Below, in pieces: positions 1 through 24,961 of a DNA stretch of 24,961 nucleotides. The position numbers were made by a program, and so were the translations under genes. The DNA comes from a virus. Positions within the stretch are counted from its first letter, which is position 1. Each line of letters opens with the position of its first letter. Where the stretch lies: the UHGV virus genome UHGV-0275691, one strand, 5' to 3'. The notes beneath the pieces are model-generated. The model did no database searches. It had not been told where the DNA came from and saw only the letters and a program-made list of their open reading frames with translations.

Positions 1-262
1 AGGCGGAGCTGCATATTGAAGTTTTCCTGCCTGCTCAGGTGCCGGATTCAGAGCTGGATTCGTGGATGGAGTCCCGGATTTATCCGGTGATGAGACAGAC
101 CCGCATCATCGTCGCGCCGGTAGTCATAGCCACTGGCCACCATACTGGTGATCAAATCTGACAGTGCCGGGACATCGAGAGCTGGATTCGTGGATGGAGT
201 CCCGGATTTATCCGGTGATGAGCGATGTCCCGGCACTGTCAGATTTGATCACCAGTATGGTG
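1..262. repeat. Rearranged block made only of U-gene sequence: 1-94 is the exact reverse complement of 390-483; 95-177 is an exact direct copy of 307-389; 178-262 is the exact reverse complement of 350-434
   Basis: Base-by-base comparison inside the window; all three segments match with zero mismatches. No V (major tail) gene follows U. Confidence 0.9.
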
Positions 263-658
263 TCACATTTCATAGGTAATGACATAAGTCAGATCGGCTG
301 AACTCCACAGACCCGCATCATCGTCGCGCCGGTAGTCATAGCCACTGGCCACCATACTGGTGATCAAATCTGACAGTGCCGGGACATCGCTCATCACCGG
401 ATAAATCCGGGACTCCATCCACGAATCCAGCTCTGAATCCGGCACCTGAGCAGGCAGGAAAACTTCAATATGCAGCTCCGCCTGCCAGGTATCACTGTCC
501 AGCTCTTCGCCCGTGTATTCAACGCCGGTGAGATAAACGGCAATTGCCGGAAAATCCGCCTCATCAAAAACAGCGGGGCGACCATCAAAAAGCGTCGCCC
601 CGGTGTCATGCTTCTCCAGTGCATCCAGTACGGCTGCACGGAGTTCAGTATGTTTCAT
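263..658 (-). CDS. U: Tail tube terminator protein U (lambda gpU, 131 aa)
   Basis: ORF translation matches recalled lambda U nearly residue for residue; 4-nt overlap with Z as in lambda. Confidence 0.95.
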   Translation of the reverse strand: MKHTELRAAVLDALEKHDTGATLFDGRPAVFDEADFPAIAVYLTGVEYTGEELDSDTWQAELHIEVFLPAQVPDSELDSWMESRIYPVMSDVPALSDLITSMVASGYDYRRDDDAGLWSSADLTYVITYEM

Positions 659-1233
659 CGCTTTATTACCATTCTCAGTTGATGCTGCAGCGCATAGCCC
701 AGCTCTTTCGGAAGGCGTTCACGCCGTATCCGTTCAATATTCTGTTTAAACGCCGTGGTAAGCGGCACCGCCATCGGGATTTTCACCACATCAATGGGGT
801 AACGGTTTTTCCCGGCCACACGCTGCATGACATGCCACCGGCCATTTTTCAGTTGCTGAATAAACGCGCCGGGAATACGACGGTTTCCCACCACAAGCAC
901 GCTGCCGCCACCTTTCAGGGCTGAACGCTGCCCCTTTTTACGACGTCTGCGGCGGGAAAGGACAACCCGCGCGTTACCCAGCCTGATTACGGGCAAATCC
1001 CCCCGGTTAACCCTGATTCTGGCCTGCGGATTTTTGACCGTGGCCCTTTTCAGCCTGGCCCTTTCCTTTACCAGTTTCCGGCGTACCTTTGTCTCACGGG
1101 CAACCTGTGCCACCGACTGCGATATCGCGGATGAAGCAACGCGGTTAATGGCCATTGCGGCGGCACCGGGCACCGCCGTTCTGCTGATACGGCTGAGGTT
1201 TTCAACGGCCTGCTCAAGACCTTTTATGGCCAT
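655..1233 (-). CDS. Z: Minor tail protein Z (192 aa)
   Basis: Translation matches recalled lambda Z; synteny FII-Z-U. Confidence 0.95.
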   Translation of the reverse strand: MAIKGLEQAVENLSRISRTAVPGAAAMAINRVASSAISQSVAQVARETKVRRKLVKERARLKRATVKNPQARIRVNRGDLPVIRLGNARVVLSRRRRRKKGQRSALKGGGSVLVVGNRRIPGAFIQQLKNGRWHVMQRVAGKNRYPIDVVKIPMAVPLTTAFKQNIERIRRERLPKELGYALQHQLRMVIKR

Positions 1234-1244
1234 ACATCCCCCTT

Positions 1245-1598
1245 TCAGCGGCGACGGTTAACGGCAGGCGGTACGCCCCGCCCAAGCCAGAGATGACAGC
1301 TTCCGCCATCATCCGGCGAAACACGATCTATCCAGAAGTTTTCCTCACCGATGGTCAGCGTGTCTCCACGCCGCAGTTGCCGCACATCATCAGTCCGGAC
1401 AAACAGGGACGGGCTGGAGCCTTCAACGCGCACGCCCTGTCCGGCATAGCTGATATTTTCAGGGTCATCAAAAACACCACGTATCACAGCACCGGACTGC
1501 TCACCGGATGTCATGGTGGCTGACGTTCCCATGTACCCGCGTATCGTTTCATCGGCGCGGGCAATGGCAGCATCGAACAGGTTATCGAAATCAGCCAC
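1245..1598 (-). CDS. FII: Head-tail joining protein FII (117 aa)
   Basis: Translation matches recalled lambda FII over full length. Confidence 0.95.
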   Translation of the reverse strand: MADFDNLFDAAIARADETIRGYMGTSATMTSGEQSGAVIRGVFDDPENISYAGQGVRVEGSSPSLFVRTDDVRQLRRGDTLTIGEENFWIDRVSPDDGGSCHLWLGRGVPPAVNRRR

Positions 1599-1609
1599 AG
1601 CGCCTCCCG

Positions 1610-2005
1610 TTATTGCATTCTGGCCAGGCCGCGCTCTGTCATTTCGGCTGCCACACCGGCAGAGACACGAAACGCCGTTCCCGGCAGCACAAATGCCACA
1701 GGTTTATCCCGCGTGGCGTGAAGTGCATCGGTATGCAGCATCACCAGTGCCACAACCGTGACCAGAGCAGCCGTATCAGTCACGGTATCCGTCTGTGCTG
1801 ATACCACCTCATTTTCATGTCCGGTCAGCGCATTTTCCGGGCTGACAGACGTGTCCTGACCGGCTGCGTCATCCGTGTCATCAAGCTCCTCTTCCAGCTC
1901 TGCCACACGGAGCGCCAGTTCTTCTTTCGTCCCCGTCAGGCTGACATCACGGTTCAGTTGCTCACCCAGCGACCGGAGACGGGCAATCAGTTCATCTTTC
2001 GTCAT
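1610..2005 (-). CDS. FI: DNA packaging protein FI
   Basis: Matches lambda FI from MTKDELIARL; start taken at the internal ATG 2003-2005, preceded by GAGGAGGAG Shine-Dalgarno; the ORF-track start lies further upstream. Confidence 0.9.
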   Translation of the reverse strand: MTKDELIARLRSLGEQLNRDVSLTGTKEELALRVAELEEELDDTDDAAGQDTSVSPENALTGHENEVVSAQTDTVTDTAALVTVVALVMLHTDALHATRDKPVAFVLPGTAFRVSAGVAAEMTERGLARMQ

Positions 2006-2046
2006 GGACTCCTCCTCAGAGAGACAATGGCCCCGAAGGGCCATGA

Positions 2047-3072
2047 TTACGCCAGTTGAACGGACACGAACTCATCAGGATCAGCCAGCAGCATCAGCGG
2101 TGCTGACTGAATCATGGTGAACTCTCGCGCCGGATCGCCGGTGGTCACCCAGTTTTTCGGGTAACGGGCAGAGGCGTTAATGCCTTCGCGCTGTGCGTCC
2201 GCATCCTGAATGCAGCCATAGGTGCGCAGACCGCGTGCCTGAGTGTTCCCCAGCACCATCGTGTTGTCCGGCAGGAAGTTCTTTTTGACGCCGTTTTCCA
2301 CGTACTGTCCGGAATACACGACGATGGCCACATCGCCATACATCCCCTTATAGGACACCGCTTTACCCAGGTCTTTCACCGCTGTCTCCAGCTCGGAATG
2401 AGAGCCACGACGGGTATCCAGCTTCTCCTTGACGGCTTTGAAGGAACGGAACAGCGCCCAGCCTTTCGGATCAAACACGATGATATTCACCACTCCGCTG
2501 GCGTTCAGCGCGTAGGCTTCGATATCGTCGGTCGGGTCATACGTGGACTTGTCACGCTTGCTCCACTCCGTGCCGCCGGACTGTGTGATGTTGTTCGCCG
2601 CACTGCGGCCCATATCCACTTCAACCGGATCGAAGGCTTCACCGGTCATGGTGTATTTGCCCTTGAGCACGGCAGAAACGGCCTGCATCTCTTCGACCTG
2701 AGCAATGGCCAGCTCTTCGTCACGCATGTTCTGCATGATGATGCGACGGCGGCGGTAAGCCGGGTCAGCCAGATTCTGCGGATCTTCATCCGGCAGGCGA
2801 CGCAGGGTCATCTGCGGATTCACTTCATGCTTCGGCTTGACATATCCCGGCGTAAATTCAGAGGTGGAGCCGCCACGGGAACGGATAACCTCACCGGAAA
2901 CAATTGGCGAAACGTACAGCGCCATGTTTACCAGTCCAGGAATTTGTGAGAGATAGACTTTCTCCGTGGTGAAGGGATAGCTCTCACGGAAAAAGAGACG
3001 CAGAAACAGCGGATCAAACTTAAATTTCTGCTCATTTGCCGCCAGCAGCTGGGCGGTTGTGTACATCGACAT
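2047..3072 (-). CDS. E: Major capsid protein E (341 aa)
   Basis: Matches lambda E from MSMYTTAQLL; ORF-track start is 9 codons upstream of the lambda-equivalent start. Confidence 0.95.
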   Translation of the reverse strand: MSMYTTAQLLAANEQKFKFDPLFLRLFFRESYPFTTEKVYLSQIPGLVNMALYVSPIVSGEVIRSRGGSTSEFTPGYVKPKHEVNPQMTLRRLPDEDPQNLADPAYRRRRIIMQNMRDEELAIAQVEEMQAVSAVLKGKYTMTGEAFDPVEVDMGRSAANNITQSGGTEWSKRDKSTYDPTDDIEAYALNASGVVNIIVFDPKGWALFRSFKAVKEKLDTRRGSHSELETAVKDLGKAVSYKGMYGDVAIVVYSGQYVENGVKKNFLPDNTMVLGNTQARGLRTYGCIQDADAQREGINASARYPKNWVTTGDPAREFTMIQSAPLMLLADPDEFVSVQLA

Positions 3073-3127
3073 AAAAAAATCCCGTAAAAAAAGCCGCACA
3101 GGCGGCCTTTAGTGATGAAGGGTCAGG

Positions 3128-3460
3128 TTAAACGATGCTGATTGCCGTTCCGGCAAACGCGGTCCGTTTTTTCGTCTCGTCGCTGGCAGCCTCCGGCCAG
3201 AGCACATCCTCATAACGGAACGTGCCGGACTTGTAGAACGTCAGTGTGGTGCTGGTCTGGTCAGCAGCAACTGCAAGAATGCCAACGGCAGCACCGTCGG
3301 TGGTGCCATCCCACGCAACCAGCTTACGGGTGGAGGTGTCCAGCATCAGCGGGGTCATTGCAGGCGCTTTCGCACTCAACCCGCCGGGCGCGGTTGCGGT
3401 ATGAGCCGGGTCACTGTTGCCCAGCGGCTGGTAATGGGTAAAGGTTTCTTTGCTCGTCAT
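3128..3460 (-). CDS. D: Capsid decoration protein D (110 aa)
   Basis: Matches lambda D from [10 protein letters not shown]. Confidence 0.95.
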
Positions 3461-3469
3461 AAACATCCC

Positions 3470-3865
3470 TTACACTGGTGTGTTCAGCAAATCGTTAACG
3501 GCATCAGATGCCGGGTTACCTGCAGCCAGCGGTGCCGGTGCCCCCTGCATCAGACGATCCAGCGCAGTGTCACTGCGCGCCTGTGCACTCTGTGGTGCTG
3601 CGGCCAGAATACGGCGGGCCGTTTCCACGGTCATACCGGGGGTTTCGGCCAGCACGCATGCCTGTTCTTCGCGTCCGTGAGCCTCCTCACAGTTGAGGAT
3701 CCCCATAATGCGACTGTTTTCTGCCGCAACCGCTGCGGTGATCTGCGCGTTCACGTCCGGCTGCGCAGCGCTGGCGTTCTCGCCCTCCGTCGCTTGCACC
3801 ACGCCAGTAACGTCAGCCTGCGAAGCAGTGGCTGAAACAGTTGTTGATTGAGTCTCTTTGGTCAT
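3470..3865 (-). CDS. Nu3: Capsid scaffolding protein Nu3 (131 aa, in-frame C-terminal part of C)
   Basis: Internal ATG at 3863-3865 preceded by AGGAGGG; C-terminal C reading frame matches lambda; lies downstream of the C frameshift so it is intact. Confidence 0.7.
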   Translation of the reverse strand: MTKETQSTTVSATASQADVTGVVQATEGENASAAQPDVNAQITAAVAAENSRIMGILNCEEAHGREEQACVLAETPGMTVETARRILAAAPQSAQARSDTALDRLMQGAPAPLAAGNPASDAVNDLLNTPV

Positions 3866-4768
3866 TCGCCCTCCTGAGAGACGGGATTTACGTGCATCCA
3901 GTGCATCACGCATGACGGTGATCGCATCGGTACTGTTCACAAGTTCATCAGCCAGTCCGGCATCAATGGCCTCCTGACCGCTGTACACTGCAGCCTCGGT
4001 ATCCAGCACAGCCTGCACGGACAGGCCGGTATATGCCGACACCTTCTGTGCAAACATCCGGCGGGTTGCATCCATCCGGGACTGCAGTGTTTCCCGGACA
4101 TCATCCGGTAGATGGCTGTAGGGGTTGCCATCCACCTTATGGCTGCCGCTGTAAATCAGCGTGATTTCCACGCCCTGTTTCTCCAGCGCAGCACCGTAAT
4201 TACTGTGAGCCATCATGACGCCGATGGAGCCTGTCCGGGCGGTCTGCGTGACCAGACGCCGGGAGGCGGCGCTGGCAAGCAGCTGACCTGCACTGCAGTT
4301 CATGTCGTTGGCCAGCGCCCATACCGGTTTTATGTCTCGCACACGGGCGATGATGTCAGCACAGTCAAATGCTCCCGCCACCATCCCGCCCGGTGTGTCC
4401 ATATCCAGCAGAATGCCGTCCACCATCGGATCGCTGGCAGCCTGTTGCAGACGGCGATAATGCCGTTGTAACCGGTCATCCCCGAATACGGCTGCAGCGC
4501 CCGCGTCCGGCTGACCAGCGTGCCGGACACCGGCAGCACGGCGATGCCGTTCATGACCTGATAACTGCGGGCCTGTCGTGGTCCGTCATCATCAACGGAT
4601 AACGCCAGCGCCGCGGGTGCCTCTCCGGCAGTCAGGCTGTCGCCGGACACCGCATCCGTCAGGCGGCTGATCCCAAGCTGGCCTGCAAGCGCACAAAAGA
4701 AAACCCGCGCATAGGCGGGTTCAAGCATCAGCGGCTCATTAAAGGCCATACTGGCAATATGCGGGAGA

Positions 4769-4788
<20 letters not shown>
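3470..4788 (-). pseudogene. C: Prohead protease/scaffold protein C, disrupted by a 1-nt frameshift near 4450
   Basis: N-terminal 150 residues (ORF 4330-4923 from VTAELRNLPH, GTG start at 4786-4788) and C-terminal 318 residues (ORF 3470-4426) both match lambda C but sit in different frames; the window reads ATTATCGCCGTCTGCAA where I recall lambda having ATTATCGCCCGTCTGCAA. Confidence 0.75.
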
Positions 4789-8469
<3,681 letters not shown>

Positions 8470-8495
<26 letters not shown>

Positions 8496-9015
8496 TCAGC
8501 AACCCCGGTATCAGTTCATCCAGCGCGGCTGCTTTGTTCATGGCTTTGATGATATCCCGTTTCAGGAAATCAACATGTCGGTTTTCCAGTTCCGGAAAAC
8601 GCCGCTGCACCGACAGGGGGATCCCGTCGAGAATACTGGCAATTTCACCTGCGATCCGCGACAGCACGAAAGTACAGAATGCGGTTTCCACCACTTCAGC
8701 GGAGTCTCTGGCATTTTTCAGCTCCTGTGCGTCGGCCTGCGCACGCGTAAGTCGATGGCGTTCGTACTCAATAGTCCCTGGCTGGAGATCTGTCTCGCTG
8801 GCCTGCCGCAGTTCTTCAACTTCCCGGCGCAGCTTTTCGTTCTCAATTTCAGCATCCCTTTCGGCATACCATTTTATGACGGCGGCAGAATCATAAAGCA
8901 CCTCATTACCCTTCCCACCACCCCGCAGAACGGGCATTCCCTGCTCCTGCCAGTTCTGAATGGTACGGATACTCGCGCCGAAAATGTCAGCCAGCTGCTT
9001 TTTGTTGACTTCCAT
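8470..9015 (-). CDS. Nu1: Terminase small subunit Nu1 (181 aa)
   Basis: Full-length match to recalled lambda Nu1; cos lies immediately upstream. Confidence 0.97.
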
Positions 9016-9193
9016 TGTTCATTCCACGGACAAAAACAGAGAAAGGAAACGACAGAGGCCAAAAAGCTCGCTTTCAGCACCTGTCGTTTCCTTTCTTTTC
9101 AGAGGGTATTTTAAATAAAAACATTAAGTTATGACGAAGAAGAACGGAAACGCCTTAAACCGGAAAATTTTCATAAATAGCGAAAACCCGCGA

Positions 9194-9205
9194 GGTCGCC
9201 GCCCC
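9194..9205. other. cos: cosN cohesive-end site (AGGTCGCCGCCC, complement of lambda GGGCGGCGACCT); cosB expected on the Nu1 side at about 9016-9190
   Basis: Exact 12-nt lambda cohesive-end sequence, flanked by sequence resembling lambda left and right ends, directly upstream of Nu1. Confidence 0.85.
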
Positions 9206-9404
9206 GTAACCTGTCGGATCGCCGGAAAGGACCCGCAAAATGATAATAATTATCATCTACATGTCACAACGTGCATCTACGCCATCAAACCACGTCAAAT
9301 AATCAATTATGACGCAGGTATCGTATTAATTGATCTGCATCAACTTAACGTAAAAAAAACTTCAGACAATACAAATCAGCAACACAGAATACGGGACAAC
9401 CTCA

Positions 9405-9637
9405 TGTCAACGAAGAACAGAACCCGCAGAACAACAACCCGCAACATCCGCTTTCCTAACCAAATGATTGAACAAATTAACATCGCTCTTGTTCAAAAAG
9501 GGTCCGGGAATTTCTCAGCCTGGGTCATTGAAGCCTGCCGCCGGAGACTGTGCTCAGAAAAAAGAGTTTCGCCTGAAGCAAACAAAGAAAAGAGTGACAT
9601 TACTGAATTGCTCAGAAAACAGGTTAGACCAGATTGA
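9405..9637 (+). CDS. Small basic protein with a predicted ribbon-helix-helix-like fold (77 aa); cos-proximal ORF that I recall also being present at the lambda right end
   Basis: ORF with N-terminal Arg/Thr-rich stretch followed by a strand-helix-loop-helix pattern (IRFPNQMIEQINIALVQKGSGNFSAWVIEACRRRL); weak RBS; upstream part of the 168-aa track ORF crosses cosN so cannot be coding. Confidence 0.55.
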
Positions 9638-9694
9638 AGCAATCTAGATAATCGTGCAGACTACGCCCCCTCATATCACATGGAAGGTACTACA

Positions 9695-10105
9695 ATGGCT
9701 CAGGTTGCCATTTTTAAACAAATATTCGATAAAGTGCGAAATAATTTAAACTATCACTGGTTTTATTCTGAACTAAAACGTCACAATGTCTCACATTACA
9801 TTTACTATTTAGCCACAGAGAATATTCATCTTGTTCTTGAAAACGATAATACGGTTTTAATAAAAGGACAGGGTAAGGTTGTAAATGTAAGATTTTCAAA
9901 AAATAAATGCCTTATAGAAGCCACCTTAAAAGGATTCAAATCAGGAGAGTTATCATTTTACGAATACAGGAAAAATCTTGCTACAGCAGGGGTTTTCAGA
10001 TGGATTACAAATATCCACGAAAACAAAAGGTATTACTATACCTTTGATAATTCATTACTCTTTACTGAGAACATTCAGAACACTACACAAATATTTCCGC
10101 ACTAA
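9695..10105 (+). CDS. DUF1398-like (YbcV/YdfO-family) prophage protein, 136 aa
   Basis: ATG at 9695 with GAAGG RBS 8 nt upstream; translation resembles recalled E. coli YbcV-family proteins and the equivalent lambda right-end ORF; [13 protein letters not shown] motif. Confidence 0.7.
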
Positions 10106-10783
10106 ATCATAACGTCCGGTTTCTTCCGTGCCAGAACCGGACTCGCTGGCATGATGAAATATGTGTACCCGGTAACCCCGGTGTGCATCGTTTTTGATTA
10201 TTCCCGCACACTCGCGCAGAAGGAGTTCCCCGTCGGGCTACGGTCTCTGTTAATACGGGAACACGGCGACGATACAGCGCATGATGTGTCAGGCTTGAAT
10301 ACCTTTATCCTTTAAAAGGGATATCAGTTAAGTTATCCCGTGTAGGGTATAAGCCATTATCAAAGCCACTCTGTAGGGAATGGCTTTTGTGATGGCATCA
10401 CTTACTCTTTACGCTGCTATCCCACTCATCCCGGAATTTTGATGGGTTATTGAAACCTTCTGCTGACATAACAACTCCTTCAATGTTTGGCTGAAATTAG
10501 GATGTCTTTCCATCAGTCCGCCACCACAAAGAATCTTTTTTGCCATAAGGCAGGAGGTTCATCTTTCAGTGGCTGCCGGTGTTATTTCCCCACTTACTGG
10601 CTTGGGTTGTTTCGTGGTACTGCCGTTAACTGGTGGCGCACAGATTTAGTTAAATCCGTTCTCGCCTGAACTATCTTTTACATACCCGGATTGTGGGGAT
10701 GTAAATCACGGTTTCATTATCAAGCCCACCAGTAGATGGGCTTTGTAATGAAGAGTTGTTATGAAAATTGCTCTAAACAAGCA

Positions 10784-11272
10784 TTAATAGCCATCAGAAG
10801 TAATCGCTACAGATTTCAATCCCTCAATGTCATCCTTGGACAGGGCGAACCATTCACCGTGCTTTCTCTTTGCGGCAAATTTGCGATGAAGCATGTTTTC
10901 AGTTTCTCTTCCACCAGGGATCAGGCACTCAAGCTTCAAGCAGTCTGGTCCAGAGTTGCCAAGCGATTTGATGCGTTGTGGAATGTTGGATGAATACCCA
11001 ATTTTGGTTAGCCCAGTTTTCTTCGATGACAAAACGTATACCTGAGGAGGTTCTTTTCTCTGGTCTTCCATTACACGTCTCATTGTTGCCATAAGTCCGC
11101 CGTGCATCAGCATTTCAACAAAGAACGCTGACCGAACACCTGACGACTTAAGCATGCCAGAAAATTCACTTGCCAATTCCATTAACTCTGCGATGTTTTC
11201 AGGAACTTTTTGGCAGTTATCTTCCTTGTATAAGGAAATCATTCTTTGAAGCTTTTCTTCTAATTGGTTCAT
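10784..11272 (-). CDS. T5orf172 (GIY-YIG-like) domain protein with an uncharacterised helical N-terminal domain, 162 aa
   Basis: C-terminal region VYVLSS..GLTKIGYSSNIPQRIKSL...ENMLHRKFAAKRKHGEWFAL fits the T5orf172/GIY-YIG-like motif order (YxL, KIGxS, R, E, GEWF); ATG at 11270-11272; the track start at 11308 is a GTG. Confidence 0.65.
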   Translation of the reverse strand: MNQLEEKLQRMISLYKEDNCQKVPENIAELMELASEFSGMLKSSGVRSAFFVEMLMHGGLMATMRRVMEDQRKEPPQVYVLSSKKTGLTKIGYSSNIPQRIKSLGNSGPDCLKLECLIPGGRETENMLHRKFAAKRKHGEWFALSKDDIEGLKSVAITSDGY

Positions 11273-11421
11273 AGCGTCTTTACCTTTTAGAAAGTGAGCC
11301 TGTCTCACAGAAAAGCCGCCCCGAGATGGTCGCCACCATATACGGCAGTTCTCAGGCTCAACTTTCTGAAAGGCTCGGGTGATGTAATATGCGCGTGAGA
11401 TGCGCTGTGAAATTCAGATGT

Positions 11422-11445
11422 AAAAAAAGCCCCGCATCGCGAGGC
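11422..11445 (-). terminator. Rho-independent terminator downstream of Rz (minus-strand RNA GCCUCGC-GAU-GCGGGGC then U7)
   Basis: 7-bp stem with one G-U pair followed by a seven-residue U tract, 30 nt after the Rz stop. Confidence 0.7.
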
Positions 11446-11477
11446 TCATTAAATGGACTTTGTGATTTGCAAAAAAA

Positions 11478-11951
11478 TTATTTCAGGCATTGCGTCCTGA
11501 TGTATTCCTGCAGGTAGTTAACCTGCGCGGTTATCTTGTCGATTCCACTTCGGAGACGGTAATAATTGAGTTCAGCATCTGCTGTAAGTCTTGGGCTTTC
11601 TCCATCGCCCATGCCGCTGGCTCCGGTCGTTGACTTTGCACAGGTGGCGGCGACTTGCAGGCGCTTACGCCCAGCAGAAACATCAGCACGGAGACTTTCG
11701 ATAGTCGCGTTAGCATCAGCAAGCTCCTTTGTGTATCTTGCGTCGAGTTCTGCTACATCACGTTGACGCTTCCGCATGTCAGCGATGGTGGCGTTCGCCT
11801 TCTCCAGTTCACTGGCCTTGTTATCGCGCTGCTCTTTGTAGGCGATTGCGTTATCACGGTAATGATTAACAGCCCATGACAGGCAGACGATGATGCAGAT
11901 AACCAGAGCATAAATAATCGCGGCGACTCTGCTCACTGATCTATCCCCCAA
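11478..11951 (-). CDS. Rz: Inner-membrane spanin Rz (i-spanin)
   Basis: N-terminal half matches lambda Rz ([22 protein letters not shown]); position after R; embedded Rz1 frame. Confidence 0.9.
11531..11722 (-). CDS. Rz1: Outer-membrane lipoprotein spanin Rz1 (o-spanin), embedded in Rz in the +1 frame
   Basis: Embedded ORF with signal peptide, lipobox-like VSAC and a Pro-rich mature region (KSPPPVQ), typical of Rz1. Confidence 0.7.
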
Positions 11952-12466
11952 CAGGCTAATGCGCTTTCCTGGTCACGACGAATAACCTGTCCATAGCAGT
12001 TATTTGAACGTATGCGGCAATCGCGCCCACCATCTTTTATCCACCAGCGAATCGCCTCGCATGCACCTTTACGATCACCGGCATTCAGCCGCTTATAAAA
12101 CGTCGACGGGAAACACTTACCGGGGCCAATGTTATAGGGACAAAATGACGCGATACCCGCTTTCTGTGGTTCGGTCAGTGGCACTTTAATATTGCGCTCC
12201 ACCCATGCCAGCGCCTTATCCCGTTCAATGGCGTTAACCTGGTCGCATTTTTCCTTCGACAGTTTCATACCGGGAAAAACGGGTTTTCCATCCACCACCG
12301 TGGCACCCCGACAGATGGTCCAGATGCCGGAACCATCGCGGTATGCCGTTGTGTGGTTACCTTCTTTTTCATCCAGAAACTGGTCGAGAATATCAGGCGC
12401 AGGCGCACCGACGGCAATCAGTGCCAGAACGGCAGCCGACAGGCCGTATCTGATTTTTGCGTTCAT
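11933..12466 (-). CDS. R: Endolysin R, T4-type lysozyme with N-terminal signal-anchor-release (SAR) domain
   Basis: 177 aa; hydrophobic N-terminus ([13 protein letters not shown]) followed by an [17 protein letters not shown] catalytic region, similar to phage 21 / Stx-phage SAR endolysins. Confidence 0.92.
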
Positions 12467-12571
12467 GGATATTTATCAGGATTTATCGGTTTCTGAACCC
12501 TGGATATGTTTATCTGTCCCGGCCTGTTGAATCAGGCAAGGAATAGTTAAATACAATAGAGAGGATTGTTT

Positions 12572-12844
12572 ATGGACAATAGCACCATTTCTCTACAGGA
12601 GTTGCTCGACTGCATTTCCAGGCTTCGGGATGATGTAAATGCCCTTACTGTCGCATTTTCATATCTGGCATTCTCAATTCCCAAGGAACAAATGCAACCA
12701 ACACTGGCATCGCTCCAGCTTGAATCACTCAACCCCAAATGGTCCCAGCAACAACAAAATTCTTTCAAGTGGCTGGCGGTATTACTGGAAGAAAAATATG
12801 CTGGTGAAATTACCATTTCGGCGGAGTCTTCAGAGAACCAGTAA
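12572..12844 (+). CDS. Hypothetical acidic 90-aa protein encoded antisense to the lysis operon, between the YdfR-like gene and R
   Basis: ATG at 12572 with GAGAGGA Shine-Dalgarno 6 nt upstream; candidate sigma70 promoter TTGAAT-N15-TAAATA upstream; no similarity I can recognise. Confidence 0.45.
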   Translation: MDNSTISLQELLDCISRLRDDVNALTVAFSYLAFSIPKEQMQPTLASLQLESLNPKWSQQQQNSFKWLAVLLEEKYAGEITISAESSENQ

Positions 12845-13154
12845 TTCTTCCCGGTAGCTTTCCTTTGTAGGTTATCCACACATTCTGCGCCTCTAAAATT
12901 ATGGGGCGCTTTTCCGGCGACAGCTCATCCCCTTCACATAACCCGGCAGCAACATCCAGGAAGACCTGTCTGATGCTCCTTCTGGCTGCTGCCTCATAAA
13001 ACTCCAGCGCGGCACCTTCAACACGGTCCAGCGAGATGTCCAGGTCAAAAATTTCACCGTCAAAGCGTTTTTTGTCCCGTAACGCTAAAGTTACCGTAAC
13101 TTTATTCTCAAAATTGCGGATCCCTTTCACAATCAGTTCATAGTTTTGAGTCAT
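12810..13154 (-). CDS. Small ORF between holin and endolysin at the position of YdfR (DUF1327) in Qin-type prophages
   Basis: Starts 4 nt after the S stop; N-terminus MTQNYELIVKGIRNFENKVTVT resembles recalled YdfR-family N-termini; C-terminus diverges and overlaps the antisense ORF. Confidence 0.6.
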   Translation of the reverse strand: MTQNYELIVKGIRNFENKVTVTLALRDKKRFDGEIFDLDISLDRVEGAALEFYEAAARRSIRQVFLDVAAGLCEGDELSPEKRPIILEAQNVWITYKGKLPGRITGSLKTPPKW

Positions 13155-13158
13155 TGAA

Positions 13159-13374
13159 TTACTCTCCCCGTGCAGCCTTACGCTTGTCTTCTTTAATCTT
13201 GAAATAAAGGTTTGTCAGGTACGTCAGCAGGCCAAATACCAGGCTACCCAGCACTCCAATTGCCGCCCACTGTGAGGGCGTGACTTTATCTAGCAGCTGT
13301 AAAAACCAGTACCCGGCACTACCTGCTGAGGTGCCATAGGCGACACCCGTTGTTAACTTATCCATGGATTGCAT
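13159..13374 (-). CDS. S: Holin S, phage 21 pinholin type (71 aa) with dual-start motif M-Q-S-M
   Basis: Near-identical to recalled S21/EssD-type holins; GAGGTGGGG RBS; Met1 and Met4 give the holin/antiholin dual start. Confidence 0.93.
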
Positions 13375-13486
13375 AACCCCACCTCGCAGACAAAGCGGGT
13401 GTAAATTGAGGGAATACTACGAAACGTAACAGACTCGGAGTCAGTGAATAACTCAGGTATTGGGTTATCAGCTAATATCGAGACTC

Positions 13487-13519
13487 AAAAAATGGAAAAA
13501 CCCGCTCGACGGCGGGTTT
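13487..13519 (-). terminator. Rho-independent terminator on the minus strand, about 115 nt upstream of S (AAACCCGC-loop-GCGGGUUU then UUUUUCCAUUUUUU)
   Basis: 8-bp GC-rich stem with 6-nt loop followed by a long U tract on the late-operon strand; candidate tR'-like terminator. Confidence 0.65.
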
Positions 13520-13947
13520 AAGCTGTGTGACGAAGTAACCACTCTTAACAGCATAACCAATTTTTTACGTACGTAAACCACTAAATGATATTTGCGAGAA
13601 TGCTACCGAGTATTGAAAACACCACTACAAATACATAAGCAAATCTCAACAAATAACCAACAAATAATTTCCAGCGTTATTTTTAGCCAATTTAAATTGA
13701 ACCTTCAAATTATAGAGCACTTATAAATAACAGCCATTAATATAAATTGGCTAATAGATTTATTTTTATTCAGCCAAGAGCCATGAATAGGATTCGATAG
13801 AAAAAAGTTCAGATAAAAATAGAGATCTACTTCACAAATTAAACGAGAAACCAAAACTTACATCTTGAAATAATCACATTGATTAGATGAATATTTATCG
13901 CGCAGTGACATCATTTTTTAATAATAGTTCAAAAAAAAGGGCTCACG

Positions 13948-15030
13948 ATGAAAAAATTAACAGTGGCAATTTCTGCTGTAGCTGCATCAGTACTGATGGC
14001 GATGTCTGCTCAGGCAGCTGAAATTTATAATAAAGACAGTAACAAGCTGGATCTGTACGGGAAAGTTAATGCTAAGCACTACTTCTCCTCTAATGATGCA
14101 GATGATGGTGATACTACTTATGCCCGTCTTGGCTTCAAAGGTGAAACCCAAATCAACGATCAACTGACTGGTTTCGGTCAGTGGGAATATGAATTCAAAG
14201 GCAACCGCGCTGAATCTCAAGGTTCTTCCAAAGACAAAACCCGTCTTGCATTTGCAGGCCTGAAATTTGGTGATTACGGCTCAATCGATTACGGCCGTAA
14301 CTACGGTGTAGCATACGACATCGGTGCGTGGACTGACGTCCTGCCAGAATTCGGTGGTGATACCTGGACCCAAACAGATGTGTTCATGACTGGTCGCACT
14401 ACTGGTGTTGCAACTTATCGTAACAACGACTTCTTTGGTCTGGTCGATGGCCTGAACTTTGCTGCTCAGTATCAGGGTAAAAATGACCGCACTGACGTAA
14501 CTGAAGCCAATGGTGATGGTTTCGGTTTCTCCACTACTTATGAGTATGAAGGATTCGGCGTGGGTGCAACCTATGCTAAATCAGATCGCACTGACGGTCA
14601 GGTCGCCTATGGTAAGAGCAAATTCAATGCCTCCGGCAAAAATGCGGAAGTATGGGCTGCAGGCCTGAAATATGATGCGAACAATATCTATCTGGCTACC
14701 ACATATTCTGAAACTCAGAATATGACCGTTTTTGGTAATAACCATATTGCAAACAAAGCACAAAACTTTGAAGCAGTAGCACAATATCAGTTTGACTTCG
14801 GTCTGCGCCCATCTGTTGCTTACCTTCAGTCAAAAGGTAAAGACCTTGGTGTTCATGGTGACCGAGACTTAGTCAAGTATGTCGATGTCGGTGCTACTTA
14901 CTACTTTAATAAAAACATGTCCACTTTTGTTGATTACAAAATCAACTTAATTGACGATAGTAAGTTTACCAAAACAGCTGGTATTGATACTGATGACATC
15001 GTTGCTGTAGGTCTGGTTTACCAGTTCTAA
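13948..15030 (+). CDS. nmpC: Phage-encoded OmpC/OmpF-family general porin (NmpC/Lc-like), 360 aa
   Basis: Signal peptide ending AQA/AE, conserved porin N-terminus ([17 protein letters not shown]) and C-terminal YQF; located between Q and S on the strand opposite the late genes, as for nmpC in DLP12 and lc in PA-2. Confidence 0.93.
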
Positions 15031-15167
15031 TCTGATTACGAAAAAGATATGTTGCGGGAGGCGTTGCCTCCCCAACATATAAGTGGCTCCCTCAAGCCAC
15101 TTCCTTTAGAAGCACAACCTTGCTTCTAACTATATAAACCTTCTGTTATATATTACCCTTTATTTTT

Positions 15168-15192
15168 GGGGGCGTCTCAACGCCCCATTTTT
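15168..15192 (+). terminator. Rho-independent terminator downstream of the porin gene (GGGGGCG-loop-CGCCCC then TTTTT)
   Basis: GC-rich hairpin followed by T tract on the plus strand; two further hairpins at about 15053-15072 and 15081-15102. Confidence 0.65.
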
Positions 15193-15219
15193 AATAATTT
15201 TTAGTAAACAATTGGCATA

Positions 15220-15603
15220 TTAATTAGAGTTATTAACAACGATATCCATCTCTAACCGGATATCTAATGCCATTAACATCCCTTCAATTATGCCCTCAGC
15301 CTTTTGTAACCTTTTCCCGATATAACCATCAGAGCAGCAATGCTTACCTGCCAGTGACATGAATGTCATACCGACTACATAATAATCTACTAATAAATCG
15401 TGCAAATCGCTGTTGTTCTTTTTCAGACGGGCCATGCACCCGCAAATGATCATCGCGTCATCGTCACAACATTGCGGGCGAGATTTTACTTTTGAAGGAA
15501 TTAATCCCTTAAAACCGGCGGCAATGGACGACCAGGTCACATCTTCATGATTATTAGCCGCCCACGCTCCCCAACGCTCAAGAACCATCTGAATATCACG
15601 CAT
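15220..15603 (-). CDS. Q: Late-gene antiterminator Q, DLP12 QuuD type (127 aa)
   Basis: Translation from [12 protein letters not shown] matches recalled QuuD; ATG at 15601-15603 with GGAG RBS; the track start is an upstream TTG. Confidence 0.85.
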
Positions 15604-15688
15604 CAACTTACTCCACAAAACTCAGACCAGAACGCCAATTACAAGCAAAAATCAACAAAACAGTATTAGTTGATTGTTATCTCTGACT

Positions 15689-15829
15689 TCATACTCCTGC
15701 TCCTGTCAGTGTTTTGGCGTAATTCTTCAGTATTCGGTAATCGGTCAAAACAGAGCCGGGGAAACGATATAAGCGCAGACGCCCCCAGCGGTGGCGAAGA
15801 AGTTCTGCCATATTAAACTCAAACATCAT
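15689..15829 (-). CDS. ylcG: Small protein YlcG (46 aa)
   Basis: Manual translation [46 protein letters not shown] matches recalled DLP12 YlcG; ATGA overlap with the rusA stop; below the ORF-track length cutoff. Confidence 0.8.
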
Positions 15830-16188
15830 TCATTCCCCATTTCGGTGATGGTCAGTTCCAGCCTCCCACCTTTGGTAACAGGCATCTTCACAACGCGGTA
15901 ATCAACGACCTGAGCATCATCCAGCCAGAAACCTGCTTTAGTGAGTGCGTCAAAAGCGGCTTTTTGCAGATTATCCAGGTCACGGCGACGGCGATCCGGC
16001 ATGTGGCACTCAATGCGGATTTTCACAGGCATAGCCAGGCCGATATCCAGCATTGCGTTTTTAATGATTCGGGCGACGTTATCGCGGTATGCCTGCCCCT
16101 CTGCGCTGACGTGCGTGCGCCCGCGATTATGGCGGTAATAGCGATTATTGCTCGGAGGCCAGGGTAATGTGATGCTGTAGGTATTCAC
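15826..16188 (-). CDS. rusA: Holliday junction resolvase RusA (120 aa)
   Basis: Full-length match to recalled E. coli RusA; GTG start codon. Confidence 0.95.
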
Positions 16189-16313
16189 GCCTTAATAACC
16201 CCCTCTTTCAGCCAGATAACCTGTGTTCTCGCCATACCTTCCAGCGCGCATTCTTTTGCATATGCAGCATCGACTTGCTTGGCATGCCCTTTACCGGCAA
16301 TCTTCTGTATGCG
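16185..16313 (-). pseudogene. ybcO: Remnant of a ybcO-like (DUF1364) gene: only the C-terminal part is present, with no start codon
   Basis: Open frame ending ...[29 protein letters not shown] matches the recalled YbcO C-terminus; an in-frame stop lies 42 codons upstream and there is no room for the N-terminal two-thirds. Confidence 0.5.
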
Positions 16314-16394
16314 CTAAACCTAGATAGAATCCACTCTGTGCACATTGAAGCCCGCTCTATGCTTCCTTTCAGGTATTGAAGGGATTGAGATGGG

Positions 16395-16742
16395 CTAAGC
16401 ATTATTGGCCTCCTGCATCAGGAGAAAGACAATCATGGCGGCGCGGAGAGGTCTGGTATCAAATATTGGGCTTACGCCTTTTGCATCCACACACCATTCA
16501 GTTAACTGGTCTAAGATAGAAATCCTGTATTTCTCAATAATCGGCCATGAAGCGCTCGGATCATTGCAGTAGTCAGGCAAATGATTTAATGGCTCAAAAG
16601 TTGTATCAGCATTTCCGTAATACCATTTGTTGGTGTTATTCCCTGATGTTTCCGGTTTACTTGCCCAAAGGCCTTTAAAAATTATGTCTCCTACCATTCT
16701 GTTAATTTCAAAATCACTTAACTGTGAATAATCCATTGTCAT
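16395..16742 (-). CDS. Hypothetical nin-region protein (115 aa)
   Basis: ORF with ATGA overlap to the ninE stop, in an operon-like arrangement; family not recognised. Confidence 0.55.
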
Positions 16743-16915
16743 TTCCTCGCACGATATCTTAGCCACCGGATATCCCACAGGTGAGCTGTGTAATTGAAGG
16801 TTTTTACGTCAGATTCTTTTGGGATTGGCTTACGTTTATTTCTGGAGCGTTTCGTTGGAAGGTATTTGCAGTTTTCGCAGATGATGTCGGTGAAACTTCG
16901 TCGCTGTCGCCTCAT
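16739..16915 (-). CDS. ninE: NinE (58 aa)
   Basis: [23 protein letters not shown]... matches recalled lambda/DLP12 NinE; ATGA overlap with the upstream methyltransferase stop. Confidence 0.85.
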
Positions 16916-17439
16916 GCCGCCCTCCTGACGCCCTGCCCGATCGCCATCAATGCCGCTTTGGATACGGTAGTAAACATCCGTCGAGGACTGATGAACGGTC
17001 GCCAAATCAGCAGCATGGAGCCTTTGCTGTTTCCCTTCTTCTCCAGCCCTGTCGATGGTTCGATAAAATTAATCCGTCCATCAGTGATAATGCGAACTTC
17101 GTCGACACTCTCCAGAGCCTTGCTGAACCATCCGACTGACATATCCTCTGGCACAAGCATAACTACCGTCTGTCGCTGTTGTATGCACTGCTCGGCGGCT
17201 TTTTCCACCCACGGCCTGATATTGCTGTACGGTGGGTTATTCCAGATTGCACCGTGGCTTATCCACTCAGAATTTAGCGCGTCGTCGGCCTCAGTTAACC
17301 AGTGAGCGCACAGAGCATTTTTGTCGCTCGCTGCCGAATCCAGCCAGAATCCAAACTCAATATCCAGTGCATCAAAAAGCCAAAGCGGCGTTTGCCAGCA
17401 GTCCTTGTCGTGTGCTGGCGTATTTGATTTGATAGTCAT
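16912..17439 (-). CDS. Phage Dam-like DNA N6-adenine methyltransferase (175 aa)
   Basis: NPPYS (DPPY-type motif IV); start at ATG 17437-17439 with GGAGA RBS and ATGA overlap with the ninB stop; occupies the slot that holds ninC in lambda. Confidence 0.8.
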
Positions 17440-17876
17440 GCAGCCCGATCTCCCCATCGCGCTTTCCATTCGAGAGCCAGTCGCGCTTCGTCTGACCACT
17501 TAACGCCACGCTCTGTACCGAATGCCTGTATAAGCTCTAATAGCTCCGCAAATTCGTTTACACGCATCCTGCTGGTTGACTGGCCTATTACCACAAAGCC
17601 ATTCCCGGCAAGGTTAGGAACAACATCCTGCTGCTTTAATGCTGCGGTAAACACACACTTCCAGCTTTCTGCATCCAGCCAGCGACCATGCCATTCAACC
17701 TGACGAGAGACGTCACCAAGGCAAGCCCAAAGCTTTCGATTCTGGTCTAAGCTGCGGTTGCGTTCCTGAATGGTTACTACGATTGGTTTGGTTGGGTCTG
17801 GAAGGATTTGCTGTACTGCGTGAATAGCGTTTTGCTGATGTGCTGGAGATCGAATTTCAAAGGTTAGTTTTTTCAT
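17436..17876 (-). CDS. ninB: Recombination protein NinB (Orf), 146 aa
   Basis: Matches recalled lambda NinB from MKKLTFEIRS. Confidence 0.93.
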   Translation of the reverse strand: MKKLTFEIRSPAHQQNAIHAVQQILPDPTKPIVVTIQERNRSLDQNRKLWACLGDVSRQVEWHGRWLDAESWKCVFTAALKQQDVVPNLAGNGFVVIGQSTSRMRVNEFAELLELIQAFGTERGVKWSDEARLALEWKARWGDRAA

Positions 17877-17949
17877 GACTTCCCTCTCCCCCAAATAAAA
17901 AGGCCTGCGATTACCAGCAGGCCTGTTATTAGCTCAGTAATGTAGATGG

Positions 17950-18240
17950 TCATCTTTTAACTCCATATACCGCCAATACCCGTTTCATCGCGGCACTCTG
18001 GCGACACTCCTTAAAAATCAGGTTCGTGCTCATCTTTCCTTCCCGTTCTTCCCTGGTAGCAAACCGGTAATACACCGTTCGCCAGACCTTACCTTCGATA
18101 ACCAGAAGACCTGCCCGTGCCATTTTAGCCGCGGCCTGATTTATGCTGGTTACTGTTGCGCCTGTTAGCGCGGCAACGTCCGGCGCACAGAAGCTATTAT
18201 GCGTCCCCAGGTAATGAATAATTGCCTCTTTGCCCGTCAT
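17950..18240 (-). CDS. ren: Ren protein (96 aa)
   Basis: Near-identical to recalled lambda Ren. Confidence 0.93.
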   Translation of the reverse strand: MTGKEAIIHYLGTHNSFCAPDVAALTGATVTSINQAAAKMARAGLLVIEGKVWRTVYYRFATREEREGKMSTNLIFKECRQSAAMKRVLAVYGVKR

Positions 18241-18938
18241 ACACTTGCTCCTTTCAGTCCGAACTTAGCTTTAATTTCTGCGATCTTCGCCAGAGCCTGT
18301 GCACGATTTAGAGGTCTACCGCCCATAACAGGAAGTTGTTTTACTGGTTCAGGTATCGTCTCACCACGGTTAATTCGCGCTGTCATACAGGTCAGTTCAT
18401 CGGCAGCCTTGCGCCGTAATTCCGCATCAGTAAGCGCATTGGCCCGCATGTTCTGATACAGGTTGGTAACCAGCCAGTAGTGCGCGTTTGATTTCCACGG
18501 ATAAGACTCCGCATCCGGATACAGGCCTCGCTTCCGGCAATACTCGTAAACCATATCAACCAGCTCGCTGACGTTTGGCAGTCCGGCGATAACGGATGCT
18601 TCTTCCCGGCACCATGCAACAAACTGCCCGGGTGATGGCAGAAATGGTCGATTCTGCCGACGGGCTACGCGCATTCCTGCGTTAACCTGTTCCATTGTGG
18701 TGATCCCGTTTTCCCGGAAAGCCAGAACCCACTGGCGGCGGATTTCGTTCAGTTCGTTCTGGTCACGGTTAGCCAGACTCGCCGGGAAAGTTGCCAGTAA
18801 CTGGCTGAACACACCGTTGATGATCTGCGCTACCTGCTGTACCTGTGGCTTTTCGTCGTACTGTTCCGGCATGTTGTTGGCGATCCGACGCATCTGCTCA
18901 CGGTCAAAGTTAACCATCTGTGCGGCGATGTTTTTCAT
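18237..18938 (-). CDS. P: Replication protein P (DnaB loader), 233 aa
   Basis: Full-length match to recalled lambda P. Confidence 0.96.
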   Translation of the reverse strand: MKNIAAQMVNFDREQMRRIANNMPEQYDEKPQVQQVAQIINGVFSQLLATFPASLANRDQNELNEIRRQWVLAFRENGITTMEQVNAGMRVARRQNRPFLPSPGQFVAWCREEASVIAGLPNVSELVDMVYEYCRKRGLYPDAESYPWKSNAHYWLVTNLYQNMRANALTDAELRRKAADELTCMTARINRGETIPEPVKQLPVMGGRPLNRAQALAKIAEIKAKFGLKGASV

Positions 18939-19834
18939 AGATCCACCCCGTAAATCCAGTCAGTGTTTGTCAGGTCGAGTTTTGGTTTTCCGGCTGTCAC
19001 GCCAGCCTGTTGCTTGTTACGGTTGATTTCGAGCTGGGTCCACTTGTCGCGGAGTTTGGCCGGACTCAGCACGTTACCGGACCAGAAGTTGTCCTGGCAG
19101 GCCCAGCGGAAAAGCACACACATATCGCGGTGGTTACGTCCGTCACGTTCACGCATCAGGCGGATATCGTTAGCCCACCCAGCAAAATTCGGTTTTCTGG
19201 CTGATGGCGCGATGGTCTTCACCATGTCAAACATCCACTCTGCGGCGGTCAGGTCTTCTGCTGTTCCCCACTTACTGCCGCTCTGAATTGCAGCATCCGG
19301 TTTAACCACAGAAAGATCGTTTTCTGGCTGGTCAGAGGATTCGCCAGAATTCTCGGACGAATAATCTTTTCTTTTTTCTTTTGTAATAGTGTCTTTTGTG
19401 TCCCCCTGTTTTGAGGGATAGCAATCCCCCAATTTGAGGGATGTTTTATCCCTCGTTTTAGGGGATTTTCCCTCGTTTTGAGGGATACACCATTCTGAGA
19501 TGTTTTTATTTGGTCCAAACATGCCGCCTTGCTGCTTGATAATATTCATTCTGACGAGTTCTAACTTGGCTTCATTGCACCGTTTGACAGGTAACTTTGT
19601 AATCTCGCTAAGTTGAGAATCGGTGATTCTGTCCATTGGTTTATTCCACCCATAGGTTTTACGCAGAATGGCAAGCAGCACTTTAAACTGTCGCTTGGTC
19701 AGATCTGCGCCTGAATAAGCCTCAAGCAGCATATTTGATAGTCTGGCGTAACCATCATCGAGATCTGCCACATTACGCTCCTGTCCGGTAAAGTTACCTC
19801 TGCCGAAGTTGAGTATTTTTGCTGTATTTGTCAT
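18935..19834 (-). CDS. O: Replication initiator protein O (299 aa)
   Basis: Matches recalled lambda O from MTNTAKILNF; contains ori iterons. Confidence 0.95.
   Translation of the reverse strand: MTNTAKILNFGRGNFTGQERNVADLDDGYARLSNMLLEAYSGADLTKRQFKVLLAILRKTYGWNKPMDRITDSQLSEITKLPVKRCNEAKLELVRMNIIKQQGGMFGPNKNISEWCIPQNEGKSPKTRDKTSLKLGDCYPSKQGDTKDTITKEKRKDYSSENSGESSDQPENDLSVVKPDAAIQSGSKWGTAEDLTAAEWMFDMVKTIAPSARKPNFAGWANDIRLMRERDGRNHRDMCVLFRWACQDNFWSGNVLSPAKLRDKWTQLEINRNKQQAGVTAGKPKLDLTNTDWIYGVDL
19361..19487. repeat. ori: ori-lambda: four about 18-bp iterons (variants of TCCCTCNNTTTGAGGGA) plus adjacent AT-rich region, inside O
   Basis: Four tandem palindrome-like repeats visible at about 19401-19487, followed on the O sense strand by an AT-rich stretch 19361-19399. 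Confidence 0.85.
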
Positions 19835-19868
19835 AATGACTCCTGTGGATTGATCCAGTCTTTCTACA

Positions 19869-20147
19869 TCAGGCCTCAAAACTGTTGCAGCAGTCTTGAG
19901 GCTTTTCTTTTGTCAGCACCATGGCTACTTTCTTTGCTAGCTTTGCTAATTCCTCGTCTTCAACACCCCACTCCAGCACAGCCAGAAGCATGGCCATCTT
20001 TGGGATAAAGCTGTCTTTCCATCGCGAAATTTGCGATTCATTAATCCCTAATGCATCAGCAACCTTTCGCTGACCACGTACAGCAATTCGATTCAGGATG
20101 TTGCTTGTGATTGCATTCGCTTTCTTGCGAGTACTTGTAAGTTGCAT
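19869..20147 (-). CDS. c1: CII-family lysogeny activator (P22 C1-like), 92 aa
   Basis: Start at internal ATG (MQLTSTRKKANAI...); core ...QSQISRWK...IPKMAMLLAVLEWGV shared with lambda CII; position between cro and O. Confidence 0.8.
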   Translation of the reverse strand: MQLTSTRKKANAITSNILNRIAVRGQRKVADALGINESQISRWKDSFIPKMAMLLAVLEWGVEDEELAKLAKKVAMVLTKEKPQDCCNSFEA

Positions 20148-20204
20148 ATGTAAGTATTTCCTTAACAAATAAGAAGTTATACGCACCAACTGATGCGCGT
20201 TGTA

Positions 20205-20249
20205 TTCCCGCATTTCGGCGGGAATAAGGACCATGACTGTTAAAGAGCA
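20205..20249 (-). promoter_or_regulatory. nutR: nutR: boxA (UGCUCUUUAACA) followed by boxB hairpin (CCCGC-CGAAAU-GCGGG) on the rightward (minus-strand) transcript
   Basis: boxA-like sequence directly after the cro stop, followed 14 nt later by a hairpin whose 19-nt core TCCCGCCGAAATGCGGGAA is repeated exactly at nutL. Confidence 0.65.
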
Positions 20250-20255
20250 ATTTGC

Positions 20256-20441
20256 TTATGCCGCTTTGCGATAAGCACTTTCTTGATACTTCAGGGCGCC
20301 AGCTGTAACGACTTCCAGTCGATAGGCGTCTTTCTCTGGGATGACTTCCTTCCACTGAGAGACTGCTGCATCGCTAATGCCTAACGCTTTAGCTACCGCA
20401 CGCTGGGTTCCGAAGTGGTCGATAACATCTTTCTTGTACAT
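20256..20441 (-). CDS. cro: Cro repressor, P22 type (61 aa)
   Basis: Near-identical to recalled P22 Cro (MYKKDVIDHFGTQRAVAKALGISDAAVSQWKE...). Confidence 0.88.
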   Translation of the reverse strand: MYKKDVIDHFGTQRAVAKALGISDAAVSQWKEVIPEKDAYRLEVVTAGALKYQESAYRKAA

Positions 20442-20521
20442 AGACTCGCTCCGAAATTAAAGAACACTTAAATTATCTATCAAAGGAATCTTAAGTCAAG
20501 TTTATTTAAGATGTCTTAACT
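20442..20521. promoter_or_regulatory. OR operator/promoter region: PR on the minus strand (TTGACT-N17-ATAATT, + coordinates 20471-20499) and P22-type operator palindromes (for example TTAAGATGTCTTAA at 20506-20519); PRM presumably adjacent with a leaderless c2 transcript
   Basis: Consensus-like -35/-10 on the cro strand; palindromic TTAAG/CTTAA half-sites between divergent cro and c2. Confidence 0.6.
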
Positions 20522-21172
20522 ATGAATACACAACTGATGGGTGAGCGTATTCGCGCTCGCAGAAAAGAACTTAAGATTAGGCAGGCTGCCCTTGGCAAGA
20601 TGGTTGGCGTGTCTAATGTTGCTATTTCCCAATGGGAGCGTTCTGAAACTGAGCCCAATGGCGAAAACCTATTGGCTTTAGCCAAGGCTTTACAGTGCTC
20701 CCCTGATTACTTGTTGAAAGGAGAAGATAGTCTTTCAAACATTGCCTATCACAGCAGGCATGATCCAAGAGGTTCGTATCCTCTAATTAGTTGGGTAAGC
20801 GCAGGATGTTGGATGGAAGCTGTAGAGCCATATCATAAGCGTGCAATAGATAACTGGTACGATACAACCGTAGATTGTTCAGAAGATTCGTTTTGGCTGG
20901 ACGTAAAGGGTGATTCGATGACGGCTCCAGCCGGTCTTAGCATCCCGGAAGGGATGATAATACTAGTCGATCCTGAAGTAGAACCTCGTAATGGGAAGCT
21001 GGTAGTGGCAAAGCTCGAAGGAGAAAACGAGGCAACTTTCAAGAAGTTAGTTATTGATGCTGGCAGAAGGTTTCTAAAACCACTTAACCCACAATATCCG
21101 ATGATTGAGATCAACGGGAACTGCAAAATCATCGGTGTAGTTGTCGATGCAAAAATAGCAAACCTTCCATAA
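20522..21172 (+). CDS. c2: Prophage repressor, P22 C2 type (216 aa), LexA-like autocleaving C-terminal domain
   Basis: Near-identical to recalled P22 C2 repressor over the full length. Confidence 0.95.
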   Translation: MNTQLMGERIRARRKELKIRQAALGKMVGVSNVAISQWERSETEPNGENLLALAKALQCSPDYLLKGEDSLSNIAYHSRHDPRGSYPLISWVSAGCWMEAVEPYHKRAIDNWYDTTVDCSEDSFWLDVKGDSMTAPAGLSIPEGMIILVDPEVEPRNGKLVVAKLEGENEATFKKLVIDAGRRFLKPLNPQYPMIEINGNCKIIGVVVDAKIANLP

Positions 21173-21193
21173 GGGGCATTCGCCCCTTTTTTT
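21172..21193 (+). terminator. Rho-independent terminator immediately after the repressor gene (AGGGGC-ATTC-GCCCCT then T7)
   Basis: Perfect 6-bp GC stem overlapping the stop codon, followed by a seven-residue T tract. Confidence 0.75.
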
Positions 21194-21261
21194 CTTTCCT
21201 TTAAAAATCAAAGCAAAACTTAAGCTTCGCAACAAAATTTAAGTTTTCTTCAAAAACGCTC

Positions 21262-21299
21262 TTGACCAATAGTTAAAGAAATCTTAAATTTAAGTCATC
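21262..21299 (+). promoter_or_regulatory. pL promoter (TTGACC-N17-TAAATT) overlapped by an OL operator palindrome CTTAAATTTAAG (21288-21299)
   Basis: Consensus-like -35/-10 oriented toward N; perfect 12-bp palindrome with the TTAAG half-site over the -10. Confidence 0.6.
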
Positions 21300-21336
21300 G
21301 GCAGGACGCTGGTAGCCAAACGGAACAGATTGGCAG

Positions 21337-21378
21337 GCTCTTTAACATTGATGGGATTGTCCCGCCGAAATGCGGGAA
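21337..21378 (+). promoter_or_regulatory. nutL: nutL: boxA (GCTCTTTAACA) followed by the boxB hairpin
   Basis: Same 19-nt boxB core as nutR in the opposite orientation, 107 nt upstream of the N start. Confidence 0.65.
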
Positions 21379-21484
21379 CCAAAGAGTAGTTGGCTTTGGG
21401 GTGACGTGAAGTGCAGCTGCACGACGGCAACCGGAAGATAAGCACCCGGCGCGTCACCGCCAAAGTCAATCATCGGAGGTCAAC

Positions 21485-21757
21485 ATGGCAGTAGTCATTA
21501 CATATCTGGCTGACGATAACGCCAGAAATCGCCGCAGAGCACGCAGACAGGCTCAACGTGAGCAGGCAATGCAAGAACAGCGACTGGCGCGAAAAATTGC
21601 GCTAAAGCTCTCTGGTTGCGTCAGAGCAGACAAAGCAGCATCACTCGGAAGCCTTCGCTGCAAGAAGGCAGATGAATGCAGTGGAAGTATTTGCCTGCCA
21701 AACGTAGCCATTTACGCGGCAGGCTACCGGAAATCAAAACAACTGACGGCGAGATGA
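21485..21757 (+). CDS. N: Antitermination protein N (arginine-rich motif), P22 gp24-like, 90 aa
   Basis: GGAGGT RBS; N-terminal arginine-rich motif NARNRRRARRQAQREQ; first gene downstream of pL/nutL; C-terminus resembles recalled P22 gp24. Confidence 0.8.
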   Translation: MAVVITYLADDNARNRRRARRQAQREQAMQEQRLARKIALKLSGCVRADKAASLGSLRCKKADECSGSICLPNVAIYAAGYRKSKQLTAR

Positions 21758-21773
21758 TAAATTAATTTGCTAA

Positions 21774-22355
21774 TTACTTGTTTTTGCCATGCTTATCCTG
21801 AGCGATAAGTTCATCCATAAGACTGTCTTTCTTCCCAGCAAACCTAATGTAGCACTCATTTCTATAGCGTTCCGGGATAACAAAACGGTCGATTTCAGGA
21901 TATCCAGTAGCAGAAGGTACCCGAATAAGAAGCCCTTTTTCGAGCAATGAGATTGCTTCAGGGCTTCCCTTTTCTGTCTTTAGCTGGTTATTAGCGGCTA
22001 CAGCGAATGCCAAATACGCTCTTTCTCCAAGAGTTAACGAATCAAACAAATCTTGCACGTATTTCTCTTCTTTAGATTTGCGCTTCTGAGCAGCGAATAT
22101 CTCAATTCTTTCAGTCACAGCGTGATAAGCGGAATTAACAACGCCGTTAAGCACATAGCTAACGCAAAACAACAGGATGTAATACATCCAGTAATGAGGA
22201 AGGATTTCTGGATTATGCAGGTTTATCCATTCTTTTACGCTTATAGGCATAACAATAATCAATATGATTAGGATGATTAGCATATGAATCAACTGTTTAA
22301 GTGTCATTCCTTGCAGGAAAAAATGCATTAGTTCCTGCCACCATGAGTTGTTCAT
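21774..22355 (-). CDS. sieB: Superinfection exclusion protein SieB (membrane Abi-type protein), 193 aa
   Basis: Two hydrophobic helices (LIHMLIILIILIIVMPI; YWMYYILLFCVSYVL); matches my recollection of P22 SieB; located next to N on the opposite strand, as sieB is in P22 and lambda. Confidence 0.8.
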   Translation of the reverse strand: MNNSWWQELMHFFLQGMTLKQLIHMLIILIILIIVMPISVKEWINLHNPEILPHYWMYYILLFCVSYVLNGVVNSAYHAVTERIEIFAAQKRKSKEEKYVQDLFDSLTLGERAYLAFAVAANNQLKTEKGSPEAISLLEKGLLIRVPSATGYPEIDRFVIPERYRNECYIRFAGKKDSLMDELIAQDKHGKNK

Positions 22356-22569
22356 CGGCGTTTCTCTTTTGCTCTCTGTAGGGGTGAATAGAGTTTATCC
22401 GATTTCTCGCTGTAGGGGTACACGAGAACCACCGACCCTGATGTGGTTAAAAGACAGGCATACTAATAAACACTGCACTGTGTATTCATTCCAACGAGTG
22501 AATACACTGAGCAATGTCGCTCGTAACTAAACAGGAGCCGACTTGTTCTGATTATTGGAAATCTTCTTT

Positions 22570-22597
22570 GCCCTCCAATGTGAGGGCGATTTTTTAT
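22570..22597 (+). terminator. Rho-independent terminator in the leftward operon upstream of ea10 (GCCCTC-loop-GAGGGC then TTTTTT)
   Basis: 6-bp GC stem plus T tract on the plus strand; tL-type terminator expected to be read through by N-modified polymerase. Confidence 0.6.
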
Positions 22598-22615
22598 CTG
22601 TGAGGATATGAATAG

Positions 22616-22984
22616 ATGTCAAACATCAAAAAATACATCATTGATTACGACTGGAAAGCATCAATAGAAATTGAAATCGACCATGACGTAATGACAGAGG
22701 AAAAACTTCACCAGATTAATAATTTCTGGTCAGACTCTGAATACCGACTCAATAAACACGGCTCTGTATTAAATGCTGTATTAATCATGCTGGCGCAACA
22801 TGCTCTGCTTATAGCAATTTCAAGCGACTTAAATGCATATGGTGTTGTGTGTGAGTTCGACTGGAATGATGGAAATGGTCAGGAAGGATGGCCTCCAATG
22901 GATGGTAGCGAAGGAATAAGAATTACCGATATCGATACATCAGGAATATTTGATTCAGATGATATGACTATCAAAGCCGCCTGA
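22616..22984 (+). CDS. ea10: Early protein Ea10 (122 aa)
   Basis: Matches recalled lambda Ea10; position upstream of cIII in the pL operon. Confidence 0.85.
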   Translation: MSNIKKYIIDYDWKASIEIEIDHDVMTEEKLHQINNFWSDSEYRLNKHGSVLNAVLIMLAQHALLIAISSDLNAYGVVCEFDWNDGNGQEGWPPMDGSEGIRITDIDTSGIFDSDDMTIKAA

Positions 22985-23056
22985 GCGCGGCGTTACCGCA
23001 TACCAATAACGCTTCACTCGAGGCGTTTTTCGTTATGTATAAATAAGGAGCACACC

Positions 23057-23221
23057 ATGCAATATGCCATTGCAGGGTGGCCTGTTGCTGGCTGCCCTTC
23101 CGAATCTTTACTTGAACGAATCACCCGTAAATTACGTGACGGATGGAAACGCCTTATCGACATACTTAATCAGCCAGGAGTCCCAAAAAATGGATCAAAC
23201 ACTTATGGCTATCCAGACTAA
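23057..23221 (+). CDS. cIII: CIII (FtsH inhibitor that stabilises CII), 54 aa
   Basis: Manual translation [54 protein letters not shown] matches lambda CIII; AAGGAG RBS; below the ORF-track cutoff. Confidence 0.92.
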   Translation: MQYAIAGWPVAGCPSESLLERITRKLRDGWKRLIDILNQPGVPKNGSNTYGYPD

Positions 23222-23333
23222 ATTCACTATCGCCACTTTTATTGGCGATGAAAAGATGTTTCGTGAGGCCGTCGACGCTTATAAAAAATGGATATTAATA
23301 CTGAAACTGAGATCAAGCAAAAGCATTCACTAA
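23190..23333 (+). CDS. kil: Kil (FtsZ inhibitor), 47 aa
   Basis: [47 protein letters not shown] matches lambda Kil; 32-nt overlap with cIII as in lambda. Confidence 0.9.
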
Positions 23334-23704
23334 CCCCCTTTCCTGTTTTCCTAATCAGCCCGGCATTTCGCGGGCGATATTTTCACAGCTATTTCAGGAG
23401 TTCAGCCATGAACGCTTATTACATTCAGGATCGTCTTGAGGCTCAGAGCTGGACGCGTCACTACCAGCAGATCGCCCGTGAAGAGAAAGAGGCAGAACTG
23501 GCAGACGACATGGAAAAAGGTCTGCCCCAGCACCTGTTTGAATCACTCTGCATCGATCATTTACAACGCCACGGGGCCAGCAAAAAAGCCATTACCCGTG
23601 CGTTTGATGACGATGTTGAGTTTCAGGAGCGCATGGCAGAACACATCCGGTACATGGTTGAAACCATTGCTCACCACCAGGTTGATATTGATTCAGAGGT
23701 ATAA
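23288..23704 (+). CDS. gam: Gam (RecBCD inhibitor), 138 aa
   Basis: Near-identical to recalled lambda Gam. Confidence 0.95.
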
Positions 23705-23709
23705 AACGG

Positions 23710-24495
23710 ATGAGTACAGCACTCGCAACGCTGGCTGGGAAGCTGGCTGAACGCGTCGGCATGGATTCTGTCGACCCACAGGAACTGATCACCACTCTTC
23801 GCCAGACGGCATTTAAAGGTGATGCCAGCGATGCGCAGTTCATCGCATTGTTGATCGTCGCCAACCAGTACGGCCTTAATCCGTGGACGAAAGAAATTTA
23901 CGCCTTCCCTGACAAGCAGAACGGCATCGTTCCGGTGGTGGGCGTTGATGGCTGGTCCCGTATCATCAATGAAAACCAGCAGTTTGATGGCATGGACTTT
24001 GAGCAGGACAATGAATCATGTACATGCCGGATTTACCGCAAGGACCGTAATCATCCGATCTGCGTTACCGAGTGGATGGATGAATGCCGCCGCGAACCAT
24101 TCAAAACCCGCGAAGGCAGAGAAATCACCGGACCGTGGCAGTCGCATCCCAAACGGATGTTACGGCATAAAGCCATGATTCAGTGTGCCCGTCTGGCCTT
24201 CGGATTTGCTGGTATCTATGACAAGGATGAAGCCGAGCGCATTGTCGAAAATACTGCATACACTGCAGAACGTCAGCCGGAACGCGACATCACTCCGGTT
24301 AACGATGAAACCATGCAGGAGATTAACACTCTGCTGATCGCCCTGGATAAAACATGGGATGACGACTTATTGCCGCTCTGTTCCCAGATATTTCGCCGCG
24401 ACATTCGCGCATCGTCAGAACTGACACAGGCCGAAGCAGTGAAAGCTCTTGGATTCCTGAAACAGAAAGCCACTGAGCAGAAGGTGGCAGCATGA
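23710..24495 (+). CDS. bet: Bet (Red-beta single-strand annealing protein), 261 aa
   Basis: Near-identical to recalled lambda Bet. Confidence 0.96.
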
Positions 24496-24961
24496 CACCG
24501 GACATTATACTGCAGCGTACCGGGATCGACGTAAGAGCTGTCGAACAGGGGGATGATGCATGGCACAAATTACGGCTCGGCGTCATCACCGCTTCAGAAG
24601 TTCACAACGTGATAGCCAAGCCCCGCTCAGGAAAGAAGTGGCCTGACATGAAAATGTCCTACTTCCACACCCTGCTGGCTGAGGTTTGCACCGGTGTGGC
24701 TCCGGAAGTTAATGCTAAGGCGCTGGCATGGGGAAAACAGTACGAGAACGACGCCAGAACTCTGTTTGAATTCACTTCCGGCGTGAATGTTACTGAATCC
24801 CCGATCATCTATCGCGACGAAAGTATGCGCACCGCCTGCTCTCCCGATGGTTTATGCAGTGACGGCAATGGCCTTGAGCTGAAATGCCCGTTTACCTCCC
24901 GGGATTTCATGAAGTTCCGGCTCGGTGGTTTCGAGGCAATAAAATCGGCTTACATGGCCCA
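24492..24961 (+). CDS. exo: Exo (Red-alpha 5'-3' exonuclease), 3'-truncated by the window end
   Basis: ATGA overlap with the bet stop; translation [40 protein letters not shown]... matches lambda Exo. Confidence 0.95.

What the first reader, a model, noticed from the sequence alone, without database searches (positions are those of the whole stretch)
1..483. Tail-gene side ends in an exact scrambled palindrome of U-gene sequence, and V is missing
Positions 1-262 contain no independent sequence. They are three exact segments of the U gene: 1-94 is the reverse complement of 390-483, 95-177 is a direct copy of 307-389, and 178-262 is the reverse complement of 350-434. This puts a perfect 85-bp inverted repeat (178-262 versus 350-434) around the U stop codon and replaces the expected U-V junction. 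Either the prophage is truncated by a fold-back rearrangement, so the tail genes V through J are absent and it cannot make virions, or this is a chimeric-read or assembly artefact at a contig end. Zero mismatches in all copies indicates a very recent event or an artefact.
Basis: seen in the sequence. Interest (0 to 1): 0.7.

Follow-up and report, generated by a model that had tools for sequence, protein, structure and literature searches.

The report
Fold-back junk at a contig end
The first 262 bases of this sequence are three exact, alternately flipped copies of the neighbouring phage tail gene U stuck onto the end of an assembled contig, and are most likely a sequencing or assembly artefact, not evidence that the prophage lost its tail genes.

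Summary
1-94 is the reverse complement of 390-483, 95-177 equals 307-389, and 178-262 is the reverse complement of 350-434, all with 0 mismatches. Native sequence starts at 263, the last base of the U stop codon.

The window looks like a complete short-read contig of a lambda-like prophage, running exo ... cos ... Nu1-A-W-B-C-D-E-FI-FII-Z-U. Its right end falls where three other public contigs also stop.

The same prophage in the complete genome of E. coli 3359 differs by 9 SNPs and 2 IS insertions over 24.7 kb. There U is followed by a 7-nt spacer and V-G-T-H-M-L-K-I-J. None of the three novel junctions occurs in any collection searched.

All three junctions are blunt strand switches with 0 nt of microhomology, which argues against polymerase template switching in vivo or in vitro. 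Two of them share the source breakpoint 389|390, exactly 127 nt from the first native base. 127 is, from memory, the largest default k of SPAdes; simulation gives p of about 1e-4. Every repeat is 94 nt or shorter, so the end is a simple path only for k of 95 or more.

Verdict: terminal fold-back chimera, not a real feature (about 0.8). "V is missing" means only "not on this contig". A genuine rearrangement keeps about 0.1. Reads are needed to settle it.

The parts
1..94 (.). Segment alpha: exact reverse complement of 390-483 (blocks d'c'). Its outer end is the end of the sequence.
94..95 (.). Junction J1: source position 390 (minus sense) joined to 307 (plus sense). Blunt, 0 nt microhomology.
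95..177 (.). Segment beta: exact direct copy of 307-389 (blocks a b). This is the last 83 nt of the 127-mer 263-389.
177..178 (.). Junction J2: source position 389 (plus) joined to 434 (minus). Blunt, 0 nt microhomology. It shares the source breakpoint 389|390 with J1.
178..262 (.). Segment gamma: exact reverse complement of 350-434 (blocks c'b').
262..263 (.). Junction J3: source position 350 (minus) joined to 263 (plus). Blunt, 0 nt microhomology. Collinearity with related prophages ends exactly here, at the last base of the U stop codon.
263..389 (.). The first 127 native bases. Their far end (389|390) is the source breakpoint used by both J1 and J2.
   Evidence: own count; simulation
263..658 (-). 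Intact gene U (tail terminator, 131 aa, PF06141). All three scrambled segments are copied from it.
655..1233 (-). Gene Z. The head-tail module continues normally through FII, FI, E, D, C, B, W, A and Nu1 up to cos at 9193.
24492..24961 (+). Truncated exo gene (470 nt) at the other end of the window. Contigs of three other assemblies stop within 2 nt of the same base, which marks the window as a whole contig.

Best explanation
Positions 1-262 are not part of the genome. They are a terminal fold-back chimera attached to the true end of a short-read contig. The true end is at 263, where the unique path of this lambda-like prophage meets the tail-gene region (V to J). That region was most likely assembled on other contigs because co-resident lambdoid prophages share it (inferred). 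At that branch point or dead end, a zig-zag chimeric molecule or read was kept as the contig's extension. It has the form d'c' | ab | c'b' | native, with each turn a strand switch that jumps 45-87 nt. Every stretch between junctions is shorter than 95 nt, so the chimera shares no long k-mer with the real graph until the 127-mer 263-389. In a k=99 or k=127 de Bruijn graph it therefore forms one unbranched tip 262 nt long, which may be long enough to escape tip clipping (inference, assembler-dependent). Both J1 and J2 break the source at 389|390, exactly 127 nt from the first native base. This points to a k=127 graph, which from memory is the SPAdes default maximum, having shaped the sequence. 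I could not reconstruct the exact step that produces this relation. What is shown: the exact copies, the blunt junctions, the 127-nt relation, the absence of the junctions elsewhere, the intact U-V junction in a near-identical prophage, and the contig-end status. What is inferred: the assembler, the chimeric read or reads, and the location of V to J on other contigs.
For: (1) The exact anatomy is. (2) The window is a whole contig. Its right end lies 1 nt past a C/T polymorphic site in exo (24960), and contigs of three other assemblies (L012, L013, L016) stop within 2 nt of it. (3) The prophage of E. coli 3359 differs from 263-24961 by 9 SNPs plus ISEc23 and IS1 insertions. It continues past the U stop with ATCGTCC and then V, G, T, H, M, L, K, I, J. 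The exact U protein is on record in 355 blocks of assemblies, and all three distinct places shown have V next to U. (4) No record among 5,426 complete E. coli genomes, 50,697 phage records or 72,556 plasmids covers 80% or more of 1-300. 32-mers spanning J3, J2 and J1 have no exact match in whichever of the genome contigs, viral contigs and metagenome contigs collections each was scanned against. (5) Microhomology is 0 nt at all three junctions in both directions, and the scrambled part shows no similarity to the native V side (score 14 against shuffles at 11.5 +/- 1.9). (6) Adjacent source breakpoints that also lie 127/128 nt from the native start arise with p = 1e-4 under random breakpoints, or 6e-4 allowing any SPAdes default k. 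(7) No canonical k-mer is repeated for k of 95 or more, but one is at k = 94, as expected for a simple path of a large-k graph. (8) Fold-back chimeras are documented library artefacts (PMC12870357, PMC10908179, PMC1855051).
Against: There are no reads, coverage data or assembly graph, so the artefact is inferred and not seen. In a k=127 graph every 128-mer starting in 1-262 must occur in a read, and many of them span two junctions. A physical multi-junction molecule, or a few overlapping reads of one, must therefore have existed. As I recall them, standard tip and low-coverage filters should remove a very low-coverage tip when a well-covered V branch is present. I could not derive the 127-nt relation from any specific assembler step. 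The left arm is 94 nt, not 127, so the start of the contig is not at a k=127 vertex. None of about 14 other true contig ends among the fetched loci shows anything similar, so this is not a routine by-product.
Confidence: 0.8

Rival explanations
1. A genuine, very recent in vivo rearrangement. A break at the end of U was followed by serial strand switching or fold-back repair. This left an alternately inverted triplicate of U sequence, deleted or displaced V to J, and truncated the prophage's tail module.
For: The copies are exact and the structure is internally consistent. In a large-k de Bruijn assembly the two-junction k-mers must come from real molecules (own reasoning). A real inverted duplication would also end a contig. 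Arms of 85-94 nt with spacers of 87-295 nt are, from general knowledge, short enough and spaced enough to be tolerated by E. coli.
Against: All three junctions have 0 nt of microhomology. Replication template switching and fold-back priming need some pairing. E. coli lacks Ku/LigD end joining, and its alternative end joining is rare (general knowledge), so three blunt joins within 220 bp are very unlikely in vivo. The breakpoints are tied to a 127-nt unit, which has no biological meaning. The structure sits at the very end of the contig with an arm of only 94 nt. No other genome, phage, plasmid or metagenome contig searched carries any of the junctions. The near-identical prophage in strain 3359 is intact.
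Confidence: 0.1
2. An in vitro polymerase snap-back or strand-displacement product, such as an MDA-type or end-repair fold-back chimera. A displaced 3' end re-primes nearby on the opposite strand several times in succession.
For: In MDA, 85% of chimeras are inverted joins of nearby segments with an intervening deletion, and intramolecular events dominate (PMC1855051). That geometry matches each of the three turns. Chimeric reads of sonicated or enzymatically fragmented libraries also combine a strand with its own reverse complement (PMC10908179).
Against: 93.5% of proximal inverted MDA junctions show 2 nt or more of complementarity, and the library-preparation model needs natural inverted repeats. 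Here 3 of 3 junctions have none. An isolate genome would not normally be MDA-amplified. This model does not explain the 127-nt relation.
Confidence: 0.06
3. The covalently closed hairpin end of a linear plasmid-prophage (N15-like) or of another linear replicon, read through by the sequencer so that the contig end looks palindromic.
For: Contig ends of hairpin-ended replicons do show terminal inverted sequence. Borrelia assemblies are checked for exactly this (PMC6945570).
Against: A hairpin read-through gives a single perfect palindrome whose centre is the telomere. Here there are three offset strand switches with spacers of 45-87 nt and a direct repeat. The ends lie inside a structural gene. 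The same prophage is integrated next to tRNA-Arg with an integrase in strain 3359. cos is internal and intact at 9193.
Confidence: 0.01

Closest known systems
Fold-back (inverted) chimeric reads from library preparation, as described for ONT genomic DNA (PMC12870357) and for sonicated or enzymatically fragmented Illumina libraries (PMC10908179)
   Same: A read continues on the opposite strand of the same locus within about 200 bp. There is often no extra sequence between the two parts. The artefact arises before sequencing and is recurrent enough to mislead structural-variant calls and assemblies.
   Different: Published cases are usually a single turn. The short-read cases are anchored on natural inverted repeats. 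Here there are three consecutive turns, no inverted repeat at any junction, and a breakpoint spacing equal to an assembler k-mer length.
MDA chimeras (Lasken and Stockwell 2007, PMC1855051)
   Same: Inverted joins of nearby segments with an intervening deletion, formed intramolecularly.
   Different: Junction complementarity of 2-21 nt is the rule in MDA and is absent here. There is no indication that the sample was amplified.
Assembler artefacts at dead ends and palindromes of de Bruijn graphs (Rahman and Medvedev 2022, PMC9528984)
   Same: A sequence that is not in the genome can be emitted by SPAdes or MEGAHIT where the graph meets its own reverse strand. The 127-nt unit fits a k=127 graph.
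   Different: Those unsafe unitigs need a (k-1)-nt overlap at the false join. The joins here have no overlap at all, so the paper's mechanism does not by itself produce this sequence.
Lambda head-tail gene order ...Z-U-V-G-T-H... (lambda; E. coli 3359 prophage at the tRNA-Arg site)
   Same: Gene order, orientation and near identity from exo to the U stop codon.
   Different: The window replaces the 7-nt U-V spacer and V with scrambled U sequence and then ends.

Membership tests
Lambda-like prophage, head-tail joining/tail terminator region | Intact U (Phage_tail_U, PF06141) preceded by Z, FII, FI, E and D in lambda order | tested here: met
   ORFs. Pfam families of the identical proteins. RefSeq annotation of the near-identical locus. 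U and Z are 100% identical by tblastn.
Lambda-like prophage, head-tail joining/tail terminator region | V (major tail protein) immediately downstream of U | tested here: not met
   No V, G, T, H, M, L, K, I or J hit in the window. They are present in the relative. Because the sequence ends here, this shows absence from the contig, not from the genome.
Fold-back chimeric artefact at a sequence end | Segments derive from one locus, on alternating strands, within a few hundred bases | tested here: met
   All of 1-262 maps to 307-483 on alternating strands.
Fold-back chimeric artefact at a sequence end | Located at a true contig terminus | tested here: met
   The feature starts at base 1. The other end of the window coincides with contig ends of three other assemblies, so the window is a complete contig.
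Fold-back chimeric artefact at a sequence end | Not reproduced in independent assemblies of the same element | tested here: met
   Searches find no junction anywhere. Relatives have U-V intact.
Fold-back chimeric artefact at a sequence end | Junctions supported by few or no reads, with a coverage drop | not testable with these tools
   No reads or assembly graph are available.
Polymerase template-switch products (MDA chimeras; in vivo quasipalindrome or fold-back priming) | Short complementarity or microhomology at the junction, or a pre-existing imperfect inverted repeat | tested here: not met
   0 nt at J1, J2 and J3 in both directions. The native V side is not similar to the inserted sequence. 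The expectation of 93.5% with 2 nt or more comes from PMC1855051.
Hairpin telomere of a linear prophage/plasmid | A single perfect terminal palindrome centred on the telomere, with a protelomerase system | tested here: not met
   Three offset inverted repeats with spacers of 45, 87 and 295 nt and one direct repeat. The relative is integrated with an integrase at tRNA-Arg. The window's proteins were not scanned for a protelomerase.

The most novel reading that the evidence does not exclude
The zig-zag is real. In this isolate a double-strand break at the end of gene U was repaired by three successive homology-independent strand switches. This created a hairpin-prone, alternately inverted U triplication and severed the tail module from the prophage. 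It would be a snapshot of homology-free fold-back repair in E. coli, which lacks classical end joining.
Probability: 0.08. Interest if true: 0.5.

Novelty: not a real feature. Interest (0 to 1): 0.1.

Why it matters
The main value is as a caution. A contig-terminal scramble like this can be misread as prophage truncation, an inverted-repeat element or a hairpin telomere. It also creates spurious small ORFs: U fragments give tblastn hits at 3-92, 96-176 and 179-265. The practical lesson is to trim 1-262 and look for V to J on other contigs of the same assembly. If the structure were real, it would be an unusual example of homology-independent, multi-step fold-back repair in E. coli.

Tried and rejected
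1. Natural quasi-palindrome. Megablast extended some hits 35 nt past the U stop, which suggested that the start of V resembles the inserted b' segment. A local alignment against the native V side scored within the shuffle range, so I rejected this as chance.

2. Finding the source contig. I looked up the chimeric ORFs of 1-301, and none is on record. The partial exo product is on record, but the only 20-50 kb contig that carries it is a different contig.

3. Deriving the sequence from known SPAdes operations recalled from memory: gap closer with 10 nt or more of overlap, overlap-based scaffold joins, interstrand-bulge handling, and MEGAHIT palindrome folding. Each of these needs sequence overlap at the join or predicts a 127-nt arm. 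Neither fits the blunt joins and the 94-nt arm.

4. Restriction-site or sequence motif at the six breakpoints. None is shared; an MscI site lies 1 nt off one breakpoint.

5. Random blunt ligation of library fragments. Rejected because four pieces from one 220-bp locus of a 5-Mb genome cannot meet by chance, unless a local amplicon was hugely over-represented, and nothing suggests that.

6. Contamination by laboratory lambda DNA. The copies are 100% identical to this strain's own U allele, and the best-matching phage records are only 97.9% identical over these copies.

7. Checking whether fold-back ends are common. About 14 other true contig ends among the fetched loci show none.

Full report
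**Observation.** The claim holds to the base. 1-94 is the reverse complement of 390-483. 95-177 is a direct copy of 307-389. 178-262 is the reverse complement of 350-434. All three have 0 mismatches, and none can be extended by one base. No other repeat of 30 nt or more exists in the 24,961-nt window.

I name the native blocks z = 263-306, a = 307-349, b = 350-389, c = 390-434 and d = 435-483. The window then begins d'c' | ab | c'b' | zabcd..., with three novel junctions:
- J1 at 94/95.
- J2 at 177/178.
- J3 at 262/263.

Each junction is a strand switch combined with a jump of 83, 45 or 87 nt. As single-stranded DNA, 1-483 folds at -206 kcal/mol (z = -28).

**Context.** The window is a lambda-like prophage in its cos-joined order. 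U (263-658, minus strand) is followed by Z, FII, FI, E, D, C, B, W, A and Nu1. Then come cosN at 9193, the lysis genes, a porin moron, Q, the nin region, P, O, cII, cro, cI, N, sieB, cIII, kil, gam, bet and the first 470 nt of exo.

The closest relative is a prophage of E. coli 3359 (NZ_CP103739), integrated next to tRNA-Arg.
- Over 263-24961 it differs by 9 SNPs and by ISEc23 and IS1 insertions that the window lacks.
- There the U stop codon is followed by ATCGTCC and then V, G, T, H, M, L, K, I, J and lom.
- Collinearity with the window ends exactly at 263, the last base of the U stop codon.
- tblastn with those tail proteins finds only U, three U fragments and Z in the window.

**The window is a whole contig.** The 156-aa partial exo product at the right end is on record as a partial gene at the ends of contigs from three other assemblies (L012, L013, L016). 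Those contigs stop within 2 nt of the window's last base. That base lies 1 nt past a C/T site at 24960, which turns CAG into TAG in the exo gene of other lambdoid prophages. So it is a natural branch point for assemblers when two lambdoid prophages share this region.

Position 1 is therefore very probably a contig end as well. By analogy, 263 is where the unique path meets the tail-gene region, which co-resident lambdoid prophages commonly share. That last point is inferred. As indirect support, the exact U protein sits on contigs shorter than 5 kb in 68 of 355 assembly blocks.

**Is the rearrangement seen anywhere else?** No.
- No record among 5,426 complete E. coli genomes, 50,697 phage records or 72,556 plasmids covers 80% or more of 1-300.
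- The J3 32-mer was scanned in all three contig collections (one genome for each of 185,579 species, IMG/VR viral contigs, JGI metagenome contigs). J2 was scanned in the genome and viral contigs, and J1 in the metagenome contigs. None had an exact match.
- Look-ups of the chimeric ORFs found nothing.

**Nature of the junctions.** All three have 0 nt of microhomology in both directions. The inserted sequence has no meaningful similarity to the native V side: score 14 against shuffles at 11.5 +/- 1.9. The apparent 35-nt extension of some BLAST hits is therefore chance.

Polymerase-driven strand switching normally leaves complementarity at the join. In MDA, 93.5% of proximal inverted junctions have 2 nt or more (PMC1855051). 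The short-read library chimeras described in PMC10908179 are anchored on natural inverted repeats. E. coli has no Ku/LigD end joining (general knowledge). Three blunt, local, strand-inverting joins are therefore hard to obtain in vivo, and they are also atypical of polymerase artefacts.

Random blunt ligation of library fragments cannot bring four pieces of one 220-bp locus together.

**A link to an assembler parameter.** J1 and J2 cut the source at the same place, 389|390. That place is exactly 127 nt from the first native base, since 263-389 is 127 nt. In addition, a+b+c (307-434) is 128 nt.

- With random breakpoints, adjacent source cuts occur with p = 0.0086.
- Adjacent cuts that also lie 127/128 nt from the native start occur with p = 1e-4, or 6e-4 if any SPAdes default k is allowed. 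This test is post hoc.
- From memory, 127 is the largest default k of SPAdes, whose graph edges are 128-mers.
- Independently, the window has no repeated canonical k-mer for k of 95 or more, but does at k = 94. The scrambled end is therefore a simple path only in a large-k graph.

Because every inter-junction stretch (94, 83 and 85 nt) is shorter than such a k, the chimera shares no k-mer with the true graph before 263-389. It would form one unbranched 262-nt tip. Only a multi-junction chimera can do this, which may explain why such an odd object survived graph cleaning (inference).

I could not reproduce the 389|390 relation from any specific assembler step that I know. The overlap-based steps all need sequence overlap at the join, and there is none. 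The 94-nt left arm is also not a k=127 vertex. These points remain unexplained.

**Weighing the readings.**
- Artefact, about 0.8 plus about 0.06 for the polymerase-snap-back variant. For it: terminal position, uniqueness, the intact relative, blunt joins and the k-mer arithmetic. Against it: a large-k graph needs reads that carry two junctions, so some physical zig-zag molecule must have existed. As I recall assembler behaviour, low-coverage tips are normally clipped. Other contig ends in the fetched loci show nothing similar.
- Real rearrangement, about 0.1. It is not excluded. It requires three homology-free joins in an organism without end joining, plus a coincidental 127-nt spacing.
- Hairpin telomere, about 0.01. 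It is contradicted by the offset, spaced repeats and by the integrated state of the relative.

**Comparison with what is known.** The object behaves like the fold-back chimeric reads documented for library preparation. [quoted passage not shown] The geometry is like that of MDA inversions. It differs in having three turns, no junction complementarity and a k-mer-length spacing.

It is not a member of any biological family of inverted-repeat elements.

**Verdict.** This is not a real genomic feature. Trim 1-262 and look for V to J elsewhere in the assembly. Interest is low.

Noticed in passing
window 3470-4788 (minus strand; ORFs 3470..4426 and 4330..4923): The head protease/scaffold gene C is split into two overlapping ORFs. 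The identical sequence in E. coli 3359 is annotated by RefSeq as a frameshifted S49 peptidase pseudogene (1,319 nt). The prophage may already be unable to make heads, whatever happened at the tail end.
   Followed up: partly
window 24938-24961: The contig ends 1 nt after a C/T site (24960) that is CAG here and TAG in other prophages, giving them a 156-aa truncated exo. Contigs from three other assemblies stop within 2 nt of the same base. Two of the nine SNPs against strain 3359 lie in the last 24 nt (24938, 24944). The 24944 allele occurs naturally in strain 2016C-3878.
   Followed up: yes
window 13561-13578 and 14654-14663, against L003 23819-26338 and 27442-28208: The window lacks the ISEc23 (IS66-family) and IS1B insertions present in the otherwise near-identical prophage of E. 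coli 3359. The phage-borne porin gene (13948-15030, 360 aa), which is IS1-disrupted in 3359, is intact here.
   Followed up: partly
window 263-389 versus junction source coordinates: The stretch from the first native base to the shared source breakpoint of J1 and J2 is exactly 127 nt, and 307-434 is exactly 128 nt. This matches k and k+1 of a k=127 de Bruijn graph. The step that would generate this relation was not identified.
   Followed up: partly
window 397-410 (and its copies at 74-87 and 202-215): A small perfect palindrome, CCGGATAAATCCGG, lies 7 nt from the shared breakpoint 389|390 inside gene U. It could be a polymerase pause site. Its relevance to the breakpoints is unknown.
   Followed up: no
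PLSDB record CP088745.1 (18,170 bp, E. coli), match at 213-346: A small record labelled as a plasmid carries U-gene sequence about 200 nt from its end with no annotated feature there. It may be another fragmentary prophage contig deposited as a plasmid.
   Followed up: no

What the first reader, a model, noticed from the sequence alone, without database searches (positions are those of the whole stretch)
4440..4465. One-nucleotide frameshift in head gene C (prohead protease)
The N-terminal 150 residues and C-terminal 318 residues of C both match lambda C but are in different frames. The window reads ATTATCGCCGTCTGCAA where I recall lambda having ATTATCGCCCGTCTGCAA (IIARLQ), that is, one C is missing from a short C run. 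The nested Nu3 scaffold frame downstream is intact. A real frameshift would prevent capsid maturation, and together with the missing tail genes would mark the prophage as defective; the alternative is a homopolymer sequencing error.
Basis: partly seen in the sequence, partly recalled or inferred. Interest (0 to 1): 0.5.

Follow-up and report, generated by a model that had tools for sequence, protein, structure and literature searches.

The report
Real frameshift in prophage head protease
A lambda-like prophage of E. coli has lost one base in its capsid-maturation protease gene; the loss is a genuine mutation inherited by many isolates, not a sequencing error, and is ordinary prophage decay that RefSeq already annotates as a pseudogene.

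Summary
Gene C, the S49 prohead protease, runs on the minus strand from GTG 4788 to the stop at 3470. It reads ATCGCCGTCTG where lambda, phage 2H10 and E. coli C9 read ATCGCCCGTCTG. One C is missing from a CCC run (the remaining CC is window 4453-4454, codon 113). Adding it back gives a 439-aa protein identical to the intact WP_000123271.1.

It is not a sequencing error:
- The complete genome of E. coli 3359 has the same deletion, and PGAP marks the gene "frameshifted".
- The exact 152-aa shifted product is on record on 121 contigs (NCBI including KTE103, ENA metagenomes, Logan).
- Six independently assembled metagenome or sequencing-run loci that I read carry it. Five differ from the window by 5-16 SNPs per 11.6-14.5 kb; the sixth sits on a more divergent mosaic background.

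No deposited phage genome (0 of 77) and no IMG/VR contig carries it, whereas at least 120 IMG/VR contigs carry the intact sequence. The shift splits the protease fold and puts Ser166 and Lys218 out of frame. Nu3 and the other head genes are intact.

The "missing tail genes" are an effect of the window's end: all relatives go on into V-G-T-H-M-L-K, and window 1-262 is a scrambled fold-back of gene U fragments.

Verdict: an ordinary, already annotated inactivating mutation. Interest is low.

The parts
3470..4788 (-). Gene C (lambda gpC homologue, S49 prohead protease), a pseudogene through a 1-nt deletion; 1319 nt
   Evidence: GTG start as in lambda and PGAP. The same stretch in E. coli 3359 is annotated 'S49 family peptidase, frameshifted'. 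The repaired product matches Pfam PF01343 at E = 7e-44.
4453..4454 (-). Site of the deletion: a CC run that is CCC in intact relatives (codon 113, GCC-CGT has become GCC-GT)
   Evidence: Alignment A1 with lambda, 2H10 and E. coli C9 (intact) against the window, 3359 and L002-L006 (deleted); coordinates.
4330..4788 (-). Upstream reading frame: a 152-aa product, 112 native gpC residues plus 40 out-of-frame residues, stop TAA at 4332-4330
   Evidence: The exact product is on record on 121 contigs, including EOW17982.1 of E. coli KTE103. It has no Pfam match.
3470..4452 (-). Downstream native frame of C (codons 113-439). The first ATG is at 4426 (Met122, 318-aa ORF); gene callers use the ATG at 4384 (Met136, 304 aa)
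   Evidence: The 304-aa product is on 105 contigs, including EOW17983.1. Its PF01343 match is at E = 4e-44.
4292..4294 (-). Codon for Ser166, the predicted nucleophile, now out of frame with the start of C
   Evidence: It aligns with the nucleophile serine of B. subtilis SppA (3RST/4KWB). The residue numbering of SppA is from my own knowledge.
4136..4138 (-). Codon for Lys218, the predicted general base, also downstream of the shift
   Evidence: It aligns with the position that is Ala in 3RST (the K199A mutant, from my own knowledge).
3470..4075 (-). Nested scaffold gene Nu3 (201 aa), in the downstream frame and intact
   Evidence: Lambda's nu3 is annotated from C codon 239. The corresponding ATG at 4075-4073 and an open frame to 3470 are seen.
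4769..6370 (-). Portal gene B (533 aa), intact, overlapping the start of C
3128..3460 (-). Head decoration gene D (110 aa), intact

Best explanation
This is a genuine, vertically inherited one-base deletion (CCC to CC at codon 113) in gene C of a lambda-like prophage that sits at the argU/DLP12 site of E. coli.

Shown: translation from the normal GTG start reads 112 native residues and 40 nonsense residues, then stops. The S49/ClpP-like protease fold corresponds to gpC residues about 81-298, so it is cut after its first strand and helix. The Ser166/Lys218 dyad is no longer joined to the N-terminus. Nu3, with its own internal start downstream, and all the other head genes in the window remain intact.

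Inferred: on induction the prophage can still make portal, scaffold and capsid protein and can lyse the cell. It cannot process the prohead (removal of scaffold, trimming of portal), so it yields no infectious particles unless another phage supplies gpC or a +1 revertant arises.

This is an early step of prophage decay. It is not a recoding signal.
For: - Deletion against intact relatives.
- One added C restores a protein identical to WP_000123271.1, which is seen on at least 1000 contigs.
- Independent carriers: the E. coli 3359 complete genome, annotated 'frameshifted'; five contigs from ENA metagenomes and Logan that differ from the window by 5-16 SNPs; a sixth contig on a mosaic background.
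- The exact shifted 152-aa product is on 121 contigs in 243 blocks. The matching 304-aa downstream product is on 105 contigs, with neighbouring accession numbers in KTE103.
- Over 11.6 kb the seven carriers show 26 variable sites and no other indel.
- Absent from deposited phage genomes: 0 of 77 phage records. 0 IMG/VR contigs carry the deleted sequence, against at least 120 with the intact 40-mer.
- The fold is split: the SppA alignment covers gpC 81-298, and the Ser and Lys lie downstream of codon 113; the N-terminal fragment has no Pfam hit.
- C is listed as essential in lambda (PMC10695390, Table 1). Gene C was originally defined by conditional-lethal sus mutants (established knowledge).
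Against: - I could not look at raw reads for the window's own source.
- Only 1 of 3021 complete E. coli genomes that hold this stretch carries the deletion, so it is a rare allele.
- No experiment shows that this prophage fails to produce phage.
- Weak internal initiation at Met122 or Met136 might give an N-terminally truncated protease; I judge it inactive only from the fold alignment.
- The CRISPRi essentiality data for C can be affected by polarity on downstream genes.
Confidence: 0.92

Rival explanations
1. A homopolymer sequencing or assembly error: the true sequence has CCC and the gene is intact.
For: The lesion is a single-base loss in a short homopolymer. Only one of 3021 complete genomes with this region shows it. 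One extra C restores a very common intact protein.
Against: The identical deletion is present in at least eight separately assembled sequences: the window, 3359, L002-L006 and L011. They come from different projects and differ by SNPs and IS content. The exact shifted protein is recorded on 121 contigs from NCBI, ENA and Logan. A three-base run is not a typical site of systematic error, and thousands of other assemblies read CCC here.
Confidence: 0.02
2. The frameshift is bypassed, either by programmed -1 ribosomal frameshifting or transcriptional slippage at the site, or by the two fragments reassembling, so that functional protease is still made.
For: A -1 slip on GCC would recreate exactly A-R-L-Q. 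The downstream ORF keeps the whole Pfam S49 match and both catalytic residues. All other genes of the prophage remain intact in all carriers.
Against: There is no X XXY YYZ heptamer in the zero frame between the start and the stop of the shifted ORF, and no homopolymer of 6 or more anywhere in C. The two-frame arrangement is absent from all 77 related phage genomes and from IMG/VR, so it is not a conserved recoding site. Met122 and Met136 lie upstream of the shifted ORF's stop and lack a clear Shine-Dalgarno sequence, so coupled re-initiation is not available. Any such product would lack residues 81-121 or 81-135 of the fold.
Confidence: 0.03
3. The site is a mutational hotspot or a phase-variable run, and the carriers acquired the deletion independently.
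For: One carrier (L011) has the deletion on a clearly more divergent background: 98.5% identity over 11 kb, with lambda-type alleles in the Nu3 part.
Against: The other seven carriers share one haplotype (at least 99.89% identical). In L011 the roughly 850 bases around the deletion are identical to the window and the differences begin at 3906. This fits recombination, which is common among lambdoid prophages, or a low-coverage chimeric contig (coverage 2.75). A run of three C is too short for appreciable slippage. Only 1 of 3021 complete genomes has the deletion.
Confidence: 0.03

Closest known systems
Bacteriophage lambda gene C (gpC, S49-family prohead protease) with nested Nu3
   Same: Same position between portal B and decoration D. 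Same GTG start and same length when repaired (439 aa), 97.5% identical protein (428 of 439). Same nested Nu3 frame. PF01343 match and a Ser/Lys dyad that aligns with SppA.
   Different: One C is missing at codon 113, so the gene is split into a 152-aa and a 304/318-aa ORF and cannot encode gpC.
RefSeq pseudogene M5T33_RS07135 of E. coli strain 3359 (NZ_CP103739.1), 'S49 family peptidase, frameshifted', and the split ORFs EOW17982.1/EOW17983.1 of E. coli KTE103
   Same: The same deletion, in a prophage at least 99.9% identical to the window over the matching stretches (21 kb).
   Different: The 3359 prophage also carries IS1 (inside the porin gene) and ISEc23 insertions that the window lacks, and it differs by 7 SNPs. 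The window therefore comes from another isolate of the same prophage lineage.
Lambda C sus (amber) mutants, the classical conditional-lethal head mutants
   Same: Loss of gpC with Nu3 and the other head proteins retained. The expected outcome is unprocessed, non-productive proheads (established knowledge; C is listed as essential in PMC10695390).
   Different: Here the lesion is a frameshift fixed in a natural prophage lineage, not a suppressible laboratory nonsense mutation. The phenotype has not been tested.
Cryptic prophage DLP12 of E. coli K-12, at the same argU attachment site
   Same: In strain 3359 the prophage lies between tRNA-Arg/intD and appY/ompT. It carries quuD, essD, a porin moron and nohD-type genes, as DLP12 does.
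   Different: DLP12 has lost its head and tail genes altogether (own knowledge). This prophage is nearly complete and shows only an early lesion.

Membership tests
Peptidase S49 / lambda gpC prohead protease | Sequence match to Pfam PF01343 above the gathering score | tested here: met
   Repaired protein: 149.9 bits against a cutoff of 24.9. Downstream ORF: 150.6 bits.
Peptidase S49 / lambda gpC prohead protease | Ser/Lys catalytic dyad in the positions of SppA | tested here: met
   gpC Ser166 and Lys218 align with the nucleophile Ser and with the mutated Lys (K199A) of B. subtilis SppA 3RST. The SppA numbering is from my own knowledge.
Peptidase S49 / lambda gpC prohead protease | Gene order portal - protease (with nested scaffold) - decoration - major capsid | tested here: met
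   B, C/Nu3, D and E in lambda order on the minus strand.
Peptidase S49 / lambda gpC prohead protease | One uninterrupted reading frame that joins the N-terminal part of the fold to the catalytic residues | tested here: not met
   The gene is 1319 nt long, with a frame change at codon 113 and a stop 40 codons later. It is a pseudogene of this family, not a functional member.
Programmed -1 ribosomal frameshift site (as in lambda G/GT) | Slippery heptamer X XXY YYZ in the zero frame at the shift site | tested here: not met
   The only heptamer of that form in the upstream ORF (GGGTTTT, gene index 82) is in the wrong frame and 250 nt upstream of the site.
Programmed -1 ribosomal frameshift site (as in lambda G/GT) | Two-frame arrangement conserved among related functional phages | tested here: not met
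   0 of 77 phage records and 0 IMG/VR contigs have the deleted sequence; at least 120 IMG/VR contigs have the intact one.
Sequencing or assembly artefact | Confined to one assembly or one technology and not reproduced in independent data | tested here: not met
   Reproduced in 3359, L002-L006 and L011, and on 121 contigs of the protein collection.
Sequencing or assembly artefact | Raw reads disagree with the consensus | not testable with these tools
   There is no access to reads.

The most novel reading that the evidence does not exclude
The frameshifted allele may be more than passing decay. It could be a long-lived, 'locked-in' state of a resident prophage of an E. coli lineage: every other gene stays intact, the allele turns up on more than one recombinant background (L011), and it might be kept because a prophage that cannot make virions still gives the host immunity, exclusion (sieB), a porin and other morons. 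Alternatively, the two gpC fragments might still provide protease activity.
Probability: 0.05. Interest if true: 0.3.

Novelty: already known. Interest (0 to 1): 0.08.

Why it matters
The main value is for annotation. This C gene should be called a true pseudogene and should not be "corrected" as an error. The prophage should not be scored as intact by prophage-prediction tools, even though its gene set looks complete. The window should not be read as lacking tail genes. The deletion is also a convenient marker for a prophage lineage at the argU site. It tells us nothing new about head assembly.

Tried and rejected
- Sequencing error: rejected because many independent carriers exist.
- Programmed frameshift or transcriptional slippage: rejected. 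There is no in-frame slippery heptamer and no long homopolymer, and the arrangement is not conserved in phages.
- Missing tail genes: rejected. Relatives continue into V through K or beyond.
- Relaxed selection after the lesion: among the carriers there are no SNPs inside C, and the window's four private SNPs in W, B and E are all synonymous. The numbers are too small to conclude anything.
- Source of the window and of its scrambled left end: not found. The junction 35-mer is absent from metagenome contigs and genome contigs. The 62-aa ORF across the scrambled region is not on record.
- Deleted 39-mer in species-representative genomes: no hit.
- Medina et al. 2010 (gpC is the viral protease): not held in the paper library. 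A further literature search gave nothing useful. The catalytic assignment therefore rests on the SppA alignment.

Full report
**What is in the window.** The window is the left and central part of a lambda-like prophage, with its late genes on the minus strand. From right to left it holds exo (partial), bet, gam, kil, cIII, sieB, N, cI, cro, cII, O, P, ren, the nin region, rusA, quuD, a porin moron, the lysis genes, a GIY-YIG ORF, nu1, A, W, B, C/Nu3, D, E, FI, FII, Z and U (annotation transferred from E. coli 3359). In strain 3359 the same prophage lies between tRNA-Arg/intD and appY/ompT. That is the attachment site of the K-12 cryptic prophage DLP12.

**The observation.** Gene C starts at GTG 4788, the same GTG as in lambda, and ends at 3470.
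- The minus strand reads TACAACGGCATTATCGCCGTCTGCAACAGG.
- Lambda NC_001416, phage 2H10 (99.2% identical over the gene) and E. coli C9 read ATTATCGCCCGTCTGCAA at this place.
- One C of a CCC run is therefore missing. The remaining CC is at 4453-4454, at codon 113.
- The upstream frame gives 112 native residues plus 40 out-of-frame residues and stops at 4330. This is a 152-aa product.
- The native frame continues from codon 113 to the normal stop, and its first ATG is Met122 (the 318-aa ORF).
- Putting one C back gives 439 aa with no difference from WP_000123271.1 of E. coli C9 and 11 differences from lambda gpC.
Its figure of "150 N-terminal residues matching lambda" should be 112.

**Real mutation or error.**
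- Among complete E. coli genomes, 3021 hold this 67-nt stretch and only one, strain 3359 (NZ_CP103739.1), matches it exactly. All others carry the extra base. PGAP annotates that gene as "S49 family peptidase, frameshifted".
- The window is not strain 3359. It lacks the IS1 and ISEc23 insertions of that genome and differs from it by 7 SNPs over the matching stretches (21 kb).
- The exact 152-aa shifted product is in the protein collection on 121 contigs (243 index blocks) from NCBI, ENA and Logan, including EOW17982.1 of E. coli KTE103. The matching 304-aa downstream product is on 105 contigs, including the neighbouring accession EOW17983.1.
- Five contigs fetched from four ENA metagenome assemblies and one Logan run all show the deletion at the DNA level. 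They differ from the window by 5-16 SNPs over 11.6-14.5 kb.
- Over 11.6 kb the seven carriers have 26 variable sites, no other indel, and none of the variable sites lies inside C.
- A further metagenome contig (L011, ERZ773248) carries the deletion on a more divergent, mosaic background. It is 98.5% identical to the window over 11 kb, identical for about 850 bases around the site, and has lambda-type alleles in the Nu3 part. This fits recombination among lambdoid prophages, or a low-coverage chimeric contig.
- An error would not recur identically in separately assembled isolates that otherwise differ. I conclude that the deletion is real and inherited.

**Consequence (partly shown, partly inferred).**
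- The repaired protein matches Pfam Peptidase_S49 (E = 7e-44). Residues 81-298 align with B. subtilis SppA structures 3RST and 4KWB.
- gpC Ser166 aligns with the SppA nucleophile. Lys218 aligns with the position that is Ala in the K199A crystal form (the SppA numbering is from my own knowledge).
- The shift at codon 113 separates the first strand and helix of the fold (81-112) from the rest, and takes both catalytic residues out of frame with the start codon.
- The 152-aa fragment has no Pfam match.
- Rescue by recoding is unlikely. There is no X XXY YYZ heptamer in frame and no homopolymer of six or more in C. None of 77 related phage genomes and no IMG/VR contig has the deleted sequence, whereas at least 120 IMG/VR contigs have the intact 40-mer.
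- Internal initiation at Met122 or Met136 has no clear Shine-Dalgarno sequence. It cannot be coupled to termination, because the shifted ORF stops further downstream. Any such product would lack part of the fold.
- Nu3 (window 4075-3470; lambda annotation) and B, D, E, FI, FII, Z and U are full length.
- C is listed as essential in lambda (PMC10695390, Table 1). It is described as the protease that acts with Nu3 and the portal in prohead formation (PMC3224144).
- My inference is that induction would give lysis but no infectious particles, unless gpC is supplied in trans or a +1 revertant arises. Strain 3359 has only one copy of this C sequence.

**The tail genes.** In strain 3359 and in every metagenome locus, U is followed by V, G, T, H, M, L, K and, where the contig allows, I, J, lom and stf.

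The window ends just after U. Its first 262 bases are three exact fragments of gene U in alternating orientation:
- window 1-94 is U sense (L001 24118-24211);
- window 95-177 is antisense (L001 24294-24212);
- window 178-262 is U sense again (L001 24167-24251).

These are joined directly to the U stop codon at 263. This looks like a fold-back artefact at a contig end, but I could not test that. The junction is absent from the two DNA collections I could scan, and the ORF across it is not on record. The window therefore gives no evidence for loss of tail genes.

**Comparison with what is known, and novelty.** This is a pseudogene of the lambda gpC/S49 prohead protease family. It meets the sequence, catalytic-residue and synteny criteria and fails the criterion of an uninterrupted frame. 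It is not a programmed frameshift. The very same lesion is already annotated in RefSeq (M5T33_RS07135) and was deposited as two ORFs in KTE103. Single inactivating mutations in otherwise complete prophages are a well-known early stage of prophage decay.

**Verdict.** The "real frameshift" reading is supported, the "sequencing error" reading is rejected, and the "missing tail genes" reading is not supported. Interest is low (0.08) and the finding is already known.

Noticed in passing
window 1-262: The left end of the window is made of three exact fragments of gene U (94, 83 and 85 bases) in alternating orientation, joined directly to the U stop codon. All related loci continue normally into gene V. 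It is probably a fold-back assembly artefact at a contig end.
   Followed up: partly
window 13561-13578 and 14654-14663 (against L001 6646-7343 and 8531-10947): The otherwise near-identical prophage of E. coli 3359 carries an IS1 inside the porin gene and an ISEc23 (IS66 family) between the porin and the lysis genes. It also has IS100 next to int and IS5 at the right end. The window has neither IS1 nor ISEc23, so its porin ORF (13948-15030, +, 360 aa) is intact.
   Followed up: partly
L011 (ERZ773248 NODE_1670), aligned to window 857-13315: The same one-base deletion occurs on a more divergent, mosaic prophage background. Identity is 98.5% over 11 kb, with lambda-type D329/P332 alleles in the Nu3 part and a highly divergent patch at window 9500-10000. 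This suggests that recombination has moved the allele or its flanks, or that the low-coverage contig is chimeric.
   Followed up: partly
window about 16185-16274 (-): A remnant of a DUF1364 gene lacking its N-terminus lies in the nin region (PGAP annotation of the same sequence in strain 3359). It marks a small deletion in a non-essential region.
   Followed up: no
window 10784-11272 (-): A 162-aa GIY-YIG / T5orf172 nuclease-like ORF sits between the lysis genes and nu1. It could be a homing-endonuclease-type moron.
   Followed up: no
window 9345-9644 (L003) and 5447-5456 (L006): SNPs among the carriers of the deletion are clustered in short patches rather than spread evenly. This suggests small recombination tracts from other lambdoid prophages.
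   Followed up: no

What the first reader, a model, noticed from the sequence alone, without database searches (positions are those of the whole stretch)
10270..11445. T5orf172 (GIY-YIG-like) gene inserted near cos where lambda carries bor; candidate defence or selfish nuclease moron
The cos-proximal small ORF and DUF1398 gene are arranged as I recall them at the lambda right end, but about 170 bp past the DUF1398 stop (around 10270-10300) the sequence departs from the lambda sequence as I recall it, and no Bor lipoprotein ORF is present. Instead a 162-aa ORF on the late-gene strand has a C-terminal T5orf172/GIY-YIG-like motif set (YVL, KIGYS, conserved R and E, GEWF) fused to an unrecognised helical N-terminal domain. 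It lies downstream of a strong Rz terminator (11422-11445), so it is probably transcribed from its own promoter and could be expressed in the lysogen. Cargo genes between the lysis cassette and cos are often lysogenic-conversion or anti-phage functions, and T5orf172 domains recur in defence-associated and free-standing nuclease-like genes.
Basis: partly seen in the sequence, partly recalled or inferred. Interest (0 to 1): 0.75.

Follow-up and report, generated by a model that had tools for sequence, protein, structure and literature searches.

The report
Phage nuclease-like cargo gene replacing bor
A lambda-like prophage of E. coli carries, where lambda has bor, a rare and uncharacterised 162-residue protein with a GIY-YIG-type nuclease domain. 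It is one of several interchangeable cargo genes that sit behind a shared, structured RNA leader after the lysis genes.

Summary
Homology to lambda stops at window 10281 and resumes at 11667 inside Rz. No Bor is encoded. A 162-aa ORF (10784-11272, late-gene strand) passes the Pfam thresholds for MUG113 and T5orf172.

The interpretation needs correction in three ways.
- This is not a one-off insertion. It is a rare allele of a widespread cargo slot between the Rz terminator and the packaging region in lambda-, HK97- and P22-like phages. Of 115 sampled loci, 65 carry Rha, 31 KilA-N, 8 HNH-AP2, 7 T5orf172 and 2 ANT.
- All these ORFs start directly after a shared ~140-nt leader that folds into a long hairpin supported by covariation. 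I found no conserved sigma-70 promoter in it, so expression from the Q-antiterminated late transcript is more likely than expression in the lysogen.
- The "unrecognised helical" N-terminus is homologous to a free-standing small protein (HK620 hkbL) encoded next to KilA-N genes.

The modelled C-terminal domain best matches GIY-YIG nucleases. The Tyr, Arg and Glu at the catalytic positions are invariant across the family.

Best reading: a nuclease expressed during lytic growth and used in conflicts between mobile elements. Its target is unknown. No defence-system model matches the whole protein. RefSeq already names the gene "GIY-YIG nuclease family protein". Interest is moderate.

The parts
10784..11272 (-). 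CDS of the 162-aa cargo protein, stop codon included (RefSeq WP_016245257, 'GIY-YIG nuclease family protein'; PHROG 4284)
   Evidence: identical or near-identical in phages Chlobot and HK106
11051..11272 (-). N-terminal three-helix domain (aa 1-74), homologous to free-standing HK620 hkbL / HK97p61 / mEpX1 gp62
10808..11044 (-). C-terminal T5orf172/MUG113 domain (aa 77-155) with a GIY-YIG-like fold
11273..11411 (-). Conserved structured leader between the Rz terminator and the start codon, shared by unrelated cargo ORFs
   Evidence: covariance-model hit at window 11265-11411, 143.8 bits
11427..11447 (-). Intrinsic terminator after Rz
   Evidence: annotated as a terminator in HK106, HK544 and epsilon34
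10501..10750 (.). Conserved downstream flank (96-98% identical to HK620, HK106 and Louie); includes the hairpin at 10722-10743 and the start of a small remnant ORF
10304..10371 (.). Second conserved downstream segment (91-98% identical in HK106, HK620, HK544, epsilon34, Louie and Chlobot)
10372..10500 (.). 129-bp stretch present in the window and HK544 but absent from HK106, HK620, epsilon34, Louie and Chlobot. In mEpX1 a full 123-aa gene lies between the same two conserved segments.
10282..11666 (.). Interval without nucleotide similarity to lambda; it replaces lambda 46236-46867 (end of Rz, bor and the bor upstream region)

Best explanation
The gene is a non-essential cargo allele of the 'Rha/KilA-N slot' that follows the lysis cassette in lambdoid and P22-like phages.

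The protein has two domains. The N-terminal domain is a three-helix module related to hkbL. I infer that it acts in protein-protein contact or regulation, not as a DNA reader. The C-terminal domain is a T5orf172 domain with the GIY-YIG fold. It keeps the first Tyr, the Arg and the Glu that are catalytic in I-TevI and in the T5orf172 nuclease Odn.

The gene is most likely transcribed as part of the Q-antiterminated late transcript, which reads through the Rz terminator. It would then be translated from the end of a conserved structured leader. Its product would therefore appear during lytic growth.

There it most likely cuts or nicks DNA in a conflict between mobile elements. The target could be a slot allele that lacks it (homing-like spread), or a competing phage, satellite or host DNA.

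Shown: domain identity, fold, invariant residues, slot organisation, the shared leader, and sporadic, recent spread. Inferred: nuclease activity, timing of expression, and the target.

For: Catalytic residues. Y79, K90, R100 and E125 are invariant, and H129 and E140 nearly so, in 66 relatives down to ~20% identity. The profile aligns VY..KIGyS..R with UvrC and T4 EndoII. Odn, a T5orf172 protein with the same N-to-C domain order, is a proven nuclease that E180A inactivates. It also lacks the helix-1 His/Tyr (PMC8263062).

Genomic setting. T5orf172 genes sit at recombination boundaries near terminase genes (PMC10448857). Among 115 loci sharing the leader, 8 carry HNH_3-AP2 endonuclease genes in the same position.

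Spread. The gene is in 82 of 5426 E. coli genomes, all at >=99% identity and single copy. The ORF differs by 1 nt between the window and HK106, although the whole shared 1289-bp stretch is only 96.4% identical.

Expression. It is on the same strand as the late genes and downstream of a strong terminator. No conserved promoter was found.

Position in a distant relative. The 49%-identical homologue P0014 also lies between a lysis cassette and the packaging and head genes (a portal gene is recognisable), behind the same leader.
Against: - No biochemical or expression data exist for this family.
- The second GIY-YIG tyrosine is replaced by an invariant Lys (K90), and the generic GIY-YIG HMM is below threshold.
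- There is no recognisable DNA-binding domain. About 87% of surveyed T5orf172 homing genes carry Zn-finger DNA-binding domains (PMC10448857). This protein has none, so sequence-specific targeting is unexplained.
- Most occupants of the slot are Rha, KilA-N or ANT proteins, which are regulator- or antirepressor-like rather than nucleases.
- A weak promoter-like match exists in this leader type (9 of 12), so some expression in the lysogen cannot be excluded.
- No target-site features or flanking repeats mark the cassette.
Confidence: 0.45

Rival explanations
1. Regulator or antirepressor-like function without catalysis. The protein would be a functional analogue of the Rha, KilA-N and ANT proteins that usually occupy the slot. 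Its T5orf172 domain would bind DNA and its hkbL-like domain would contact a partner, modulating phage or host gene expression or prophage induction.
For: - The slot holds Rha in 65 and KilA-N in 31 of 115 loci.
- Free-standing hkbL follows hkbK-type KilA-N genes in 20 of 23 loci.
- Distant family members overlap Rha or Bro-N genes. One sits in an Arc / Bro-N / Rha / T5orf172 operon that resembles an antirepressor (immI) region.
- T5orf172 was first predicted to bind DNA because it co-occurs with Bro-N and KilA-N (PMC8096241).
Against: - The residues equivalent to the catalytic Arg and Glu are invariant across very divergent relatives. That is not expected for a purely DNA-binding scaffold.
- The only T5orf172 domain tested biochemically is a nuclease (PMC8263062).
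- HNH-AP2 endonuclease genes also use this slot.
Confidence: 0.25
2. One reading: a moron expressed in the lysogen from its own promoter, which defends the host against superinfecting phages by exclusion or abortive infection through nuclease action.
For: - Its position is equivalent to bor, in a region where lysogenic-conversion genes occur.
- PADLOC gives a weak hit to the defence candidate PDC-S57 (E=8e-6).
- This leader type contains a 9-of-12 promoter-like match.
- In phage Louie the same slot holds a Tad2-like anti-Thoeris gene, so the slot does host genes involved in phage-host conflict.
Against: - The PADLOC hit covers only the nuclease domain (residues 85-158 against positions 3-83 of a 212-position model).
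- No conserved promoter is present. The candidate lacks the -10 final T and is absent from the other leader types.
- The gene is co-oriented with the late operon, whereas bor is on the opposite strand.
- The shared leader also precedes genes typical of the lytic cycle.
- There is no partner gene and no immunity function.
Confidence: 0.15
3. A decaying or neutral passenger with no current function, carried along by recombination in the conserved flanks.
For: - The neighbouring downstream segment contains gene remnants and indels.
- Truncated copies of the gene exist in databases (P0010-P0012, P0015). One E. coli genome carries only half of it (H100).
Against: - The full-length ORF is intact in 80 of the 82 E. 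coli genomes that carry it.
- The family is conserved from 98% down to ~30% identity with invariant motif residues, and the same two-domain architecture recurs in different phage types.
Confidence: 0.05

Closest known systems
Odn (ICP1 gp88), origin-directed T5orf172 nuclease (PMC8263062)
   Same: It has a C-terminal T5orf172 domain preceded by an unrelated N-terminal domain. It keeps the catalytic Arg and Glu and lacks the helix-1 His/Tyr. It is phage-encoded and used in a conflict between mobile elements.
   Different: The N-terminus of Odn is a RepA_N-like DNA-binding domain that explains its target. Here the N-terminus is a 74-aa three-helix bundle with no DNA-binding signature. The two proteins were not compared directly.
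T5orf172 homing-endonuclease genes of ICP1, T5-like and other phages (PMC10448857)
   Same: Same nuclease domain family, sporadic distribution, location at a mosaic boundary next to packaging genes, and modular exchange of domains.
   Different: About 87% of those genes carry CapR/DUF723/DUF4397 Zn-finger DNA-binding domains, often with the nuclease domain at the other terminus. This protein has no Zn finger (C20 is the only well-conserved Cys outside the T5orf172 domain). It is much smaller and lives in temperate phages.
HK620 hkbK/hkbL, HK97 gp60/p61, mEpX1 gp61/gp62 (a KilA-N-ORF11CD3 protein plus a small helical protein)
   Same: Same slot, same leader and same downstream flank. hkbL is homologous to the N-terminal domain here.
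   Different: In those phages the helical module is a separate 77-85 aa protein encoded after a KilA-N gene. Here it is fused in front of a T5orf172 domain and no KilA-N gene is present.
P22 / phi80 Rha (Phage_pRha)
   Same: It is the commonest occupant of the same slot, behind the same leader family. From my own knowledge (Henthorn & Friedman 1995), Rha is dispensable and inhibits phage growth in hosts that lack IHF.
   Different: The fold and sequence are unrelated, and there is no nuclease motif.
Small single-domain GIY-YIG nucleases: I-TevI catalytic domain, T4 EndoII, SLX1, UvrC N-terminal domain
   Different: The second Tyr is replaced by Lys, and the sequence is below the Pfam GIY-YIG threshold. 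None of these proteins has the hkbL-like domain.
lambda bor
   Same: Positional equivalent between Rz and the DUF1398 gene.
   Different: bor is on the opposite strand, encodes a lipoprotein and is expressed in the lysogen. There is no sequence relationship.

Membership tests
T5orf172 / MUG113 (Pfam PF10544, PF13455; clan GIY-YIG) | HMM score above the curated gathering threshold | tested here: met
   MUG113 scores 55.7 bits (cut-off 22.3). T5orf172 scores 40.8 bits (cut-off 20)..
GIY-YIG nuclease superfamily | The beta-beta-alpha-beta-alpha core fold | tested here: met
GIY-YIG nuclease superfamily | Match to the canonical GIY-YIG sequence model (PF01541) | tested here: not met
   12.5 bits against a cut-off of 22.6; E=0.18.
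GIY-YIG nuclease superfamily | Catalytic residues: Tyr (GIY), Tyr (YIG), Arg, Glu, Asn | tested here: inconclusive
   Y79, R100 and E125 are invariant. Y79 and R100 align with the UvrC and EndoII motifs. The second Tyr position is an invariant Lys (K90). The equivalence of E125 to I-TevI E75 rests on my recalled I-TevI motif ERENFW against ETENML. The Asn equivalent was not identified.
Free-standing T5orf172 homing endonuclease genes (as defined in PMC10448857) | A DNA-binding domain (CapR/DUF723/DUF4397 Zn finger or similar) joined to the nuclease domain | tested here: not met
Free-standing T5orf172 homing endonuclease genes (as defined in PMC10448857) | Sporadic presence among otherwise similar genomes, at a recombination boundary near essential genes | tested here: met
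   Present in 82 of 5426 E. coli genomes. Found in 7 of 115 loci that share the leader. Lies between the lysis genes and cos/terminase.
Free-standing T5orf172 homing endonuclease genes (as defined in PMC10448857) | Cleaves the allele that lacks it and is copied into the break | not testable with these tools
   This needs in vitro cleavage assays and mixed-infection crosses.
Moron (promoter - ORF - terminator unit; Juhala et al. 2000, from my own knowledge) | Its own sigma-70 promoter upstream of the ORF | tested here: not met
   No site on the gene's strand between 11447 and 11272. The best candidate scores 9 of 12, lacks the -10 final T and is not conserved in the other leader types.
Moron (promoter - ORF - terminator unit; Juhala et al. 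2000, from my own knowledge) | An intrinsic terminator directly downstream | tested here: not met
   The hairpin at 10722-10743 is followed on the gene's strand by GATAATG, which is not a U tract.
Known or candidate anti-phage defence systems (PADLOC-DB v2) | Full-length match to a system protein | tested here: not met
   The only hit is PDC-S57 at E=8e-6, residues 85-158 against model positions 3-83 of 212. There is no hit to PD-T4-3 or any other GIY-YIG defence model.
hkbL-like small proteins (phrog_875) | Sequence homology over the three-helix module | tested here: met
   hkbL against phrog_4284 gives E=4.3e-6. epsilon34 gp68 against phrog_875 gives 1.4e-6. blastp of an epsilon34 gp68-identical protein (L109) against hkbL gives 1.4e-9.

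The most novel reading that the evidence does not exclude
There are two parts.

(1) The hkbL-like three-helix module would be an adaptor. It would couple a non-specific GIY-YIG-type nuclease domain to separately encoded DNA-binding proteins of the KilA-N / Rha / Bro-N class, possibly those of a competing phage. That would make a two-part targeting nuclease for warfare between phages. It would also explain why hkbL is found free next to KilA-N genes and fused to T5orf172 genes that lie beside or overlap Rha or Bro-N genes.

(2) The ~140-nt leader shared by all these cargo genes would be an undescribed cis-regulatory RNA. One possibility is an RNase III-processed hairpin that unmasks the ribosome-binding site, as in the lambda N leader. 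It would also serve as the recombination handle that lets whole ORFs be swapped.
Probability: 0.15. Interest if true: 0.7.

Novelty: new variant of a known kind. Interest (0 to 1): 0.42.

Why it matters
T5orf172 proteins are abundant in phages, but only a few from one vibriophage system have been tested. This family has a different, small architecture (hkbL-like module plus T5orf172), occurs in the best-studied temperate phage groups, and is easy to manipulate genetically.

Placing it in the Rha/KilA-N slot ties a probable nuclease to the old, unsolved question of what Rha, KilA-N and Bro proteins do.

The shared structured leader gives a concrete handle on two things: how these accessory genes are expressed, and how whole ORFs are exchanged between lambda-, HK97- and P22-like phages.

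If the gene proves to be a homing or competition nuclease, it would be a simple model for how such genes shape mosaic boundaries in temperate phages.

Tried and rejected
- A word-indexed homology search with the N-terminal domain profile returned only members of the same family and fragments, and no new architectures.
- NCBIfam has no model for the protein or for hkbL.
- Rfam has no family in window 9000-12000 apart from two chance miRNA-like hits near cos.
- A role in cos cleavage, like the HK97 gp74 HNH protein, was rejected. HK106 carries both genes. The T5orf172 gene is rare and alternates with Rha and KilA-N genes.
- Transposon-like insertion was rejected. No flanking direct or inverted repeats mark the cassette. 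The swap boundaries fall at the start codon and 0-33 nt after the stop codon.
- dN/dS was not informative. The window, HK106 and Chlobot copies differ by 0-1 nt.
- Literature searches for this slot, for Rha/IHF, or for a defence hotspot after the lysis cassette gave nothing specific.

Full report
**Where the window comes from.** It is a lambda-like prophage of E. coli. The stretch 10100-11480 is 100% identical to strain 3359, and more than 70 other genomes match it at about 99.9%. The late genes are on the minus strand. From low to high coordinates:
- Nu1/nohD, 8470-9015 (-)
- cos, near 9100
- a YlcI/DUF3950 gene, 9404-9637 (+)
- a DUF1398 gene, 9695-10105 (+)
- the gene in question, 10784-11272 (-)
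- a strong terminator, 11427-11447 (-)
- Rz, 11478-11951 (-)
- the lysozyme gene R, 11933-12466 (-)

blastn against the right end of lambda matches window 9205-9566 at 94% and 9621-10281 at 83%. There is then no match until 11667-11935, inside Rz. The interval 10282-11666 therefore replaces lambda 46236-46867, which holds the end of Rz, bor and the bor upstream region. tblastn with Bor finds nothing. The 162-aa ORF passes the curated Pfam thresholds for MUG113 (55.7 bits) and T5orf172 (40.8 bits), but not for the generic GIY-YIG model (12.5 bits).

**The gene is already catalogued, but nothing is known about it.** RefSeq names it "GIY-YIG nuclease family protein" (WP_016245257). It matches PHROG 4284 ("unknown function") over its full length (E=5e-91). 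Phage Chlobot carries an identical protein and HK106 gp64 is 99.4% identical (one residue differs). Salmonella phage epsilon34 gp68 is a homologue at 33% identity. It is present in 82 of 5426 complete E. coli genomes, always as a single copy at >=99% nucleotide identity. I found no paper that mentions the family.

**The protein has two domains.** An alignment of 66 relatives gave a confident AF2 model with pLDDT 90.7.
- *Residues 1-74* form a three-helix bundle.
  - The domain is not an orphan. HK620 hkbL, HK97p61 and mEpX1 gp62 (77-85 aa; phrog_875) are homologous to it. hkbL hits phrog_4284 at 4.3e-6, and epsilon34 gp68 hits phrog_875 at 1.4e-6.
- *Residues 77-155* have the order beta-beta-alpha-beta-alpha-beta-alpha.
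  - At sequence level only sub-threshold alignments to UvrC and EndoII are seen. They cover VY..KIGyS..R.
  - Y79, K90, I91, G92, R100 and E125 are invariant across the 66 sequences. H129 and G139-E140-W141-F142 are nearly so. The first Tyr, the Arg and the Glu of the GIY-YIG site are therefore kept. The second Tyr is an invariant Lys.
  - The helix-1 His/Tyr is missing, as it is in Odn. Odn is the one T5orf172 protein shown to be a nuclease, and E180A inactivates it (PMC8263062).

**The gene is an allele of a cargo slot, not an insertion.**
- Local blastn shows that the flanks are shared with phages that carry quite different genes. Window 11268-11446 is 86-88% identical to HK620 and epsilon34. 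Window 10304-10371 and 10501-10750 are 91-98% identical to HK106, HK620, HK544, epsilon34, Louie and Chlobot.
- The other occupants of the slot:
  - HK620, HK97, HK022-type phages and mEpX1 carry a KilA-N-ORF11CD3 gene immediately followed by hkbL.
  - HK544 carries a KilA-N gene alone.
  - P22 carries rha.
  - Louie carries a Tad2-like anti-Thoeris gene (Pfam E=9e-27).
- Homology between alleles breaks within a few bases of the start codon. On the other side it breaks 0-33 nt after the stop codon.
Of these, 115 had a scorable first ORF, and Pfam on cluster representatives gave these classes:

| Cargo class | Loci |
|---|---|
| Phage_pRha | 65 (plus one weak Rha-like) |
| KilA-N | 31 |
| HNH_3-AP2 endonuclease | 8 |
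| T5orf172 | 7 |
| ANT | 2 |
| fragment | 1 |

- Free-standing hkbL accompanies 20 of the 23 hkbK-type KilA-N loci and none of the other classes at the threshold used.

**Distant relatives stay close to the same protein families.**
- P0014 (49% identical) lies between a holin/endolysin cassette and the packaging and head genes, of which a portal gene is recognisable.
- P0087 overlaps the start of a Bro-N gene just upstream of the lysis genes.
- P0078 overlaps the end of a Rha gene in an Arc / Bro-N / Rha / T5orf172 / Imm_superinfect cluster between the tail chaperone and tape-measure genes. That layout recalls an antirepressor (immI) region.
- This agrees with the long-known shuffling of T5orf172 with Bro-N and KilA-N domains (cited in PMC8096241).

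**How the gene is probably expressed.**
- The ~155 nt between the Rz terminator and the ATG are conserved in front of unrelated ORFs.
- Four sequence types each fold, independently, into the same long hairpin. It has a lower stem of 17-20 bp, a 6-7 nt bulge on the 3' side beginning CUGUG, upper stems, and an apical UGGCGA(C/G)C.
- In the window's type the 3' strand of the lower stem includes the AAAAGG Shine-Dalgarno region (z = -3.5 for the 201-nt stretch).
- Support for the structure:
  - RNAalifold on an unfitted MAFFT alignment finds 8 of 17 pairs with compensatory changes.
  - A covariance model was built from it.
  - In the model-fitted alignment, 89% of cells are paired against 39-51% when partners are slid. 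28 of 38 pairs show changes on both sides. The covariation score is 0.27 against at most 0.09.
- Caveats:
  - The fitted alignment leans towards the structure.
  - The sequences fall into a few clades.
  - The invariance of TGGCGA..GGGC..CTGTG was imposed by my search pattern.
- Hits that the pattern did not select:
  - upstream of the P0014 T5orf172 gene;
  - in front of the KilA-N genes of HK97 and mEpX1;
  - at second sites in five phage contigs, in front of other accessory ORFs. These are a second HNH-type gene, a KilA-N gene, and ORFs I did not identify.
- Rfam has no family here.
- I found no conserved sigma-70 promoter. The scan reports none on this strand. The best candidate in this leader type is TTCACA-16-TATTAC, which lacks the final T of the -10. 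The other types score at most 8 of 12.
- The hairpin after the gene (10722-10743) has no U tract on the gene's strand.
- Together with the orientation, this points to expression from the Q-antiterminated late transcript rather than from a lysogen promoter. That conclusion is an inference, not a measurement.

**What the protein most likely does.**
- *Favoured reading (confidence 0.45).*
  - The invariant catalytic-type residues, the GIY-YIG fold, the Odn precedent and the HNH-AP2 endonuclease genes in the same slot all point to a DNA nuclease.
  - The ORF also appears to have moved recently. It differs by 1 nt between the window and HK106, although the shared 1289-bp stretch is only 96.4% identical overall.
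  - I therefore favour a nuclease made during lytic growth. It would act in conflicts between mobile elements, either by homing-like spread or by cutting competitor or host DNA.
  - The weak point is targeting. No DNA-binding domain is present, unlike about 87% of the T5orf172 homing genes surveyed (PMC10448857).
- *Main rival (0.25).* A non-catalytic, regulator-like role analogous to Rha and KilA-N. The usual occupants of the slot and the operon links to Rha and Bro-N support it.
- *A functionless passenger (0.05).* Unlikely, given how well the family is conserved.

**Verdict.** The gene is a real but already annotated member of the T5orf172 family, with an undescribed small architecture. It is one allele of a widespread cargo slot, not a special insertion. 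The claims about a promoter, lysogen expression and defence are not supported by the sequence. Interest in the gene itself is moderate. The shared structured leader and the hkbL link to KilA-N genes are the less expected results.

Noticed in passing
window 11273-11411 (minus strand); also L012 4865-5008, L009 2052-2202, L010 2074-2223, L107 336-465, L057 3119-3241, L020 8509-8630: A ~140-nt conserved leader precedes unrelated accessory ORFs (Rha, KilA-N, HNH-AP2, T5orf172, ANT) in lambda-, HK97- and P22-like phages, sometimes at two places in one genome. It folds into a long bulged hairpin with compensatory changes, and there is no Rfam match. It may be an RNase III site, a translational control element or a recombination handle.
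   Followed up: partly
L004 1843-2100 (HK620 hkbL), L009 1097-1330, L011 1527-1784: A free-standing 77-85 aa helical protein (phrog_875) directly follows or overlaps hkbK-type KilA-N-ORF11CD3 genes (20 of 23 loci). It is homologous to the N-terminal domain of the T5orf172 protein. This suggests a functional pairing between the helical module and KilA-N-type proteins.
   Followed up: partly
L007 639-1109 (phage Louie): In this phage the post-Rz slot holds a Tad2-like (Thoeris anti-defence 2) gene, Pfam PF11195 E=9e-27. It has a short intergenic region instead of the structured leader.
   Followed up: no
L057 8092-8245 and 3119-3241; L028, L063: HNH_3-AP2 endonuclease genes of the homing-endonuclease type occupy the same slot behind the same leader in 8 of 115 loci. 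In L057 a second leader copy elsewhere in the contig precedes another HNH-type gene.
   Followed up: partly
window 10355-10393 and 10715-10745: Two similar hairpin units of the form CATTATCAA - hairpin - TTGTRATG lie in the conserved segment downstream of the cargo gene. A related ATCACAAAG.CCATT motif also sits between the Rz stop codon and its terminator (11452-11466).
   Followed up: no
window 10372-10500 and the small ORF 10409-10546 (minus strand): This 129-bp stretch is present in the window and HK544 but absent from HK106, HK620, epsilon34, Louie and Chlobot. The 45-aa ORF shares only its first 15 residues (MAKKILCGGGLMERH) with a 35-aa ORF annotated in Louie. mEpX1 has a complete 123-aa gene between the same two conserved segments, so this looks like a decaying gene.
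   Followed up: partly
window 1-262: The left end of the window carries direct and inverted duplications relative to the matching tail-gene region of strain 3359 (window 1-94 and 164-262 match in reverse, 95-177 forward). This could be a rearrangement or an assembly artefact.
   Followed up: no
window ~13561-13578 and ~14654-14663, compared with L001 15482-18001 and 19105-19871: The window lacks the IS66-family (ISEc23) and IS1 insertions present in the otherwise near-identical prophage of strain 3359. The IS1 interrupts a porin gene there. The window therefore comes from a relative with the uninterrupted arrangement.
   Followed up: no
window 9695-10105: The DUF1398 gene, the homologue of lambda lambdap78, is labelled 'head protein' in PHROGs and RefSeq. 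It lies on the strand opposite to the late genes, next to cos, so the label looks doubtful.
   Followed up: no

What the first reader, a model, noticed from the sequence alone, without database searches (positions are those of the whole stretch)
10340..10760. Two homologous hairpin motifs flanking a roughly 375-bp noncoding segment; possible small RNA or small peptide
Two related elements, CATTATCAAAGCCACTCTGTAGGGAATGGCTTTTGTGATGG (about 10350-10392) and CATTATCAAGCCCACCAGTAGATGGGCTTTGTAATGAAG (about 10718-10756), each form an AGCC..GGCT stem-loop followed by TTTGT. The interval between them has no convincing protein gene but contains a perfect AGGAGG (10552-10557) followed 11 nt later by a GTG opening a 26-codon hydrophobic frame (10569-10649, MAAGVISPLTGLGCFVVLPLTGGAQI). 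This could be a small RNA locus or a small membrane peptide inside the cargo insertion; the evidence is weak.
Basis: seen in the sequence. Interest (0 to 1): 0.4.

Follow-up and report, generated by a model that had tools for sequence, protein, structure and literature searches.

The report
Phage late-mRNA hairpins flanking a micro-gene

Summary
Both hairpins exist, at 10352-10397 and 10712-10753. They are the only two copies in the 25-kb window of a family found in HK97, HK022, HK620, Sf6, Stx2 phages and about 2,500 of 5,426 E. coli genomes.

Covariation is strong: 17 pairs, 95% paired, 11 pairs changed on both sides. G.U/A.C asymmetry (87 against 15; 63 against 0 in the upper stem) shows the selected structure is on the minus strand, the sense strand of the Q-dependent late transcript.

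An internal loop 5'-CA/GA-3' is invariant across six genera. The stop codons of about 11 unrelated upstream genes lie within 3 nt of the hairpin base.

A small-RNA gene has no support: no promoter, no terminator, no covariation, no Rfam family.

The minus-strand ORF 10469-10398 (MSAEGFNNPSKFRDEWDSSVKSK, strong ribosome-binding site) is a real micro-gene. It has homologues in seven genera, and pN/pS is 0.19.

Most likely function of the hairpins is intercistronic mRNA processing or stabilisation, with RNase-III-site-like architecture. Their conserved arms also serve as recombination joints between cassettes. The function is inferred, not shown.

The parts
10712..10753 (-). Hairpin H2. Late-sense RNA: 5'-CUUCAUUACAAAGCCCAUCUACUGGUGGGCUUGAUAAUGAAA-3'. 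It has a 7-bp lower stem, a CA/GA internal loop, a 9-bp upper stem and a UACU loop. It starts 30 nt after the stop codon of the T5orf172/GIY-YIG-like gene.
   Evidence: Model R2 scores 57.0 bits, E = 2e-12. Late-sense fold is -22.2 kcal/mol against -18.5 for the plus strand. Family covariation.
10636..10711 (-). Segment D: a conserved non-coding spacer present in some relatives (HK620, HK106, Sf6) and absent in others (HK022, HK544).
   Evidence: Mosaic mapping.
10501..10635 (-). Segment C: a 135-nt non-coding segment, 94-98% identical in 57 distinct variants. In late sense it always lies just upstream of a variable cargo slot. Function unknown; a leader or 5'-UTR role is inferred.
   Evidence: No covariation. 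No promoter. Weak partial Proteo-phage-1 similarity at 10571-10606.
10475..10481 (-). Ribosome-binding site GAAGGAG, 5 nt upstream of the ATG of the micro-gene.
   Evidence: Read directly from the sequence. Conserved upstream context in 60 or more loci.
10398..10469 (-). Micro-gene ORF23: MSAEGFNNPSKFRDEWDSSVKSK plus stop (TGA at 10400-10398). The stop codon directly abuts hairpin H1.
   Evidence: There are 13 or more peptide variants in 7 genera. In the core, pN/pS is 0.19, and 13 of 14 third codon positions vary against 3 of 14 second positions. Not in Pfam or PHROGs.
10352..10397 (-). Hairpin H1. Late-sense RNA: 5'-UGCCAUCACAAAAGCCAUUCCCUACAGAGUGGCUUUGAUAAUGGCU-3'.
   Evidence: Model R2 scores 60.3 bits, E = 3e-13. 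Family covariation.
10304..10351 (-). Segment A: a conserved sequence that in HK022, HK97, HK620 and Sf6 is the 5' leader of the next late gene (hkbM/DUF2560 or gp74). Here it is cut off and joined to the 3' flank of the convergent DUF1398 gene. It contains the small hairpin GGGAUA..UAUCCC followed by UUUU.
10784..11308 (-). Upstream cassette gene of 174 aa (T5orf172/MUG113 domain; annotated as GIY-YIG nuclease family). H2 follows its 3' end.
10569..10649 (+). It is present but not supported as a gene.

Best explanation
The window is a lambdoid prophage of E. coli whose Q-dependent late operon runs right to left, on the minus strand. The finding lies in the accessory region between the lysis genes and the terminase genes.

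Read in late sense, the order is:
1. the T5orf172/GIY-YIG-like gene,
2. hairpin H2,
3. conserved non-coding segments D and C,
4. a ribosome-binding site and a 23-codon micro-gene (ORF23),
5. hairpin H1, directly abutting the ORF23 stop codon,
6. segment A, a truncated leader,
7. the convergent DUF1398 gene.

H1 and H2 are two copies of one conserved RNA stem-loop that folds in the late mRNA. It has a lower stem of 7-8 bp, an invariant 2x2 internal loop (5'-CA/GA-3'), an upper stem of 9-10 bp and a loop of 3-6 nt. In relatives it stands within 0-3 nt of the stop codons of many unrelated accessory genes.

Shown here: it is a structure under selection on the late-sense strand; it marks the 3' ends of accessory gene cassettes; mosaic junctions and deletions fall in its conserved arms; and ORF23 is a protein-coding gene under purifying selection.

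Inferred: the hairpin works as an intercistronic mRNA processing or stability element. It would be a 3' protective stem-loop, plausibly an RNase III-type site, because its two-stems-plus-internal-loop architecture resembles the T7 intercistronic signals. Such an element would set the fate of each cassette's message within the long late transcript. The role of the 23-residue peptide is unknown.
For: Context:
- Gene order and strands come from RefSeq and GenBank annotation of identical or related loci.

Family and structure:
- Three, then four, sequence types (H1-H4) have compensatory changes.
- The late-sense 17-pair model is 94.6-95.1% paired. Eleven pairs change on both sides, 0 of 500 shuffles reach the observed values, and slid registers give 30-49% pairing.

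Strand:
- There are 87 G.U cells against 15 A.C cells overall, and 63 against 0 in the upper stem.
- The late-sense fold is more stable in 26 of 33 variants, with means of -21.4 against -17.0 kcal/mol.

Breadth:
- Divergent members occur in Enterobacter, Trabulsiella, a Proteus phage and a Salmonella phage (38-49 bits). All are co-oriented with the late genes, and the CA/GA loop is invariant in 30 of 30.
- Copy number is 1-2 per phage, always in this region.

Position:
- Stop codons of about 11 unrelated families lie within -3 to +3 nt of the hairpin base.

Recombination joints:
- A single chimeric hairpin in O157 prophages.
- An H1/H3 chimera, L156, and a hybrid ORF23, L204.

ORF23:
-.

Not a terminator and not a small-RNA gene:
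-.
Against: - No expression, cleavage or half-life data exist for any copy, so the processing/stability role is inference from architecture and position.
- The stem of about 17-18 bp with a 2x2 loop is at the short end for RNase III substrates.
- G.T pairs are also tolerated in single-stranded DNA, so a DNA-level hairpin on the same strand is not excluded.
- The window's own H1 copy is one of the 6 of 33 variants that fold slightly better on the plus strand (-24.0 against -21.1 kcal/mol).
- H2 in the window is 30 nt from its stop codon, not abutting it.
- Many family members are close relatives spread by recombination. The shuffle control therefore overstates significance, although the slid-register control and the cross-genus members do not depend on it.
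Confidence: 0.55

Rival explanations
1. The hairpins are intrinsic (Rho-independent) transcription terminators. On the plus strand they would stop transcription from the convergent DUF1398/YlcI genes. Alternatively they act in both directions, insulating the cassettes in the lysogen.
For: - H1 on the plus strand is followed by TTTTGTGAT or TTTTGTAAT. In several relatives its upper stem is a perfect 10 bp.
- In DUF1398-carrying prophages it is the first strong hairpin downstream of that gene.
- Intra-operon terminators of unknown role are noted for P22-like phages (PMC8022706).
Against: - The terminator scan calls neither hairpin on either strand.
- No U-tract follows the full stem in late sense. 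Type H3 has no U-tract on either strand.
- Selection acts on the lower stem and the internal loop, which a terminator does not need, and on the late-sense strand.
- P22-like phages have the hairpin but no convergent gene.
- Careful annotators marked the post-Rz terminator but not these sites.
Confidence: 0.15
2. The hairpin acts on translation rather than on RNA decay. A stable stem placed right at the stop codon would slow or stall terminating ribosomes, tuning output of the upstream gene (as reported for REP elements close to stop codons), or would uncouple translation of neighbouring cistrons.
For: - The stop codon lies within 3 nt of the hairpin base for about 11 unrelated gene families, including ORF23 in two divergent lineages: the window and Trabulsiella.
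- In other genera the next gene starts 14-20 nt after the hairpin.
Against: - Several copies, including H2 in the window, are 28-65 nt from the nearest stop.
- Close spacing is equally expected for a 3' protective hairpin.
- No direct data exist.
Confidence: 0.15
3. The hairpins are DNA-level recombination sites: cassette ends recognised as folded single-stranded DNA, in the manner of integron attC sites. The region would then be a gene-cassette exchange locus.
For: - The gene-plus-hairpin unit resembles a cassette with the stop codon at the hairpin base.
- Cargo between and next to the hairpins is variable: Gp49/phrog_322, phrog_5425, ORF23, KilA-N, Rha, T5orf172, or nothing.
- Mosaic junctions coincide with the hairpin edges, and single chimeric hairpins exist where the interval is deleted.
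- Structure is conserved while sequence varies.
Against: - No recombinase is linked to the locus in any annotated relative.
- The attC core sites (RYYYAAC/GTTRRRY) are absent.
- Crossovers fall at different places (lower arm, loop, inside ORF23), as expected for homologous or microhomology recombination rather than a fixed crossover point.
- There are only 1-2 copies per genome, always at one locus.
Confidence: 0.07
4. One reading: the interval is an independent small-RNA gene, or encodes the plus-strand 26-residue hydrophobic peptide (10569-10649), bounded by two terminator-like hairpins.
For: - Segment C is 94-98% conserved in 57 variants.
- AGGAGG and GTG are present in the window.
- Both strands of the 465-nt region fold better than shuffles, z about -3.8.
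- There is a weak partial similarity to the Proteo-phage-1 RNA flanks.
Against: - No promoter-like site on either strand.
- No covariation in segment C.
- No Rfam family reaches threshold; both Proteo-phage-1 hairpins are missing.
- The fold z-score is explained by the two hairpins.
- AGGAGG is TGGAGG in 20 of 57 variants. The frame is truncated or extended in relatives, and its common substitutions are mostly non-synonymous.
- No PHROG hit.
Confidence: 0.06

Closest known systems
Intercistronic RNase III processing signals of phage T7 (R1.1 and relatives). This comparison rests on my own knowledge, not on a tool result.
   Same: - A hairpin between cistrons of a long phage polycistronic mRNA.
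- An upper stem of about 10 bp, an internal loop and a lower stem.
- It would leave a 3' stem-loop on the upstream message.
   Different: - No sequence relation.
- The loop is a small symmetric 2x2 (CA/GA) rather than a larger asymmetric one.
- The total helix is shorter.
- Cleavage has not been tested.
- The hosts are temperate lambdoid phages, and the site is restricted to one accessory region.
REP (repetitive extragenic palindromic) elements of E. coli. This comparison rests on my own knowledge.
   Same: - Imperfect palindromes of about 40 nt just after stop codons.
- They stabilise the upstream mRNA and, when close to a stop codon, affect translation.
- They are conserved imperfect stems with a mismatch.
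   Different: - Different sequence.
- 1-2 copies per phage at one locus, rather than hundreds across a chromosome.
- No associated RAYT transposase.
Morons and their flanking signals in HK97 and HK022 (Juhala et al. 2000, as cited in PMC4104026 and PMC2629481).
   Same: - Accessory genes inserted in a late operon.
- They are delimited by short conserved signals.
- The same phages (HK97, HK022) carry this hairpin.
   Different: - The classical moron has its own promoter and a Rho-independent terminator.
- No promoter is detectable here, and the hairpin lacks a U-tract.
Integron attC sites.
   Same: - A structured imperfect palindrome at the 3' end of each cassette.
- The stop codon lies at or inside the site.
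- Structure is conserved more than sequence.
   Different: - No integrase.
- No R/L core boxes.
- Crossover points are variable.
- Evidence is compatible with an RNA structure.
Rfam RF03044, Proteo-phage-1 RNA.
   Same: An 18-nt stretch in segment C (GAAAUAACACCGGCAGCC, late sense) matches the consensus of the family's 3' tail at 17 of 18 positions, and the 5' flank CCCAAGCCAG also matches.
   Different: - Both hairpins that define the family are absent.
- The score is 19.8 bits against a gathering score of 42.
- True members (76-86 bits) lie in GC-rich phages in a different context.

Membership tests
Rho-independent terminator | G+C-rich stem-loop followed directly by a U-tract on the transcribed strand | tested here: not met
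   The scan calls neither hairpin. In late sense the full stem is followed by UAUACCC or AAACCGUG. Only H1 has a partial U-tract on the plus strand, and type H3 has none.
Any Rfam family (including AgvB, AsxR, Esr41, STnc100) | Score at or above the family's gathering threshold | tested here: not met
   Only Lambda_thermo, elsewhere in the window, passes. In 10000-10900 the best hits are chance-level.
Proteo-phage-1 RNA (RF03044) | Two conserved hairpins between the conserved flanks | tested here: not met
   The alignment deletes both hairpins (28 and 26 model positions against 6 and 6 bases) and scores 19.8 bits against 42. True members were fetched for comparison.
RNase III processing signal (T7 type) | An interrupted helix of about two turns with an internal loop | tested here: inconclusive
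   Stems of 7-8 bp and 9-10 bp with an invariant 2x2 loop. This is compatible with such a signal but shorter than classical substrates.
RNase III processing signal (T7 type) | Cleavage by RNase III at a defined bond | not testable with these tools
   Needs in vitro cleavage, or end mapping in wild type against an rnc mutant.
Integron attC / cassette recombination site | R''/L''-L'/R' boxes (RYYYAAC...GTTRRRY) and a linked tyrosine recombinase | tested here: not met
   The arms read CAUUACA...GAUAAUG. No recombinase appears in any annotated neighbourhood.
Protein-coding gene (ORF23, 10469-10398, minus strand) | Start codon with a ribosome-binding site, frame and length conserved in relatives, and an excess of synonymous change | tested here: met
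   GAAGGAG lies 5 nt before the ATG. Homologues are 23-30 codons long, each with its own Shine-Dalgarno-like sequence, in 7 genera. pN/pS is 0.19. Third codon positions vary at 13 of 14 core codons, second positions at 3 of 14. All 4 within-type variants are synonymous.
   AGGAGG is altered in 20 of 57 variants. The frame end is not conserved. Common substitutions are mostly non-synonymous. No family hit.
Independent small-RNA gene | Own promoter and terminator, and conserved structure | tested here: not met
   No promoter-like site. The covariation term for segment C is about 0 on both strands.
Known protein family for ORF23 (Pfam, PHROGs) | A significant profile match | tested here: not met
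   No hits at E <= 1 in PHROGs and E <= 0.01 in Pfam. The large protein databases could not be searched because they require queries of at least 40 aa.

The most novel reading that the evidence does not exclude
The hairpin is the recognition element of a so far unknown cassette system in lambdoid phages. Each accessory gene would carry a structured 3' end signal (invariant CA/GA loop, stop codon in its base) that is recognised by a phage or host factor. That factor would either be a recombination activity that swaps gene-plus-hairpin cassettes at this hot spot, or a dedicated RNA-binding or processing factor that sets cassette expression. The co-occurring, equally undescribed 23-residue ORF23 peptide may be part of the same module.
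Probability: 0.1. Interest if true: 0.8.

Novelty: new variant of a known kind. Interest (0 to 1): 0.5.

Why it matters
The region between the lysis and terminase genes is one of the main places where lambdoid phages, including Stx-converting phages and the model phages HK97, HK022, HK620 and Sf6, carry exchangeable accessory genes. This analysis gives three things.

1. A conserved, strand-specific RNA structure that marks the ends of those genes. It provides a concrete, testable handle on how accessory genes embedded in a 20-kb late transcript are expressed and stabilised. It also shows where mosaic exchange takes place.

2. A 23-codon gene under clear purifying selection. It is invisible to standard gene callers and absent from Pfam and PHROGs. 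It adds to the still small set of phage micro-proteins.

3. Both features can be added to phage annotation. A covariance model and a peptide motif (G[FS]xNPxxFRxE[WL]D) are now available.

Tried and rejected
- **Rfam.** Searched at gathering and at permissive thresholds. Nothing was found for the hairpins.
- **Known prophage small RNAs.** AgvB, AsxR and the Pas sRNAs lie at the pR' moron site upstream of the lysis genes, not here.
- **Literature.** P22-like and lambdoid genome papers mention no hairpin in this region. The peptide motif strings return no paper, and neither does 'Proteo-phage-1'.
- **E. coli K-12.** DLP12 lacks the element and has bor in its place, so K-12 transcriptome data do not apply.
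- **Plus-strand model.** It also showed covariation, but it was superseded by the late-sense model once G.U against A.C counts and fold energies were compared.
- **Genome-wide repeat (REP- or MITE-like).** Rejected: there are only 1-2 copies per phage, at one locus, in about 1 Mb of phage DNA.
- **Other short frames in segment C.** MAKKIL... (annotated in phages Emek and Huey), MNLLPYGKK... and the plus-strand MSFHQ... frame have no ribosome-binding site, no family hit and no conserved ends.
- **Segment C as a structured RNA.** No covariation on either strand.
- **Proteo-phage-1 membership.** Rejected, because both defining hairpins are missing.
- **My first regex scans for hairpins.** They were too loose or buggy and were replaced by covariance-model searches.

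Full report
**Where the finding sits**

The window is a lambdoid prophage of E. coli. Bases 10100-10800 are 100% identical to the chromosome of strain 3359. Its annotation gives this order:
- portal, head-tail joining and terminase genes, and nohD, all on the minus strand;
- YlcI/YnfO and DUF1398 genes on the plus strand;
- then, on the minus strand, a GIY-YIG-family gene, Rz, lysozyme and holin.

The Q-dependent late operon therefore runs right to left. The finding (10340-10760) lies in the accessory region between the lysis genes and the terminase genes. No feature is annotated between the DUF1398 gene (stop at 10105) and the GIY-YIG-family gene (stop at 10784).

**Check of the observation**

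- Both quoted strings are present exactly, at 10355-10395 and 10715-10753.
- The inverted repeats span 10353-10396 and 10713-10752.
- AGGAGG (10552-10557) and the 26-codon GTG frame (10569-10649) are as described.
- A covariance model built from relatives finds only these two sites in the 24,961 bases, at E = 3e-13 and 2e-12.

**The region is a mosaic of conserved pieces shared by many phages**

Part of 10330-10770 occurs in 2,506 of 5,426 complete E. coli genomes and in 210 phage records. The phages include HK97, HK022, HK620, Sf6, epsilon34, CUS-3, HK544, HK106 and the Stx2 phages 1717 and 2851.

Pairwise mapping splits the region as follows:

| Piece | Window coordinates | Notes |
|---|---|---|
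| Segment A | 10304-10351 | |
| Hairpin H1 | 10352-10397 | |
| Segment B | 10398-10500 | Only in the window, HK544 and a few others |
| Segment C | 10501-10635 | |
| Segment D | 10636-10711 | Optional |
| Hairpin H2 | 10712-10753 | |

- In HK022, HK620, HK106 and many prophages a third hairpin type, H3, replaces H1. A fourth type, H4, was seen once.
- In about 1 Mb of phage DNA (100 IMG/VR loci) there are only one or two copies per phage. They always have the same orientation and always lie in this region.
- E. coli K-12 DLP12 has bor here and no hairpin.

**The hairpin is a selected structure, on the late-sense strand**

Types H1-H4 differ by compensatory changes. On the plus strand, 13 pairs are 94% paired, and 7 of them change on both sides.

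Several lines point to the minus (late-sense) strand as the one under selection:
- Variants that look like C x A mismatches on the plus strand are U.G pairs on the minus strand.
- The late-sense fold is more stable in 26 of 33 variants, with means of -21.4 against -17.0 kcal/mol.
- The late-sense model has 17 pairs: a lower stem of 7, a 2x2 internal loop, an upper stem of 10, and a loop of 3-6 nt. It is 94.6% paired, 11 pairs change on both sides, 0 of 500 shuffles reach the observed values, and slid registers give 30-48% pairing.
- There are 87 G.U cells against 15 A.C cells, and 63 against 0 in the upper stem.

A late-sense model (R2) then found more divergent members at 38-49 bits. They occur in Enterobacter species, Trabulsiella, Proteus phage Brookers and Salmonella phage MS2 LVA. 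All are co-oriented with the late genes, and all carry further compensatory changes. With these added, pairing is 95.1% and the internal loop 5'-CA/GA-3' is invariant in 30 of 30 sequences.

One caveat applies. The window's own H1 is one of the few copies that fold slightly better on the plus strand (-24.0 against -21.1 kcal/mol).

**Position relative to genes**

In late sense the hairpin follows genes. About 11 unrelated upstream families have their stop codon within -3 to +3 nt of the hairpin base, often as part of the lower stem. They include hkbL-like, Gp49/phrog_322, Rha, DUF2560, ORF23 and several unnamed families.

Other copies are 6-65 nt away from the nearest stop. H2 in the window is 30 nt behind the T5orf172/GIY-YIG-like gene. 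In the more distant genera the next gene starts 14-20 nt after the hairpin.

**Not a terminator, and not a small-RNA gene**

- The terminator scan calls neither hairpin. It does call the canonical terminator behind Rz, at 11447-11427.
- No U-tract follows the full stem in late sense, and H3 has none on either strand.
- No sigma-70-like promoter is found on either strand of 10380-10790, even at relaxed thresholds.
- Segment C is 94-98% identical in 57 distinct variants but shows no covariation on either strand.
- Rfam gives nothing at gathering thresholds.
- The only lead is a 19.8-bit partial match of 10571-10606 (late sense) to the unpaired flanks of Proteo-phage-1, without its two hairpins. 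True members, fetched for comparison, lie in a different context.
- The known prophage small RNAs (AgvB, AsxR, the Pas sRNAs) lie at the pR' moron site, not here.

Across the 57 variants of segment C, the evidence does not support a gene:
- The first A of AGGAGG is T in 20 variants.
- The commonest substitutions in the frame are non-synonymous (Gly to Ser, Thr to Ser, Val to Ala).
- A change at 10627 ends the frame at codon 20 in about half of the variants, and elsewhere the frame runs on.
- No family matches.

**A real micro-gene on the other strand**

Segment B carries a minus-strand ORF at 10469-10398. It encodes MSAEGFNNPSKFRDEWDSSVKSK. GAAGGAG lies 5 nt before the ATG, and the TGA stop abuts H1.

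tblastn and pattern scans found homologues of 23-30 codons, each with its own Shine-Dalgarno-like sequence. They occur in phages and prophages of Escherichia, Salmonella, Enterobacter, Atlantibacter, Trabulsiella, Proteus and Cronobacter. Examples:
- MATQGFDNPSKFRDEWDKQAEGK, placed between hkbM and the small terminase gene in phage APC_JM3.2.
- MAAQGFDNPTQFREELDKSIPKE, placed after Rz in Proteus phage Pm34.

The substitution pattern is that of a coding sequence:
- In the 14-codon core, 13 third positions vary against 3 second positions, and pN/pS is 0.19.
- The four DNA variants within the window's type are all synonymous.
- 333 IMG/VR contigs encode a relative.

The gene is not annotated in RefSeq or in most phage records. 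Where something is annotated (phages Emek and Huey), it is another frame. It matches nothing in Pfam or PHROGs. No paper contains the motif.

**The cargo slot and recombination**

In late sense, segment C is always followed by a variable slot that ends at H1 or H3. The slot can hold:
- nothing (H3 phages),
- ORF23,
- a Gp49-family gene (phrog_322),
- a 57-residue phrog_5425 gene,
- an 80-residue ORF,
- or combinations of these.

The slot before H2 holds KilA-N, Rha or T5orf172-type genes.

Junctions of the mosaic coincide with the hairpin arms:
- O157 and Stx2 prophages have a single hairpin made of the H1 flank and the H2 core, with the whole interval deleted.
- L156 has an H1/H3 chimera broken in the loop.
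- L204 has a hybrid ORF23 that joins the two paralogous copies.

The crossover points differ from case to case. That fits homologous or microhomology recombination better than a site-specific reaction.

**How it most likely works**

Shown here:
- a strand-specific conserved structure in the late transcript at the 3' ends of accessory genes,
- an invariant internal loop,
- stop-codon proximity,
- use of the conserved arms as recombination joints,
- a coding micro-gene.

Inferred: the hairpin is an intercistronic mRNA processing or stability element.
- Its layout (lower stem, small internal loop, upper stem of about 10 bp) resembles the RNase III signals between T7 cistrons. That comparison rests on my own knowledge.
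- A hairpin placed directly after the stop codon leaves no unprotected RNA between the translated region and the 3' barrier.

I put about 0.85 on 'conserved late-sense RNA structure marking cassette ends', about 0.9 on 'ORF23 is a gene', and about 0.4 on the specific processing/stability role.

**Comparison with what is known, and novelty**

The element is not a member of any Rfam family, is not a canonical terminator, and is not an attC site. It works most like intercistronic stem-loops (T7 RNase III sites, REP stabilisers).

I found no description of it in the annotations of HK97, HK022, HK620, Sf6, HK544 or HK106, nor in the papers I could search.

I rate it a new variant of a known kind. 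It comes with a new micro-protein family. Interest is moderate (0.5): both features are solid, widespread and directly testable, but neither is mechanistically surprising yet.

Noticed in passing
window 10571-10606 (minus strand): Weak partial match to Rfam Proteo-phage-1 (19.8 bits against a gathering score of 42). Only the unpaired flanks match: CCCAAGCCAG and GAAAUAACACCGGCAGCC, the latter at 17 of 18 positions of the 3' tail consensus. Both defining hairpins are missing. It is either a relic or chance.
   Followed up: partly
loci L235, L239, L240, L247 (IMG/VR): True Proteo-phage-1 RNAs (76-86 bits) lie just after an intrinsic terminator in GC-rich phages. In L247 three tRNA genes follow about 120 nt downstream. 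This suggests a leader-type position for that orphan motif.
   Followed up: no
window 23044-23102 (+): A full-length match to the lambda cIII thermoregulator element (Rfam Lambda_thermo, 88.5 bits).
   Followed up: no
window 11427-11447 (minus strand): A canonical intrinsic terminator (GAGCCTCGCGATGCGGGGCTT followed by TTTTTAC) lies directly after Rz, inside the late operon and upstream of the T5orf172/GIY-YIG-like gene.
   Followed up: no
locus L015 (IMG/VR), position equivalent to window 10497-10499: A TAA to CAA change fuses a 21-codon frame in segment C with ORF23, giving a 54-codon ORF (MNLLPYGKK...SKFRDEWDSSVKSK). In the window the two frames are in phase and separated only by this stop codon.
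   Followed up: partly
loci L204 and L156 (IMG/VR): L204 carries a hybrid ORF23 (N-terminal half of the window type, C-terminal half of the terminase-proximal type), with everything in between deleted. L156 carries an H1/H3 chimeric hairpin with a broken stem. Both are direct traces of recombination at these short conserved sequences.
   Followed up: partly
window 10106-10303: The unannotated 3' flank of the DUF1398 gene is conserved in about 4,000 of 5,426 E. coli genomes, including K-12 DLP12 downstream of ybcV. It holds a 54-codon plus-strand ORF (10151-10315) of unknown status.
   Followed up: no
Salmonella phage Emek orf53 (L134 1100-1261); phage Huey CDS0065 (L004 728-841): Database annotations in this spacer call the non-conserved MAKKIL... 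frame. The conserved 23-codon ORF next to it is not annotated.
   Followed up: partly
window 9131-9637 (+): A 168-codon ORF carries a DUF3950 match at residues 112-141. RefSeq annotates only the last 77 codons as the YlcI/YnfO family protein.
   Followed up: no

What the first reader, a model, noticed from the sequence alone, without database searches (positions are those of the whole stretch)
12467..12860. Antisense ORF with strong RBS embedded inside the lysis cassette between the YdfR-like gene and R
A 90-aa acidic ORF (12572-12844) on the plus strand runs opposite to S, the YdfR-like gene, R and Rz. It has a near-consensus Shine-Dalgarno (GAGAGGA, 6-nt spacing) and a plausible sigma70 promoter (TTGAAT-N15-TAAATA) lying in the 105-bp gap upstream of R. 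Its 3' end overlaps the diverged C-terminus of the YdfR-like gene by 35 nt, suggesting it arrived with an insertion that remodelled that gene. A gene transcribed convergently to the late operon at this position would be expressed in the lysogen and could regulate lysis timing or act as a conversion or anti-defence factor. I do not recognise the protein.
Basis: seen in the sequence. Interest (0 to 1): 0.6.

Follow-up and report, generated by a model that had tools for sequence, protein, structure and literature searches.

The report
Conserved antisense moron gene in lysis cassette
The small plus-strand ORF between the YdfR-like gene and the endolysin is a real, conserved but uncharacterised protein gene, and it belongs to a large set of interchangeable small-gene cassettes that sit backwards inside the late operons of lambda-like prophages behind a shared structured RNA leader.

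Summary
ORF 12572-12844(+) encodes a 90-aa acidic protein with a good Shine-Dalgarno sequence, 105 nt from R, overlapping the YdfR-like gene by 35 nt.

It is a genuine gene. The frame is open in homologues from Escherichia, Citrobacter, Klebsiella, Atlantibacter, Sodalis and Serratia. dN/dS is about 0.2-0.4. The overlapping minus-strand 110-aa ORF is a wobble-sharing shadow that carries stops in other alleles.

It is already annotated (RefSeq WP_000370550.1, PHROG 2411) but has no known function, fold relative or paper.

It is an insertion: about 1,130 E. coli genomes carry it, others have an ORF-less allele or a different cargo, and K-12 has ydfR abutting rrrQ.

That hairpin belongs to a roughly 100-nt structured leader, absent from Rfam, that precedes at least 40 different small ORFs. 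These lie mainly at two late-operon sites (YdfR|R and tail M|L), always antisense.

Each cargo family checked travels with its own C-terminal tail on the convergent late gene.

Function is unknown. A lysis-specific role is unlikely. My best guess is an independently transcribed moron protein acting by protein binding in the lysogen.

The parts
12572..12844 (+). Protein-coding gene: 90 aa plus stop. Acidic, predicted three-helix protein, member of PHROG 2411, RefSeq WP_000370550.1. The last 8 codons and the stop (AESSENQ*) are the antisense of the YdfR tail and are predicted to be disordered.
12559..12565 (+). Shine-Dalgarno sequence GAGAGGA, 6 nt before the ATG. The GAGGA core is kept in all E. 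coli alleles.
12496..12558 (+). Diverged, shortened copy of the conserved cassette leader. The motif CCCTGGATATGTT lies at 12498-12510 and contains the -10-like hexamer TATGTT (12505-12510), my candidate promoter element.
12523..12538 (+). Leader hairpin 1: GCCTG-TTGAAT-CAGGC. The stems differ but stay paired in other alleles.
12526..12815 (.). Approximate extent of DNA present here but absent from the ORF-less allele. GC is 0.42, against 0.50-0.52 in the neighbouring genes.
12810..13154 (-). Convergent late gene, YdfR-like (DUF1327), 114 aa. Its last 19 codons (12813-12869, YKGKLPGRITGSLKTPPKW) form the tail that travels with this cargo.
12887..12913 (+). Candidate weak intrinsic terminator for the plus-strand transcript: 7-bp GC-rich stem, then TTTT, dG -15 kcal/mol. 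It lies inside ydfR and is also present in ORF-less alleles. Its function is not shown.
   Evidence: not called by the scan
12547..12879 (-). Shadow ORF of 110 aa with a GTG start, in the wobble-sharing antisense frame. Not a gene.
11933..12466 (-). R, a phage lysozyme and the next late gene downstream of the cassette.
13159..13374 (-). S, a P21-type class II holin.

Best explanation
The ORF is a genuine moron gene: an accessory gene inserted backwards into the late operon of a lambdoid prophage.

It is one cargo of a modular cassette. On the plus strand the cassette has a leader that forms a 5' hairpin in the RNA, a Shine-Dalgarno sequence and a small ORF. On the minus strand, the 3' end of the upstream late gene (here the YdfR-like gene) carries a C-terminal tail that is specific to the cargo.

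I infer the following steps.
- Transcription starts from a weak -10-like element (TATGTT, 12505-12510) just upstream of the hairpin.
- It runs against the late operon and is independent of Q. The gene can therefore be expressed when late genes are silent, as in the lysogen.
- The product is a soluble, acidic, three-helix protein of about 10 kDa with no enzymatic features. It most likely works by binding another protein.
- Because close relatives are chromosomal genes in Serratia and Sodalis and also occur on conjugative plasmids, the target is more likely a conserved host component, or something host-related, than the lysis machinery.

Shown: the gene is real, it is inserted, it is modular, and the leader structure lies in the sense strand.

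Inferred: the promoter, the timing of expression, and a protein-binding mode of action.

Unknown: the target and the phenotype.
For: Coding:
- The frame is open in all homologues across six genera. The antisense shadow frame has stops in them.
- dN/dS is 0.17-0.41.
- 79 of 82 close loci are intact.
- A 52-sequence family alignment has conserved motifs (E-L-L, AFSYL, E51, N54, Q62, F65).
- AlphaFold2 gives mean pLDDT 81 with three helices and a disordered residue range 80-90.

Already catalogued: PGAP annotates it as a hypothetical protein. It matches PHROG 2411 at E 1.6e-59, and all 13 diverse members tested also match.

Insertion: presence/absence and alternative cargo occur at the same site. 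GC is low.

Orientation: it is always opposite to the late genes, in E. coli, Citrobacter, Klebsiella and Atlantibacter prophages. The flanking genes I could identify around related cassettes in viral contigs are also all on the opposite strand.

Leader:
- Two helices. 94.7% of cells are paired, 8 of 13 pairs show compensatory changes, and 0 of 500 shuffles reach the observed values.
- About 57 G.U cells are valid only on the cargo-sense strand.
- A TAnnnT hexamer lies a fixed 6 nt before the conserved TCAGCCCG in the leaders read.
- The window's own copy aligns weakly, at the expected place.

Not lysis-specific: homologues occur between tail M and L, on 72 conjugative plasmids, and between dinI and bssS in Serratia.
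Against: - No canonical sigma-70 promoter was found by the scan. No -35 element is conserved. There is no transcript or protein evidence in any paper searched.
- The window's leader is a truncated version without hairpin 2. It scores only 16 bits, E about 0.08.
- About 4-5% of alleles are frameshifted or truncated, so the gene is dispensable in some prophages.
- No terminator is clearly present.
- There is no fold or sequence relative, so the protein-binding mode of action is a guess from size and composition.
Confidence: 0.75

Rival explanations
1. The functional product is the plus-strand RNA, not the protein. Expressed in the lysogen, it is antisense to the 3' end of ydfR and to the ydfR-R junction. 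It would pair with late mRNA, either of the induced prophage (tuning R expression and lysis timing, the reader's idea) or of a superinfecting relative carrying the same cassette (giving exclusion).
For: - Convergent orientation with a 35-nt CDS overlap, and no strong terminator before ydfR.
- Precedent: the STnc6030 antisense RNA inside the late genes of prophage BTP1 confers immunity to BTP1-like phages (PMC7067206).
- It would explain why each cargo travels with its own stretch of the convergent gene.
Against: - Purifying selection acts at the protein level, and the frame is conserved to about 30% identity.
- Homologues exist with no convergent gene at all, on plasmids and in Serratia and Sodalis chromosomes.
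- The same cassettes sit between tail genes, so the effect is not lysis-specific.
- An RNA role could coexist with a protein role.
Confidence: 0.12
2. The ORF and the C-terminal tail of the convergent late protein form a cognate pair. The small protein binds or neutralises the variable tail of YdfR-like proteins. The pairs diversify together, in the way polymorphic toxin-immunity or lock-and-key pairs do.
For: - The tail motif [IY][KE]G-x(4-7)-[IL][TF]G[SD][LI]xxP accompanies this ORF in E. coli, Citrobacter (two partner types), Klebsiella and Atlantibacter. The partners otherwise have different N-terminal parts.
- Partners with the same N-terminus carry different tails when the cargo differs (L091, L112, L161, L176).
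- DUF1883 cargos keep their own partner motif in two contexts.
Against: - Physical linkage between recombination breakpoints explains co-inheritance without any interaction.
- Many E. coli genomes keep the tail without the ORF (L084).
- Homologues on plasmids and chromosomes have no partner.
- The tails are short and not toxin-like.
Confidence: 0.1
3. It is not a gene. The open frame is the antisense shadow of a minus-strand gene, or a chance ORF in a spacer.
For: A 110-aa minus-strand ORF (12547-12879) covers it in the wobble-sharing frame and shows an equally low dN/dS.
Against: - The minus frame has 1-2 stops in the four other E. coli alleles and 1-4 in other genera. The plus frame is open in all.
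- The plus frame has an ATG and a conserved SD sequence. The minus frame has a GTG inside ydfR.
- The plus-frame product forms a 125-member family found by profile search and folds with pLDDT 81.
Confidence: 0.02

Closest known systems
Morons of lambdoid phages (Juhala et al. 2000 concept; examples lom, bor, HK97 gp15, and the NmpC/Lc-type porin gene that also sits in this window)
   Same: An extra gene, present in some relatives and absent in others at the same spot. It is inserted between late genes, oriented or expressed independently of the late operon, and has lower GC. The definition as quoted in PMC2629481 and PMC4104026 fits.
   Different: These cassettes share a conserved, structured leader of about 100 nt on the sense RNA. 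They swap at least 40 small cargos at fixed sites. They bring along a cargo-specific C-terminal extension of the upstream late gene. I found no description of such a scaffold. A classical promoter and terminator were not demonstrated.
PHROG 2411 / RefSeq WP_000370550.1 (hypothetical protein)
   Same: The window protein is a full-length member (E 1.6e-59, profile positions 1-90 of 90). It is identical to the PGAP-annotated protein in E. coli CP53 and many others.
   Different: The catalogue entry carries no function, context or family limits.
STnc6030 antisense RNA within the late genes of Salmonella prophage BTP1 (PMC7067206)
   Same: A transcript encoded inside, and antisense to, a prophage late operon. 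It is expressed in the lysogen and protects against related phages.
   Different: STnc6030 is non-coding. Here the conserved unit is a protein, with homologues outside phages. No expression or exclusion data exist for this gene.
Polymorphic toxin/immunity-style loci (constant N-terminus, variable C-terminus, adjacent cognate small gene)
   Same: The convergent late proteins have a constant N-terminal part and a tail that changes together with the neighbouring small gene.
   Different: The orientation is convergent, the tails are only about 20-60 aa with no toxin features, the small gene also occurs alone, and no interaction or toxicity has been shown.

Membership tests
Moron (accessory gene inserted in a phage operon) | Present in some phages and absent in close relatives at the same position | tested here: met
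   About 1,130 E. coli genomes have the full region. Others have only the flanks 138-140 nt apart (L084), a different cargo (L086), or ydfR overlapping rrrQ (K-12)..
Moron (accessory gene inserted in a phage operon) | Own promoter | tested here: inconclusive
The consensus scan found none near the ORF. A TAnnnT hexamer lies a fixed 6 nt before the conserved TCAGCCCG, and sense-strand RNA structure argues for a start just upstream of the hairpin. No -35 element and no transcript data.
Moron (accessory gene inserted in a phage operon) | Own terminator | tested here: inconclusive
   No terminator was called on the plus strand. A 7-bp hairpin followed by TTTT at 12887-12913 is a weak candidate.
Moron (accessory gene inserted in a phage operon) | Composition differing from the surrounding genes | tested here: met
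   Insert GC is 0.42, against 0.52 for R, 0.50 for S and 0.50 for the whole window.
Moron (accessory gene inserted in a phage operon) | Expressed from the prophage independently of the late operon | not testable with these tools
   Only the orientation (opposite strand) is shown. This needs RNA-seq or 5' RACE from a lysogen.
PHROG 2411 | Full-length match to the family profile | tested here: met
   E 1.6e-59, residues 1-90 on profile positions 1-90 of 90. All 13 diverse homologues tested also match.
Lysis regulators (antiholin, or a lysis-timing factor of the S/R cassette) | Membrane association or holin-like transmembrane segment, encoded in the lysis transcript, restricted to lysis cassettes | tested here: not met
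   The protein is soluble and acidic (GRAVY -0.29) with no holin family hit. It is on the opposite strand. Homologues occur in tail clusters, plasmids and chromosomes.
Known anti-phage defence proteins (PADLOC-DB) | Match to a defence-system protein model | tested here: not met
   No hit for the window protein. One of 13 relatives gave a stray hit at E 0.005.
Any Pfam, NCBIfam or solved-structure family | Significant sequence or fold match | tested here: not met
Rfam RNA families (for the leader) | Covariance-model match | tested here: not met
   Nothing at the gathering threshold in seven leader-bearing loci. Nothing at E 1 or better on a canonical leader, and nothing relevant in the window.
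Polymorphic toxin-immunity pair | Variable C-terminal domain with toxic activity, neutralised by the adjacent gene product | not testable with these tools
   Only co-inheritance of tail and cargo was seen. The orientation is convergent rather than tandem.

The most novel reading that the evidence does not exclude
The ORF is one allele of an undescribed, fast-swapping cassette system in the late operons of enterobacterial lambdoid prophages. A conserved sense-strand leader RNA has two covarying helices and a possible alternative pairing (UCAGCC with GGCUGA). That pairing could act as a switch driving expression of dozens of small proteins encoded antisense to the late genes. Each small protein is paired with a matching C-terminal tail on the convergent late protein. 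The pairs could be specificity determinants, for example for exclusion of related phages or for control of the late protein.
Probability: 0.2. Interest if true: 0.8.

Novelty: new variant of a known kind. Interest (0 to 1): 0.55.

Why it matters
About a fifth of complete E. coli genomes (about 1,130 of 5,426) carry this gene, and nothing is known about it. Placing it in a cassette family gives a concrete handle on a large class of prophage 'dark matter' genes. That family has a shared structured leader, fixed insertion sites in the late operon, at least 40 cargos, and relatives on plasmids and in Serratia chromosomes.

Three things become directly testable:
- whether these genes are expressed in lysogens;
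- whether the leader is a regulatory RNA;
- whether the cargos act on incoming phages, on the host, or on the neighbouring late protein. YdfR itself was recently reported to bind RNase E (PMC13232886).

Tried and rejected
- Shadow-ORF test. The minus-strand 110-aa ORF shares wobble positions and has the same low dN/dS, so dN/dS alone cannot choose the strand. Stop-codon counts in other alleles and genera settled it for the plus frame.
It was not called by the scan and is not conserved. TTGAAT is a hairpin loop.
- Alternative promoters. By eye I looked for sigma-54, sigma-E, extended -10 and LexA-box patterns in the leader and found none convincing. This is my own reading, not a tool result.
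- Relation to the alternative cargo in L086: BLASTP found nothing.
- Relation to a 13-member group of other cargos sharing an E-I-x-x-L-K...L-P pattern: hhalign gave E 0.013 and probability 3%, which is not significant, so I make no superfamily claim.
- A viral-contig scan with the divergent protein P0036 found nothing.
- Helix 2 was first counted one column out of register and then corrected.
- Strand of the leader. A few cells (for example C.A in the L113 type) would favour the other strand, but about 57 wobble cells favour the cargo-sense strand.
- Literature. Searches for the accessions, PHROG number, Ybl58, YdfR/DUF1327, DUF1883, and moron or lysis-cassette terms found no description of the gene or the leader.
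- Direction of the indel. The ORF-less allele keeps a mutated leader motif and the tail, so I read it as a secondary deletion rather than a naive site. This is an inference.

Full report
**1. What is in the window**

The late operon of a lambdoid prophage runs on the minus strand. In order it contains:
- Q antiterminator (15223-15618);
- a terminator-like hairpin at 13498-13519;
- S, a P21-type holin (13159-13374);
- a DUF1327 YdfR-like gene (12810-13154);
- R, a lysozyme (11933-12466);
- Rz and Rz1;
- a T5orf172-domain gene;
- the terminase genes Nu1 and A.

A porin gene (13948-15030) lies on the plus strand between Q and S.

It encodes 90 aa, pI 4.34, net charge -6.5. GAGAGGA lies 6 nt before the ATG. 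The ORF starts 105 nt from the R start codon and overlaps the YdfR-like gene by 35 nt. Every descriptive statement of the finding is correct.

**2. Is it a gene?**

Its third codon positions coincide with those of the plus ORF.

NG86 dN/dS among ten E. coli alleles is therefore low in both frames: 0.31 and 0.28 pooled. It is 0.9-1.2 in the other four frames.

The strands are separated by stop codons. The plus frame is open in every homologue examined. The minus frame has no stop in the window allele, 1-2 stops in the four other E. coli alleles, and 1-4 stops in Citrobacter, the plasmid copy, Klebsiella, Sodalis, Atlantibacter and a Serratia-like chromosome.

Further support:
- 79 of 82 close loci have the intact 90-codon frame.
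- Frameshifted or truncated variants exist but are a small minority of sequences.
- A profile search finds 125 proteins. They include a 92-aa branch throughout Serratia, Chania, Gibbsiella, Chimaeribacter, Sodalis and Acerihabitans.
- The 52-sequence alignment shows conserved positions along the first 70 residues.
- AlphaFold2 on that alignment gives mean pLDDT 81, with helices at 8-35, 38-52 and 59-77 and a disordered residue range 80-90.

The ORF is a real protein-coding gene, and the minus ORF is its shadow.

**3. Is it known?**

RefSeq/PGAP annotates it as hypothetical protein WP_000370550.1. It is a full-length member of PHROG 2411, function unknown.

There is no match in any of the following:
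- Pfam, NCBIfam or PADLOC;
- the sequences of solved structures;
- Foldseek against BFVD.

No paper in the library mentions the accessions, the PHROG number or the stray name 'Ybl58'.

**4. It is an insertion**

Of 5,426 complete E. coli genomes, about 1,130 carry at least 80% of the 414-nt region. Many others match only its two ends. Three other states of the site were seen.

- *An ORF-less allele.* In L084 the two ends lie 138 nt apart. A 116-aa YdfR protein ends ...GSLKTPPESQP and is followed by a 63-nt spacer and then R.
- *The compact state.* In K-12 Qin, ydfR (103 aa, with a different C-terminal third) overlaps rrrQ directly.
- *A different cargo.* In L086 the same site holds a different plus-strand ORF, PHROG 2572.

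The alignment places the extra DNA at about 12526-12815. The last eight codons and the stop of the ORF are therefore the antisense of the YdfR tail. This fits their disorder in the model and their lack of conservation.

The insert has GC 0.42, against 0.50-0.52 in the flanking genes.

The ORF-less allele keeps a mutated copy of the leader motif and also keeps the tail. I therefore read it as a later deletion of the ORF. This is an inference.

**5. Where else the gene occurs**

Prophage copies, always on the strand opposite to the late genes:
- Citrobacter meridianamericanus: between a 238-aa gene and a different holin.
- C. freundii: between a 63-aa gene and the holin.
- Klebsiella: next to a 62-aa gene near the terminase.
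- Atlantibacter: between tail genes M and L, next to a 71-aa gene.
- A Stx2k phage: S-YdfR-ORF followed by a second, unrelated holin/endolysin set.

Copies outside prophages:
- 72 conjugative E. coli plasmids carry a copy about 63% identical. In pNTEC2 it lies beside an autotransporter.
- In Serratia it is a stand-alone gene between dinI and bssS.
- It is also chromosomal in Sodalis.

A role tied to lysis is therefore unlikely.

**6. The upstream region is a shared, structured leader**

In other alleles and genera the stem sequence differs but stays paired.

A pattern search with the motif that precedes the hairpin (CCCTGGWTATG) plus the hairpin loop found 91 stretches in viral contigs.

The canonical leader is about 100 nt and has these parts in order:
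- a TAnnnT hexamer;
- 6 nt;
- TCAGCCCG;
- hairpin 1;
- hairpin 2 (AGAGG-GATGGCUGAUUA-CCUCU);
- a Shine-Dalgarno sequence;
- the ATG.

Structural support:
- On a MAFFT alignment of 18 leaders, 93% of cells are paired. Seven of 13 pairs show changes on both sides, and no shuffle of 500 reaches the observed values.
- A covariance model built from that alignment finds 58 leaders in 59 loci.
- On the resulting alignment, which is fitted to the model, 94.7% of cells are paired. Eight pairs and 53 cells show compensatory change.
- About 57 cells are G.U or U.G. On the late strand these would be A.C mismatches, so the structure belongs to the cargo-sense RNA.

This is indirect evidence that a plus-strand transcript begins just upstream of hairpin 1.

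No Rfam family matches.

The minimum-energy fold of one leader pairs UCAGCC with the GGCUGA in the loop of hairpin 2. That pairing is an alternative to hairpin 2, so a switch is possible. I did not test it.

The window's own leader is a shortened, diverged copy. It has the exact motif and a short hairpin 1 but no hairpin 2. It scores 16 bits (E about 0.08) at the expected position, and so do the other four E. coli alleles. Nothing is found in the ORF-less allele or K-12, or at the homologous gene in the plasmid, Serratia and Sodalis loci. Two weak hits lie elsewhere. One is on the plasmid locus. The other precedes the DUF1883 gene in L102 (see point 8).

**7. Cargo diversity and insertion sites**

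Behind the leader come many different small ORFs of about 55-105 aa.
- There are at least 12 types in viral contigs and at least 40 distinct N-termini in the metagenome hits.
- Of ten tested, two are DUF1883. Seven match only unknown-function PHROGs, and three match no PHROG at all.
- A visible resemblance between the PHROG 2411 family and a group of other cargos did not reach significance (hhalign E 0.013, probability 3%).

Of 68 leaders in viral contigs:
- 30-33 lie between R and YdfR;
- 17 lie between tail L and tail M (or the small partner gene next to M);
- 17 have neighbours I did not identify.

Every neighbour I could identify is on the opposite strand.

**8. The convergent gene's tail changes with the cargo**

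With this ORF, the convergent late gene ends in [IY][KE]G-x(4-7)-[IL][TF]G[SD][LI]xxP in all four genera. The rest of the partner differs: it is DUF1327, a 238-aa protein, or a 62-71-aa coiled-coil-like protein.

Partners that share the N-terminus MSLDNKVELLN...AQEQTA carry four different tails with four different cargos.

YdfR proteins likewise have different C-termini with different cargos.

So the exchanged unit is the partner tail plus the cargo, flanked by the leader on one side and the partner's constant part on the other. Physical linkage is the simplest explanation. A functional pairing is possible but untested.

A non-phage contig (L102/L250) has a leader-like 5' region in front of a DUF1883 gene, about 540 nt upstream of a PHROG 2411 homologue. 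This is weak evidence that the leader and these small genes also go together outside phages.

**9. Mechanism**

*Shown:*
- The gene is real and under purifying selection.
- It is inserted, and it always lies antisense to the late genes.
- It sits in a modular cassette, and the leader structure is on the sense RNA.

*Inferred:*
- The gene has its own transcription start at a -10-like TATGTT (12505-12510).
- Transcription is independent of Q, so expression is possible in the lysogen.
- The small acidic helical product acts by binding a partner.
- Given the chromosomal and plasmid relatives, that partner is more likely a host-related component than the lysis machinery.

*Not resolved:*
- The promoter. 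No -35 is conserved and the scan was negative.
- The terminator. There is only a weak candidate at 12887-12913.
- The target and the phenotype.

*Rivals:*
- An antisense-RNA effect on late mRNA. The closest precedent is STnc6030 in BTP1 (PMC7067206).
- A cognate interaction with the YdfR tail.

YdfR of K-12 was recently reported to bind the catalytic half of RNase E and possibly RNA (PMC13232886). This is context only.

**10. Verdict**

The ORF itself is an already annotated, uncharacterised moron gene. New here is its setting: a cassette family with a conserved structured leader and cargo-linked partner tails at defined late-operon sites. I found no description of such a family.

Interest is moderate to fairly high: 0.55.

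Noticed in passing
window 12496-12558 (+); canonical copies e.g. L115 2077-2175, L091 4906-5004, L110 9364-9462(-): A conserved leader of about 100 nt with two covarying helices on the cargo-sense strand, absent from Rfam. It precedes at least 40 different small ORFs in lambdoid prophage late operons. A covariance model (R1) finds 58 copies in 59 loci.
   Followed up: yes
L115 2095-2180 (+): The predicted minimum-energy fold pairs the conserved UCAGCC (5' of hairpin 1) with GGCUGA in the loop of hairpin 2. That pairing excludes hairpin 2 and would free CCUCU to pair with the Shine-Dalgarno region. This suggests a possible RNA switch.
   Followed up: partly
window 12813-12869 (-); L083 2742-2800(-); L087 4251-4310(-); L091 5264-5330(-); L106 4239-4300(-): The convergent late gene ends in the same short motif (KG...ITGSL..P) wherever this ORF occurs. 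Partners with identical N-termini carry other tails when the cargo differs (L112, L161, L176).
   Followed up: partly
L086 2612-2872 (+): The same YdfR|R site holds a different plus-strand ORF (86 aa, PHROG 2572) behind the same leader. There the YdfR frame runs on for about 90 more codons and overlaps that ORF, and PGAP calls the ydfR copy a pseudogene.
   Followed up: partly
window 12547-12879 (-): A 110-aa ORF in the wobble-sharing antisense frame of the real gene. It is open only in this allele. It is a textbook shadow ORF that mimics purifying selection in dN/dS tests.
   Followed up: yes
window 13948-15030 (+): A complete Gram-negative porin gene (Pfam Porin_1, E 2e-151) lies between Q and S on the strand opposite to the late operon. 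It is a second moron in the window, in the position nmpC holds in DLP12 (the DLP12 comparison is from my own knowledge).
   Followed up: partly
window 13498-13519 (-): A terminator-like hairpin with a T-run upstream of S on the late strand, where a tR'-type terminator downstream of the late promoter would be expected.
   Followed up: no
window 10784-11308 (-): A 174-aa gene with T5orf172/MUG113 domains lies just downstream of Rz. In the otherwise identical E. coli CP53 region, PGAP calls this gene a Rha family regulator.
   Followed up: no
L101 4001-4282; L093 5001-5279: In Serratia and relatives the homologue is a stand-alone chromosomal gene between dinI and bssS. The S. marcescens cluster alone has 110 member sequences. 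It has no cassette leader and no convergent partner.
   Followed up: partly
L085 6030-6284; plasmid hits H95-H118: A copy about 63% identical sits on 72 conjugative E. coli plasmids. In pNTEC2-42405 it lies directly downstream of a heptosyltransferase and autotransporter pair. One source names it Ybl58.
   Followed up: partly
L102 3081-3463 and 4001-4321 (same contig as L250): A non-phage metagenomic contig has a leader-like 5' region (TCAGCCCG, a different hairpin 1, GGCTGATGACCTCC) in front of a DUF1883 gene. A PHROG 2411 homologue lies about 540 nt downstream, next to a DUF892 stress-type gene.
   Followed up: partly
L097 1390-3408: In a Stx2k prophage, S, YdfR and this ORF are followed by a second, unrelated lysis set (two holins and an M15 peptidase) instead of R. 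So the ORF stays linked to the YdfR side.
   Followed up: no
L083 3587-4270 (+): A HicA/HicB-like pair lies just beyond the 238-aa partner gene in the Citrobacter prophage. It is another plus-strand accessory module. I recognised it from the sequence only.
   Followed up: no
L084 3891-4127; L097 3674-3997: IraM anti-adaptor genes, intact or truncated, sit on the plus strand just upstream of S in related prophages. This is another small host-regulator-binding protein carried as a moron in the same neighbourhood.
   Followed up: no

What the first reader, a model, noticed from the sequence alone, without database searches (positions are those of the whole stretch)
13375..15219. Porin conversion gene between Q and S, and uncertain placement of the late promoter
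A complete OmpC-family porin gene with its own AT-rich promoter region and a strong terminator sits on the opposite strand between Q and S. Late transcripts from a Q-proximal pR' would have to run antisense through about 1.1 kb of porin gene. The only textbook terminator on the late strand is at 13487-13519, about 115 nt upstream of S, not next to Q. So either pR'/qut is just downstream of Q and this is a distal tR'-like site, or the late promoter lies in the AT-rich 13520-13947 interval. I could not assign pR' confidently.
Basis: partly seen in the sequence, partly recalled or inferred. Interest (0 to 1): 0.45.

Follow-up and report, generated by a model that had tools for sequence, protein, structure and literature searches.

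The report
Prophage porin gene splitting Q from late promoter
This is the well-known Lc/NmpC-type porin gene of lambda-like prophages; it sits between the Q antiterminator gene and Q's own late promoter, so late transcripts most likely start just upstream of the holin gene and never cross the porin gene.

Summary
An intact OmpC-family porin gene (13948-15030, + strand) lies between Q (15603-15220, -) and the S21-type holin (13374-13159, -). A hairpin plus U-tract lies at 13519-13487 on the late strand.

Window 13580->13487 (- strand) is homologous to the late promoter cassette of Stx phages 933W, H-19B and Sakai Sp5, whose Q proteins are 78-82% identical to this one. In those phages the cassette overlaps the Q stop codon, and the start site was mapped by dRNA-seq.

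Here the cassette reads: -35 TTTACG (13577-13572), -10 TATGCT (13555-13550), predicted start near 13543, terminator 13519-13487. It matches the geometry annotated for phage 21. Its core is invariant in seven independent porin-carrying phages, while the surrounding AT-rich DNA varies. So the porin module separates Q from pR' by about 1.65 kb.

- Q belongs to the Q21 family, not Q82.
- A second late-strand terminator follows Q (15080-15041).

The module occurs in 2389 of 5426 complete E. coli genomes and in PA-2 and DLP12. It is ordinary and already known.

Open point: a published RpoE-dependent DLP12 promoter appears to lie about 355 nt further upstream.

The parts
15220..15603 (-). Q antiterminator gene (QuuD type, 127 aa from MRDIQ)
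   Evidence: PF06530 Phage_antitermQ, E=5e-53. Distant match to solved Q21 (6p18/6jnx), E=7.6e-8. 78% identical to Q of 933W over 125 aa; the tails differ after RLEMD.
15041..15080 (-). Late-strand hairpin (15080-15047) followed by CUUUUU (to 15041). Candidate intrinsic terminator for transcripts leaving Q, ending 11 nt before the porin stop codon.
   Evidence: RNA fold of 15100-15030: -32.4 kcal/mol, z = -5.4, 0 of 200 shuffles as stable. The T-run exists only on the - strand. On the + strand a K-12 Term-seq 3' end maps to 15083, at the foot of the same hairpin.
15169..15192 (+). Porin-strand intrinsic terminator (GGGGCGT-CTCA-ACGCCCC then AUUUUU)
   Evidence: Terminator scan and fold. The K-12 Term-seq 3' end at MG1655 574367(-) maps to window 15192, and the reported 61-nt flanking sequence is identical.
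13948..15030 (+). Intact OmpC-family porin gene (Lc/NmpC type), 360 aa with a signal peptide
   Evidence: 91% identical to PA-2 Lc. Present in 36 phage records, all of which also hold this Q-proximal junction DNA.
13749..13947 (+). Porin promoter and 5' leader region (AT-rich). The exact start site is not assigned.
   Evidence: In K-12, deleting -199 to -1 relative to the nmpC start codon removes PnmpC activity (PMC11677980). GC is 26-31%. 13937-13878 is invariant in 7 phages.
13904..13930 (-). SigmaE-like motif GAACTA-N16-TCACT on the late strand. This is the probable position of the published RpoE-dependent 'essDp' of DLP12.
   Evidence: Inferred. PMC7918800 describes an amplicon '-121 to +650' made with primer Pdlp12Fw, which matches window 14020-14001. 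That places +1 near 13899. The sigmaE consensus is from my own knowledge. The motif is invariant in 7 phages.
13550..13577 (-). Late promoter pR': -35 TTTACG (13577-13572), 16-nt spacer holding the invariant CGTAAAAA (13569-13562), -10 TATGCT (13555-13550)
   Evidence: Homologous to the annotated pR' of 933W (TTTACG-16-TATCAT). Only 8 of 12 consensus matches, so the consensus scan alone does not single it out.
13521..13547 (-). Predicted start site (about A13543; range 13545-13542) and conserved initial transcribed region TAAGAGTGGTTACTTCGTCACACAGC. This is the presumed pause and Q-loading region.
   Evidence: Start site transferred from the Sakai Stx-phage dRNA-seq/Term-seq result, where PR' lies 258 nt from tR' (PMC7547250; sequence). 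There are no variable columns in 13570-13521 among 7 phages. TAAGAGTGGTTAC is exact in 11 loci.
13487..13519 (-). Promoter-proximal terminator (tR'-like): stem AAACCCGC/GCGGGTTT, then UUUUUCCAUUUUUU, ending about +50 to +57
   Evidence: Homologous to the first terminator annotated in 933W. The Morganella phage has a different stem sequence at the same place that still pairs. Same position as the phage 21 terminator, TSS+2 to +49.
13159..13374 (-). S21-type holin/antiholin gene, the first late gene
   Evidence: PF04971, E=2e-35. Annotated essD or holin in related records.

Best explanation
The region is the Q-porin-S module of PA-2/DLP12-type lambdoid prophages. The porin gene is a self-contained moron. 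It has its own AT-rich promoter region and its own terminator, and it lies on the strand opposite to the phage genes. It is lodged between the Q gene and Q's cognate late-promoter cassette, not inside the late transcript.

The late promoter pR' is the compact cassette at 13577-13487 on the - strand. It consists of a sigma70-type -35 and -10, a start near 13543, a conserved initial transcribed region where RNA polymerase is expected to pause and receive Q, and a hairpin plus U-tract that stops unmodified polymerase after about 50-57 nt.

Q is made from the early rightward transcript 1.65 kb away and acts in trans at this cassette. Q-modified polymerase reads through the hairpin into S, ydfR, R and Rz. 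Transcripts leaving Q are stopped by a separate late-strand terminator at 15080-15041. The porin mRNA, coming from the other direction, ends at 15192, so the two convergent units are insulated from each other.

Shown: the gene identities, the homology and conservation of the cassette, and the 3' ends of porin-strand RNA in K-12. Inferred: the start site, the pausing, the Q binding, and the terminator efficiency in this particular phage.
For: 1. Homology to a mapped promoter. Window 13580-13487 aligns with the 933W/H-19B segment annotated as pR', qut and terminator, with identical -35, TAAGAGTGGTTAC and hairpin stems. In Sakai Stx phages with the same 144-aa Q type, dRNA-seq placed the PR' start directly downstream of Q, 258 nt from tR' (PMC7547250). 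That start corresponds to window 13545-13542.

2. Cognate pairing. 416 phage records encode a relative of this Q and 363 hold the cassette. In the Stx phages and in a Morganella phage (Q 66% identical) the cassette overlaps the Q stop codon. The window holds exactly one copy, next to S.

3. Constraint. Among seven independent porin-carrying phages, 13570-13521 has 0 variable columns and 13520-13471 has 1. The AT-rich DNA at 13820-13571 has 7-18 variable columns per 50 nt, and the porin gene has up to 23.

4. Geometry. The cassette matches the annotated phage 21 cassette: -35, QBE in the spacer, -10, start site, pause element, and a terminator finished by +50. This Q is a Q21-family protein.

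5. The split is recurrent. PhiR55_1 and vB_EcoS-569R4 carry other reverse-strand genes immediately upstream of the same cassette; in PhiR55_1 the insert lies between Q and the cassette.

6. No cassette-like sequence lies next to Q. The Q-porin spacer instead holds terminators of both polarities.
Against: 1. There is no transcript mapping for this phage. K-12 Term-seq lists no late-strand 3' end at the DLP12 equivalent of 13519-13487. An RNA of about 50 nt may simply have been lost from those libraries.

2. The promoter matches consensus in only 8 of 12 positions. The pause element is weak here (TACTTC, against TACATT in 933W). No 8-bp direct repeat like the phage 21 QBE is visible.

3. In 4 of 7 related phages the hairpin's 3' arm reads GCTGG, and RNAfold no longer predicts the hairpin. 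In Sakai phages the mapped transcript runs past the homologous hairpin to +258. Its efficiency as the only barrier before S is therefore unproven.

4. Published work on DLP12 attributes lysis-cassette transcription to an RpoE-dependent promoter. That promoter appears to lie about 355 nt upstream of this cassette.
Confidence: 0.84

Rival explanations
1. pR' and qut lie immediately downstream of Q (15219-15031), as in the textbook cassette. Q-modified polymerase runs antisense through the porin gene, and the 13519-13487 hairpin is a distal terminator.
For: This is the canonical arrangement in lambda, phage 21, 933W and H-19B (PMC9388147). The relaxed scan finds 8-9 of 12 promoter-like matches in the spacer, for example TTGAGA-19-TAATAT at 15180-15150.
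Against: No homolog of the family's cassette lies there. The spacer is occupied by hairpins that act as 3' ends, including one of late-strand polarity at 15080-15041. It has 3-7 variable columns per 50 nt, against 0-1 in the S-proximal cassette. Promoter-like matches of this quality are expected by chance in AT-rich DNA.
Confidence: 0.04
2. The working promoter of the lysis genes is the RpoE (sigmaE)-dependent 'essDp' described for DLP12. It lies near 13930-13899, back to back with the porin start. Q acts on transcripts from that promoter, and the 933W-like cassette is only a relic or a terminator.
For: PMC7918800 cites Rueggeberg 2013 and 2015 for control of the DLP12 lysis operon by Q and by RpoE, and uses an amplicon '-121 to +650'. 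Its forward primer matches window 14020-14001, which puts +1 near 13899. A sigmaE-like GAACTA-N16-TCACT sits at that spot, in DNA that is invariant in 7 phages.
Against: I could not read the primary papers, so the position is my inference. That invariant DNA is also the porin's 5' region, which explains its conservation. The amplicon contains both candidate promoters, so the reporter data do not discriminate. Genomic SELEX lists no RpoE site there, only an RpoS holoenzyme site near the porin start. Q21-family loading needs sigma70 bound at a promoter-proximal pause element. Porin-less relatives have no such upstream motif, yet keep the cassette. The two promoters are not mutually exclusive.
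Confidence: 0.08
3. The late-promoter cassette next to S is an inactive remnant in a defective prophage, and nothing in this window drives late genes.
For: No transcript data exist for this window. K-12 Term-seq shows no late-strand 3' end at the equivalent site.
Against: Phage isolates propagated on E. coli hosts (PhiR and ev series, Chlobot, Turner, PA-2, 434B) carry a cassette that is identical apart from one hairpin polymorphism. The genes from Q through S, ydfR, R and Rz are intact here. The cassette is the most conserved noncoding stretch of the module.
Confidence: 0.03

Closest known systems
lc porin locus of phage PA-2 (GenBank J02580; Blasband, Marcotte and Schnaitman 1986) and nmpC of the DLP12/qsr' cryptic prophage of E. 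coli K-12
   Same: Same gene order and orientation: Q, reversed porin, AT-rich spacer, lysis genes. The 227 nt of the Q-porin junction held in the PA-2 record are 100% identical, and the junction is 99.7% identical to DLP12 as carried by 434B. The pR' cassette is 97-100% identical. The porin is 91% identical to Lc.
   Different: The porin is intact here, whereas IS5 interrupts nmpC after codon 346 in K-12. The porin differs from Lc in a few clustered segments with indels. The hairpin is the GCGGG variant and lacks the 16-nt insertion seen in PA-2.
Late regulatory cassette of Stx phages 933W, H-19B and Sakai Sp5 (Q, pR', qut, terminators; source of the StxS sRNA)
   Same: Q is 78-82% identical. 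The promoter, initial transcribed region and first terminator are homologous. The promoter start was mapped experimentally in Sakai.
   Different: In the Stx phages the cassette overlaps the Q stop codon, and Q has an 18-24 aa longer tail encoded by the -35 region. Here the cassette is 1.65 kb from Q. The second terminator at +258 and the StxS region are absent here, and S follows after about 113 nt instead of tRNA and stx genes.
Phage 21 Q21/PR'21 cassette (Guo et al. 1991; Yin, Kaelber and Ebright 2019)
   Same: Same Q family (PF06530). Same layout: -35, spacer element, -10, start site, promoter-proximal pause region, and a terminator finished by about +50. Same S21-type holin downstream.
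   Different: Q is only distantly similar to Q21: 30% identity to the window Q in the full-length alignment, with a phmmer match over about 80 residues. There is no ATTGAGCA/AATGAGCA direct repeat here. The promoter DNA is not alignable with that of phage 21. In phage 21 the promoter starts 7 nt after the Q stop.
Phage 82 Q82/PR'82
   Same: Only the general logic of Q antitermination.
   Different: Q82 belongs to a different protein family (PF06323). The Pfam scan of this Q reported only PF06530.

Membership tests
Q21-family Q-dependent late regulatory cassette | Q protein of Pfam PF06530 | tested here: met
   E=5e-53, 178 bits against a 26-bit cutoff. phmmer hit to solved Q21, E=7.6e-8. PF06530 is equated with the Q21 family in PMC9388147.
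Q21-family Q-dependent late regulatory cassette | PR' transcription unit directly adjacent to the Q gene | tested here: not met
   The only cassette copy is at 13580-13487, 1.65 kb from the Q stop at 15220, with the porin gene in between. In phage 21, 933W and the Morganella phage it starts 0-7 nt from, or overlaps, the Q stop.
Q21-family Q-dependent late regulatory cassette | Intrinsic terminator shortly downstream of the start site | tested here: met
   Hairpin 13519-13498 plus U-tract to 13487, about +25 to +57 from the predicted start. The phage 21 terminator is annotated from TSS+2 to +49.
Q21-family Q-dependent late regulatory cassette | QBE: two 8-bp direct-repeat subsites between -35 and -10 | tested here: inconclusive
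   No direct repeat in the spacer TACGTAAAAAATTGGT. Only CG(T/C)AAAAA is kept across 14 loci. Binding was not tested.
Q21-family Q-dependent late regulatory cassette | Sigma70-dependent pause element (-10-like) in the initial transcribed region | tested here: inconclusive
   The conserved TGGTTACTTC (13541-13532) matches TATAAT poorly. 933W has TACATT at the same place, annotated as qut. Pausing is not testable here.
Q21-family Q-dependent late regulatory cassette | Q-dependent read-through of the terminator | not testable with these tools
   Needs in vitro transcription or reporter assays.
Lc/NmpC lambdoid-phage porin (lysogenic conversion gene) | Full-length general porin of the OmpC/OmpF/PhoE family with a signal peptide | tested here: met
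   PF00267 covering profile positions 1-337, E=1.9e-151. NCBIfam porin OmpC, 521 bits against a 484-bit cutoff. Residues 24-360 align end to end with solved OmpC chains.
Lc/NmpC lambdoid-phage porin (lysogenic conversion gene) | Located between Q and the lysis genes of a lambdoid prophage, on the opposite strand, close in sequence to lc/nmpC | tested here: met
Lc/NmpC lambdoid-phage porin (lysogenic conversion gene) | Expressed in the lysogen and changes outer-membrane phenotype (receptor loss, permeability) | not testable with these tools
   Only indirect evidence. The K-12 nmpC promoter is active (PMC11677980), and porin-strand 3' ends are detected in K-12.
Q82 family | Q protein of Pfam PF06323 | tested here: not met
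   The Pfam scan reported only PF06530. Family definitions are from PMC9388147.
Moron (independently transcribed insert in a prophage) | Own promoter and terminator, composition unlike the flanks, absent from otherwise related genomes | tested here: met
   GC 26-31% upstream of the porin, against 45-52% in the flanks. Terminator with mapped 3' ends in K-12. Related Q modules lack the porin or carry other inserts.

The most novel reading that the evidence does not exclude
In PA-2/DLP12-type modules the lysis genes may sit behind two stacked promoters. The first is a sigmaE-type promoter beside the porin start (about 13930-13899). The second is the canonical sigma70 pR' cassette, 355 nt downstream. 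Under this reading, envelope-stress transcripts have to pass the Q-loading site and its terminator, so lysis-gene expression in lysogens would be gated jointly by envelope stress and Q.

More generally, the slot between Q and pR' would be a recurrent landing site for reverse-oriented morons in Q21-family phages. This would mean the 'Q gene plus adjacent PR'' cassette does not have to be contiguous.
Probability: 0.15. Interest if true: 0.45.

Novelty: already known. Interest (0 to 1): 0.2.

Why it matters
It matters mainly for correct annotation. In thousands of E. coli prophages of this type, the late promoter should be placed just upstream of the holin gene, not next to Q. The porin should be read as a unit that is transcriptionally insulated from late transcription.

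Three practical consequences follow:
- It removes a supposed antisense conflict between late transcripts and the porin gene.
- It identifies which roughly 90-bp element to use or delete when engineering or testing Q control in these phages.
- It flags that published work on the DLP12 lysis cassette used fragments containing two candidate promoters.

The porin itself is a known lysogenic-conversion function. The differences between this copy and PA-2 Lc fall in a few clustered segments, which may be relevant to phage and colicin susceptibility.

Tried and rejected
1. Phage 82. I first assumed QuuD was Q82-like and looked for the 82 pause signature. A TAATATGCC at the Q stop codon looked tempting. 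I dropped this because Q is PF06530 (Q21 family) and nothing else supports that site.

2. Consensus promoter scans. They cannot decide. The strict scan misses the homologous pR' (8 of 12 matches), and the relaxed scan gives many equal hits in AT-rich DNA.

3. Literature searches. Full-text searches for the promoter sequence itself found nothing relevant. The Rueggeberg 2013 and 2015 and Toba 2011 papers are not held. Supplements with 82 PR' templates, Sakai start sites and the Conway operon tables are not held. The id I tried for the Thomason start-site paper is not held.

4. K-12 Term-seq (PMC7815308). It gave porin-strand 3' ends but no late-strand 3' end at the DLP12 cassette.

5. Rfam. Nothing in 13300-15300 except a sub-threshold Trp-leader hit on the terminator.

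6. Lambda_ev087. Its Q is 89% identical to this one by tblastn, but the tail differs and it lacks the cassette. It seems to use a different downstream unit with a 933W-tR'-like terminator. It is not informative here.
Full report
**Orientation and gene content.**
The window is a lambda-like prophage read backwards, so the rightward early and late genes are on the - strand. Read along the late strand (descending coordinates), the order is:

| Feature | Coordinates | Strand |
|---|---|---|
| CI-like repressor | 20522-21172 | + |
| NinB, Dam, NinX, RusA, YlcG | between the repressor and Q | - |
| Q | 15603-15220 | - |
| Porin | 13948-15030 | + |
| S21-type holin | 13374-13159 | - |
| YdfR/DUF1327 | 13154-12810 | - |
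| Lysozyme | 12466-11933 | - |
| Rz | 11951-11478 | - |

These calls rest.

The porin ORF is intact. It scores E=1.9e-151 against Pfam Porin_1 over the whole profile. It passes the NCBIfam 'porin OmpC' cutoff. Residues 24-360 align end to end with solved OmpC, OmpK36 and OmpF chains. GC falls to 26-31% between 13600 and 13999.

**How common it is.**
The 2.6-kb stretch from Q to S is 100% identical to a stretch of the E. coli ET210 chromosome. At least 80% of it is present in 2389 of 5426 complete E. coli genomes and in 36 phage records.
- The Q-porin junction is 100% identical, over the 227 nt that the record holds, to the 1986 PA-2 lc record J02580.
- It is 99.7% identical to the DLP12 segment carried by phage 434B, where IS5 interrupts the porin.
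- The porin protein is 91% identical to Lc.
- In the phage collection, 36 records hold the porin and 36 hold this Q-proximal junction, and the two lists coincide.

This is therefore the classical Lc/NmpC conversion locus.

**Which Q family.**
The Pfam scan of Q reported only PF06530. Q also has a weak but significant match to the solved Q21 protein (E=7.6e-8). PMC9388147 equates PF06530 with the Q21 family and PF06323 with the Q82 family. Phage 82 is therefore the wrong comparator. Q is 78-82% identical to the Q proteins of the Stx phages 933W and H-19B.

**Where the late promoter is.**
In 933W the record annotates pR' (TTTACG-16-TATCAT), a qut site and a terminator. All three begin inside the last codons of Q. 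The window has no such sequence next to Q.

It does have one at 13580-13487 on the - strand, directly upstream of S. The shared elements are TTTACG, a spacer with CGTAAAAA, TATGCT, TAAGAGTGGTTAC and AAACCCGCCG...GCGGGTTTTT.

In Sakai Stx phages with the same Q type, dRNA-seq and Term-seq placed the PR' start 258 nt upstream of the tR' 3' end, directly downstream of Q (PMC7547250). On the 933W sequence this falls 5-8 nt after TATCAT. That position corresponds to window 13545-13542, most likely A13543.

The geometry also matches the fully annotated phage 21 cassette: -35, QBE in the spacer, -10, start site, pause element, and a terminator finished by +50.

**Specificity and constraint.**
416 phage records encode a relative of this Q, and 363 contain the cassette. 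In the Stx phages, and in a Morganella phage whose Q is only 66% identical by tblastn, the cassette overlaps the Q stop codon. There the TAA of the invariant CGTAAAAA is the stop itself, and the Q tail ...LRS is encoded by the -35 region.

In the porin-carrying phages Q ends early (...[12 protein letters not shown]). Homology to the Stx arrangement resumes exactly at the -35 hexamer.

Among seven independent porin-carrying phages the conservation is:

| Interval | Variable columns |
|---|---|
| 13570-13521 (cassette core) | 0 per 50 nt |
| 13520-13471 | 1 per 50 nt |
| 13820-13571 (AT-rich DNA) | 7-18 per 50 nt |
| Q-porin spacer | 3-7 per 50 nt |
| Porin gene | up to 23 per 50 nt |

Two further phages show that the Q/pR' junction is a recurrent insertion slot. 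PhiR55_1 carries a different reverse-strand gene between Q and the cassette. In vB_EcoS-569R4 the cassette is preceded by two reverse-strand genes.

**Mechanism proposed.**
Q is made from the early rightward transcript. Transcripts leaving Q meet a late-strand hairpin at 15080-15047 followed by CUUUUU. The fold energy with the adjacent small hairpin is -32.4 kcal/mol, with z = -5.4.

The porin mRNA comes from the other side and passes the same hairpin. It ends at the second hairpin, 15169-15186 plus U-tract. In K-12, where the flanking sequences reported with the 3' ends are identical to the window, Term-seq maps porin-strand 3' ends that correspond to window 15083 and 15192. A Rho-dependent region lies just inside the antisense of Q.

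pR' at 13577-13550 is expected to fire constitutively, pause in the conserved initial transcribed region, and terminate at 13519-13487. That would give an RNA of about 50-57 nt. Q binding there would let polymerase read into S and the rest of the late operon. Late transcripts therefore need not cross the porin gene.

Only N-antiterminated early transcription would run antisense through the porin. This last point is an inference from lambda biology and is not tested here.

**Weak points.**
- There is no transcript mapping for this phage.
- K-12 Term-seq lists no late-strand 3' end at the DLP12 cassette. Short RNAs may have been lost from those libraries.
- The promoter is a modest consensus match (8 of 12).
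- I cannot point to a QBE or to a convincing -10-like pause element.
- Four of the seven related phages carry GCTGG instead of GCGGG in the hairpin's 3' arm, and the predicted hairpin disappears. The same four carry a 16-nt insertion further downstream.
- In Sakai phages the mapped transcript extends beyond the homologous hairpin to +258. The strength of this terminator is therefore unknown.

**A rival from the literature.**
PMC7918800 cites Rueggeberg et al. 2013 and 2015 for control of the DLP12 lysis operon by Q and by RpoE. It cloned a region '-121 to +650'. Its forward primer matches window 14020-14001, which places +1 near 13899.

A sigmaE-like GAACTA-N16-TCACT lies at that spot, at 13930-13904, in a second invariant island. 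The sigmaE consensus is from my own knowledge. That island is also the porin's 5' region, which would explain its conservation. The cloned fragment contains both candidate promoters, so the reporter data cannot separate them. Genomic SELEX lists no RpoE site there.

I could not read the primary papers. I treat this as a possible additional promoter rather than as the Q-dependent late promoter.

**Verdict.**

The only non-textbook aspect is that the Q gene and its PR' unit are not contiguous. That layout is shared by PA-2, DLP12 and thousands of E. coli prophages. It is ordinary, already known biology of low interest.

Noticed in passing
window 13498-13503 and about 13422; loci L002, L009, L010, L012: The pR'-proximal hairpin is polymorphic. 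PA-2, ev207, ev099 and Turner read GCTGG in the 3' arm, and RNAfold no longer predicts the hairpin. The same four carry a 16-nt insertion, CTGCTTTTTTGCGATA, about 70 nt downstream. The window, DLP12, Chlobot and PhiR70_1 have GCGGG; the window, Chlobot and PhiR70_1 are seen to lack the insertion in the alignment, and DLP12 by matching spacing to S.
   Followed up: partly
window 13366-13374 (- strand): The holin starts MQSM here (codon 2 is CAA). Six related phages have MKSM. This removes the lysine of the three-residue N-terminal extension that distinguishes the S21-71 antiholin from the S21-68 holin. From my knowledge of S21, this might alter lysis timing.
   Followed up: no
window 13948-15030: The porin gene is the most variable part of the module among phages (88-97% DNA identity, up to 23 variable columns per 50 nt). 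Its differences from PA-2 Lc cluster in a few segments with indels: residues about 181-190, 215-232, 262-268, 302-306 and 335-347. I suspect these are surface loops under diversifying selection, but I did not map them onto a structure.
   Followed up: partly
window 15083, 15192 and about 15228 (+ strand): Published K-12 Term-seq (PMC7815308) has strong porin-strand RNA 3' ends at positions equivalent to 15083 and 15192. It also has a Rho-termination region just inside the antisense of Q. These are present even though nmpC is interrupted by IS5 in K-12.
   Followed up: yes
loci L008 (PhiR55_1, 1990-2436), L016 (vB_EcoS-569R4, 1-1070), L005 (Lambda_ev087, 3032-3556): Other phages with related Q genes carry different reverse-strand genes in this area: an unnamed 148-aa ORF directly after Q in PhiR55_1, a Blc lipocalin after Q in Lambda_ev087, and two unnamed ORFs just upstream of the cassette in vB_EcoS-569R4. 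The region downstream of Q looks like a recurrent slot for opposite-strand morons.
   Followed up: partly
window 12467-12809: A gap of about 340 nt with no convincing gene lies between the YdfR/DUF1327 gene and the lysozyme gene. Only overlapping unsupported ORFs are listed there.
   Followed up: no
window 10784-11308 (- strand): An ORF with T5orf172/MUG113 domains lies directly downstream of Rz/Rz1. It is probably another accessory gene at the end of the lysis cassette.
   Followed up: no
window 23044-23102 (+ strand): A full-length match to the lambda cIII thermoregulator RNA element (RF01804, 88.5 bits). It confirms a lambda-like leftward early operon on the + strand.
   Followed up: no

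What the first reader, a model, noticed from the sequence alone, without database searches (positions are those of the whole stretch)
19869..21757. P22-type immunity module (c1, cro, c2, N) set into lambda-type replication and recombination genes
The repressor, Cro and CII-like proteins are near-identical to P22 C2, Cro and C1 as I recall them, and the operators carry P22-like TTAAG/CTTAA palindromes. The flanking O, P, ren, ninB and ea10 through exo genes are lambda-type, and the late region is DLP12/phage 21-type. Junctions fall at gene boundaries (O/c1 on one side, N/sieB on the other), as expected for modular lambdoid mosaics. This resembles lambda-imm22-type hybrids or natural recombinants.
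Basis: partly seen in the sequence, partly recalled or inferred. Interest (0 to 1): 0.45.

Follow-up and report, generated by a model that had tools for sequence, protein, structure and literature searches.

The report
Mosaic phage 21/P22-type immunity region
This is the ordinary lysogeny-control region of a lambda-like prophage of E. coli: a patchwork of already known phage modules, closer to phage 21 and to E. coli P22-like phages than to P22, and found unchanged in dozens of sequenced E. coli genomes.

Summary
P22-type operators flank the repressor gene.

"P22-type, near-identical" holds only for three proteins. Identity to P22 is 93% (C2), 95% (Cro) and 89% (C1), but the DNA is only 82% identical. 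The repressor is closer to phage 21 cI (213/216). Cro is identical to that of phages N7 and CUS-3. N is not P22 gp24 (41%). It is the HK620-type N (97%), and both boxB hairpins match those annotated in HK620.

The flanks are lambda-type (97-98%). The left junction lies in the 34-bp c1-O spacer. The right lambda junction is not at N/sieB. sieB is P22-type, and lambda homology resumes at 22465, before ea10.

The module is itself a patchwork of at least six tracts, with breakpoints inside c1 and inside the repressor gene. The head genes are lambda-type, not 21-type; only the stretch from rusA and Q through the porin gene to the holin gene is DLP12-like.

The 4-kb region is 100% identical to a prophage at argU in E. 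coli 3359. It is near-complete (≥80% covered) in 83 complete genomes, at 99.8-100% identity in the 25 listed. This is a natural, already known kind of lambdoid mosaic. Interest is low.

The parts
19835..19868 (.). Spacer between the O start codon (ATG at 19834, - strand) and the c1 stop codon (19869-19871). Left mosaic junction: lambda/21 homology ends at 19859, and P22/HK620 homology starts at 19827.
19871..19911 (+). oop-like antisense terminator: a hairpin (GCCTCAAAACTG...CAGTCTTGAGGC) followed by TTTTCTTTTG. It overlaps the 3' end of c1.
   Evidence: Fold of -18.6 kcal/mol. P22 annotates an oop terminator at the matching place. Function is inferred.
19869..20147 (-). c1 (CII-like activator), 92 aa from the ATG at 20147, which is preceded by AAGGA. 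The 121-aa ORF that reaches 20234 is an artefactual extension that reads through nutR. The 3' end (19827-19950) is P22-like; the 5' two thirds are HK620-like (98% nt).
   Evidence: CUS-3 carries the same 29-aa extension in front of a lambda-type cII.
20101..20114 (+). TTGC-N6-TTGC CII/C1 box of the establishment promoter PRE. It points towards the repressor gene.
   Evidence: P22 and HK620 annotate the C1/cII binding site at the same place.
20207..20248 (-). nutR: boxA GCTCTTTAAC (20248-20239) and boxB hairpin CCCGCCGAAATGCGGG (20222-20207).
   Evidence: boxB is identical to the annotated HK620 nutR; fold -12.4 kcal/mol.
20256..20441 (-). cro (61 aa, P22_Cro family). Identity: 100% to N7/CUS-3 Cro, 96.7% to phage 21 Cro, 95.1% to P22 Cro.
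   Evidence: PDB 1rzs
20456..20521 (.). OR1 (20456-20473), OR2 (20479-20496) and OR3 (20504-20521). PR runs on the - strand: TTGACT at 20499-20494, 16 nt, GATAAT ending at 20472. OR3 abuts the repressor ATG.
20522..21172 (+). Repressor (216 aa): an HTH_3 N-terminal domain and an S24 self-cleaving C-terminal domain. It has Ala94-Gly95, Ser132 and Lys174. Codons 1 to about 103 are phage-21-like; the rest is N7/CUS-3-like.
21171..21188 (+). Intrinsic terminator after the repressor gene (tIMM).
21207..21290 (.). OL region: OL1 (21272-21289), OL2 (21237-21254) and a weak OL3 candidate (21207-21225, with a 5-bp spacer). PL runs on the + strand: TTGACC at 21262, 17 nt, TAAATT ending at 21290.
   Evidence: OL3 is inferred from the P22 annotation.
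21337..21376 (+). nutL: boxA GCTCTTTAAC (21337-21346) and boxB CCCGCCGAAATGCGGG (21361-21376).
   Evidence: Identical to the annotated HK620 nutL.
21389..21470 (+). Long stem in the N leader. By analogy with the lambda N leader it may be an RNase III site.
   Evidence: Fold with z = -2.4. Function is inferred.
21485..21757 (+). N antiterminator (90 aa), HK620/JEP4/mEp213 type.
21774..22355 (-). sieB (193 aa), P22/PhiR11_1 type, convergent with N. It belongs to the non-lambda block.
22460..22465 (.). Right mosaic junction. P22/PhiR11_1 homology ends at 22460, and lambda/21 homology resumes at 22465 (lambda 34055, just past ral). ral is absent.

Best explanation
This is the lysis-lysogeny control region of a natural lambda-like prophage of E. 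coli. It belongs to the phage 21 / P22 immC immunity family, and it was assembled by recombination from modules that are each already known in sequenced phages.

Shown by sequence:
- A 216-aa LexA-type repressor is transcribed divergently from a P22_Cro-family cro.
- Three 18-bp operators lie between them (OR1-3), and two clear plus one weak operator lie downstream of the repressor gene (OL1-3). They overlap sigma-70-like PR and PL.
- A CII-family activator gene carries a TTGC-N6-TTGC box.
- boxA and boxB sites follow both PL and PR, and the two boxB hairpins are identical.
- An N-family antiterminator gene and a convergent sieB gene complete the block.

Inferred from the homologous P22, phage 21 and lambda systems:
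- In the lysogen, repressor dimers on OR1/OR2 and OL1/OL2 shut off PR and PL.
- RecA-stimulated self-cleavage at Ala94-Gly95, by Ser132 and Lys174, induces the prophage.
- N binds the boxB hairpins and lets transcription read through into c1-O-P on one side and cIII-gam-bet-exo on the other.
- Cro turns off repressor synthesis.
- C1, protected by the lambda-type CIII, fires PRE to establish repression.
- SieB excludes superinfecting phages.

Predicted specificities: immunity should be that of phage 21 / P22 C2, because the DNA-binding domain and operators are almost unchanged. Antitermination should be that of HK620. The parts that must match each other are of the same type: N with both boxB sites, and repressor and Cro with the operators.
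For: - Gene families.
- Repressor: residues 1-68 differ from the crystallised P22 C2 N-terminal domain only at K16E, S54A and D68E. It matches phage 21 cI read in the 216-aa frame at 213/216.
- Operators: the 80-bp OR region differs from phage 21 at 2 positions and from P22 at 4. Operator-pattern matches with 0-1 mismatch occur only at OR and OL.
- PR, PL and tIMM.
- boxA and boxB at both nut sites are identical to those annotated in HK620. N is 96.7-98.9% identical to HK620/JEP4 N.
- Purifying selection: dN/dS is 0.01-0.05 for the repressor, with synonymous sites near saturation against P22 (dS 1.5).
- Mosaic tracts and junctions.
- Intragenic breakpoint in the repressor gene: 46 consecutive phage-21-type informative sites (20481-20827) inside an N7-type background; max chi-square 46.5, reached by 0 of 2000 permutations.
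- Natural occurrence: 100% identity to the prophage at argU/intD in E. coli 3359. ≥80% of 19000-23000 is present in 83 of 5426 complete genomes, and the cro-repressor core in 489 (86 at ≥99%).
Against: - No experiment was done here. Immunity and antitermination specificities are predictions from sequence.
- I recall that P22 immC and phage 21 share immunity specificity (Botstein and Herskowitz 1974), but I could not find this in the searchable literature.
- OR2 and the OL sites differ at a few positions from both phage 21 and P22. The repressor C-terminal domain, which governs cooperativity, comes from another lineage than the N-terminal domain.
- The prophage may be defective as a phage. Head-protease gene C has a 1-bp deletion, so selection may now act only on immunity and exclusion.
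Confidence: 0.9

Rival explanations
1. It is a true P22 immC block (c1, cro, c2 and gene 24) moved as one piece into a lambda backbone, as in laboratory lambda-immP22 hybrids.
For: C2, Cro and C1 are 89-95% identical to the P22 proteins, and the operators are of the P22 type.
Against: P22 DNA identity is only 82% and stops at 21353, before boxB and N. N is 41% identical to gp24, and boxB differs from the P22 boxB. Every tract has a closer relative in an E. coli phage: phage 21, N7/CUS-3 or HK620. The same sequence sits at argU in natural isolates from humans, poultry, frogs and wastewater.
Confidence: 0.02
2. It is simply the imm21 region of phage 21, as in lambda imm21 or DE3.
For: The repressor matches at 213/216 and Cro at 59/61. 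The 5' half of cI is 96-100% identical in DNA. The O-P-ren-ninB flank is 98.4% identical to phage 21.
Against: Phage 21 cII is another type (26% identity). The phage 21 N arginine-rich motif and boxB differ. The 3' half of cI and OL are only 74-88% identical to phage 21. Phage 21 has no sieB at this place.
Confidence: 0.03
3. The recombinant repressor (phage-21-type N-terminal domain, N7-type C-terminal domain) with its slightly different OR2 and OL sites defines a new immunity specificity, heteroimmune to both phage 21 and P22.
For: The window has private substitutions in OR2 (20478, 20480) and in the OL region (21215-21272). The C-terminal domain comes from a different lineage.
Against: No residue of helices 2-3 of the DNA-binding domain differs from P22 C2 or phage 21 cI. 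The half-site consensus is kept in all five clear operators. The C-terminal domain differs from phage 21's at only 2 amino acids.
Confidence: 0.05

Closest known systems
Phage 21 immunity region (imm21; OL657228)
   Same: cI matches at 213/216 aa and Cro at 59/61. The OR region differs at 2 of 80 bp. The layout is the same, with the same lambda-type O-P-ren flank (98.4%).
   Different: The cII type differs (26% identity). The N arginine-rich motif and boxB differ. The 3' half of cI and OL are only 74-88% identical in DNA. Phage 21 has ral but no sieB next to N.
Salmonella phage P22 immC (c1-cro-c2) with gene 24 and sieB (BK000583)
   Same: C2 93%, Cro 95%, C1 89% and SieB 84% identical. The 18-bp operator type is the same. 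N and sieB are convergent in the same way. The repressor N-terminal domain is almost identical to the solved C2 structures (1adr, 2r1j).
   Different: DNA is only about 82% identical, with synonymous sites near saturation. gp24 is 41% identical, and the P22 boxB (GCGCTGACAAAGCGC) differs. The replication genes next to it are lambda O/P, not P22 genes 18 and 12.
E. coli P22-like podophages N7, IME10, CUS-3, JEP4 and Gally
   Same: These are the best overall DNA match to the module (92-93% over up to 94% of it). Cro is identical, the repressor is 96.8% identical, and OL, nutL and the N 5' part are 96-100%.
   Different: The 5' half of the repressor gene is only 66-90% identical (the window carries a phage-21-type tract there). 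N7 and CUS-3 N have a different C-terminus. CUS-3 has a lambda-type cII. Their replication genes and virion genes are different.
Phage HK620 (AF335538): N, nutL, nutR and cII
   Same: N is 96.7% identical, and both annotated boxB sites are identical. The c1 5' part plus PRE and nutR is 98% identical in DNA.
   Different: HK620 has a 434/L-like cI and a lambda-like cro between these flanks. Its cII C-terminus differs, and it has hkaQ/hkaP instead of sieB.
Lambda, PhiR11_1 and the DLP12 cryptic prophage (backbone)
   Same: Lambda head genes, ninB-ren-P-O and ea10-cIII-kil-gam-bet are 97-99% identical. PhiR11_1 covers 79% of the window at 97.6%. The rusA-to-holin stretch is DLP12-like, and the related prophage in strain 3359 sits at the DLP12 site (argU, intD).
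   Different: Lambda and PhiR11_1 carry other cro-cI cores. DLP12 of K-12 has lost its immunity region altogether.

Membership tests
P22 C2 / phage 21 cI immunity type (repressor, Cro and operators) | LexA-like repressor with an HTH N-terminal domain of the C2 type and an S24 self-cleaving C-terminal domain | tested here: met
   Pfam HTH_3 6.4e-17 and Peptidase_S24 6e-31. Residues 1-76 align to PDB 1adr (P22 C2) at 1.8e-39. Ala94-Gly95, Ser132 and Lys174 are present, read from the translation.
P22 C2 / phage 21 cI immunity type (repressor, Cro and operators) | 18-bp operators ATTTAAG-N4-CTTAAAT in tripartite OR and OL that overlap PR, PRM and PL | tested here: met
   Five sites with 0-1 mismatch, found only at OR and OL. 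The OR region is nearly identical to that of P22, phage 21 and N7. PR and PL overlap OR1 and OL1. OL3 is only a weak candidate.
P22 C2 / phage 21 cI immunity type (repressor, Cro and operators) | Divergent cro of the P22_Cro fold family | tested here: met
   Pfam P22_Cro 8.7e-28. PDB 1rzs at 6e-35. 95-100% identity to P22, phage 21 and N7 Cro.
P22 C2 / phage 21 cI immunity type (repressor, Cro and operators) | Functional cross-immunity with phage 21 or P22 immC | not testable with these tools
   Needs plating of lambda imm21 or P22 on a lysogen. Only a sequence prediction is available.
Complete P22 early-regulation set (c1, cro, c2, gene 24, P22 nut sites) | Gene 24-type N protein with the P22 boxB | tested here: not met
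   N is 41% identical to gp24. boxB is CCCGCCGAAATGCGGG against GCGCTGACAAAGCGC in P22.
Complete phage 21 imm21 set (N21, cI21, cro21, cII21) | Phage-21-type cII and phage-21-type N with its boxB | tested here: not met
   cII 26% and N 46% identical. The phage 21 boxB sequences differ.
Lambda N-type processive antitermination (HK620 subtype) | N-family protein with an N-terminal arginine-rich motif, plus boxA and a boxB hairpin downstream of both PL and PR | tested here: met
   Pfam N_peptide 2.1e-15. 96.7% identity to HK620 N. boxA and boxB on both sides are identical to the annotated HK620 nut sites, and the hairpins fold at -10.5 and -12.4 kcal/mol.
CII/C1 lysogeny-establishment activators | Phage_CII-family protein with a TTGC-N6-TTGC box at a promoter that points into the repressor gene | tested here: met
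   Pfam Phage_CII 4.8e-44 over residues 30-120. TTGCTTGTGATTGC at 20101-20114 on the + strand.
Lambdoid mosaic prophage | Lambda gene order with abrupt changes of closest relative between and within modules | tested here: met
   Identity profiles against eight references. Breakpoint test in cI.

The most novel reading that the evidence does not exclude
The exchange inside the repressor gene put a phage-21-type DNA-binding domain and linker on an N7/CUS-3-type C-terminal domain. Together with the private changes in OR2 and OL, this could have shifted operator occupancy or cooperativity enough to make the prophage partly or fully heteroimmune to phage 21 and P22. That would be a natural example of immunity change by domain swapping inside one immunity family.
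Probability: 0.05. Interest if true: 0.3.

Novelty: already known. Interest (0 to 1): 0.1.

Why it matters
It matters little beyond correct annotation. The window is a clean textbook case of lambdoid modular evolution. Parts that must work together stay matched: N with both boxB sites, and the repressor and Cro with the operators. The DNA around and even inside the genes is exchanged.

The practical points are these:
- The immunity should be called phage 21 / P22-family, not P22.
- N should be called HK620-type.
- The 121-aa 'C1' ORF annotated in some phages reads through nutR and is too long.
- This immunity core is common. It occurs in 489 of 5426 complete E. coli genomes, which bears on predicting superinfection immunity among E. 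coli prophages.

Tried and rejected
- Literature searches for an explicit statement that P22 immC and phage 21 share immunity specificity found nothing usable. The 1978 P22 review is not held. That point rests on my memory and on the sequence comparison.
- The svsR sRNA paper that turned up in a search concerns another prophage, at icd, and is unrelated.
- Rfam found nothing in the finding's range. The only hit in the window is Lambda_thermo ahead of cIII. There are no tRNAs.
- The N protein has no solved relative detectable by sequence.
- A laboratory lambda-immP22 hybrid was rejected because P22 DNA is only 82% identical.
- A simple imm21 substitution was rejected because of the cII, N, boxB and sieB types.
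- A junction 'inside N' (21676-21691) appears only against phage 21, N7 or CUS-3. Against HK620 and JEP4 the N gene is one piece up to 21753. So I do not claim that N is chimeric in itself.
- The large protein-database, structure-prediction and metagenome tools were not used. The annotated phage and E. coli collections already answered the question.
Full report
**What is there.** The window is a lambda-like prophage with most genes on the minus strand.
- In the finding's range lie four genes: a CII-family gene (ORF 19869-20234, -), cro (20256-20441, -), a repressor gene (20522-21172, +) and N (21485-21757, +).
- Pfam assigns them to Phage_CII (4.8e-44, residues 30-120 only), P22_Cro (8.7e-28), HTH_3 plus Peptidase_S24 (6e-31) and N_peptide (2.1e-15). 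The next gene, 21774-22355 (-), is SieB (4.7e-25).
- The 4-kb stretch 19000-23000 is 100% identical to a prophage in E. coli strain 3359. That prophage lies next to tRNA-Arg (argU) and intD, which is the DLP12 attachment site.
- 83 of 5426 complete E. coli genomes hold at least 80% of that stretch.

**Control elements.**
- The pattern ANTNAAG-N4-CTTNANT gives 0-1-mismatch hits only at 20456-73, 20479-96, 20504-21 (OR1-3) and at 21237-54, 21272-89 (OL2, OL1). All other hits in the 25 kb have 2 mismatches. None of 100 shuffles reached the observed total.
- A weak OL3 candidate with a 5-bp spacer lies at 21207-21225. This is where P22 annotates OL3.
- Promoter-like sites overlap OR1 and OL1: PR at 20499 to 20472 on the - strand, and PL at 21262 to 21290 on the + strand. 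A terminator follows the repressor gene at 21171-21188.
- boxA (GCTCTTTAAC) and an identical boxB hairpin (CCCGCCGAAATGCGGG) follow both promoters: 20248-20207 (-) and 21337-21376 (+). They equal the nutR and nutL annotated in HK620.
- A TTGC-N6-TTGC box at 20101-20114 (+) marks PRE. A hairpin plus T-run at 19871-19911 (+) corresponds to the oop terminator of P22.
- The real c1 start is the ATG at 20147, which is preceded by AAGGA. The 29-codon extension of the ORF reads through nutR. In CUS-3 the same extension precedes a lambda-type cII, so it belongs to nutR and not to the gene.

**How P22-like is it?**
- Protein identity to P22 is 93.1% (C2), 95.1% (Cro) and 89.1% (C1), but only 41% for N against gp24.
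- P22 DNA aligns only over 19827-21353, at 82%.
- Closer relatives exist for every part:
  - Phage 21 cI, read in its full 216-codon frame, differs at 3 residues.
  - N7 and CUS-3 Cro is identical.
  - HK620, JEP4 and mEp213 N is 96.7-98.9% identical.
- Repressor residues 1-68 differ from the crystallised P22 C2 domain only at positions 16, 54 and 68. The 80-bp OR region differs from phage 21 at 2 positions and from P22 at 4. I therefore predict phage 21 / P22-C2 operator specificity.
- dN/dS for the repressor is 0.01-0.05, with synonymous sites close to saturation against P22 (dS 1.5). This is an old, strongly conserved protein, not a recent transfer from P22.

**Mosaic map**, from blastn against lambda, phage 21, P22, N7, CUS-3, HK620, JEP4, PhiR11_1, DLP12 and an Stx1a phage:

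| Window range | Content | Closest reference and identity |
|---|---|---|
| 263-9204 | head and packaging genes | lambda 98%; phage 21 only 64-72% |
| 13158-16274 | holin, porin, Q, rusA | DLP12 91-99% |
| 17436-19859 | ninB-ren-P-O | lambda 97.4%, phage 21 98.4% |
| 19827-19950 | c1 3' end, oop | P22 86-96% |
| 19950-20248 | c1 5' part, PRE, nutR | HK620 98% |
| 20250-20440 | cro | N7/CUS-3 96-100% |
| about 20434/20481 to 20827/20838 | OR2/OR3, repressor codons 1 to ~103 | phage 21 96-100% |
| 20838-21290 | repressor 3' half, terminator, OL | N7/CUS-3/JEP4 84-98% |
| 21290-21753 | nutL, N | HK620/JEP4 96-100% |
| 21691-22460 | N 3' end, sieB | PhiR11_1 94%, P22 87% |
| 22465 onward | ea10 to bet | lambda 97.8% |

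- The switch inside the repressor gene is significant. There are 46 consecutive phage-21-type informative sites; max chi-square is 46.5, and 0 of 2000 permutations reach it.
- HK620 and Stx1a_10051 share only the c1/nutR flank and the nutL/N flank with the window. They carry other cro-cI cores between them. The core (about 20265-21289) therefore behaves as a cassette inside a shared frame.

**Junctions.**
- Left: lambda homology ends at 19859, inside the 34-bp spacer between the O ATG (19834) and the c1 stop (19869-71). P22 and HK620 homology already starts at 19827, so a short shared stretch bridges the joint.
- Right: the lambda junction is not at N/sieB. sieB is 84% identical to P22 SieB and 23% to lambda SieB. 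Lambda homology resumes at 22465 (lambda 34055, just past ral), and ral is missing.
- A change of closest relative does occur at the end of N. HK620 homology stops at 21753, and the last 60 bp of N are shared with the PhiR11_1 and P22 type.

**Mechanism.** The anatomy is that of the lambda/P22 switch. The best-explanation section lists which steps are shown and which are inferred. In brief:
- Repressor bound at OR and OL silences PR and PL.
- RecA-stimulated self-cleavage (Ala94-Gly95, Ser132 and Lys174 are present) induces the prophage.
- HK620-type N acts at the two identical boxB hairpins.
- Cro, C1 at PRE, lambda-type CIII (with the Lambda_thermo element at 23044-23102) and an oop-like antisense RNA set the lysis-lysogeny choice.
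- SieB excludes other phages.
- All functional statements are inferences from homology.

**Comparison and novelty.**
- Every tract has a relative of at least 84-100% identity among sequenced phages.
- The exact sequence is already in RefSeq, annotated as CII family, Cro/CI family, LexA family, N peptide and SieB.
- The cro-repressor core occurs in 489 of 5426 complete E. coli genomes, 86 of them at ≥99%.
- No isolated phage in the collection holds the whole combination. The best, PhiR11_1, covers 79% of the window and lacks this core. Novel combinations are the rule in lambdoid phages, so this is not remarkable.
- Verdict: a real feature, but ordinary and already known.

**Limits.** I recall from Botstein and Herskowitz (1974) that P22 immC and phage 21 are co-immune, but I could not verify this in the library.

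Noticed in passing
window 1-483: The first 262 bases consist only of perfect copies of 307-483, within tail genes U and V. 1-94 is the reverse complement of 390-483. 95-177 is a direct copy of 307-389. 178-262 is the reverse complement of 350-434. In E. coli 3359 the prophage runs on normally into V, G, T and H. This looks like a contig-end assembly artefact.
   Followed up: partly
window 4455: There is a 1-bp deletion (GGG to GG) relative to lambda 4752 and to PhiR11_1, in head protease/scaffold gene C. It splits the gene into ORFs 3470-4426 and 4330-4923. The same gene is flagged 'frameshifted' in strain 3359. The prophage may be unable to make heads.
   Followed up: partly
window 13948-15030: An intact 360-aa NmpC/OmpD-type porin gene lies between Q and the holin gene. 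Its counterpart is split by IS5 in K-12 DLP12 and by IS1 in strain 3359, which also has an IS66-family insertion next to the holin gene.
   Followed up: partly
window 9567-13157: The region from the lysis genes to cos matches neither lambda, phage 21 nor DLP12 well. 11273-13400 is 99.9% identical to phage Chlobot. It holds a GIY-YIG nuclease ORF (10784-11308, -), YlcI/YnfO and DUF1398 genes, and an rrrQ-type lysozyme, according to the RefSeq annotation of the identical prophage.
   Followed up: partly
window 23044-23102: The Rfam Lambda_thermo element (RF01804, 88.5 bits), the cIII translational thermosensor, is intact ahead of the lambda-type cIII.
   Followed up: no
window 20148-20234; L005 5978-6343; L006 5710-6090: The c1/cII genes of phages N7 and CUS-3 are annotated 29 codons too long. 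The extension is the nutR boxB region read as protein (IPAEMRE corresponds to the boxB hairpin). It is the same in front of two unrelated cII types.
   Followed up: yes
L004 34828-34905 (phage 21, OL657228): The phage 21 record annotates cI as 190 aa starting at MVGVSNV. The frame is open 26 codons further upstream to MNTQLMGERI..., which gives the 216-aa protein seen in P22, N7 and this window.
   Followed up: yes
window 21389-21470: A long predicted stem lies in the N leader between nutL and the N start codon (GGCUUUGGGGUGACG...CGUCACCGCCAAAGUC). The 161-nt fold has z = -2.4. It resembles the RNase III-sensitive N-leader hairpin of lambda, as I recall it.
   Followed up: no

What the first reader, a model, noticed from the sequence alone, without database searches (positions are those of the whole stretch)
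20205..21378. Identical 19-nt boxB core present in inverted orientation on both sides of the immunity region
TCCCGCCGAAATGCGGGAA occurs at 21360-21378 on the plus strand and as its exact reverse complement at 20205-20224. Each copy is preceded on its transcribed strand by a boxA-like element (GCTCTTTAACA / TGCTCTTTAACA) and lies just downstream of pL or PR, respectively. The hairpin has a CCCGC/GCGGG stem with a 6-nt loop CGAAAU, which differs from the lambda boxB loop that I recall as 5 nt, implying co-adapted N specificity.
Basis: seen in the sequence. Interest (0 to 1): 0.4.

Follow-up and report, generated by a model that had tools for sequence, protein, structure and literature searches.

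The report
HK620-type nutL/nutR antitermination sites
The two inverted 19-base hairpins are the left and right "nut" sites where this E. coli prophage's N protein loads onto RNA polymerase to read through terminators; they are an ordinary part of lambda-like phages and are already annotated in phage HK620.

Summary
Shuffles predict 0 matches. Each copy follows a boxA (GCTCTTTAACA) on its transcribed strand. One lies between pL and an N gene (21485-21757, Pfam N_peptide). The other lies between cro and a cII/C1 gene.

Against phage 21, the pL-to-N stretch is 95-98% identical except for two patches, boxB (42%) and N codons 1-33 (46%). [quoted passage not shown] This held although 29 different immunity cassettes lie between the nut sites.

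The element is not new. The GenBank record of phage HK620 (AF335538) annotates the same sequences as putative nutL and nutR. The 1.6-kb region occurs at 100% identity in complete E. coli genomes.

One refinement: relatives with the same ARM carry loops C/A-G-N-R-A-U (GAAA, GAGA, GCAA, GUAA, GGAA). The "6-nt loop" is therefore best read as a GNRA tetraloop closed by a C·U mismatch, much as the phage 21 hexaloop has a C·C-closed tetraloop-like fold. I found no binding or reporter data for this N/boxB class.

The parts
21262..21290 (+). pL-like promoter (TTGACC, 17 nt, TAAATT) overlapping operator-like repeats
   Evidence: Consensus scan, 9/12 matches. Operator-like repeats D3/D5/I3/I5. Homologous to the phage 21 pL region.
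21337..21347 (+). boxA-L, GCTCTTTAACA
   Evidence: Aligns with the annotated boxA-L of phage 21. Lies within HK620's annotated nutL.
21360..21378 (+). boxB-L hairpin: stem 21360-21365 / 21372-21377, loop CGAAAU 21366-21371 (GAAA at 21367-21370)
   Evidence: Identical to the HK620 nutL boxB.
21379..21408 (+). Second small hairpin (CCAAAG...CTTTGG) followed by a G/T-rich GGTGACGTG; a candidate boxC-like region of nutL
   Evidence: Fold. Similar sequence follows boxB in phage 21 and in the lambda-type nutL of mEp213 (TCAAAGCAGAAGGCTTTGGGGTGTGGTG). The function is inferred only.
21485..21757 (+). N antiterminator gene (90 aa), with ARM DDNARNRRRARRQAQREQ in residues about 9-27
   Evidence: ORF. 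Pfam PF25694 N_peptide, E = 2.1e-15. 96-97% identical to HK620 N.
20472..20499 (-). PR-like promoter (TTGACT, 16 nt, GATAAT)
   Evidence: Consensus scan, 10/12 matches.
20256..20441 (-). cro gene (61 aa)
   Evidence: ORF. Pfam P22_Cro, E = 8.7e-28.
20238..20249 (-). boxA-R, TGCTCTTTAACA; identical to the first 12 nt of the E. coli rrn boxA-spacer (ugcucuuuaaca)
   Evidence: The rrn sequence is from PMC2724277.
20203..20226 (-). boxB-R hairpin: 9-bp stem UAUUCCCGC/GCGGGAAUA, loop CGAAAU; the 19-nt shared core is 20205-20223
   Evidence: HK620's annotated nutR differs at only 2 positions, both outside boxB.
20181..20199 (-). Hairpin CGCGCAUCAGUUGGUGCGU between nutR and c1; a candidate tR1-region structure
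   Evidence: Read from the sequence. It lies just downstream of the site HK620's record labels tR1, and in the same relative position as tR1 in the phage 21 record. It was not called by the terminator scan. Inferred.
19869..20147 (-). c1/cII-like gene (92 aa from the ATG at 20147)
   Evidence: Pfam Phage_CII, E = 2.4e-44; the profile is covered 1-91 of 91 by the 92-aa form.
20522..21172 (+). c2/cI-type repressor (216 aa) between the two nut sites
   Evidence: ORF. Pfam HTH_3 plus Peptidase_S24.
22568..22589 (+). Terminator-like hairpin with a T-run in the pL operon downstream of N; a candidate target of N read-through
   Evidence: Consensus scans. The function is inferred.

Best explanation
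These are the nutL and nutR sites of an HK620-type N antitermination module in a lambda-like E. coli prophage. Transcripts from pL (rightward in the window) and from PR through cro (leftward) each carry boxA followed 12-14 nt later by the boxB hairpin. By homology with lambda, P22 and phage 21, host NusB/NusE bind boxA, and the N-terminal ARM of N (gene at 21485-21757) binds the boxB loop. The rest of N, with NusA and NusG, then makes RNA polymerase resistant to downstream terminators, so the delayed-early genes on both arms are expressed. The two boxB copies are identical because a single N must recognise both. The boxB loop is best read as a GAAA (GNRA) tetraloop closed by a C·U mismatch. 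Shown here: the anatomy, homology to annotated nut sites, the hairpin with compensatory changes, and strict concordance between ARM and boxB. Inferred: the binding partners and the read-through itself.
For: Exact 19-nt inverted pair, with 0 expected by chance. Both fold into stable hairpins. boxA occurs only at these two places.

Gene order is c1 <- nutR <- cro <- PR | c2 | pL -> nutL -> N, with Pfam matches for N_peptide, P22_Cro, Phage_CII and an S24 repressor.

HK620's record annotates the identical 42 nt as putative nutL, and a 46-nt nutR that differs at 2 non-boxB positions. The phage 21 record annotates boxA-L/nutL and boxA-R/nutR at the aligned positions.

Segment identity to phage 21: pL to boxA-L 95%, boxB 42%, leader 73%, N codons 1-33 46%, codons 34-63 98%.

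Natural chimeras separate the variables. HK629 N has the phage 21 ARM with this window's C-terminus, and it has the phage 21 boxB. CUS-3 N has this ARM with the phage 21 C-terminus, and it has this boxB.

In distinct loci, 124 carry this ARM with CGAAAU at both nut sites, 18 carry the phage 21 ARM with CUAACC at both, and 1 belongs to a third class. None is discordant. The nut pair flanks 29 clusters of unrelated immunity DNA.

Stems vary with compensatory changes (GC->AU, UA->CG, CG->UA). 81% of cells pair, against 37-61% when the partner is slid.

Loop variants found with the same ARM are A-GAGA-U, A-GAAA-U, A-GGAA-U, A-GUAA-U and C-GCAA-U. Scans for loop position 2 not G, or position 5 not A, found nothing linked to this ARM.
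Against: No experiment on this N/boxB class was found. No paper in the searchable library prints the boxB or ARM sequence, and HK620's annotation itself says 'putative'.

The concordance counts come from loci fetched by pattern or by N similarity. They are phylogenetically related, and boxB-L lies only about 110 nt from the ARM codons. Linkage could therefore explain part of the nutL-ARM association, though not the nutR association across different immunity cassettes.

Invariance of the CGAAAU loop is partly a product of the search design.

Downstream terminators are only consensus matches. The GNRA plus C·U fold is inferred from comparison and from analogy with phage 21, not from a structure.
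Confidence: 0.9

Rival explanations
1. The inverted repeats act at the DNA level, as boundary or recombination sequences that let immunity cassettes be exchanged between phages. In this view there is no RNA function.
For: The pair brackets the immunity region and is found around 29 different intervening cassettes. Mosaic joints fall at or in boxB, for example the half-boxB remnant in mEp213 and the identity breakpoints at boxB.
Against: Each arm is itself a hairpin with a non-palindromic loop, always in the same orientation relative to boxA and to transcription. In some phages the nutL and nutR stems differ while the loop is kept, for example TCTCCGC vs CTCCCAC. Stem changes are compensatory. 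Loop variation follows the RNA GNRA rule. boxB type follows the ARM of N. Joints at boxB are what selection for matched N/boxB sets would produce.
Confidence: 0.03
2. The hairpins are transcription terminators, attenuators or RNA-processing sites (for example RNase III sites) in the early leaders, not N-loading sites.
For: They are G+C-rich hairpins in early transcripts. As I recall, not checked here, the lambda N leader has an RNase III site and nutL also takes part in translational control of N.
Against: No U-run follows either hairpin (GGGAACCAAAG, GGGAAUACAAC). Neither was called by the terminator scan, although other sites were. The stems, 6-9 bp, look too short for an RNase III substrate (my general knowledge, not tested). 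Neither role explains the coupling to boxA or to the ARM of N.
Confidence: 0.03
3. The sites are inert relics, and the prophage's N system is non-functional or uses other sites.
For: The window comes from a prophage-like context found in many E. coli chromosomes, where PGAP calls N a hypothetical protein. Orphan N genes do exist, as in mEp213.
Against: The N ORF is intact with a GGAGG ribosome-binding site. Both nut sites are intact and identical. The same module occurs in isolated, plaque-forming phages: HK620, HK140, HK630, N7, JEP4, CUS-3. No other boxA or boxB-like sites exist in the window.
Confidence: 0.03

Closest known systems
Phage HK620 putative nutL and nutR (GenBank AF335538.1; Clark et al. 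2001, J Mol Biol 311:657, a paper I could not read)
   Same: nutL is identical over all 42 annotated nt (GGCTCTTTAACATTGATGGGATTGTCCCGCCGAAATGCGGGA). nutR is identical in boxA core, boxB and loop. N is 96-97% identical, with the same ARM.
   Different: The immunity region between the sites differs. The window has a P22 c2/phage 21-type repressor and cro, with about 1.1 kb between the nut sites; HK620 has a different cI plus hkaS, with about 1.7 kb. The nutR boxA starts with T rather than C, and there is one spacer change. The rest of the window is lambda-like rather than P22-like.
Phage 21 nutL/nutR and N (record OL657228; N peptide-boxB structure PDB 1NYB)
   Same: Same scaffold: pL to boxA-L is 95% identical, boxA-R and its spacer are nearly identical, and N codons 34-63 are 98% identical. 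boxB has a 6-nt loop in both. The phage 21 loop CUAACC folds as a GNRA-like UAAC closed by a non-canonical C·C pair (PMC12550061). That parallels C·U plus GAAA here.
   Different: boxB sequence is 42% identical and the ARM region 46% identical at the DNA level (GTAKSRYKARRAELIAERR vs DDNARNRRRARRQAQREQ). The tetraloop here is a true GNRA, not UMAC.
Lambda nutL/nutR and N
   Same: Same architecture (boxA, spacer, boxB, G/T-rich tail) and same genome positions. The ARM shares the core A-x-x-RRR-x-RR (lambda AQTRRRERR vs ARNRRRARR here; sequences). The loop contains GAAA.
   Different: The lambda boxB is GCCCU-GAAAA/GAAGA-AGGGC, a 5-nt loop. BoxB pentaloops take a GNRA-like fold by looping out one base, as shown for P22's GACAA in PMC12550061; that lambda loops out its 4th loop base is my recollection. 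The lambda boxA is CGCUCUUA, without the extra U. There is no Trp at the position equivalent to lambda N W18.
P22 gene 24 protein and its nut sites
   Same: Same system and positions. The window's c2, cro and c1 genes are P22-like, about 83% identical at the DNA level.
   Different: The P22 boxB has the pentaloop GACAA with a looped-out C (PMC12550061). The P22 N matches the window's N only over residues 47-90, at about 57% identity, so the N-terminal ARM region does not align. As I recall, the P22 ARM is GNAKTRRHERRRKLAIER.
E. coli rrn antitermination boxA
   Same: The nutR boxA TGCTCTTTAACA equals the rrn boxA-spacer ugcucuuuaaca (PMC2724277).
   Different: rrn antitermination needs neither N nor boxB (PMC2724277). 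Here boxA is paired with a phage-specific boxB and an N gene.

Membership tests
Lambdoid N-utilisation (nut) site | boxA-like sequence (CGCUCUU(U)A) upstream of the hairpin on the transcribed strand | tested here: met
   GCTCTTTAACA at 21337-21347 (+) and 20238-20248 (-). These are the only two matches in the window. The consensus sequences are from PMC2724277.
Lambdoid N-utilisation (nut) site | boxB: a short stable hairpin with a small purine-rich loop, a few nt downstream of boxA | tested here: met
   Stems of 6 and 9 bp with loop CGAAAU, z = -2.7 and -4.5. Compensatory stem changes in relatives.
Lambdoid N-utilisation (nut) site | Position: nutL between pL and N; nutR between cro and cII | tested here: met
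   ORFs and Pfam matches. Promoter-like sites. Alignment to annotated phage 21 and HK620 features.
Lambdoid N-utilisation (nut) site | A cognate N protein with an N-terminal arginine-rich motif encoded in the same phage | tested here: met
   The 90-aa ORF at 21485-21757 matches PF25694 N_peptide (57.5 bits, cut-off 27.9).
Lambdoid N-utilisation (nut) site | boxB specificity co-varies with the ARM of N across phages | tested here: met
   0 discordant among about 150 distinct loci in three classes. Chimeric N proteins HK629 and CUS-3. The sampling is not independent.
Lambdoid N-utilisation (nut) site | Terminators downstream in both early operons that N-modified polymerase must pass | tested here: inconclusive
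   Terminator-like sites at 22568-22589 and 23008-23027 (+), and at 17924-17901, 13519-13498 and 11447-11427 (-). These are consensus matches only.
Lambdoid N-utilisation (nut) site | N- and Nus-dependent read-through that requires the site | not testable with these tools
   Needs reporter or in vitro transcription assays. No published test of this class was found.
HK620-type nut/N class | Sequence identity to HK620's annotated nutL/nutR and N | tested here: met
   nutL 42/42 nt. nutR differs at 2 positions outside boxB. N is 96-97% identical.
Lambda-type boxB (GNRA-like pentaloop) | 5-nt loop GAAAA/GAAGA on a GCCCU/AGGGC stem | tested here: not met
   The loop is 6 nt (C-GAAA-U) and the stem differs.
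Phage 21-type boxB | Hexaloop CUAACC recognised by the ARM GTAKSRYKARRAELIAERR | tested here: not met
   The loop length is the same, but the loop, stem and ARM sequences differ.

The most novel reading that the evidence does not exclude
The HK620-type N family may be a fourth natural and so far uncharacterised ARM-boxB recognition mode. Its boxB would be a true GNRA tetraloop (any N, R = A/G) flanked by C·U or A-U, with no looped-out base. It would be orthogonal to lambda, P22 and phage 21 N. If so, it would show that the looped-out loop base is dispensable for building a working antitermination complex; as I recall, not checked here, that base was proposed to contact NusA in lambda. It would also give another orthogonal peptide-RNA tethering pair.
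Probability: 0.45. Interest if true: 0.35.

Novelty: already known. Interest (0 to 1): 0.18.

Why it matters
For the biology of this window it matters little. It confirms a textbook arrangement, matched nutL/nutR sites serving one N protein, in a very common E. coli prophage module. At least 80% of the 1.6-kb region is present in 487 of 5426 complete genomes.

Three smaller points are useful:

- **Annotation.** Pipelines call this N a "hypothetical protein". Several phage records extend cII/C1, or call small ORFs, across the nut sites.
- **Evidence for co-adaptation.** The comparative data give an unusually clean natural demonstration that boxB and the first ~33 residues of N are exchanged as a matched set, independently of the immunity cassette and of the C-terminus of N.
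- **An untested class.** The N/boxB class appears to use a genuine GNRA tetraloop and has no structure or binding data that I could find. It is a cheap candidate for an additional orthogonal RNA-tethering pair.

Tried and rejected
- **Rfam.** An E-value search of 19800-21800 gave only weak chance matches; no nut/boxB family is represented.
- **PDB sequence search with N.** No relative was found, only a spurious RNF168 match. Chains shorter than 20 residues are not in that library, so short N peptides could be missed.
- **tblastn with the 44-aa N-terminal fragment.** It found nothing, probably because of the low-complexity filter. The full N worked.
- **Literature.** No paper in the library prints the boxB or ARM sequence. 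The HK620 paper (PubMed 11518522) and the CUS-3 paper (PMC1951898) are not held. The epsilon34, phage L and mEpimmI papers discuss other N classes only.
- **The search for related loci with an N alignment.** It returned only near-identical N genes. Diversity had to be reached with DNA patterns instead.
- **Loop position 6 not U.** The scan gave 15 hits, none in the nut scaffold; they look like chance.
- **Loop position 2 not G, or position 5 not A.** The scans gave 9-10 hits, none next to this ARM.
- **Intrinsic-terminator reading.** Rejected, because no U-tract follows either hairpin and the scan did not call them.
- **DNA-level inverted-repeat reading.** Rejected on the orientation, compensatory-change and GNRA evidence.
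- **Left unresolved.** U-GAAA-U hairpins after boxA in L340-type loci had no N gene identified. A separate class CACCGC-GAUGAU-GCGGUG was not followed.

Full report
**1. The observation**

The 19-mer TCCCGCCGAAATGCGGGAA is at 21360-21378 on the plus strand. Allowing 3 mismatches gives no further copy, and 100 dinucleotide-preserving shuffles gave none.

An independent repeat search reports the same 100% inverted pair. It also reports a second inverted pair over boxA and the start of the spacer. GCTCTTTAACA occurs only at 21337-21347 (+) and 20238-20248 (-), and the minus copy is preceded by T.

As RNA, the nutL copy forms a 6-bp stem and the nutR copy a 9-bp stem. Both have the loop CGAAAU, at -10.5 and -13.7 kcal/mol, with z-scores of -2.7 and -4.5 against shuffles.

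**2. Context**

Between the two copies lie a 216-aa HTH plus S24-peptidase repressor (20522-21172, +) and, divergently, a P22_Cro-family cro (20441-20256, -). Downstream of the minus copy is a Phage_CII-family gene. Downstream of the plus copy is a 90-aa ORF (21485-21757) that matches Pfam N_peptide above its curated cut-off.

Promoter-like sites fit PR (20499-20472, -) and pL (21262-21290, +), and they overlap operator-like repeats. The plus-strand copy therefore lies in the pL leader just upstream of N, which is the nutL position. The minus-strand copy lies after cro and before cII, which is the nutR position.

Terminator-like sites exist further down both operons, but they are consensus matches only. 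Neither hairpin is followed by a U-run, and neither was called as a terminator.

**3. Identity with annotated sites**

The immunity region is of the P22/phage 21 type, and the rest of the window is lambda-like.

The curated phage 21 record annotates boxA-L, nutL, boxA-R and nutR. In alignment, the window's boxA and hairpins fall at exactly those positions.

More decisively, the GenBank record of phage HK620 (AF335538.1) carries the features "nutL; putative N-utilization leftward" and "nutR; putative N-utilization rightward". Their sequences are GGCTCTTTAACATTGATGGGATTGTCCCGCCGAAATGCGGGA and CGCTCTTTAACAGTCATGGTCCTCATTCCCGCCGAAATGCGGGAAT. The first is identical to the window. The second differs at two positions outside boxB. 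HK620 N is 96-97% identical to the window's N.

The same N/nut module is in the isolated phages HK140, HK630, JEP4, N7, IME10, CUS-3, ECP1 and some Stx phages. The window's 1.6-kb region is 100% identical in several complete E. coli chromosomes, and at least 80% of it is covered in 487 of 5426 genomes. The element is thus already known and common, although it is labelled "putative".

**4. Is boxB co-adapted to N?**

Four lines of evidence say yes.

(a) *Segment identities.* Against phage 21, identity is 95% from pL to boxA-L. It drops to 42% in boxB and is 73% in the leader. It is 46% in N codons 1-33 and 98% in codons 34-63. The nutR side shows the same local replacement of boxB.

(b) *Natural chimeras.* HK629 N combines the phage 21 N-terminus with this window's C-terminus, and it has phage 21 boxBs. 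CUS-3 N combines this window's N-terminus with the phage 21 C-terminus, and it has this boxB. boxB therefore follows residues 1-33 of N.

(c) *Concordance counts.* Among loci fetched by the shared boxA-L flank, by N, or by boxB, unique combinations gave 95 of this ARM with this boxB and 24 of the phage 21 ARM with the phage 21 boxB. None was crossed. When nutR was also scored, 124 distinct loci had this ARM with CGAAAU at both sites, 18 had the phage 21 ARM with CUAACC at both, and 1 belonged to a third class. That class has boxB GGGGAUGAUUCGUCCCC at both sites and N beginning VKAREIRKLERARKHK. There were no discordant cases.

(d) *Different immunity cassettes.* The CGAAAU nut pair brackets 29 clusters of unrelated immunity DNA. 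nutR thus stays matched to N despite frequent exchange of what lies between them.

There are caveats. The loci are related, and some were selected by the pattern itself. nutL is tightly linked to the ARM codons. The counts are therefore not independent events.

**5. What the loop is**

In paired, divergent, boxA-preceded sites there are 20 distinct hairpin sequences. Their stems vary by compensatory changes: GC->AU in 3 sequences, UA->CG in 4, CG->UA in 1. 81% of cells pair, against 37-61% when the partner is slid.

A scan that left five loop positions free, requiring only that the first is not C, recovered several loops in the same nutL scaffold. All were followed by N proteins with the same ARM core (SDNARNRRRA[RK]RAA). 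The loops were A-GAGA-U, A-GAAA-U, A-GGAA-U and A-GUAA-U. The nutR partners of these sites were C-GCAA-U or C-GAAA-U.

Scans for loop position 2 not G, position 5 not A, or position 6 not U found only a few hits, none in the nut scaffold and none next to this ARM.

The consensus is (C/A)-G-N-R-A-U. This is a GNRA tetraloop closed by a C·U mismatch in the window, or by an A-U pair in relatives.

This parallels the solved phage 21 complex. There the hexaloop CUAACC forms a GNRA-like UAAC fold flanked by a non-canonical C·C pair. BoxB pentaloops reach a GNRA-like fold by looping out one base, as shown for P22's GACAA (PMC12550061). The lambda and rrn reference sequences come from PMC2724277.

The GNRA plus C·U fold is an inference; no structure exists for it.

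**6. Mechanism**

The mechanism is inferred by homology. NusB/NusE bind boxA. Here boxA has the rrn-consensus form with the extra U, and the nutR copy equals ugcucuuuaaca of rrn. The ARM of N binds the boxB tetraloop, and the N-Nus-polymerase complex reads through downstream terminators. One N serves both sites, which explains why the two cores are identical.

Rival readings are disfavoured by the evidence above. They are a DNA-level inverted repeat, a terminator or processing site, and an inert relic. Together they get under 10%.

**7. Novelty and score**

The finding is a correct reading of a known and widespread element, so I rate it "already known" with interest of about 0.18. The residual novelty is that this N/boxB class has no published binding, structural or reporter data that I could find. 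It also appears to use a genuine GNRA tetraloop. Orthogonality to the three studied classes is plausible but untested.

Noticed in passing
window 19869-20234 (-), against the ATG at 20147: The longest ORF for the cII/C1-like gene (121 aa) starts at 20234 and runs across the nutR boxB. The Pfam Phage_CII profile is fully covered by the 92-aa form that starts at 20147, which has an AAGGAAA ribosome-binding site. Records of N7, HK140 (both 366 nt) and CUS-3 (381 nt) annotate long forms, probably over-extended. HK630 and HK140 also annotate small hypothetical ORFs over or beside nutL.
   Followed up: partly
L246 (phage mEp213, JQ182733) 1621-1953 and 3106-3378; remnant at about 2735: mEp213 has two N genes. 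A lambda-type N with lambda-type boxBs lies next to the immunity region. A second, HK620-type N lies further down the pL operon with no intact cognate boxB. Only a 3' half (CCGAAATGCGGGAAC) remains, so a recombination joint appears to lie inside boxB.
   Followed up: partly
L222 about 3598 (+) and 6986 (-); L226 likewise: A third ARM/boxB class sits in the same nutL scaffold (GGCAGGCTCTTTAACATTGATGG...). boxB is GGGGAUGAUUCGUCCCC at both nutL and nutR. It is paired with a short GTG-initiated N (VKAREIRKLERARKHKEATAKRK...) that ends in the same CLPNVALYAAGYRKSKQLTAR tail.
   Followed up: partly
L053, L250, L256, L336, L376 and other nutR sites: One nutR lineage (GCUCCCAC-CGAAAU-GUCGGAGC and relatives) always has a non-Watson-Crick pair (C·C, C·A, C·U or U·C) at the third stem position from the loop. 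The nutL of the same phage has a perfect stem. The significance is unknown.
   Followed up: no
L341, L345, L351, L352, L355, L359, L375 and others: About 20 viral contigs carry GCTCTTTAACAATCAGGCAGGAATTGAG followed by the hairpin CACCGC-GAUGAU-GCGGUG. This is probably yet another nut/boxB class. Its N was not examined.
   Followed up: no
L340, L342, L356, L390, L398, L402: boxA is followed by CCCCGC-UGAAAU-GCGG(A), that is, a U-GAAA-U loop on a short stem. No N-like ORF was found within 500 nt, so it is unclear whether this is a nut site.
   Followed up: no
window 19403-19487: Four iteron-like direct repeats (CCCYNNTTTTGAGGGAT, spaced 20-24 nt) lie inside the O-like replication gene (18935-19879, -). 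This is the arrangement annotated as ori iterons inside the phage 21 replication-initiation gene.
   Followed up: partly
window 21774-22355 (-): A SieB superinfection-exclusion gene (Pfam PF14163, E = 4.7e-25) lies directly downstream of N on the opposite strand. HK140 has the same arrangement.
   Followed up: partly
window 21379-21408 (+): Just after the nutL boxB there is a second small hairpin (CCAAAG/CTTTGG) followed by GGTGACGTG. Similar sequence is kept in phage 21 and in the lambda-type nutL of mEp213, so it may be a boxC-like element. It is absent from nutR.
   Followed up: partly
L001 (CUS-3) about 2260-2300, inside the annotated 'bsq5 boundary sequence': CUS-3 has about 330 nt between its nutL boxB and N. 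This stretch contains GCTCTTCCATCCCCGTCTAATTGGCGGGGAAGG, a boxA-like sequence plus a different hairpin. It may be a remnant of, or a second, nut-like site.
   Followed up: no

What the first reader, a model, noticed from the sequence alone, without database searches (positions are those of the whole stretch)
21774..22355. sieB superinfection-exclusion (abortive infection) gene adjacent to N
A 193-aa two-helix membrane protein is encoded opposite to the pL operon directly beside N, the position and orientation of sieB in P22 and lambda, and it matches my recollection of P22 SieB. This is a prophage-encoded defence function expected to be expressed in the lysogen.
Basis: partly seen in the sequence, partly recalled or inferred. 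Interest (0 to 1): 0.45.

Follow-up and report, generated by a model that had tools for sequence, protein, structure and literature searches.

The report
Intact P22-type sieB exclusion gene
This is an ordinary, already-annotated copy of sieB, the prophage gene that makes a lysogen abort infections by rival phages; it sits beside N with its promoter, internal Esc start and antisense sas RNA region all conserved.

Summary
An intact 193-codon ORF lies at 21774..22355 (-), convergent with an N antiterminator gene 16 nt away. It matches Pfam SieB (88 bits against a cutoff of 26) and PHROG 1301 end to end. It is 84% identical to the experimentally defined P22 SieB and 99.5% identical to VT1-Sakai SieB. 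The window is 100% identical to an E. coli chromosome where RefSeq already names this gene "super-infection exclusion protein B". About 11% of complete E. coli genomes carry the module.

The P22 control elements are all present:
- the mapped P22 sieB promoter (31/31 nt identical)
- the in-frame Met25 that starts Esc
- the sas antisense RNA region (106/111 nt identical)

Function is inferred by homology. SieB is made in the lysogen and aborts superinfecting lambdoid phages. pL transcription makes sas, which switches translation to the inhibitor Esc and spares the phage itself.

The prediction adds two N-terminal hydrophobic helices and a confident C-terminal winged-helix-like domain.

The only less ordinary thing is a side observation. 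The 3' half of sas is a conserved stem-loop plus pseudoknot-compatible RNA element with compensatory changes and no Rfam family. It also occurs in lambdoid phages without sieB.

Verdict: already known, low interest.

The parts
21774..22355 (-). sieB coding sequence, 193 aa plus stop
   Evidence: ORF. Pfam PF14163 88.3 bits. PHROG 1301 full length. 84% identical to P22 SieB and 99.5% to VT1-Sakai SieB. RefSeq WP_001066168.1 'super-infection exclusion protein B' in the 100%-identical genome.
21774..22283 (-). Predicted Esc reading frame (residues 25-193, 169 aa), same frame, starting at the internal ATG
   Evidence: P22 records annotate Esc from codon 25 of sieB. Met25 is conserved in the window and nearly invariant in family alignments, including lambda. 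No Shine-Dalgarno sequence is evident just upstream. Translation is not testable here.
22242..22307 (-). Hydrophobic segment 1 (about residues 17-38), putative transmembrane helix
   Evidence: Kyte-Doolittle 19-residue window mean up to 3.04. The AF2 model has a helix at 19-35, but pLDDT is only about 55-67.
22125..22193 (-). Hydrophobic segment 2 (about residues 55-77), putative transmembrane helix continuing into a long cytoplasmic helix
   Evidence: Kyte-Doolittle mean about 1.4-1.5, with a KRKSK cluster after it. The AF2 model has a helix at 56-105.
21786..22043 (-). C-terminal cytoplasmic domain (residues about 105-190), predicted winged-helix-like fold
22392..22422 (-). sieB promoter / RNA start region
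   Evidence: 31/31 identical to the P22 feature 'promoter, sieB RNA start site' (OQ031658 29690-29720). The generic sigma-70 scan did not find it because the -35 is weak.
22376..22419 (-). Two invariant direct repeats ACCCCTACAG (22419..22410 and 22385..22376) flanking the -10 (GATAAACT)
   Evidence: Invariant in window, P22, lambda, a Yersinia locus and three loci at 41-48% protein identity, and in 53 distinct viral-contig variants. On the sas strand they form the loops of two hairpins.
22351..22460 (+). Homolog of the P22 sas antisense RNA; covers the sieB start codon, 5'UTR and promoter but not the Esc start
   Evidence: 106/111 identical to the P22 sas sequence recovered by small-RNA sequencing (PMC13397905 Table 2). 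Similarity to P22 and lambda ends at 22460. No sigma-70-like promoter was found upstream on the + strand.
22405..22459 (+). Conserved structured 3' half of sas. It has stem-loop SL2 (22405-09 with 22423-27) plus two interleaved helices: S1 (22429-32 with 22443-46) and S2 (22436-40 with 22455-59).
   Evidence: Compensatory and G-U variants fit only this strand. On the covariance-model alignment, 88.8% of cells are paired against 83.9% shuffled (0/500), and the covariation score is 0.151 against 0.071. No Rfam family matches.
21485..21757 (+). N antitermination gene, convergent neighbour
   Evidence: PF25694 57.5 bits, PHROG 271. RefSeq 'transcriptional antitermination N peptide'.

Best explanation
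The ORF is an intact ortholog of the P22 sieB gene in a lambda-like E. coli prophage, and it carries the complete P22-type control module.

Shown here by sequence:
- the coding sequence, 84% identical to P22 SieB
- the P22 sieB promoter
- the in-frame Met25 Esc start
- the sas antisense region on the pL strand

Inferred from the P22 work of Susskind et al. 1974 and Ranade & Poteete 1993, as summarised in PMC10883804, PMC12197685 and PMC10002423:
1. In the lysogen, CI shuts pL, so no sas is made. The sieB promoter then produces full-length SieB, an inner-membrane protein.
2. When a heteroimmune lambdoid phage lacking esc/sas grows in the cell, SieB stops macromolecular synthesis midway through the lytic cycle. 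The infected cell yields no phage (abortive infection).
3. When this prophage is induced, or a phage with the same module infects, pL transcription runs antisense across sieB and yields sas.
4. sas pairs with the sieB 5'UTR and start codon. It blocks SieB initiation but leaves the Esc start, 72 nt downstream and outside the duplex.
5. Esc (SieB lacking residues 1-24) neutralises SieB, giving self-immunity.

My own inference from the predicted structure:
- The strongly conserved N-terminal amphipathic helix plus two transmembrane helices are the membrane effector.
- The variable cytoplasmic winged-helix-like domain is the part that senses the invading phage.
- Esc acts as a dominant-negative subunit, much like an antiholin.
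For: - Family match: Pfam SieB 88.3 bits against a cutoff of 26; PHROG 1301 1-193/193.
- Identity: 84.3% to P22 SieB and 99.5% to VT1-Sakai SieB.
- Prior annotation: RefSeq names it SieB in a 100%-identical genome.
- Homologs: all but three short fragments of the 118 homologs carry PF14163.
- Synteny: convergent with N in P22, lambda, VT1-Sakai and four relatives at 41-52% identity.
- Promoter: 31/31 identical to the P22 feature.
- Esc start: Met25 conserved.
- sas: 106/111 identical to the sequenced P22 sas RNA, overlapping the start codon by 5 nt and ending before the Esc ATG.
- Membrane topology: two hydrophobic segments with positive charges after the second.
- Conservation pattern: the N-terminal 70 residues are near-invariant while the C-terminal domain varies.
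- Physiology and the Esc/sas switch are taken from the literature.
Against: - Nothing about expression, membrane location, the Esc product or exclusion was measured for this allele.
- The generic sigma-70 scan does not call the sieB promoter.
- No Shine-Dalgarno sequence precedes Met25.
- Met25 lies inside the first hydrophobic helix, so it could be conserved for structural reasons.
- Single-sequence folds of sas and of the sieB 5' end are no more stable than shuffles (z -0.23 and -0.85).
- The last 55 residues are only 64% identical to P22, and residues 86-101 only 50%. The range of excluded phages may therefore differ from P22's.
- How sas is made (own promoter or processing of the pL transcript) is unresolved. 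No promoter-like site was found upstream of 22351.
- The winged-helix assignment rests on a prediction from 30 sequences. Foldseek E-values are all >=0.019.
Confidence: 0.85

Rival explanations
1. The gene is a genuine SieB homolog, but in this E. coli prophage it is silent or has no exclusion activity. It would be a conserved passenger kept by linkage to N and the pL operon.
For: No functional data exist for this allele. The promoter has a weak -35 and is missed by the consensus scan. The C-terminal third diverges from P22. No PADLOC model exists, which suggests little modern functional work.
Against: The frame is intact and the same length as in hundreds of genomes. The closest 90%-identity cluster, at 99% identity, has 441 members, and 577 of 5426 complete E. 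coli genomes hold at least 80% of the module. Promoter, Esc start and sas are all retained at 96-100% identity to P22. The N-terminal 70 residues stay near-invariant down to 37% overall identity, which indicates purifying selection.
Confidence: 0.08
2. SieB is primarily a membrane-tethered nucleic-acid-binding regulator. Its winged-helix domain would bind the invariant ACCCCTACAG repeats, or phage DNA/RNA, to control transcription rather than to trigger a membrane-based abortive response.
Against: The repeats are invariant, whereas the winged-helix-like domain is the most variable part of the protein and looks swapped between lineages. The same repeats precede an unrelated cargo protein, phrog_1244, in four contigs. 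On the opposite strand the repeats are the loops of covarying RNA hairpins, which explains their conservation without a DNA-binding protein. The reported P22 physiology is a general arrest of macromolecular synthesis. The fold hits are weak.
Confidence: 0.05
3. The ORF is a chance open frame antisense to pL read-through, not a gene.
For: It lies antisense within an operon, in AT-rich DNA.
Against: The family matches are highly significant, with full-length conservation across Escherichia, Salmonella, Citrobacter, Yersinia and others.
Confidence: 0.01

Closest known systems
Salmonella phage P22 sieB / esc / sas module (Susskind et al. 1974; Ranade & Poteete 1993)
   Same: 84% protein identity over 191 aa. 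The gene is convergent with the N homolog (gene 24). The annotated promoter is identical (31/31). The Esc start is at codon 25. The sas region is 106/111 identical.
   Different: The host is E. coli and the phage backbone is lambda-like (Bet/Exo/Gam, cIII, ea10). Residues 86-101 are 50% identical and residues 139-193 are 64% identical, a mosaic pattern. ral is absent downstream, so the sas region abuts a PreS/LPR1-like segment. The window has one extra C-terminal residue (193 aa against 192).
Enterobacteria phage VT1-Sakai (Sp15) SieB, and HK140 / lambda-like 'ev' phage SieB
   Same: 98-99.5% protein identity and the same neighbours (N, ea10, cIII, kil, gam, bet).
   Different: The 5' part of N and the immunity region differ from VT1-Sakai, with similarity starting only at query base 180. 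VT1-Sakai has an extra ORF between cI and pL.
Phage lambda SieB (lambdap48)
   Same: Same position and orientation beside N. Same PF14163 family and two N-terminal hydrophobic segments. A Met aligns with Met25. A near-identical ~85-nt upstream promoter/sas block is present.
   Different: Only 24% protein identity (E=4e-7 pairwise). Lambda SieB is 184 aa, and ral and orf28 lie downstream in lambda.
Lambda RexAB and holin/antiholin dual-start genes (functional analogies only)
   Same: All are prophage-expressed membrane proteins. RexAB likewise causes abortive exclusion of other phages. The S105/S107 pair likewise gives an effector and its inhibitor from two in-frame starts in one gene.
   Different: No sequence relationship. 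Rex is a two-protein sensor/channel system and is absent from this window. In S, the longer product is the inhibitor, whereas here the shorter product (Esc) is. These analogies rest on established knowledge and were not tested here.

Membership tests
SieB (Pfam PF14163 / PHROG 1301) | Sequence match to the family profile above the curated threshold | tested here: met
   PF14163 88.3 bits against a cutoff of 26, covering residues 24-164 and profile positions 2-144 of 147. PHROG 1301 E=1.4e-123 over 1-193/193.
SieB (Pfam PF14163 / PHROG 1301) | Close similarity to the experimentally defined prototype (P22 SieB) | tested here: met
   84.3% identity over 191 aa, E=1e-96. Alignment.
SieB (Pfam PF14163 / PHROG 1301) | Located in the early-left operon beside the N-type antiterminator, on the opposite strand | tested here: met
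   The stop codons of N and sieB are 16 nt apart and convergent. The same arrangement holds in P22, lambda, VT1-Sakai and four distant relatives.
SieB (Pfam PF14163 / PHROG 1301) | N-terminal membrane anchor (two hydrophobic helices) | tested here: met
   The hydropathy profile shows two segments and a basic cluster after the second. This is prediction only; membrane insertion is not testable here.
P22-type sieB/esc/sas regulatory module | In-frame internal initiation codon giving Esc | tested here: met
   ATG for Met25 at 22283..22281 (-), the codon annotated as the esc start in P22 records. It is at least 90% conserved in the family. Only presence of the codon is shown; translation cannot be tested.
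P22-type sieB/esc/sas regulatory module | sieB promoter active in the lysogen | tested here: inconclusive
   The sequence is 31/31 identical to the annotated P22 promoter/RNA start feature. Activity was not measured, and the consensus scan does not detect it.
P22-type sieB/esc/sas regulatory module | sas antisense RNA complementary to the sieB translation start but not the Esc start | tested here: met
   Window 22351..22460 (+) is 106/111 identical to the sequenced P22 sas RNA. It overlaps the ATG by 5 nt and ends 68 nt short of the Esc ATG. Expression is not testable here.
P22-type sieB/esc/sas regulatory module | Exclusion (abortive infection) of superinfecting phages, with self-immunity through Esc | not testable with these tools
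   This needs phage plating and burst assays on a lysogen or clone.
MarR-type winged-helix DNA-binding proteins (considered for the C-terminal domain) | Significant sequence or structural match to solved winged-helix regulators | tested here: inconclusive

The most novel reading that the evidence does not exclude
The sieB gene itself is ordinary, but its control region may not be. The 3' half of the sas antisense RNA (window 22405..22459, + strand) could be one instance of an uncatalogued, modular structured RNA of lambdoid early-left operons. The element is a stem-loop followed by a small H-type pseudoknot. It is conserved with compensatory changes from lambda to Klebsiella and Cronobacter phages. 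It sits next to sieB, next to an unrelated coiled-coil/zinc-ribbon cargo gene (phrog_1244), or with no opposite-strand gene at all, and sRNA genes (PreS, DicF-like) lie downstream of it. It could be the 3'-end, stability or termination module that lets pL transcripts spawn discrete regulatory RNAs. In parallel, SieB may be a fixed 2-TM effector with a swappable winged-helix sensor domain.
Probability: 0.35. Interest if true: 0.45.

Novelty: already known. Interest (0 to 1): 0.12.

Why it matters
For the finding as stated, little is at stake. It is a correctly recognised, widespread and already-annotated prophage gene. Its presence predicts only that this E. coli lysogen may abort infection by some heteroimmune lambdoid phages, which is relevant to phage therapy host range and Stx-phage spread. 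SieB remains mechanistically obscure, with no solved structure and no model in PADLOC. The predicted architecture, and the observation that the N-terminal effector half is fixed while the C-terminal winged-helix-like half is swapped, give testable hypotheses. The conserved stem-loop/pseudoknot at the end of sas would deserve an RNA-family description if confirmed.

Tried and rejected
- PADLOC and NCBIfam scans of SieB gave no meaningful hits. The best PADLOC hits had E about 0.04, and NCBIfam returned none.
- The profile search of PDB sequences found nothing significant, E>=0.49.
- Single-sequence RNA folds of sas and of the sieB 5' region were not more stable than shuffles. Structure support comes only from comparative data.
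- The generic promoter scan found neither the sieB promoter nor any promoter for sas.
- Rfam has no family at the sas position or at the related elements in other phages.
- I asked whether the conserved upstream block was lambda's PreS/LPR1 sRNA. It is not. PreS maps between ral and ea10, which corresponds to the adjacent window segment 22464..22615.
- I asked whether the stem-loop plus pseudoknot is lambda's tL1 terminator or an HK022 put-like element. I could not verify either from the held literature. The two 1993 primary papers are not in the library, and the tL1 search was uninformative.
- The MAFFT and covariance-model alignments mis-register the 3' arm of helix S2 in some variants. I re-derived the arms with a script that picks the best-pairing arms, which biases it towards pairing.

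Full report
**Observation.** The window holds a 193-codon ORF at 21774..22355 on the minus strand. It has an ATG start and no in-frame start further upstream. Sixteen nucleotides beyond its stop, on the other strand, ends a 90-aa gene at 21485..21757 that matches the N antitermination peptide family (PF25694, 57.5 bits). The surrounding genes place the ORF antisense inside a lambda-type early-left operon. These are cII and cro on the minus strand. On the plus strand they are a CI/LexA-type repressor, a pL-like promoter at 21262..21290, N, then ea10 (DUF2528), cIII, kil, gam and bet. Hydropathy shows a strong hydrophobic segment at about residues 17-40 and a weaker one at about 51-77.

**Identity.**
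- The protein matches Pfam SieB (PF14163, E=4.7e-25, 88.3 bits against a cutoff of 26) and PHROG 1301 over its whole length (E=1.4e-123).
- By tblastn it is 99.5% identical to the annotated SieB of VT1-Sakai and 84.3% identical over 191 aa to sieB of Salmonella phage P22, the genetically defined prototype.
- To lambda SieB it is only 24% identical.
- The 2.9 kb around it is 100% identical to the chromosome of E. coli strain 3359. There RefSeq already names the product "super-infection exclusion protein B", WP_001066168.1.
- The gene plus its upstream block is present at 80% coverage or more in 577 of 5426 complete E. coli genomes.
- A search of 5.8 billion proteins returned 118 relatives. All but three short fragments carry PF14163, and they come from Escherichia, Salmonella, Citrobacter, Yersinia and others.
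- In four relatives at 41-52% identity the gene is again convergent with an N-type gene next to a CI-type repressor.

**Control elements.** P22 records annotate three things around sieB: a promoter/RNA start, the SieB frame, and an in-frame Esc product starting at codon 25.
- The 31-nt P22 promoter feature is present unchanged at window 22422..22392.
- Met25 (ATG at 22283..22281) is conserved here. It is nearly invariant across the family, including lambda.
- A 2026 small-RNA sequencing paper gives the sequence of the P22 sas antisense RNA (PMC13397905). The window's plus strand at 22351..22460 is 106/111 identical to it.
- This RNA overlaps the sieB start codon by five bases and covers the 5'UTR and promoter. 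It stops well short of the Esc start.
- According to the literature, SieB halts macromolecular synthesis midway through the lytic cycle of superinfecting P22-like phages. Esc inhibits SieB. sas, made by the infecting or induced phage, switches translation from SieB to Esc.
- All of this is inferred for the window by homology. Nothing was measured.
- How sas arises is open. No sigma-70-like promoter lies upstream of 22351 on the plus strand, so derivation from the pL transcript seems likelier (inference).

**Protein architecture.** An AlphaFold2 model from 30 aligned homologs has mean pLDDT 79. Confidence is low (55-67) over the first 60 residues and high (87-94) over residues about 100-190. 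The model shows:
- an N-terminal helix
- two hydrophobic helices
- a long connecting helix
- a compact alpha/beta domain

Across the family, the N-terminal 70 residues are almost invariant down to 37% overall identity, while the C-terminal domain varies and looks exchanged. Against P22 the window is mosaic:

| Residues | Identity to P22 |
|---|---|
| 1-85 | 95% |
| 86-101 | 50% |
| 102-138 | 100% |
| 139-193 | 64% |

My inference is a fixed membrane effector joined to a variable cytoplasmic sensor. Esc lacks residues 1-24 and would act as a dominant-negative partner.

**Side observations in the control region.**
- The ~105-nt block upstream of sieB is nearly identical in the window, P22 and lambda, even though the lambda protein is only 24% identical. 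It is recognisable in Yersinia and other distant loci.
- It contains two invariant direct repeats, ACCCCTACAG, flanking the -10.
- A scan of viral contigs with the promoter core found at least 120 instances. In 112 the next ORF is SieB-like. In four it is instead an unrelated 155-166-aa coiled-coil/zinc-ribbon protein, phrog_1244, of unknown function.
- Read on the sas strand, the repeats are the loops of two hairpins.
- The block ends in two interleaved helices, CCAC/GUGG and GCCUG/CAGGC, compatible with an H-type pseudoknot.
- Twenty-six distinct variants keep these helices. Some do so through compensatory changes (GCCGG/CCGGC, GCCUA/UAGGC, CCUC/GAGG). Others carry G-U pairs that work only on this strand.
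- On a covariance-model alignment, 88.8% of cells are paired against 83.9% in shuffles (0/500). The covariation score is 0.151 against 0.071, and at most 0.082 in slid controls.
- Caveats: the alignment was fitted to the structure, the sequences are related, and my arm-finding script favours pairing.
- No Rfam family matches.
- The same pseudoknot-like motif, preceded by a different covarying hairpin, occurs in the early-left operons of SfII, SfV, Rac-SA53, phiES15 and Klebsiella phages, with or without an opposite-strand gene. Its role is unexplained.
- Immediately downstream, window 22464..22615 is about 98% identical to lambda's ral-ea10 intergenic region, where the Hfq-dependent sRNA PreS/LPR1 ends at tL2a. 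ral itself is absent here.

**Verdict.** The gene is a standard P22-type sieB in a lambda-like E. coli prophage. It is already annotated as such in public records and is common in the species. Novelty: already known. Interest is low (0.12). The structured sas 3' element and the predicted domain architecture are the only aspects that might repay further work.

Noticed in passing
window 22464..22615 (+), hairpin 22568..22589 plus T-run: This segment is about 98% identical to lambda's ral-ea10 intergenic region, the site of the Hfq-dependent sRNA PreS/LPR1 that ends at terminator tL2a. ral and orf28 are absent here, so the sas-like and PreS-like segments abut directly.
   Followed up: partly
window 22405..22459 (+): A conserved stem-loop plus two interleaved helices (pseudoknot-compatible) forms the 3' half of the sas homolog. 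It shows compensatory and strand-specific G-U variants across 26 sequence types and has no Rfam family. The window itself carries a C at 22436 that breaks the outer pair of helix S2.
   Followed up: partly
window 22410..22419 and 22376..22385: Two invariant 10-nt direct repeats (ACCCCTACAG on the sieB strand) flank the -10 of the sieB promoter. They are conserved from lambda to loci at 37-45% SieB identity. On the sas strand they are hairpin loops, and the second is complementary to the predicted 5' end of sieB mRNA.
   Followed up: partly
L027, L079, L100, L112 (IMG/VR contigs): The same promoter/5'UTR/sas-like block precedes an unrelated 155-166-aa coiled-coil plus CxxC...CxxC zinc-ribbon protein (phrog_1244) instead of sieB. 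That protein has unknown function and no Pfam or PADLOC match. It looks like an alternative cargo at the same locus.
   Followed up: partly
L132 1801-1866, L133 1801-1863, L134-L137 around position 900-975; second copies L107 2158-2246, L031 3744-3832, L040 3804-3915, L110 748-865: The pseudoknot-like motif also occurs without sieB, preceded by a different covarying hairpin (loop UUGUGUGAGAACU). It is found in early-left operons of SfII, SfV, Rac-SA53, phiES15 and Klebsiella phages. DicF-like or STnc100-like sRNA matches lie downstream, below Rfam gathering scores.
   Followed up: partly
window 23044..23102 (+): Rfam Lambda_thermo, the cIII thermoregulator RNA element, at 88.5 bits against a gathering score of 50, overlapping the start of cIII.
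   Followed up: no
window 21172..21580: There are no rexA/rexB genes between cI and the pL-like promoter (21262..21290). The 5' part of N and its leader are unlike VT1-Sakai but match HK140, so a mosaic junction lies inside N near 21580.
   Followed up: no
P0104 (Enterobacter hormaechei protein from the homolog search): This SieB-family protein is called from the Met25-equivalent start. Its C-terminal roughly 60 residues are replaced by unrelated sequence, so it may be a naturally truncated or recombined variant.
   Followed up: no
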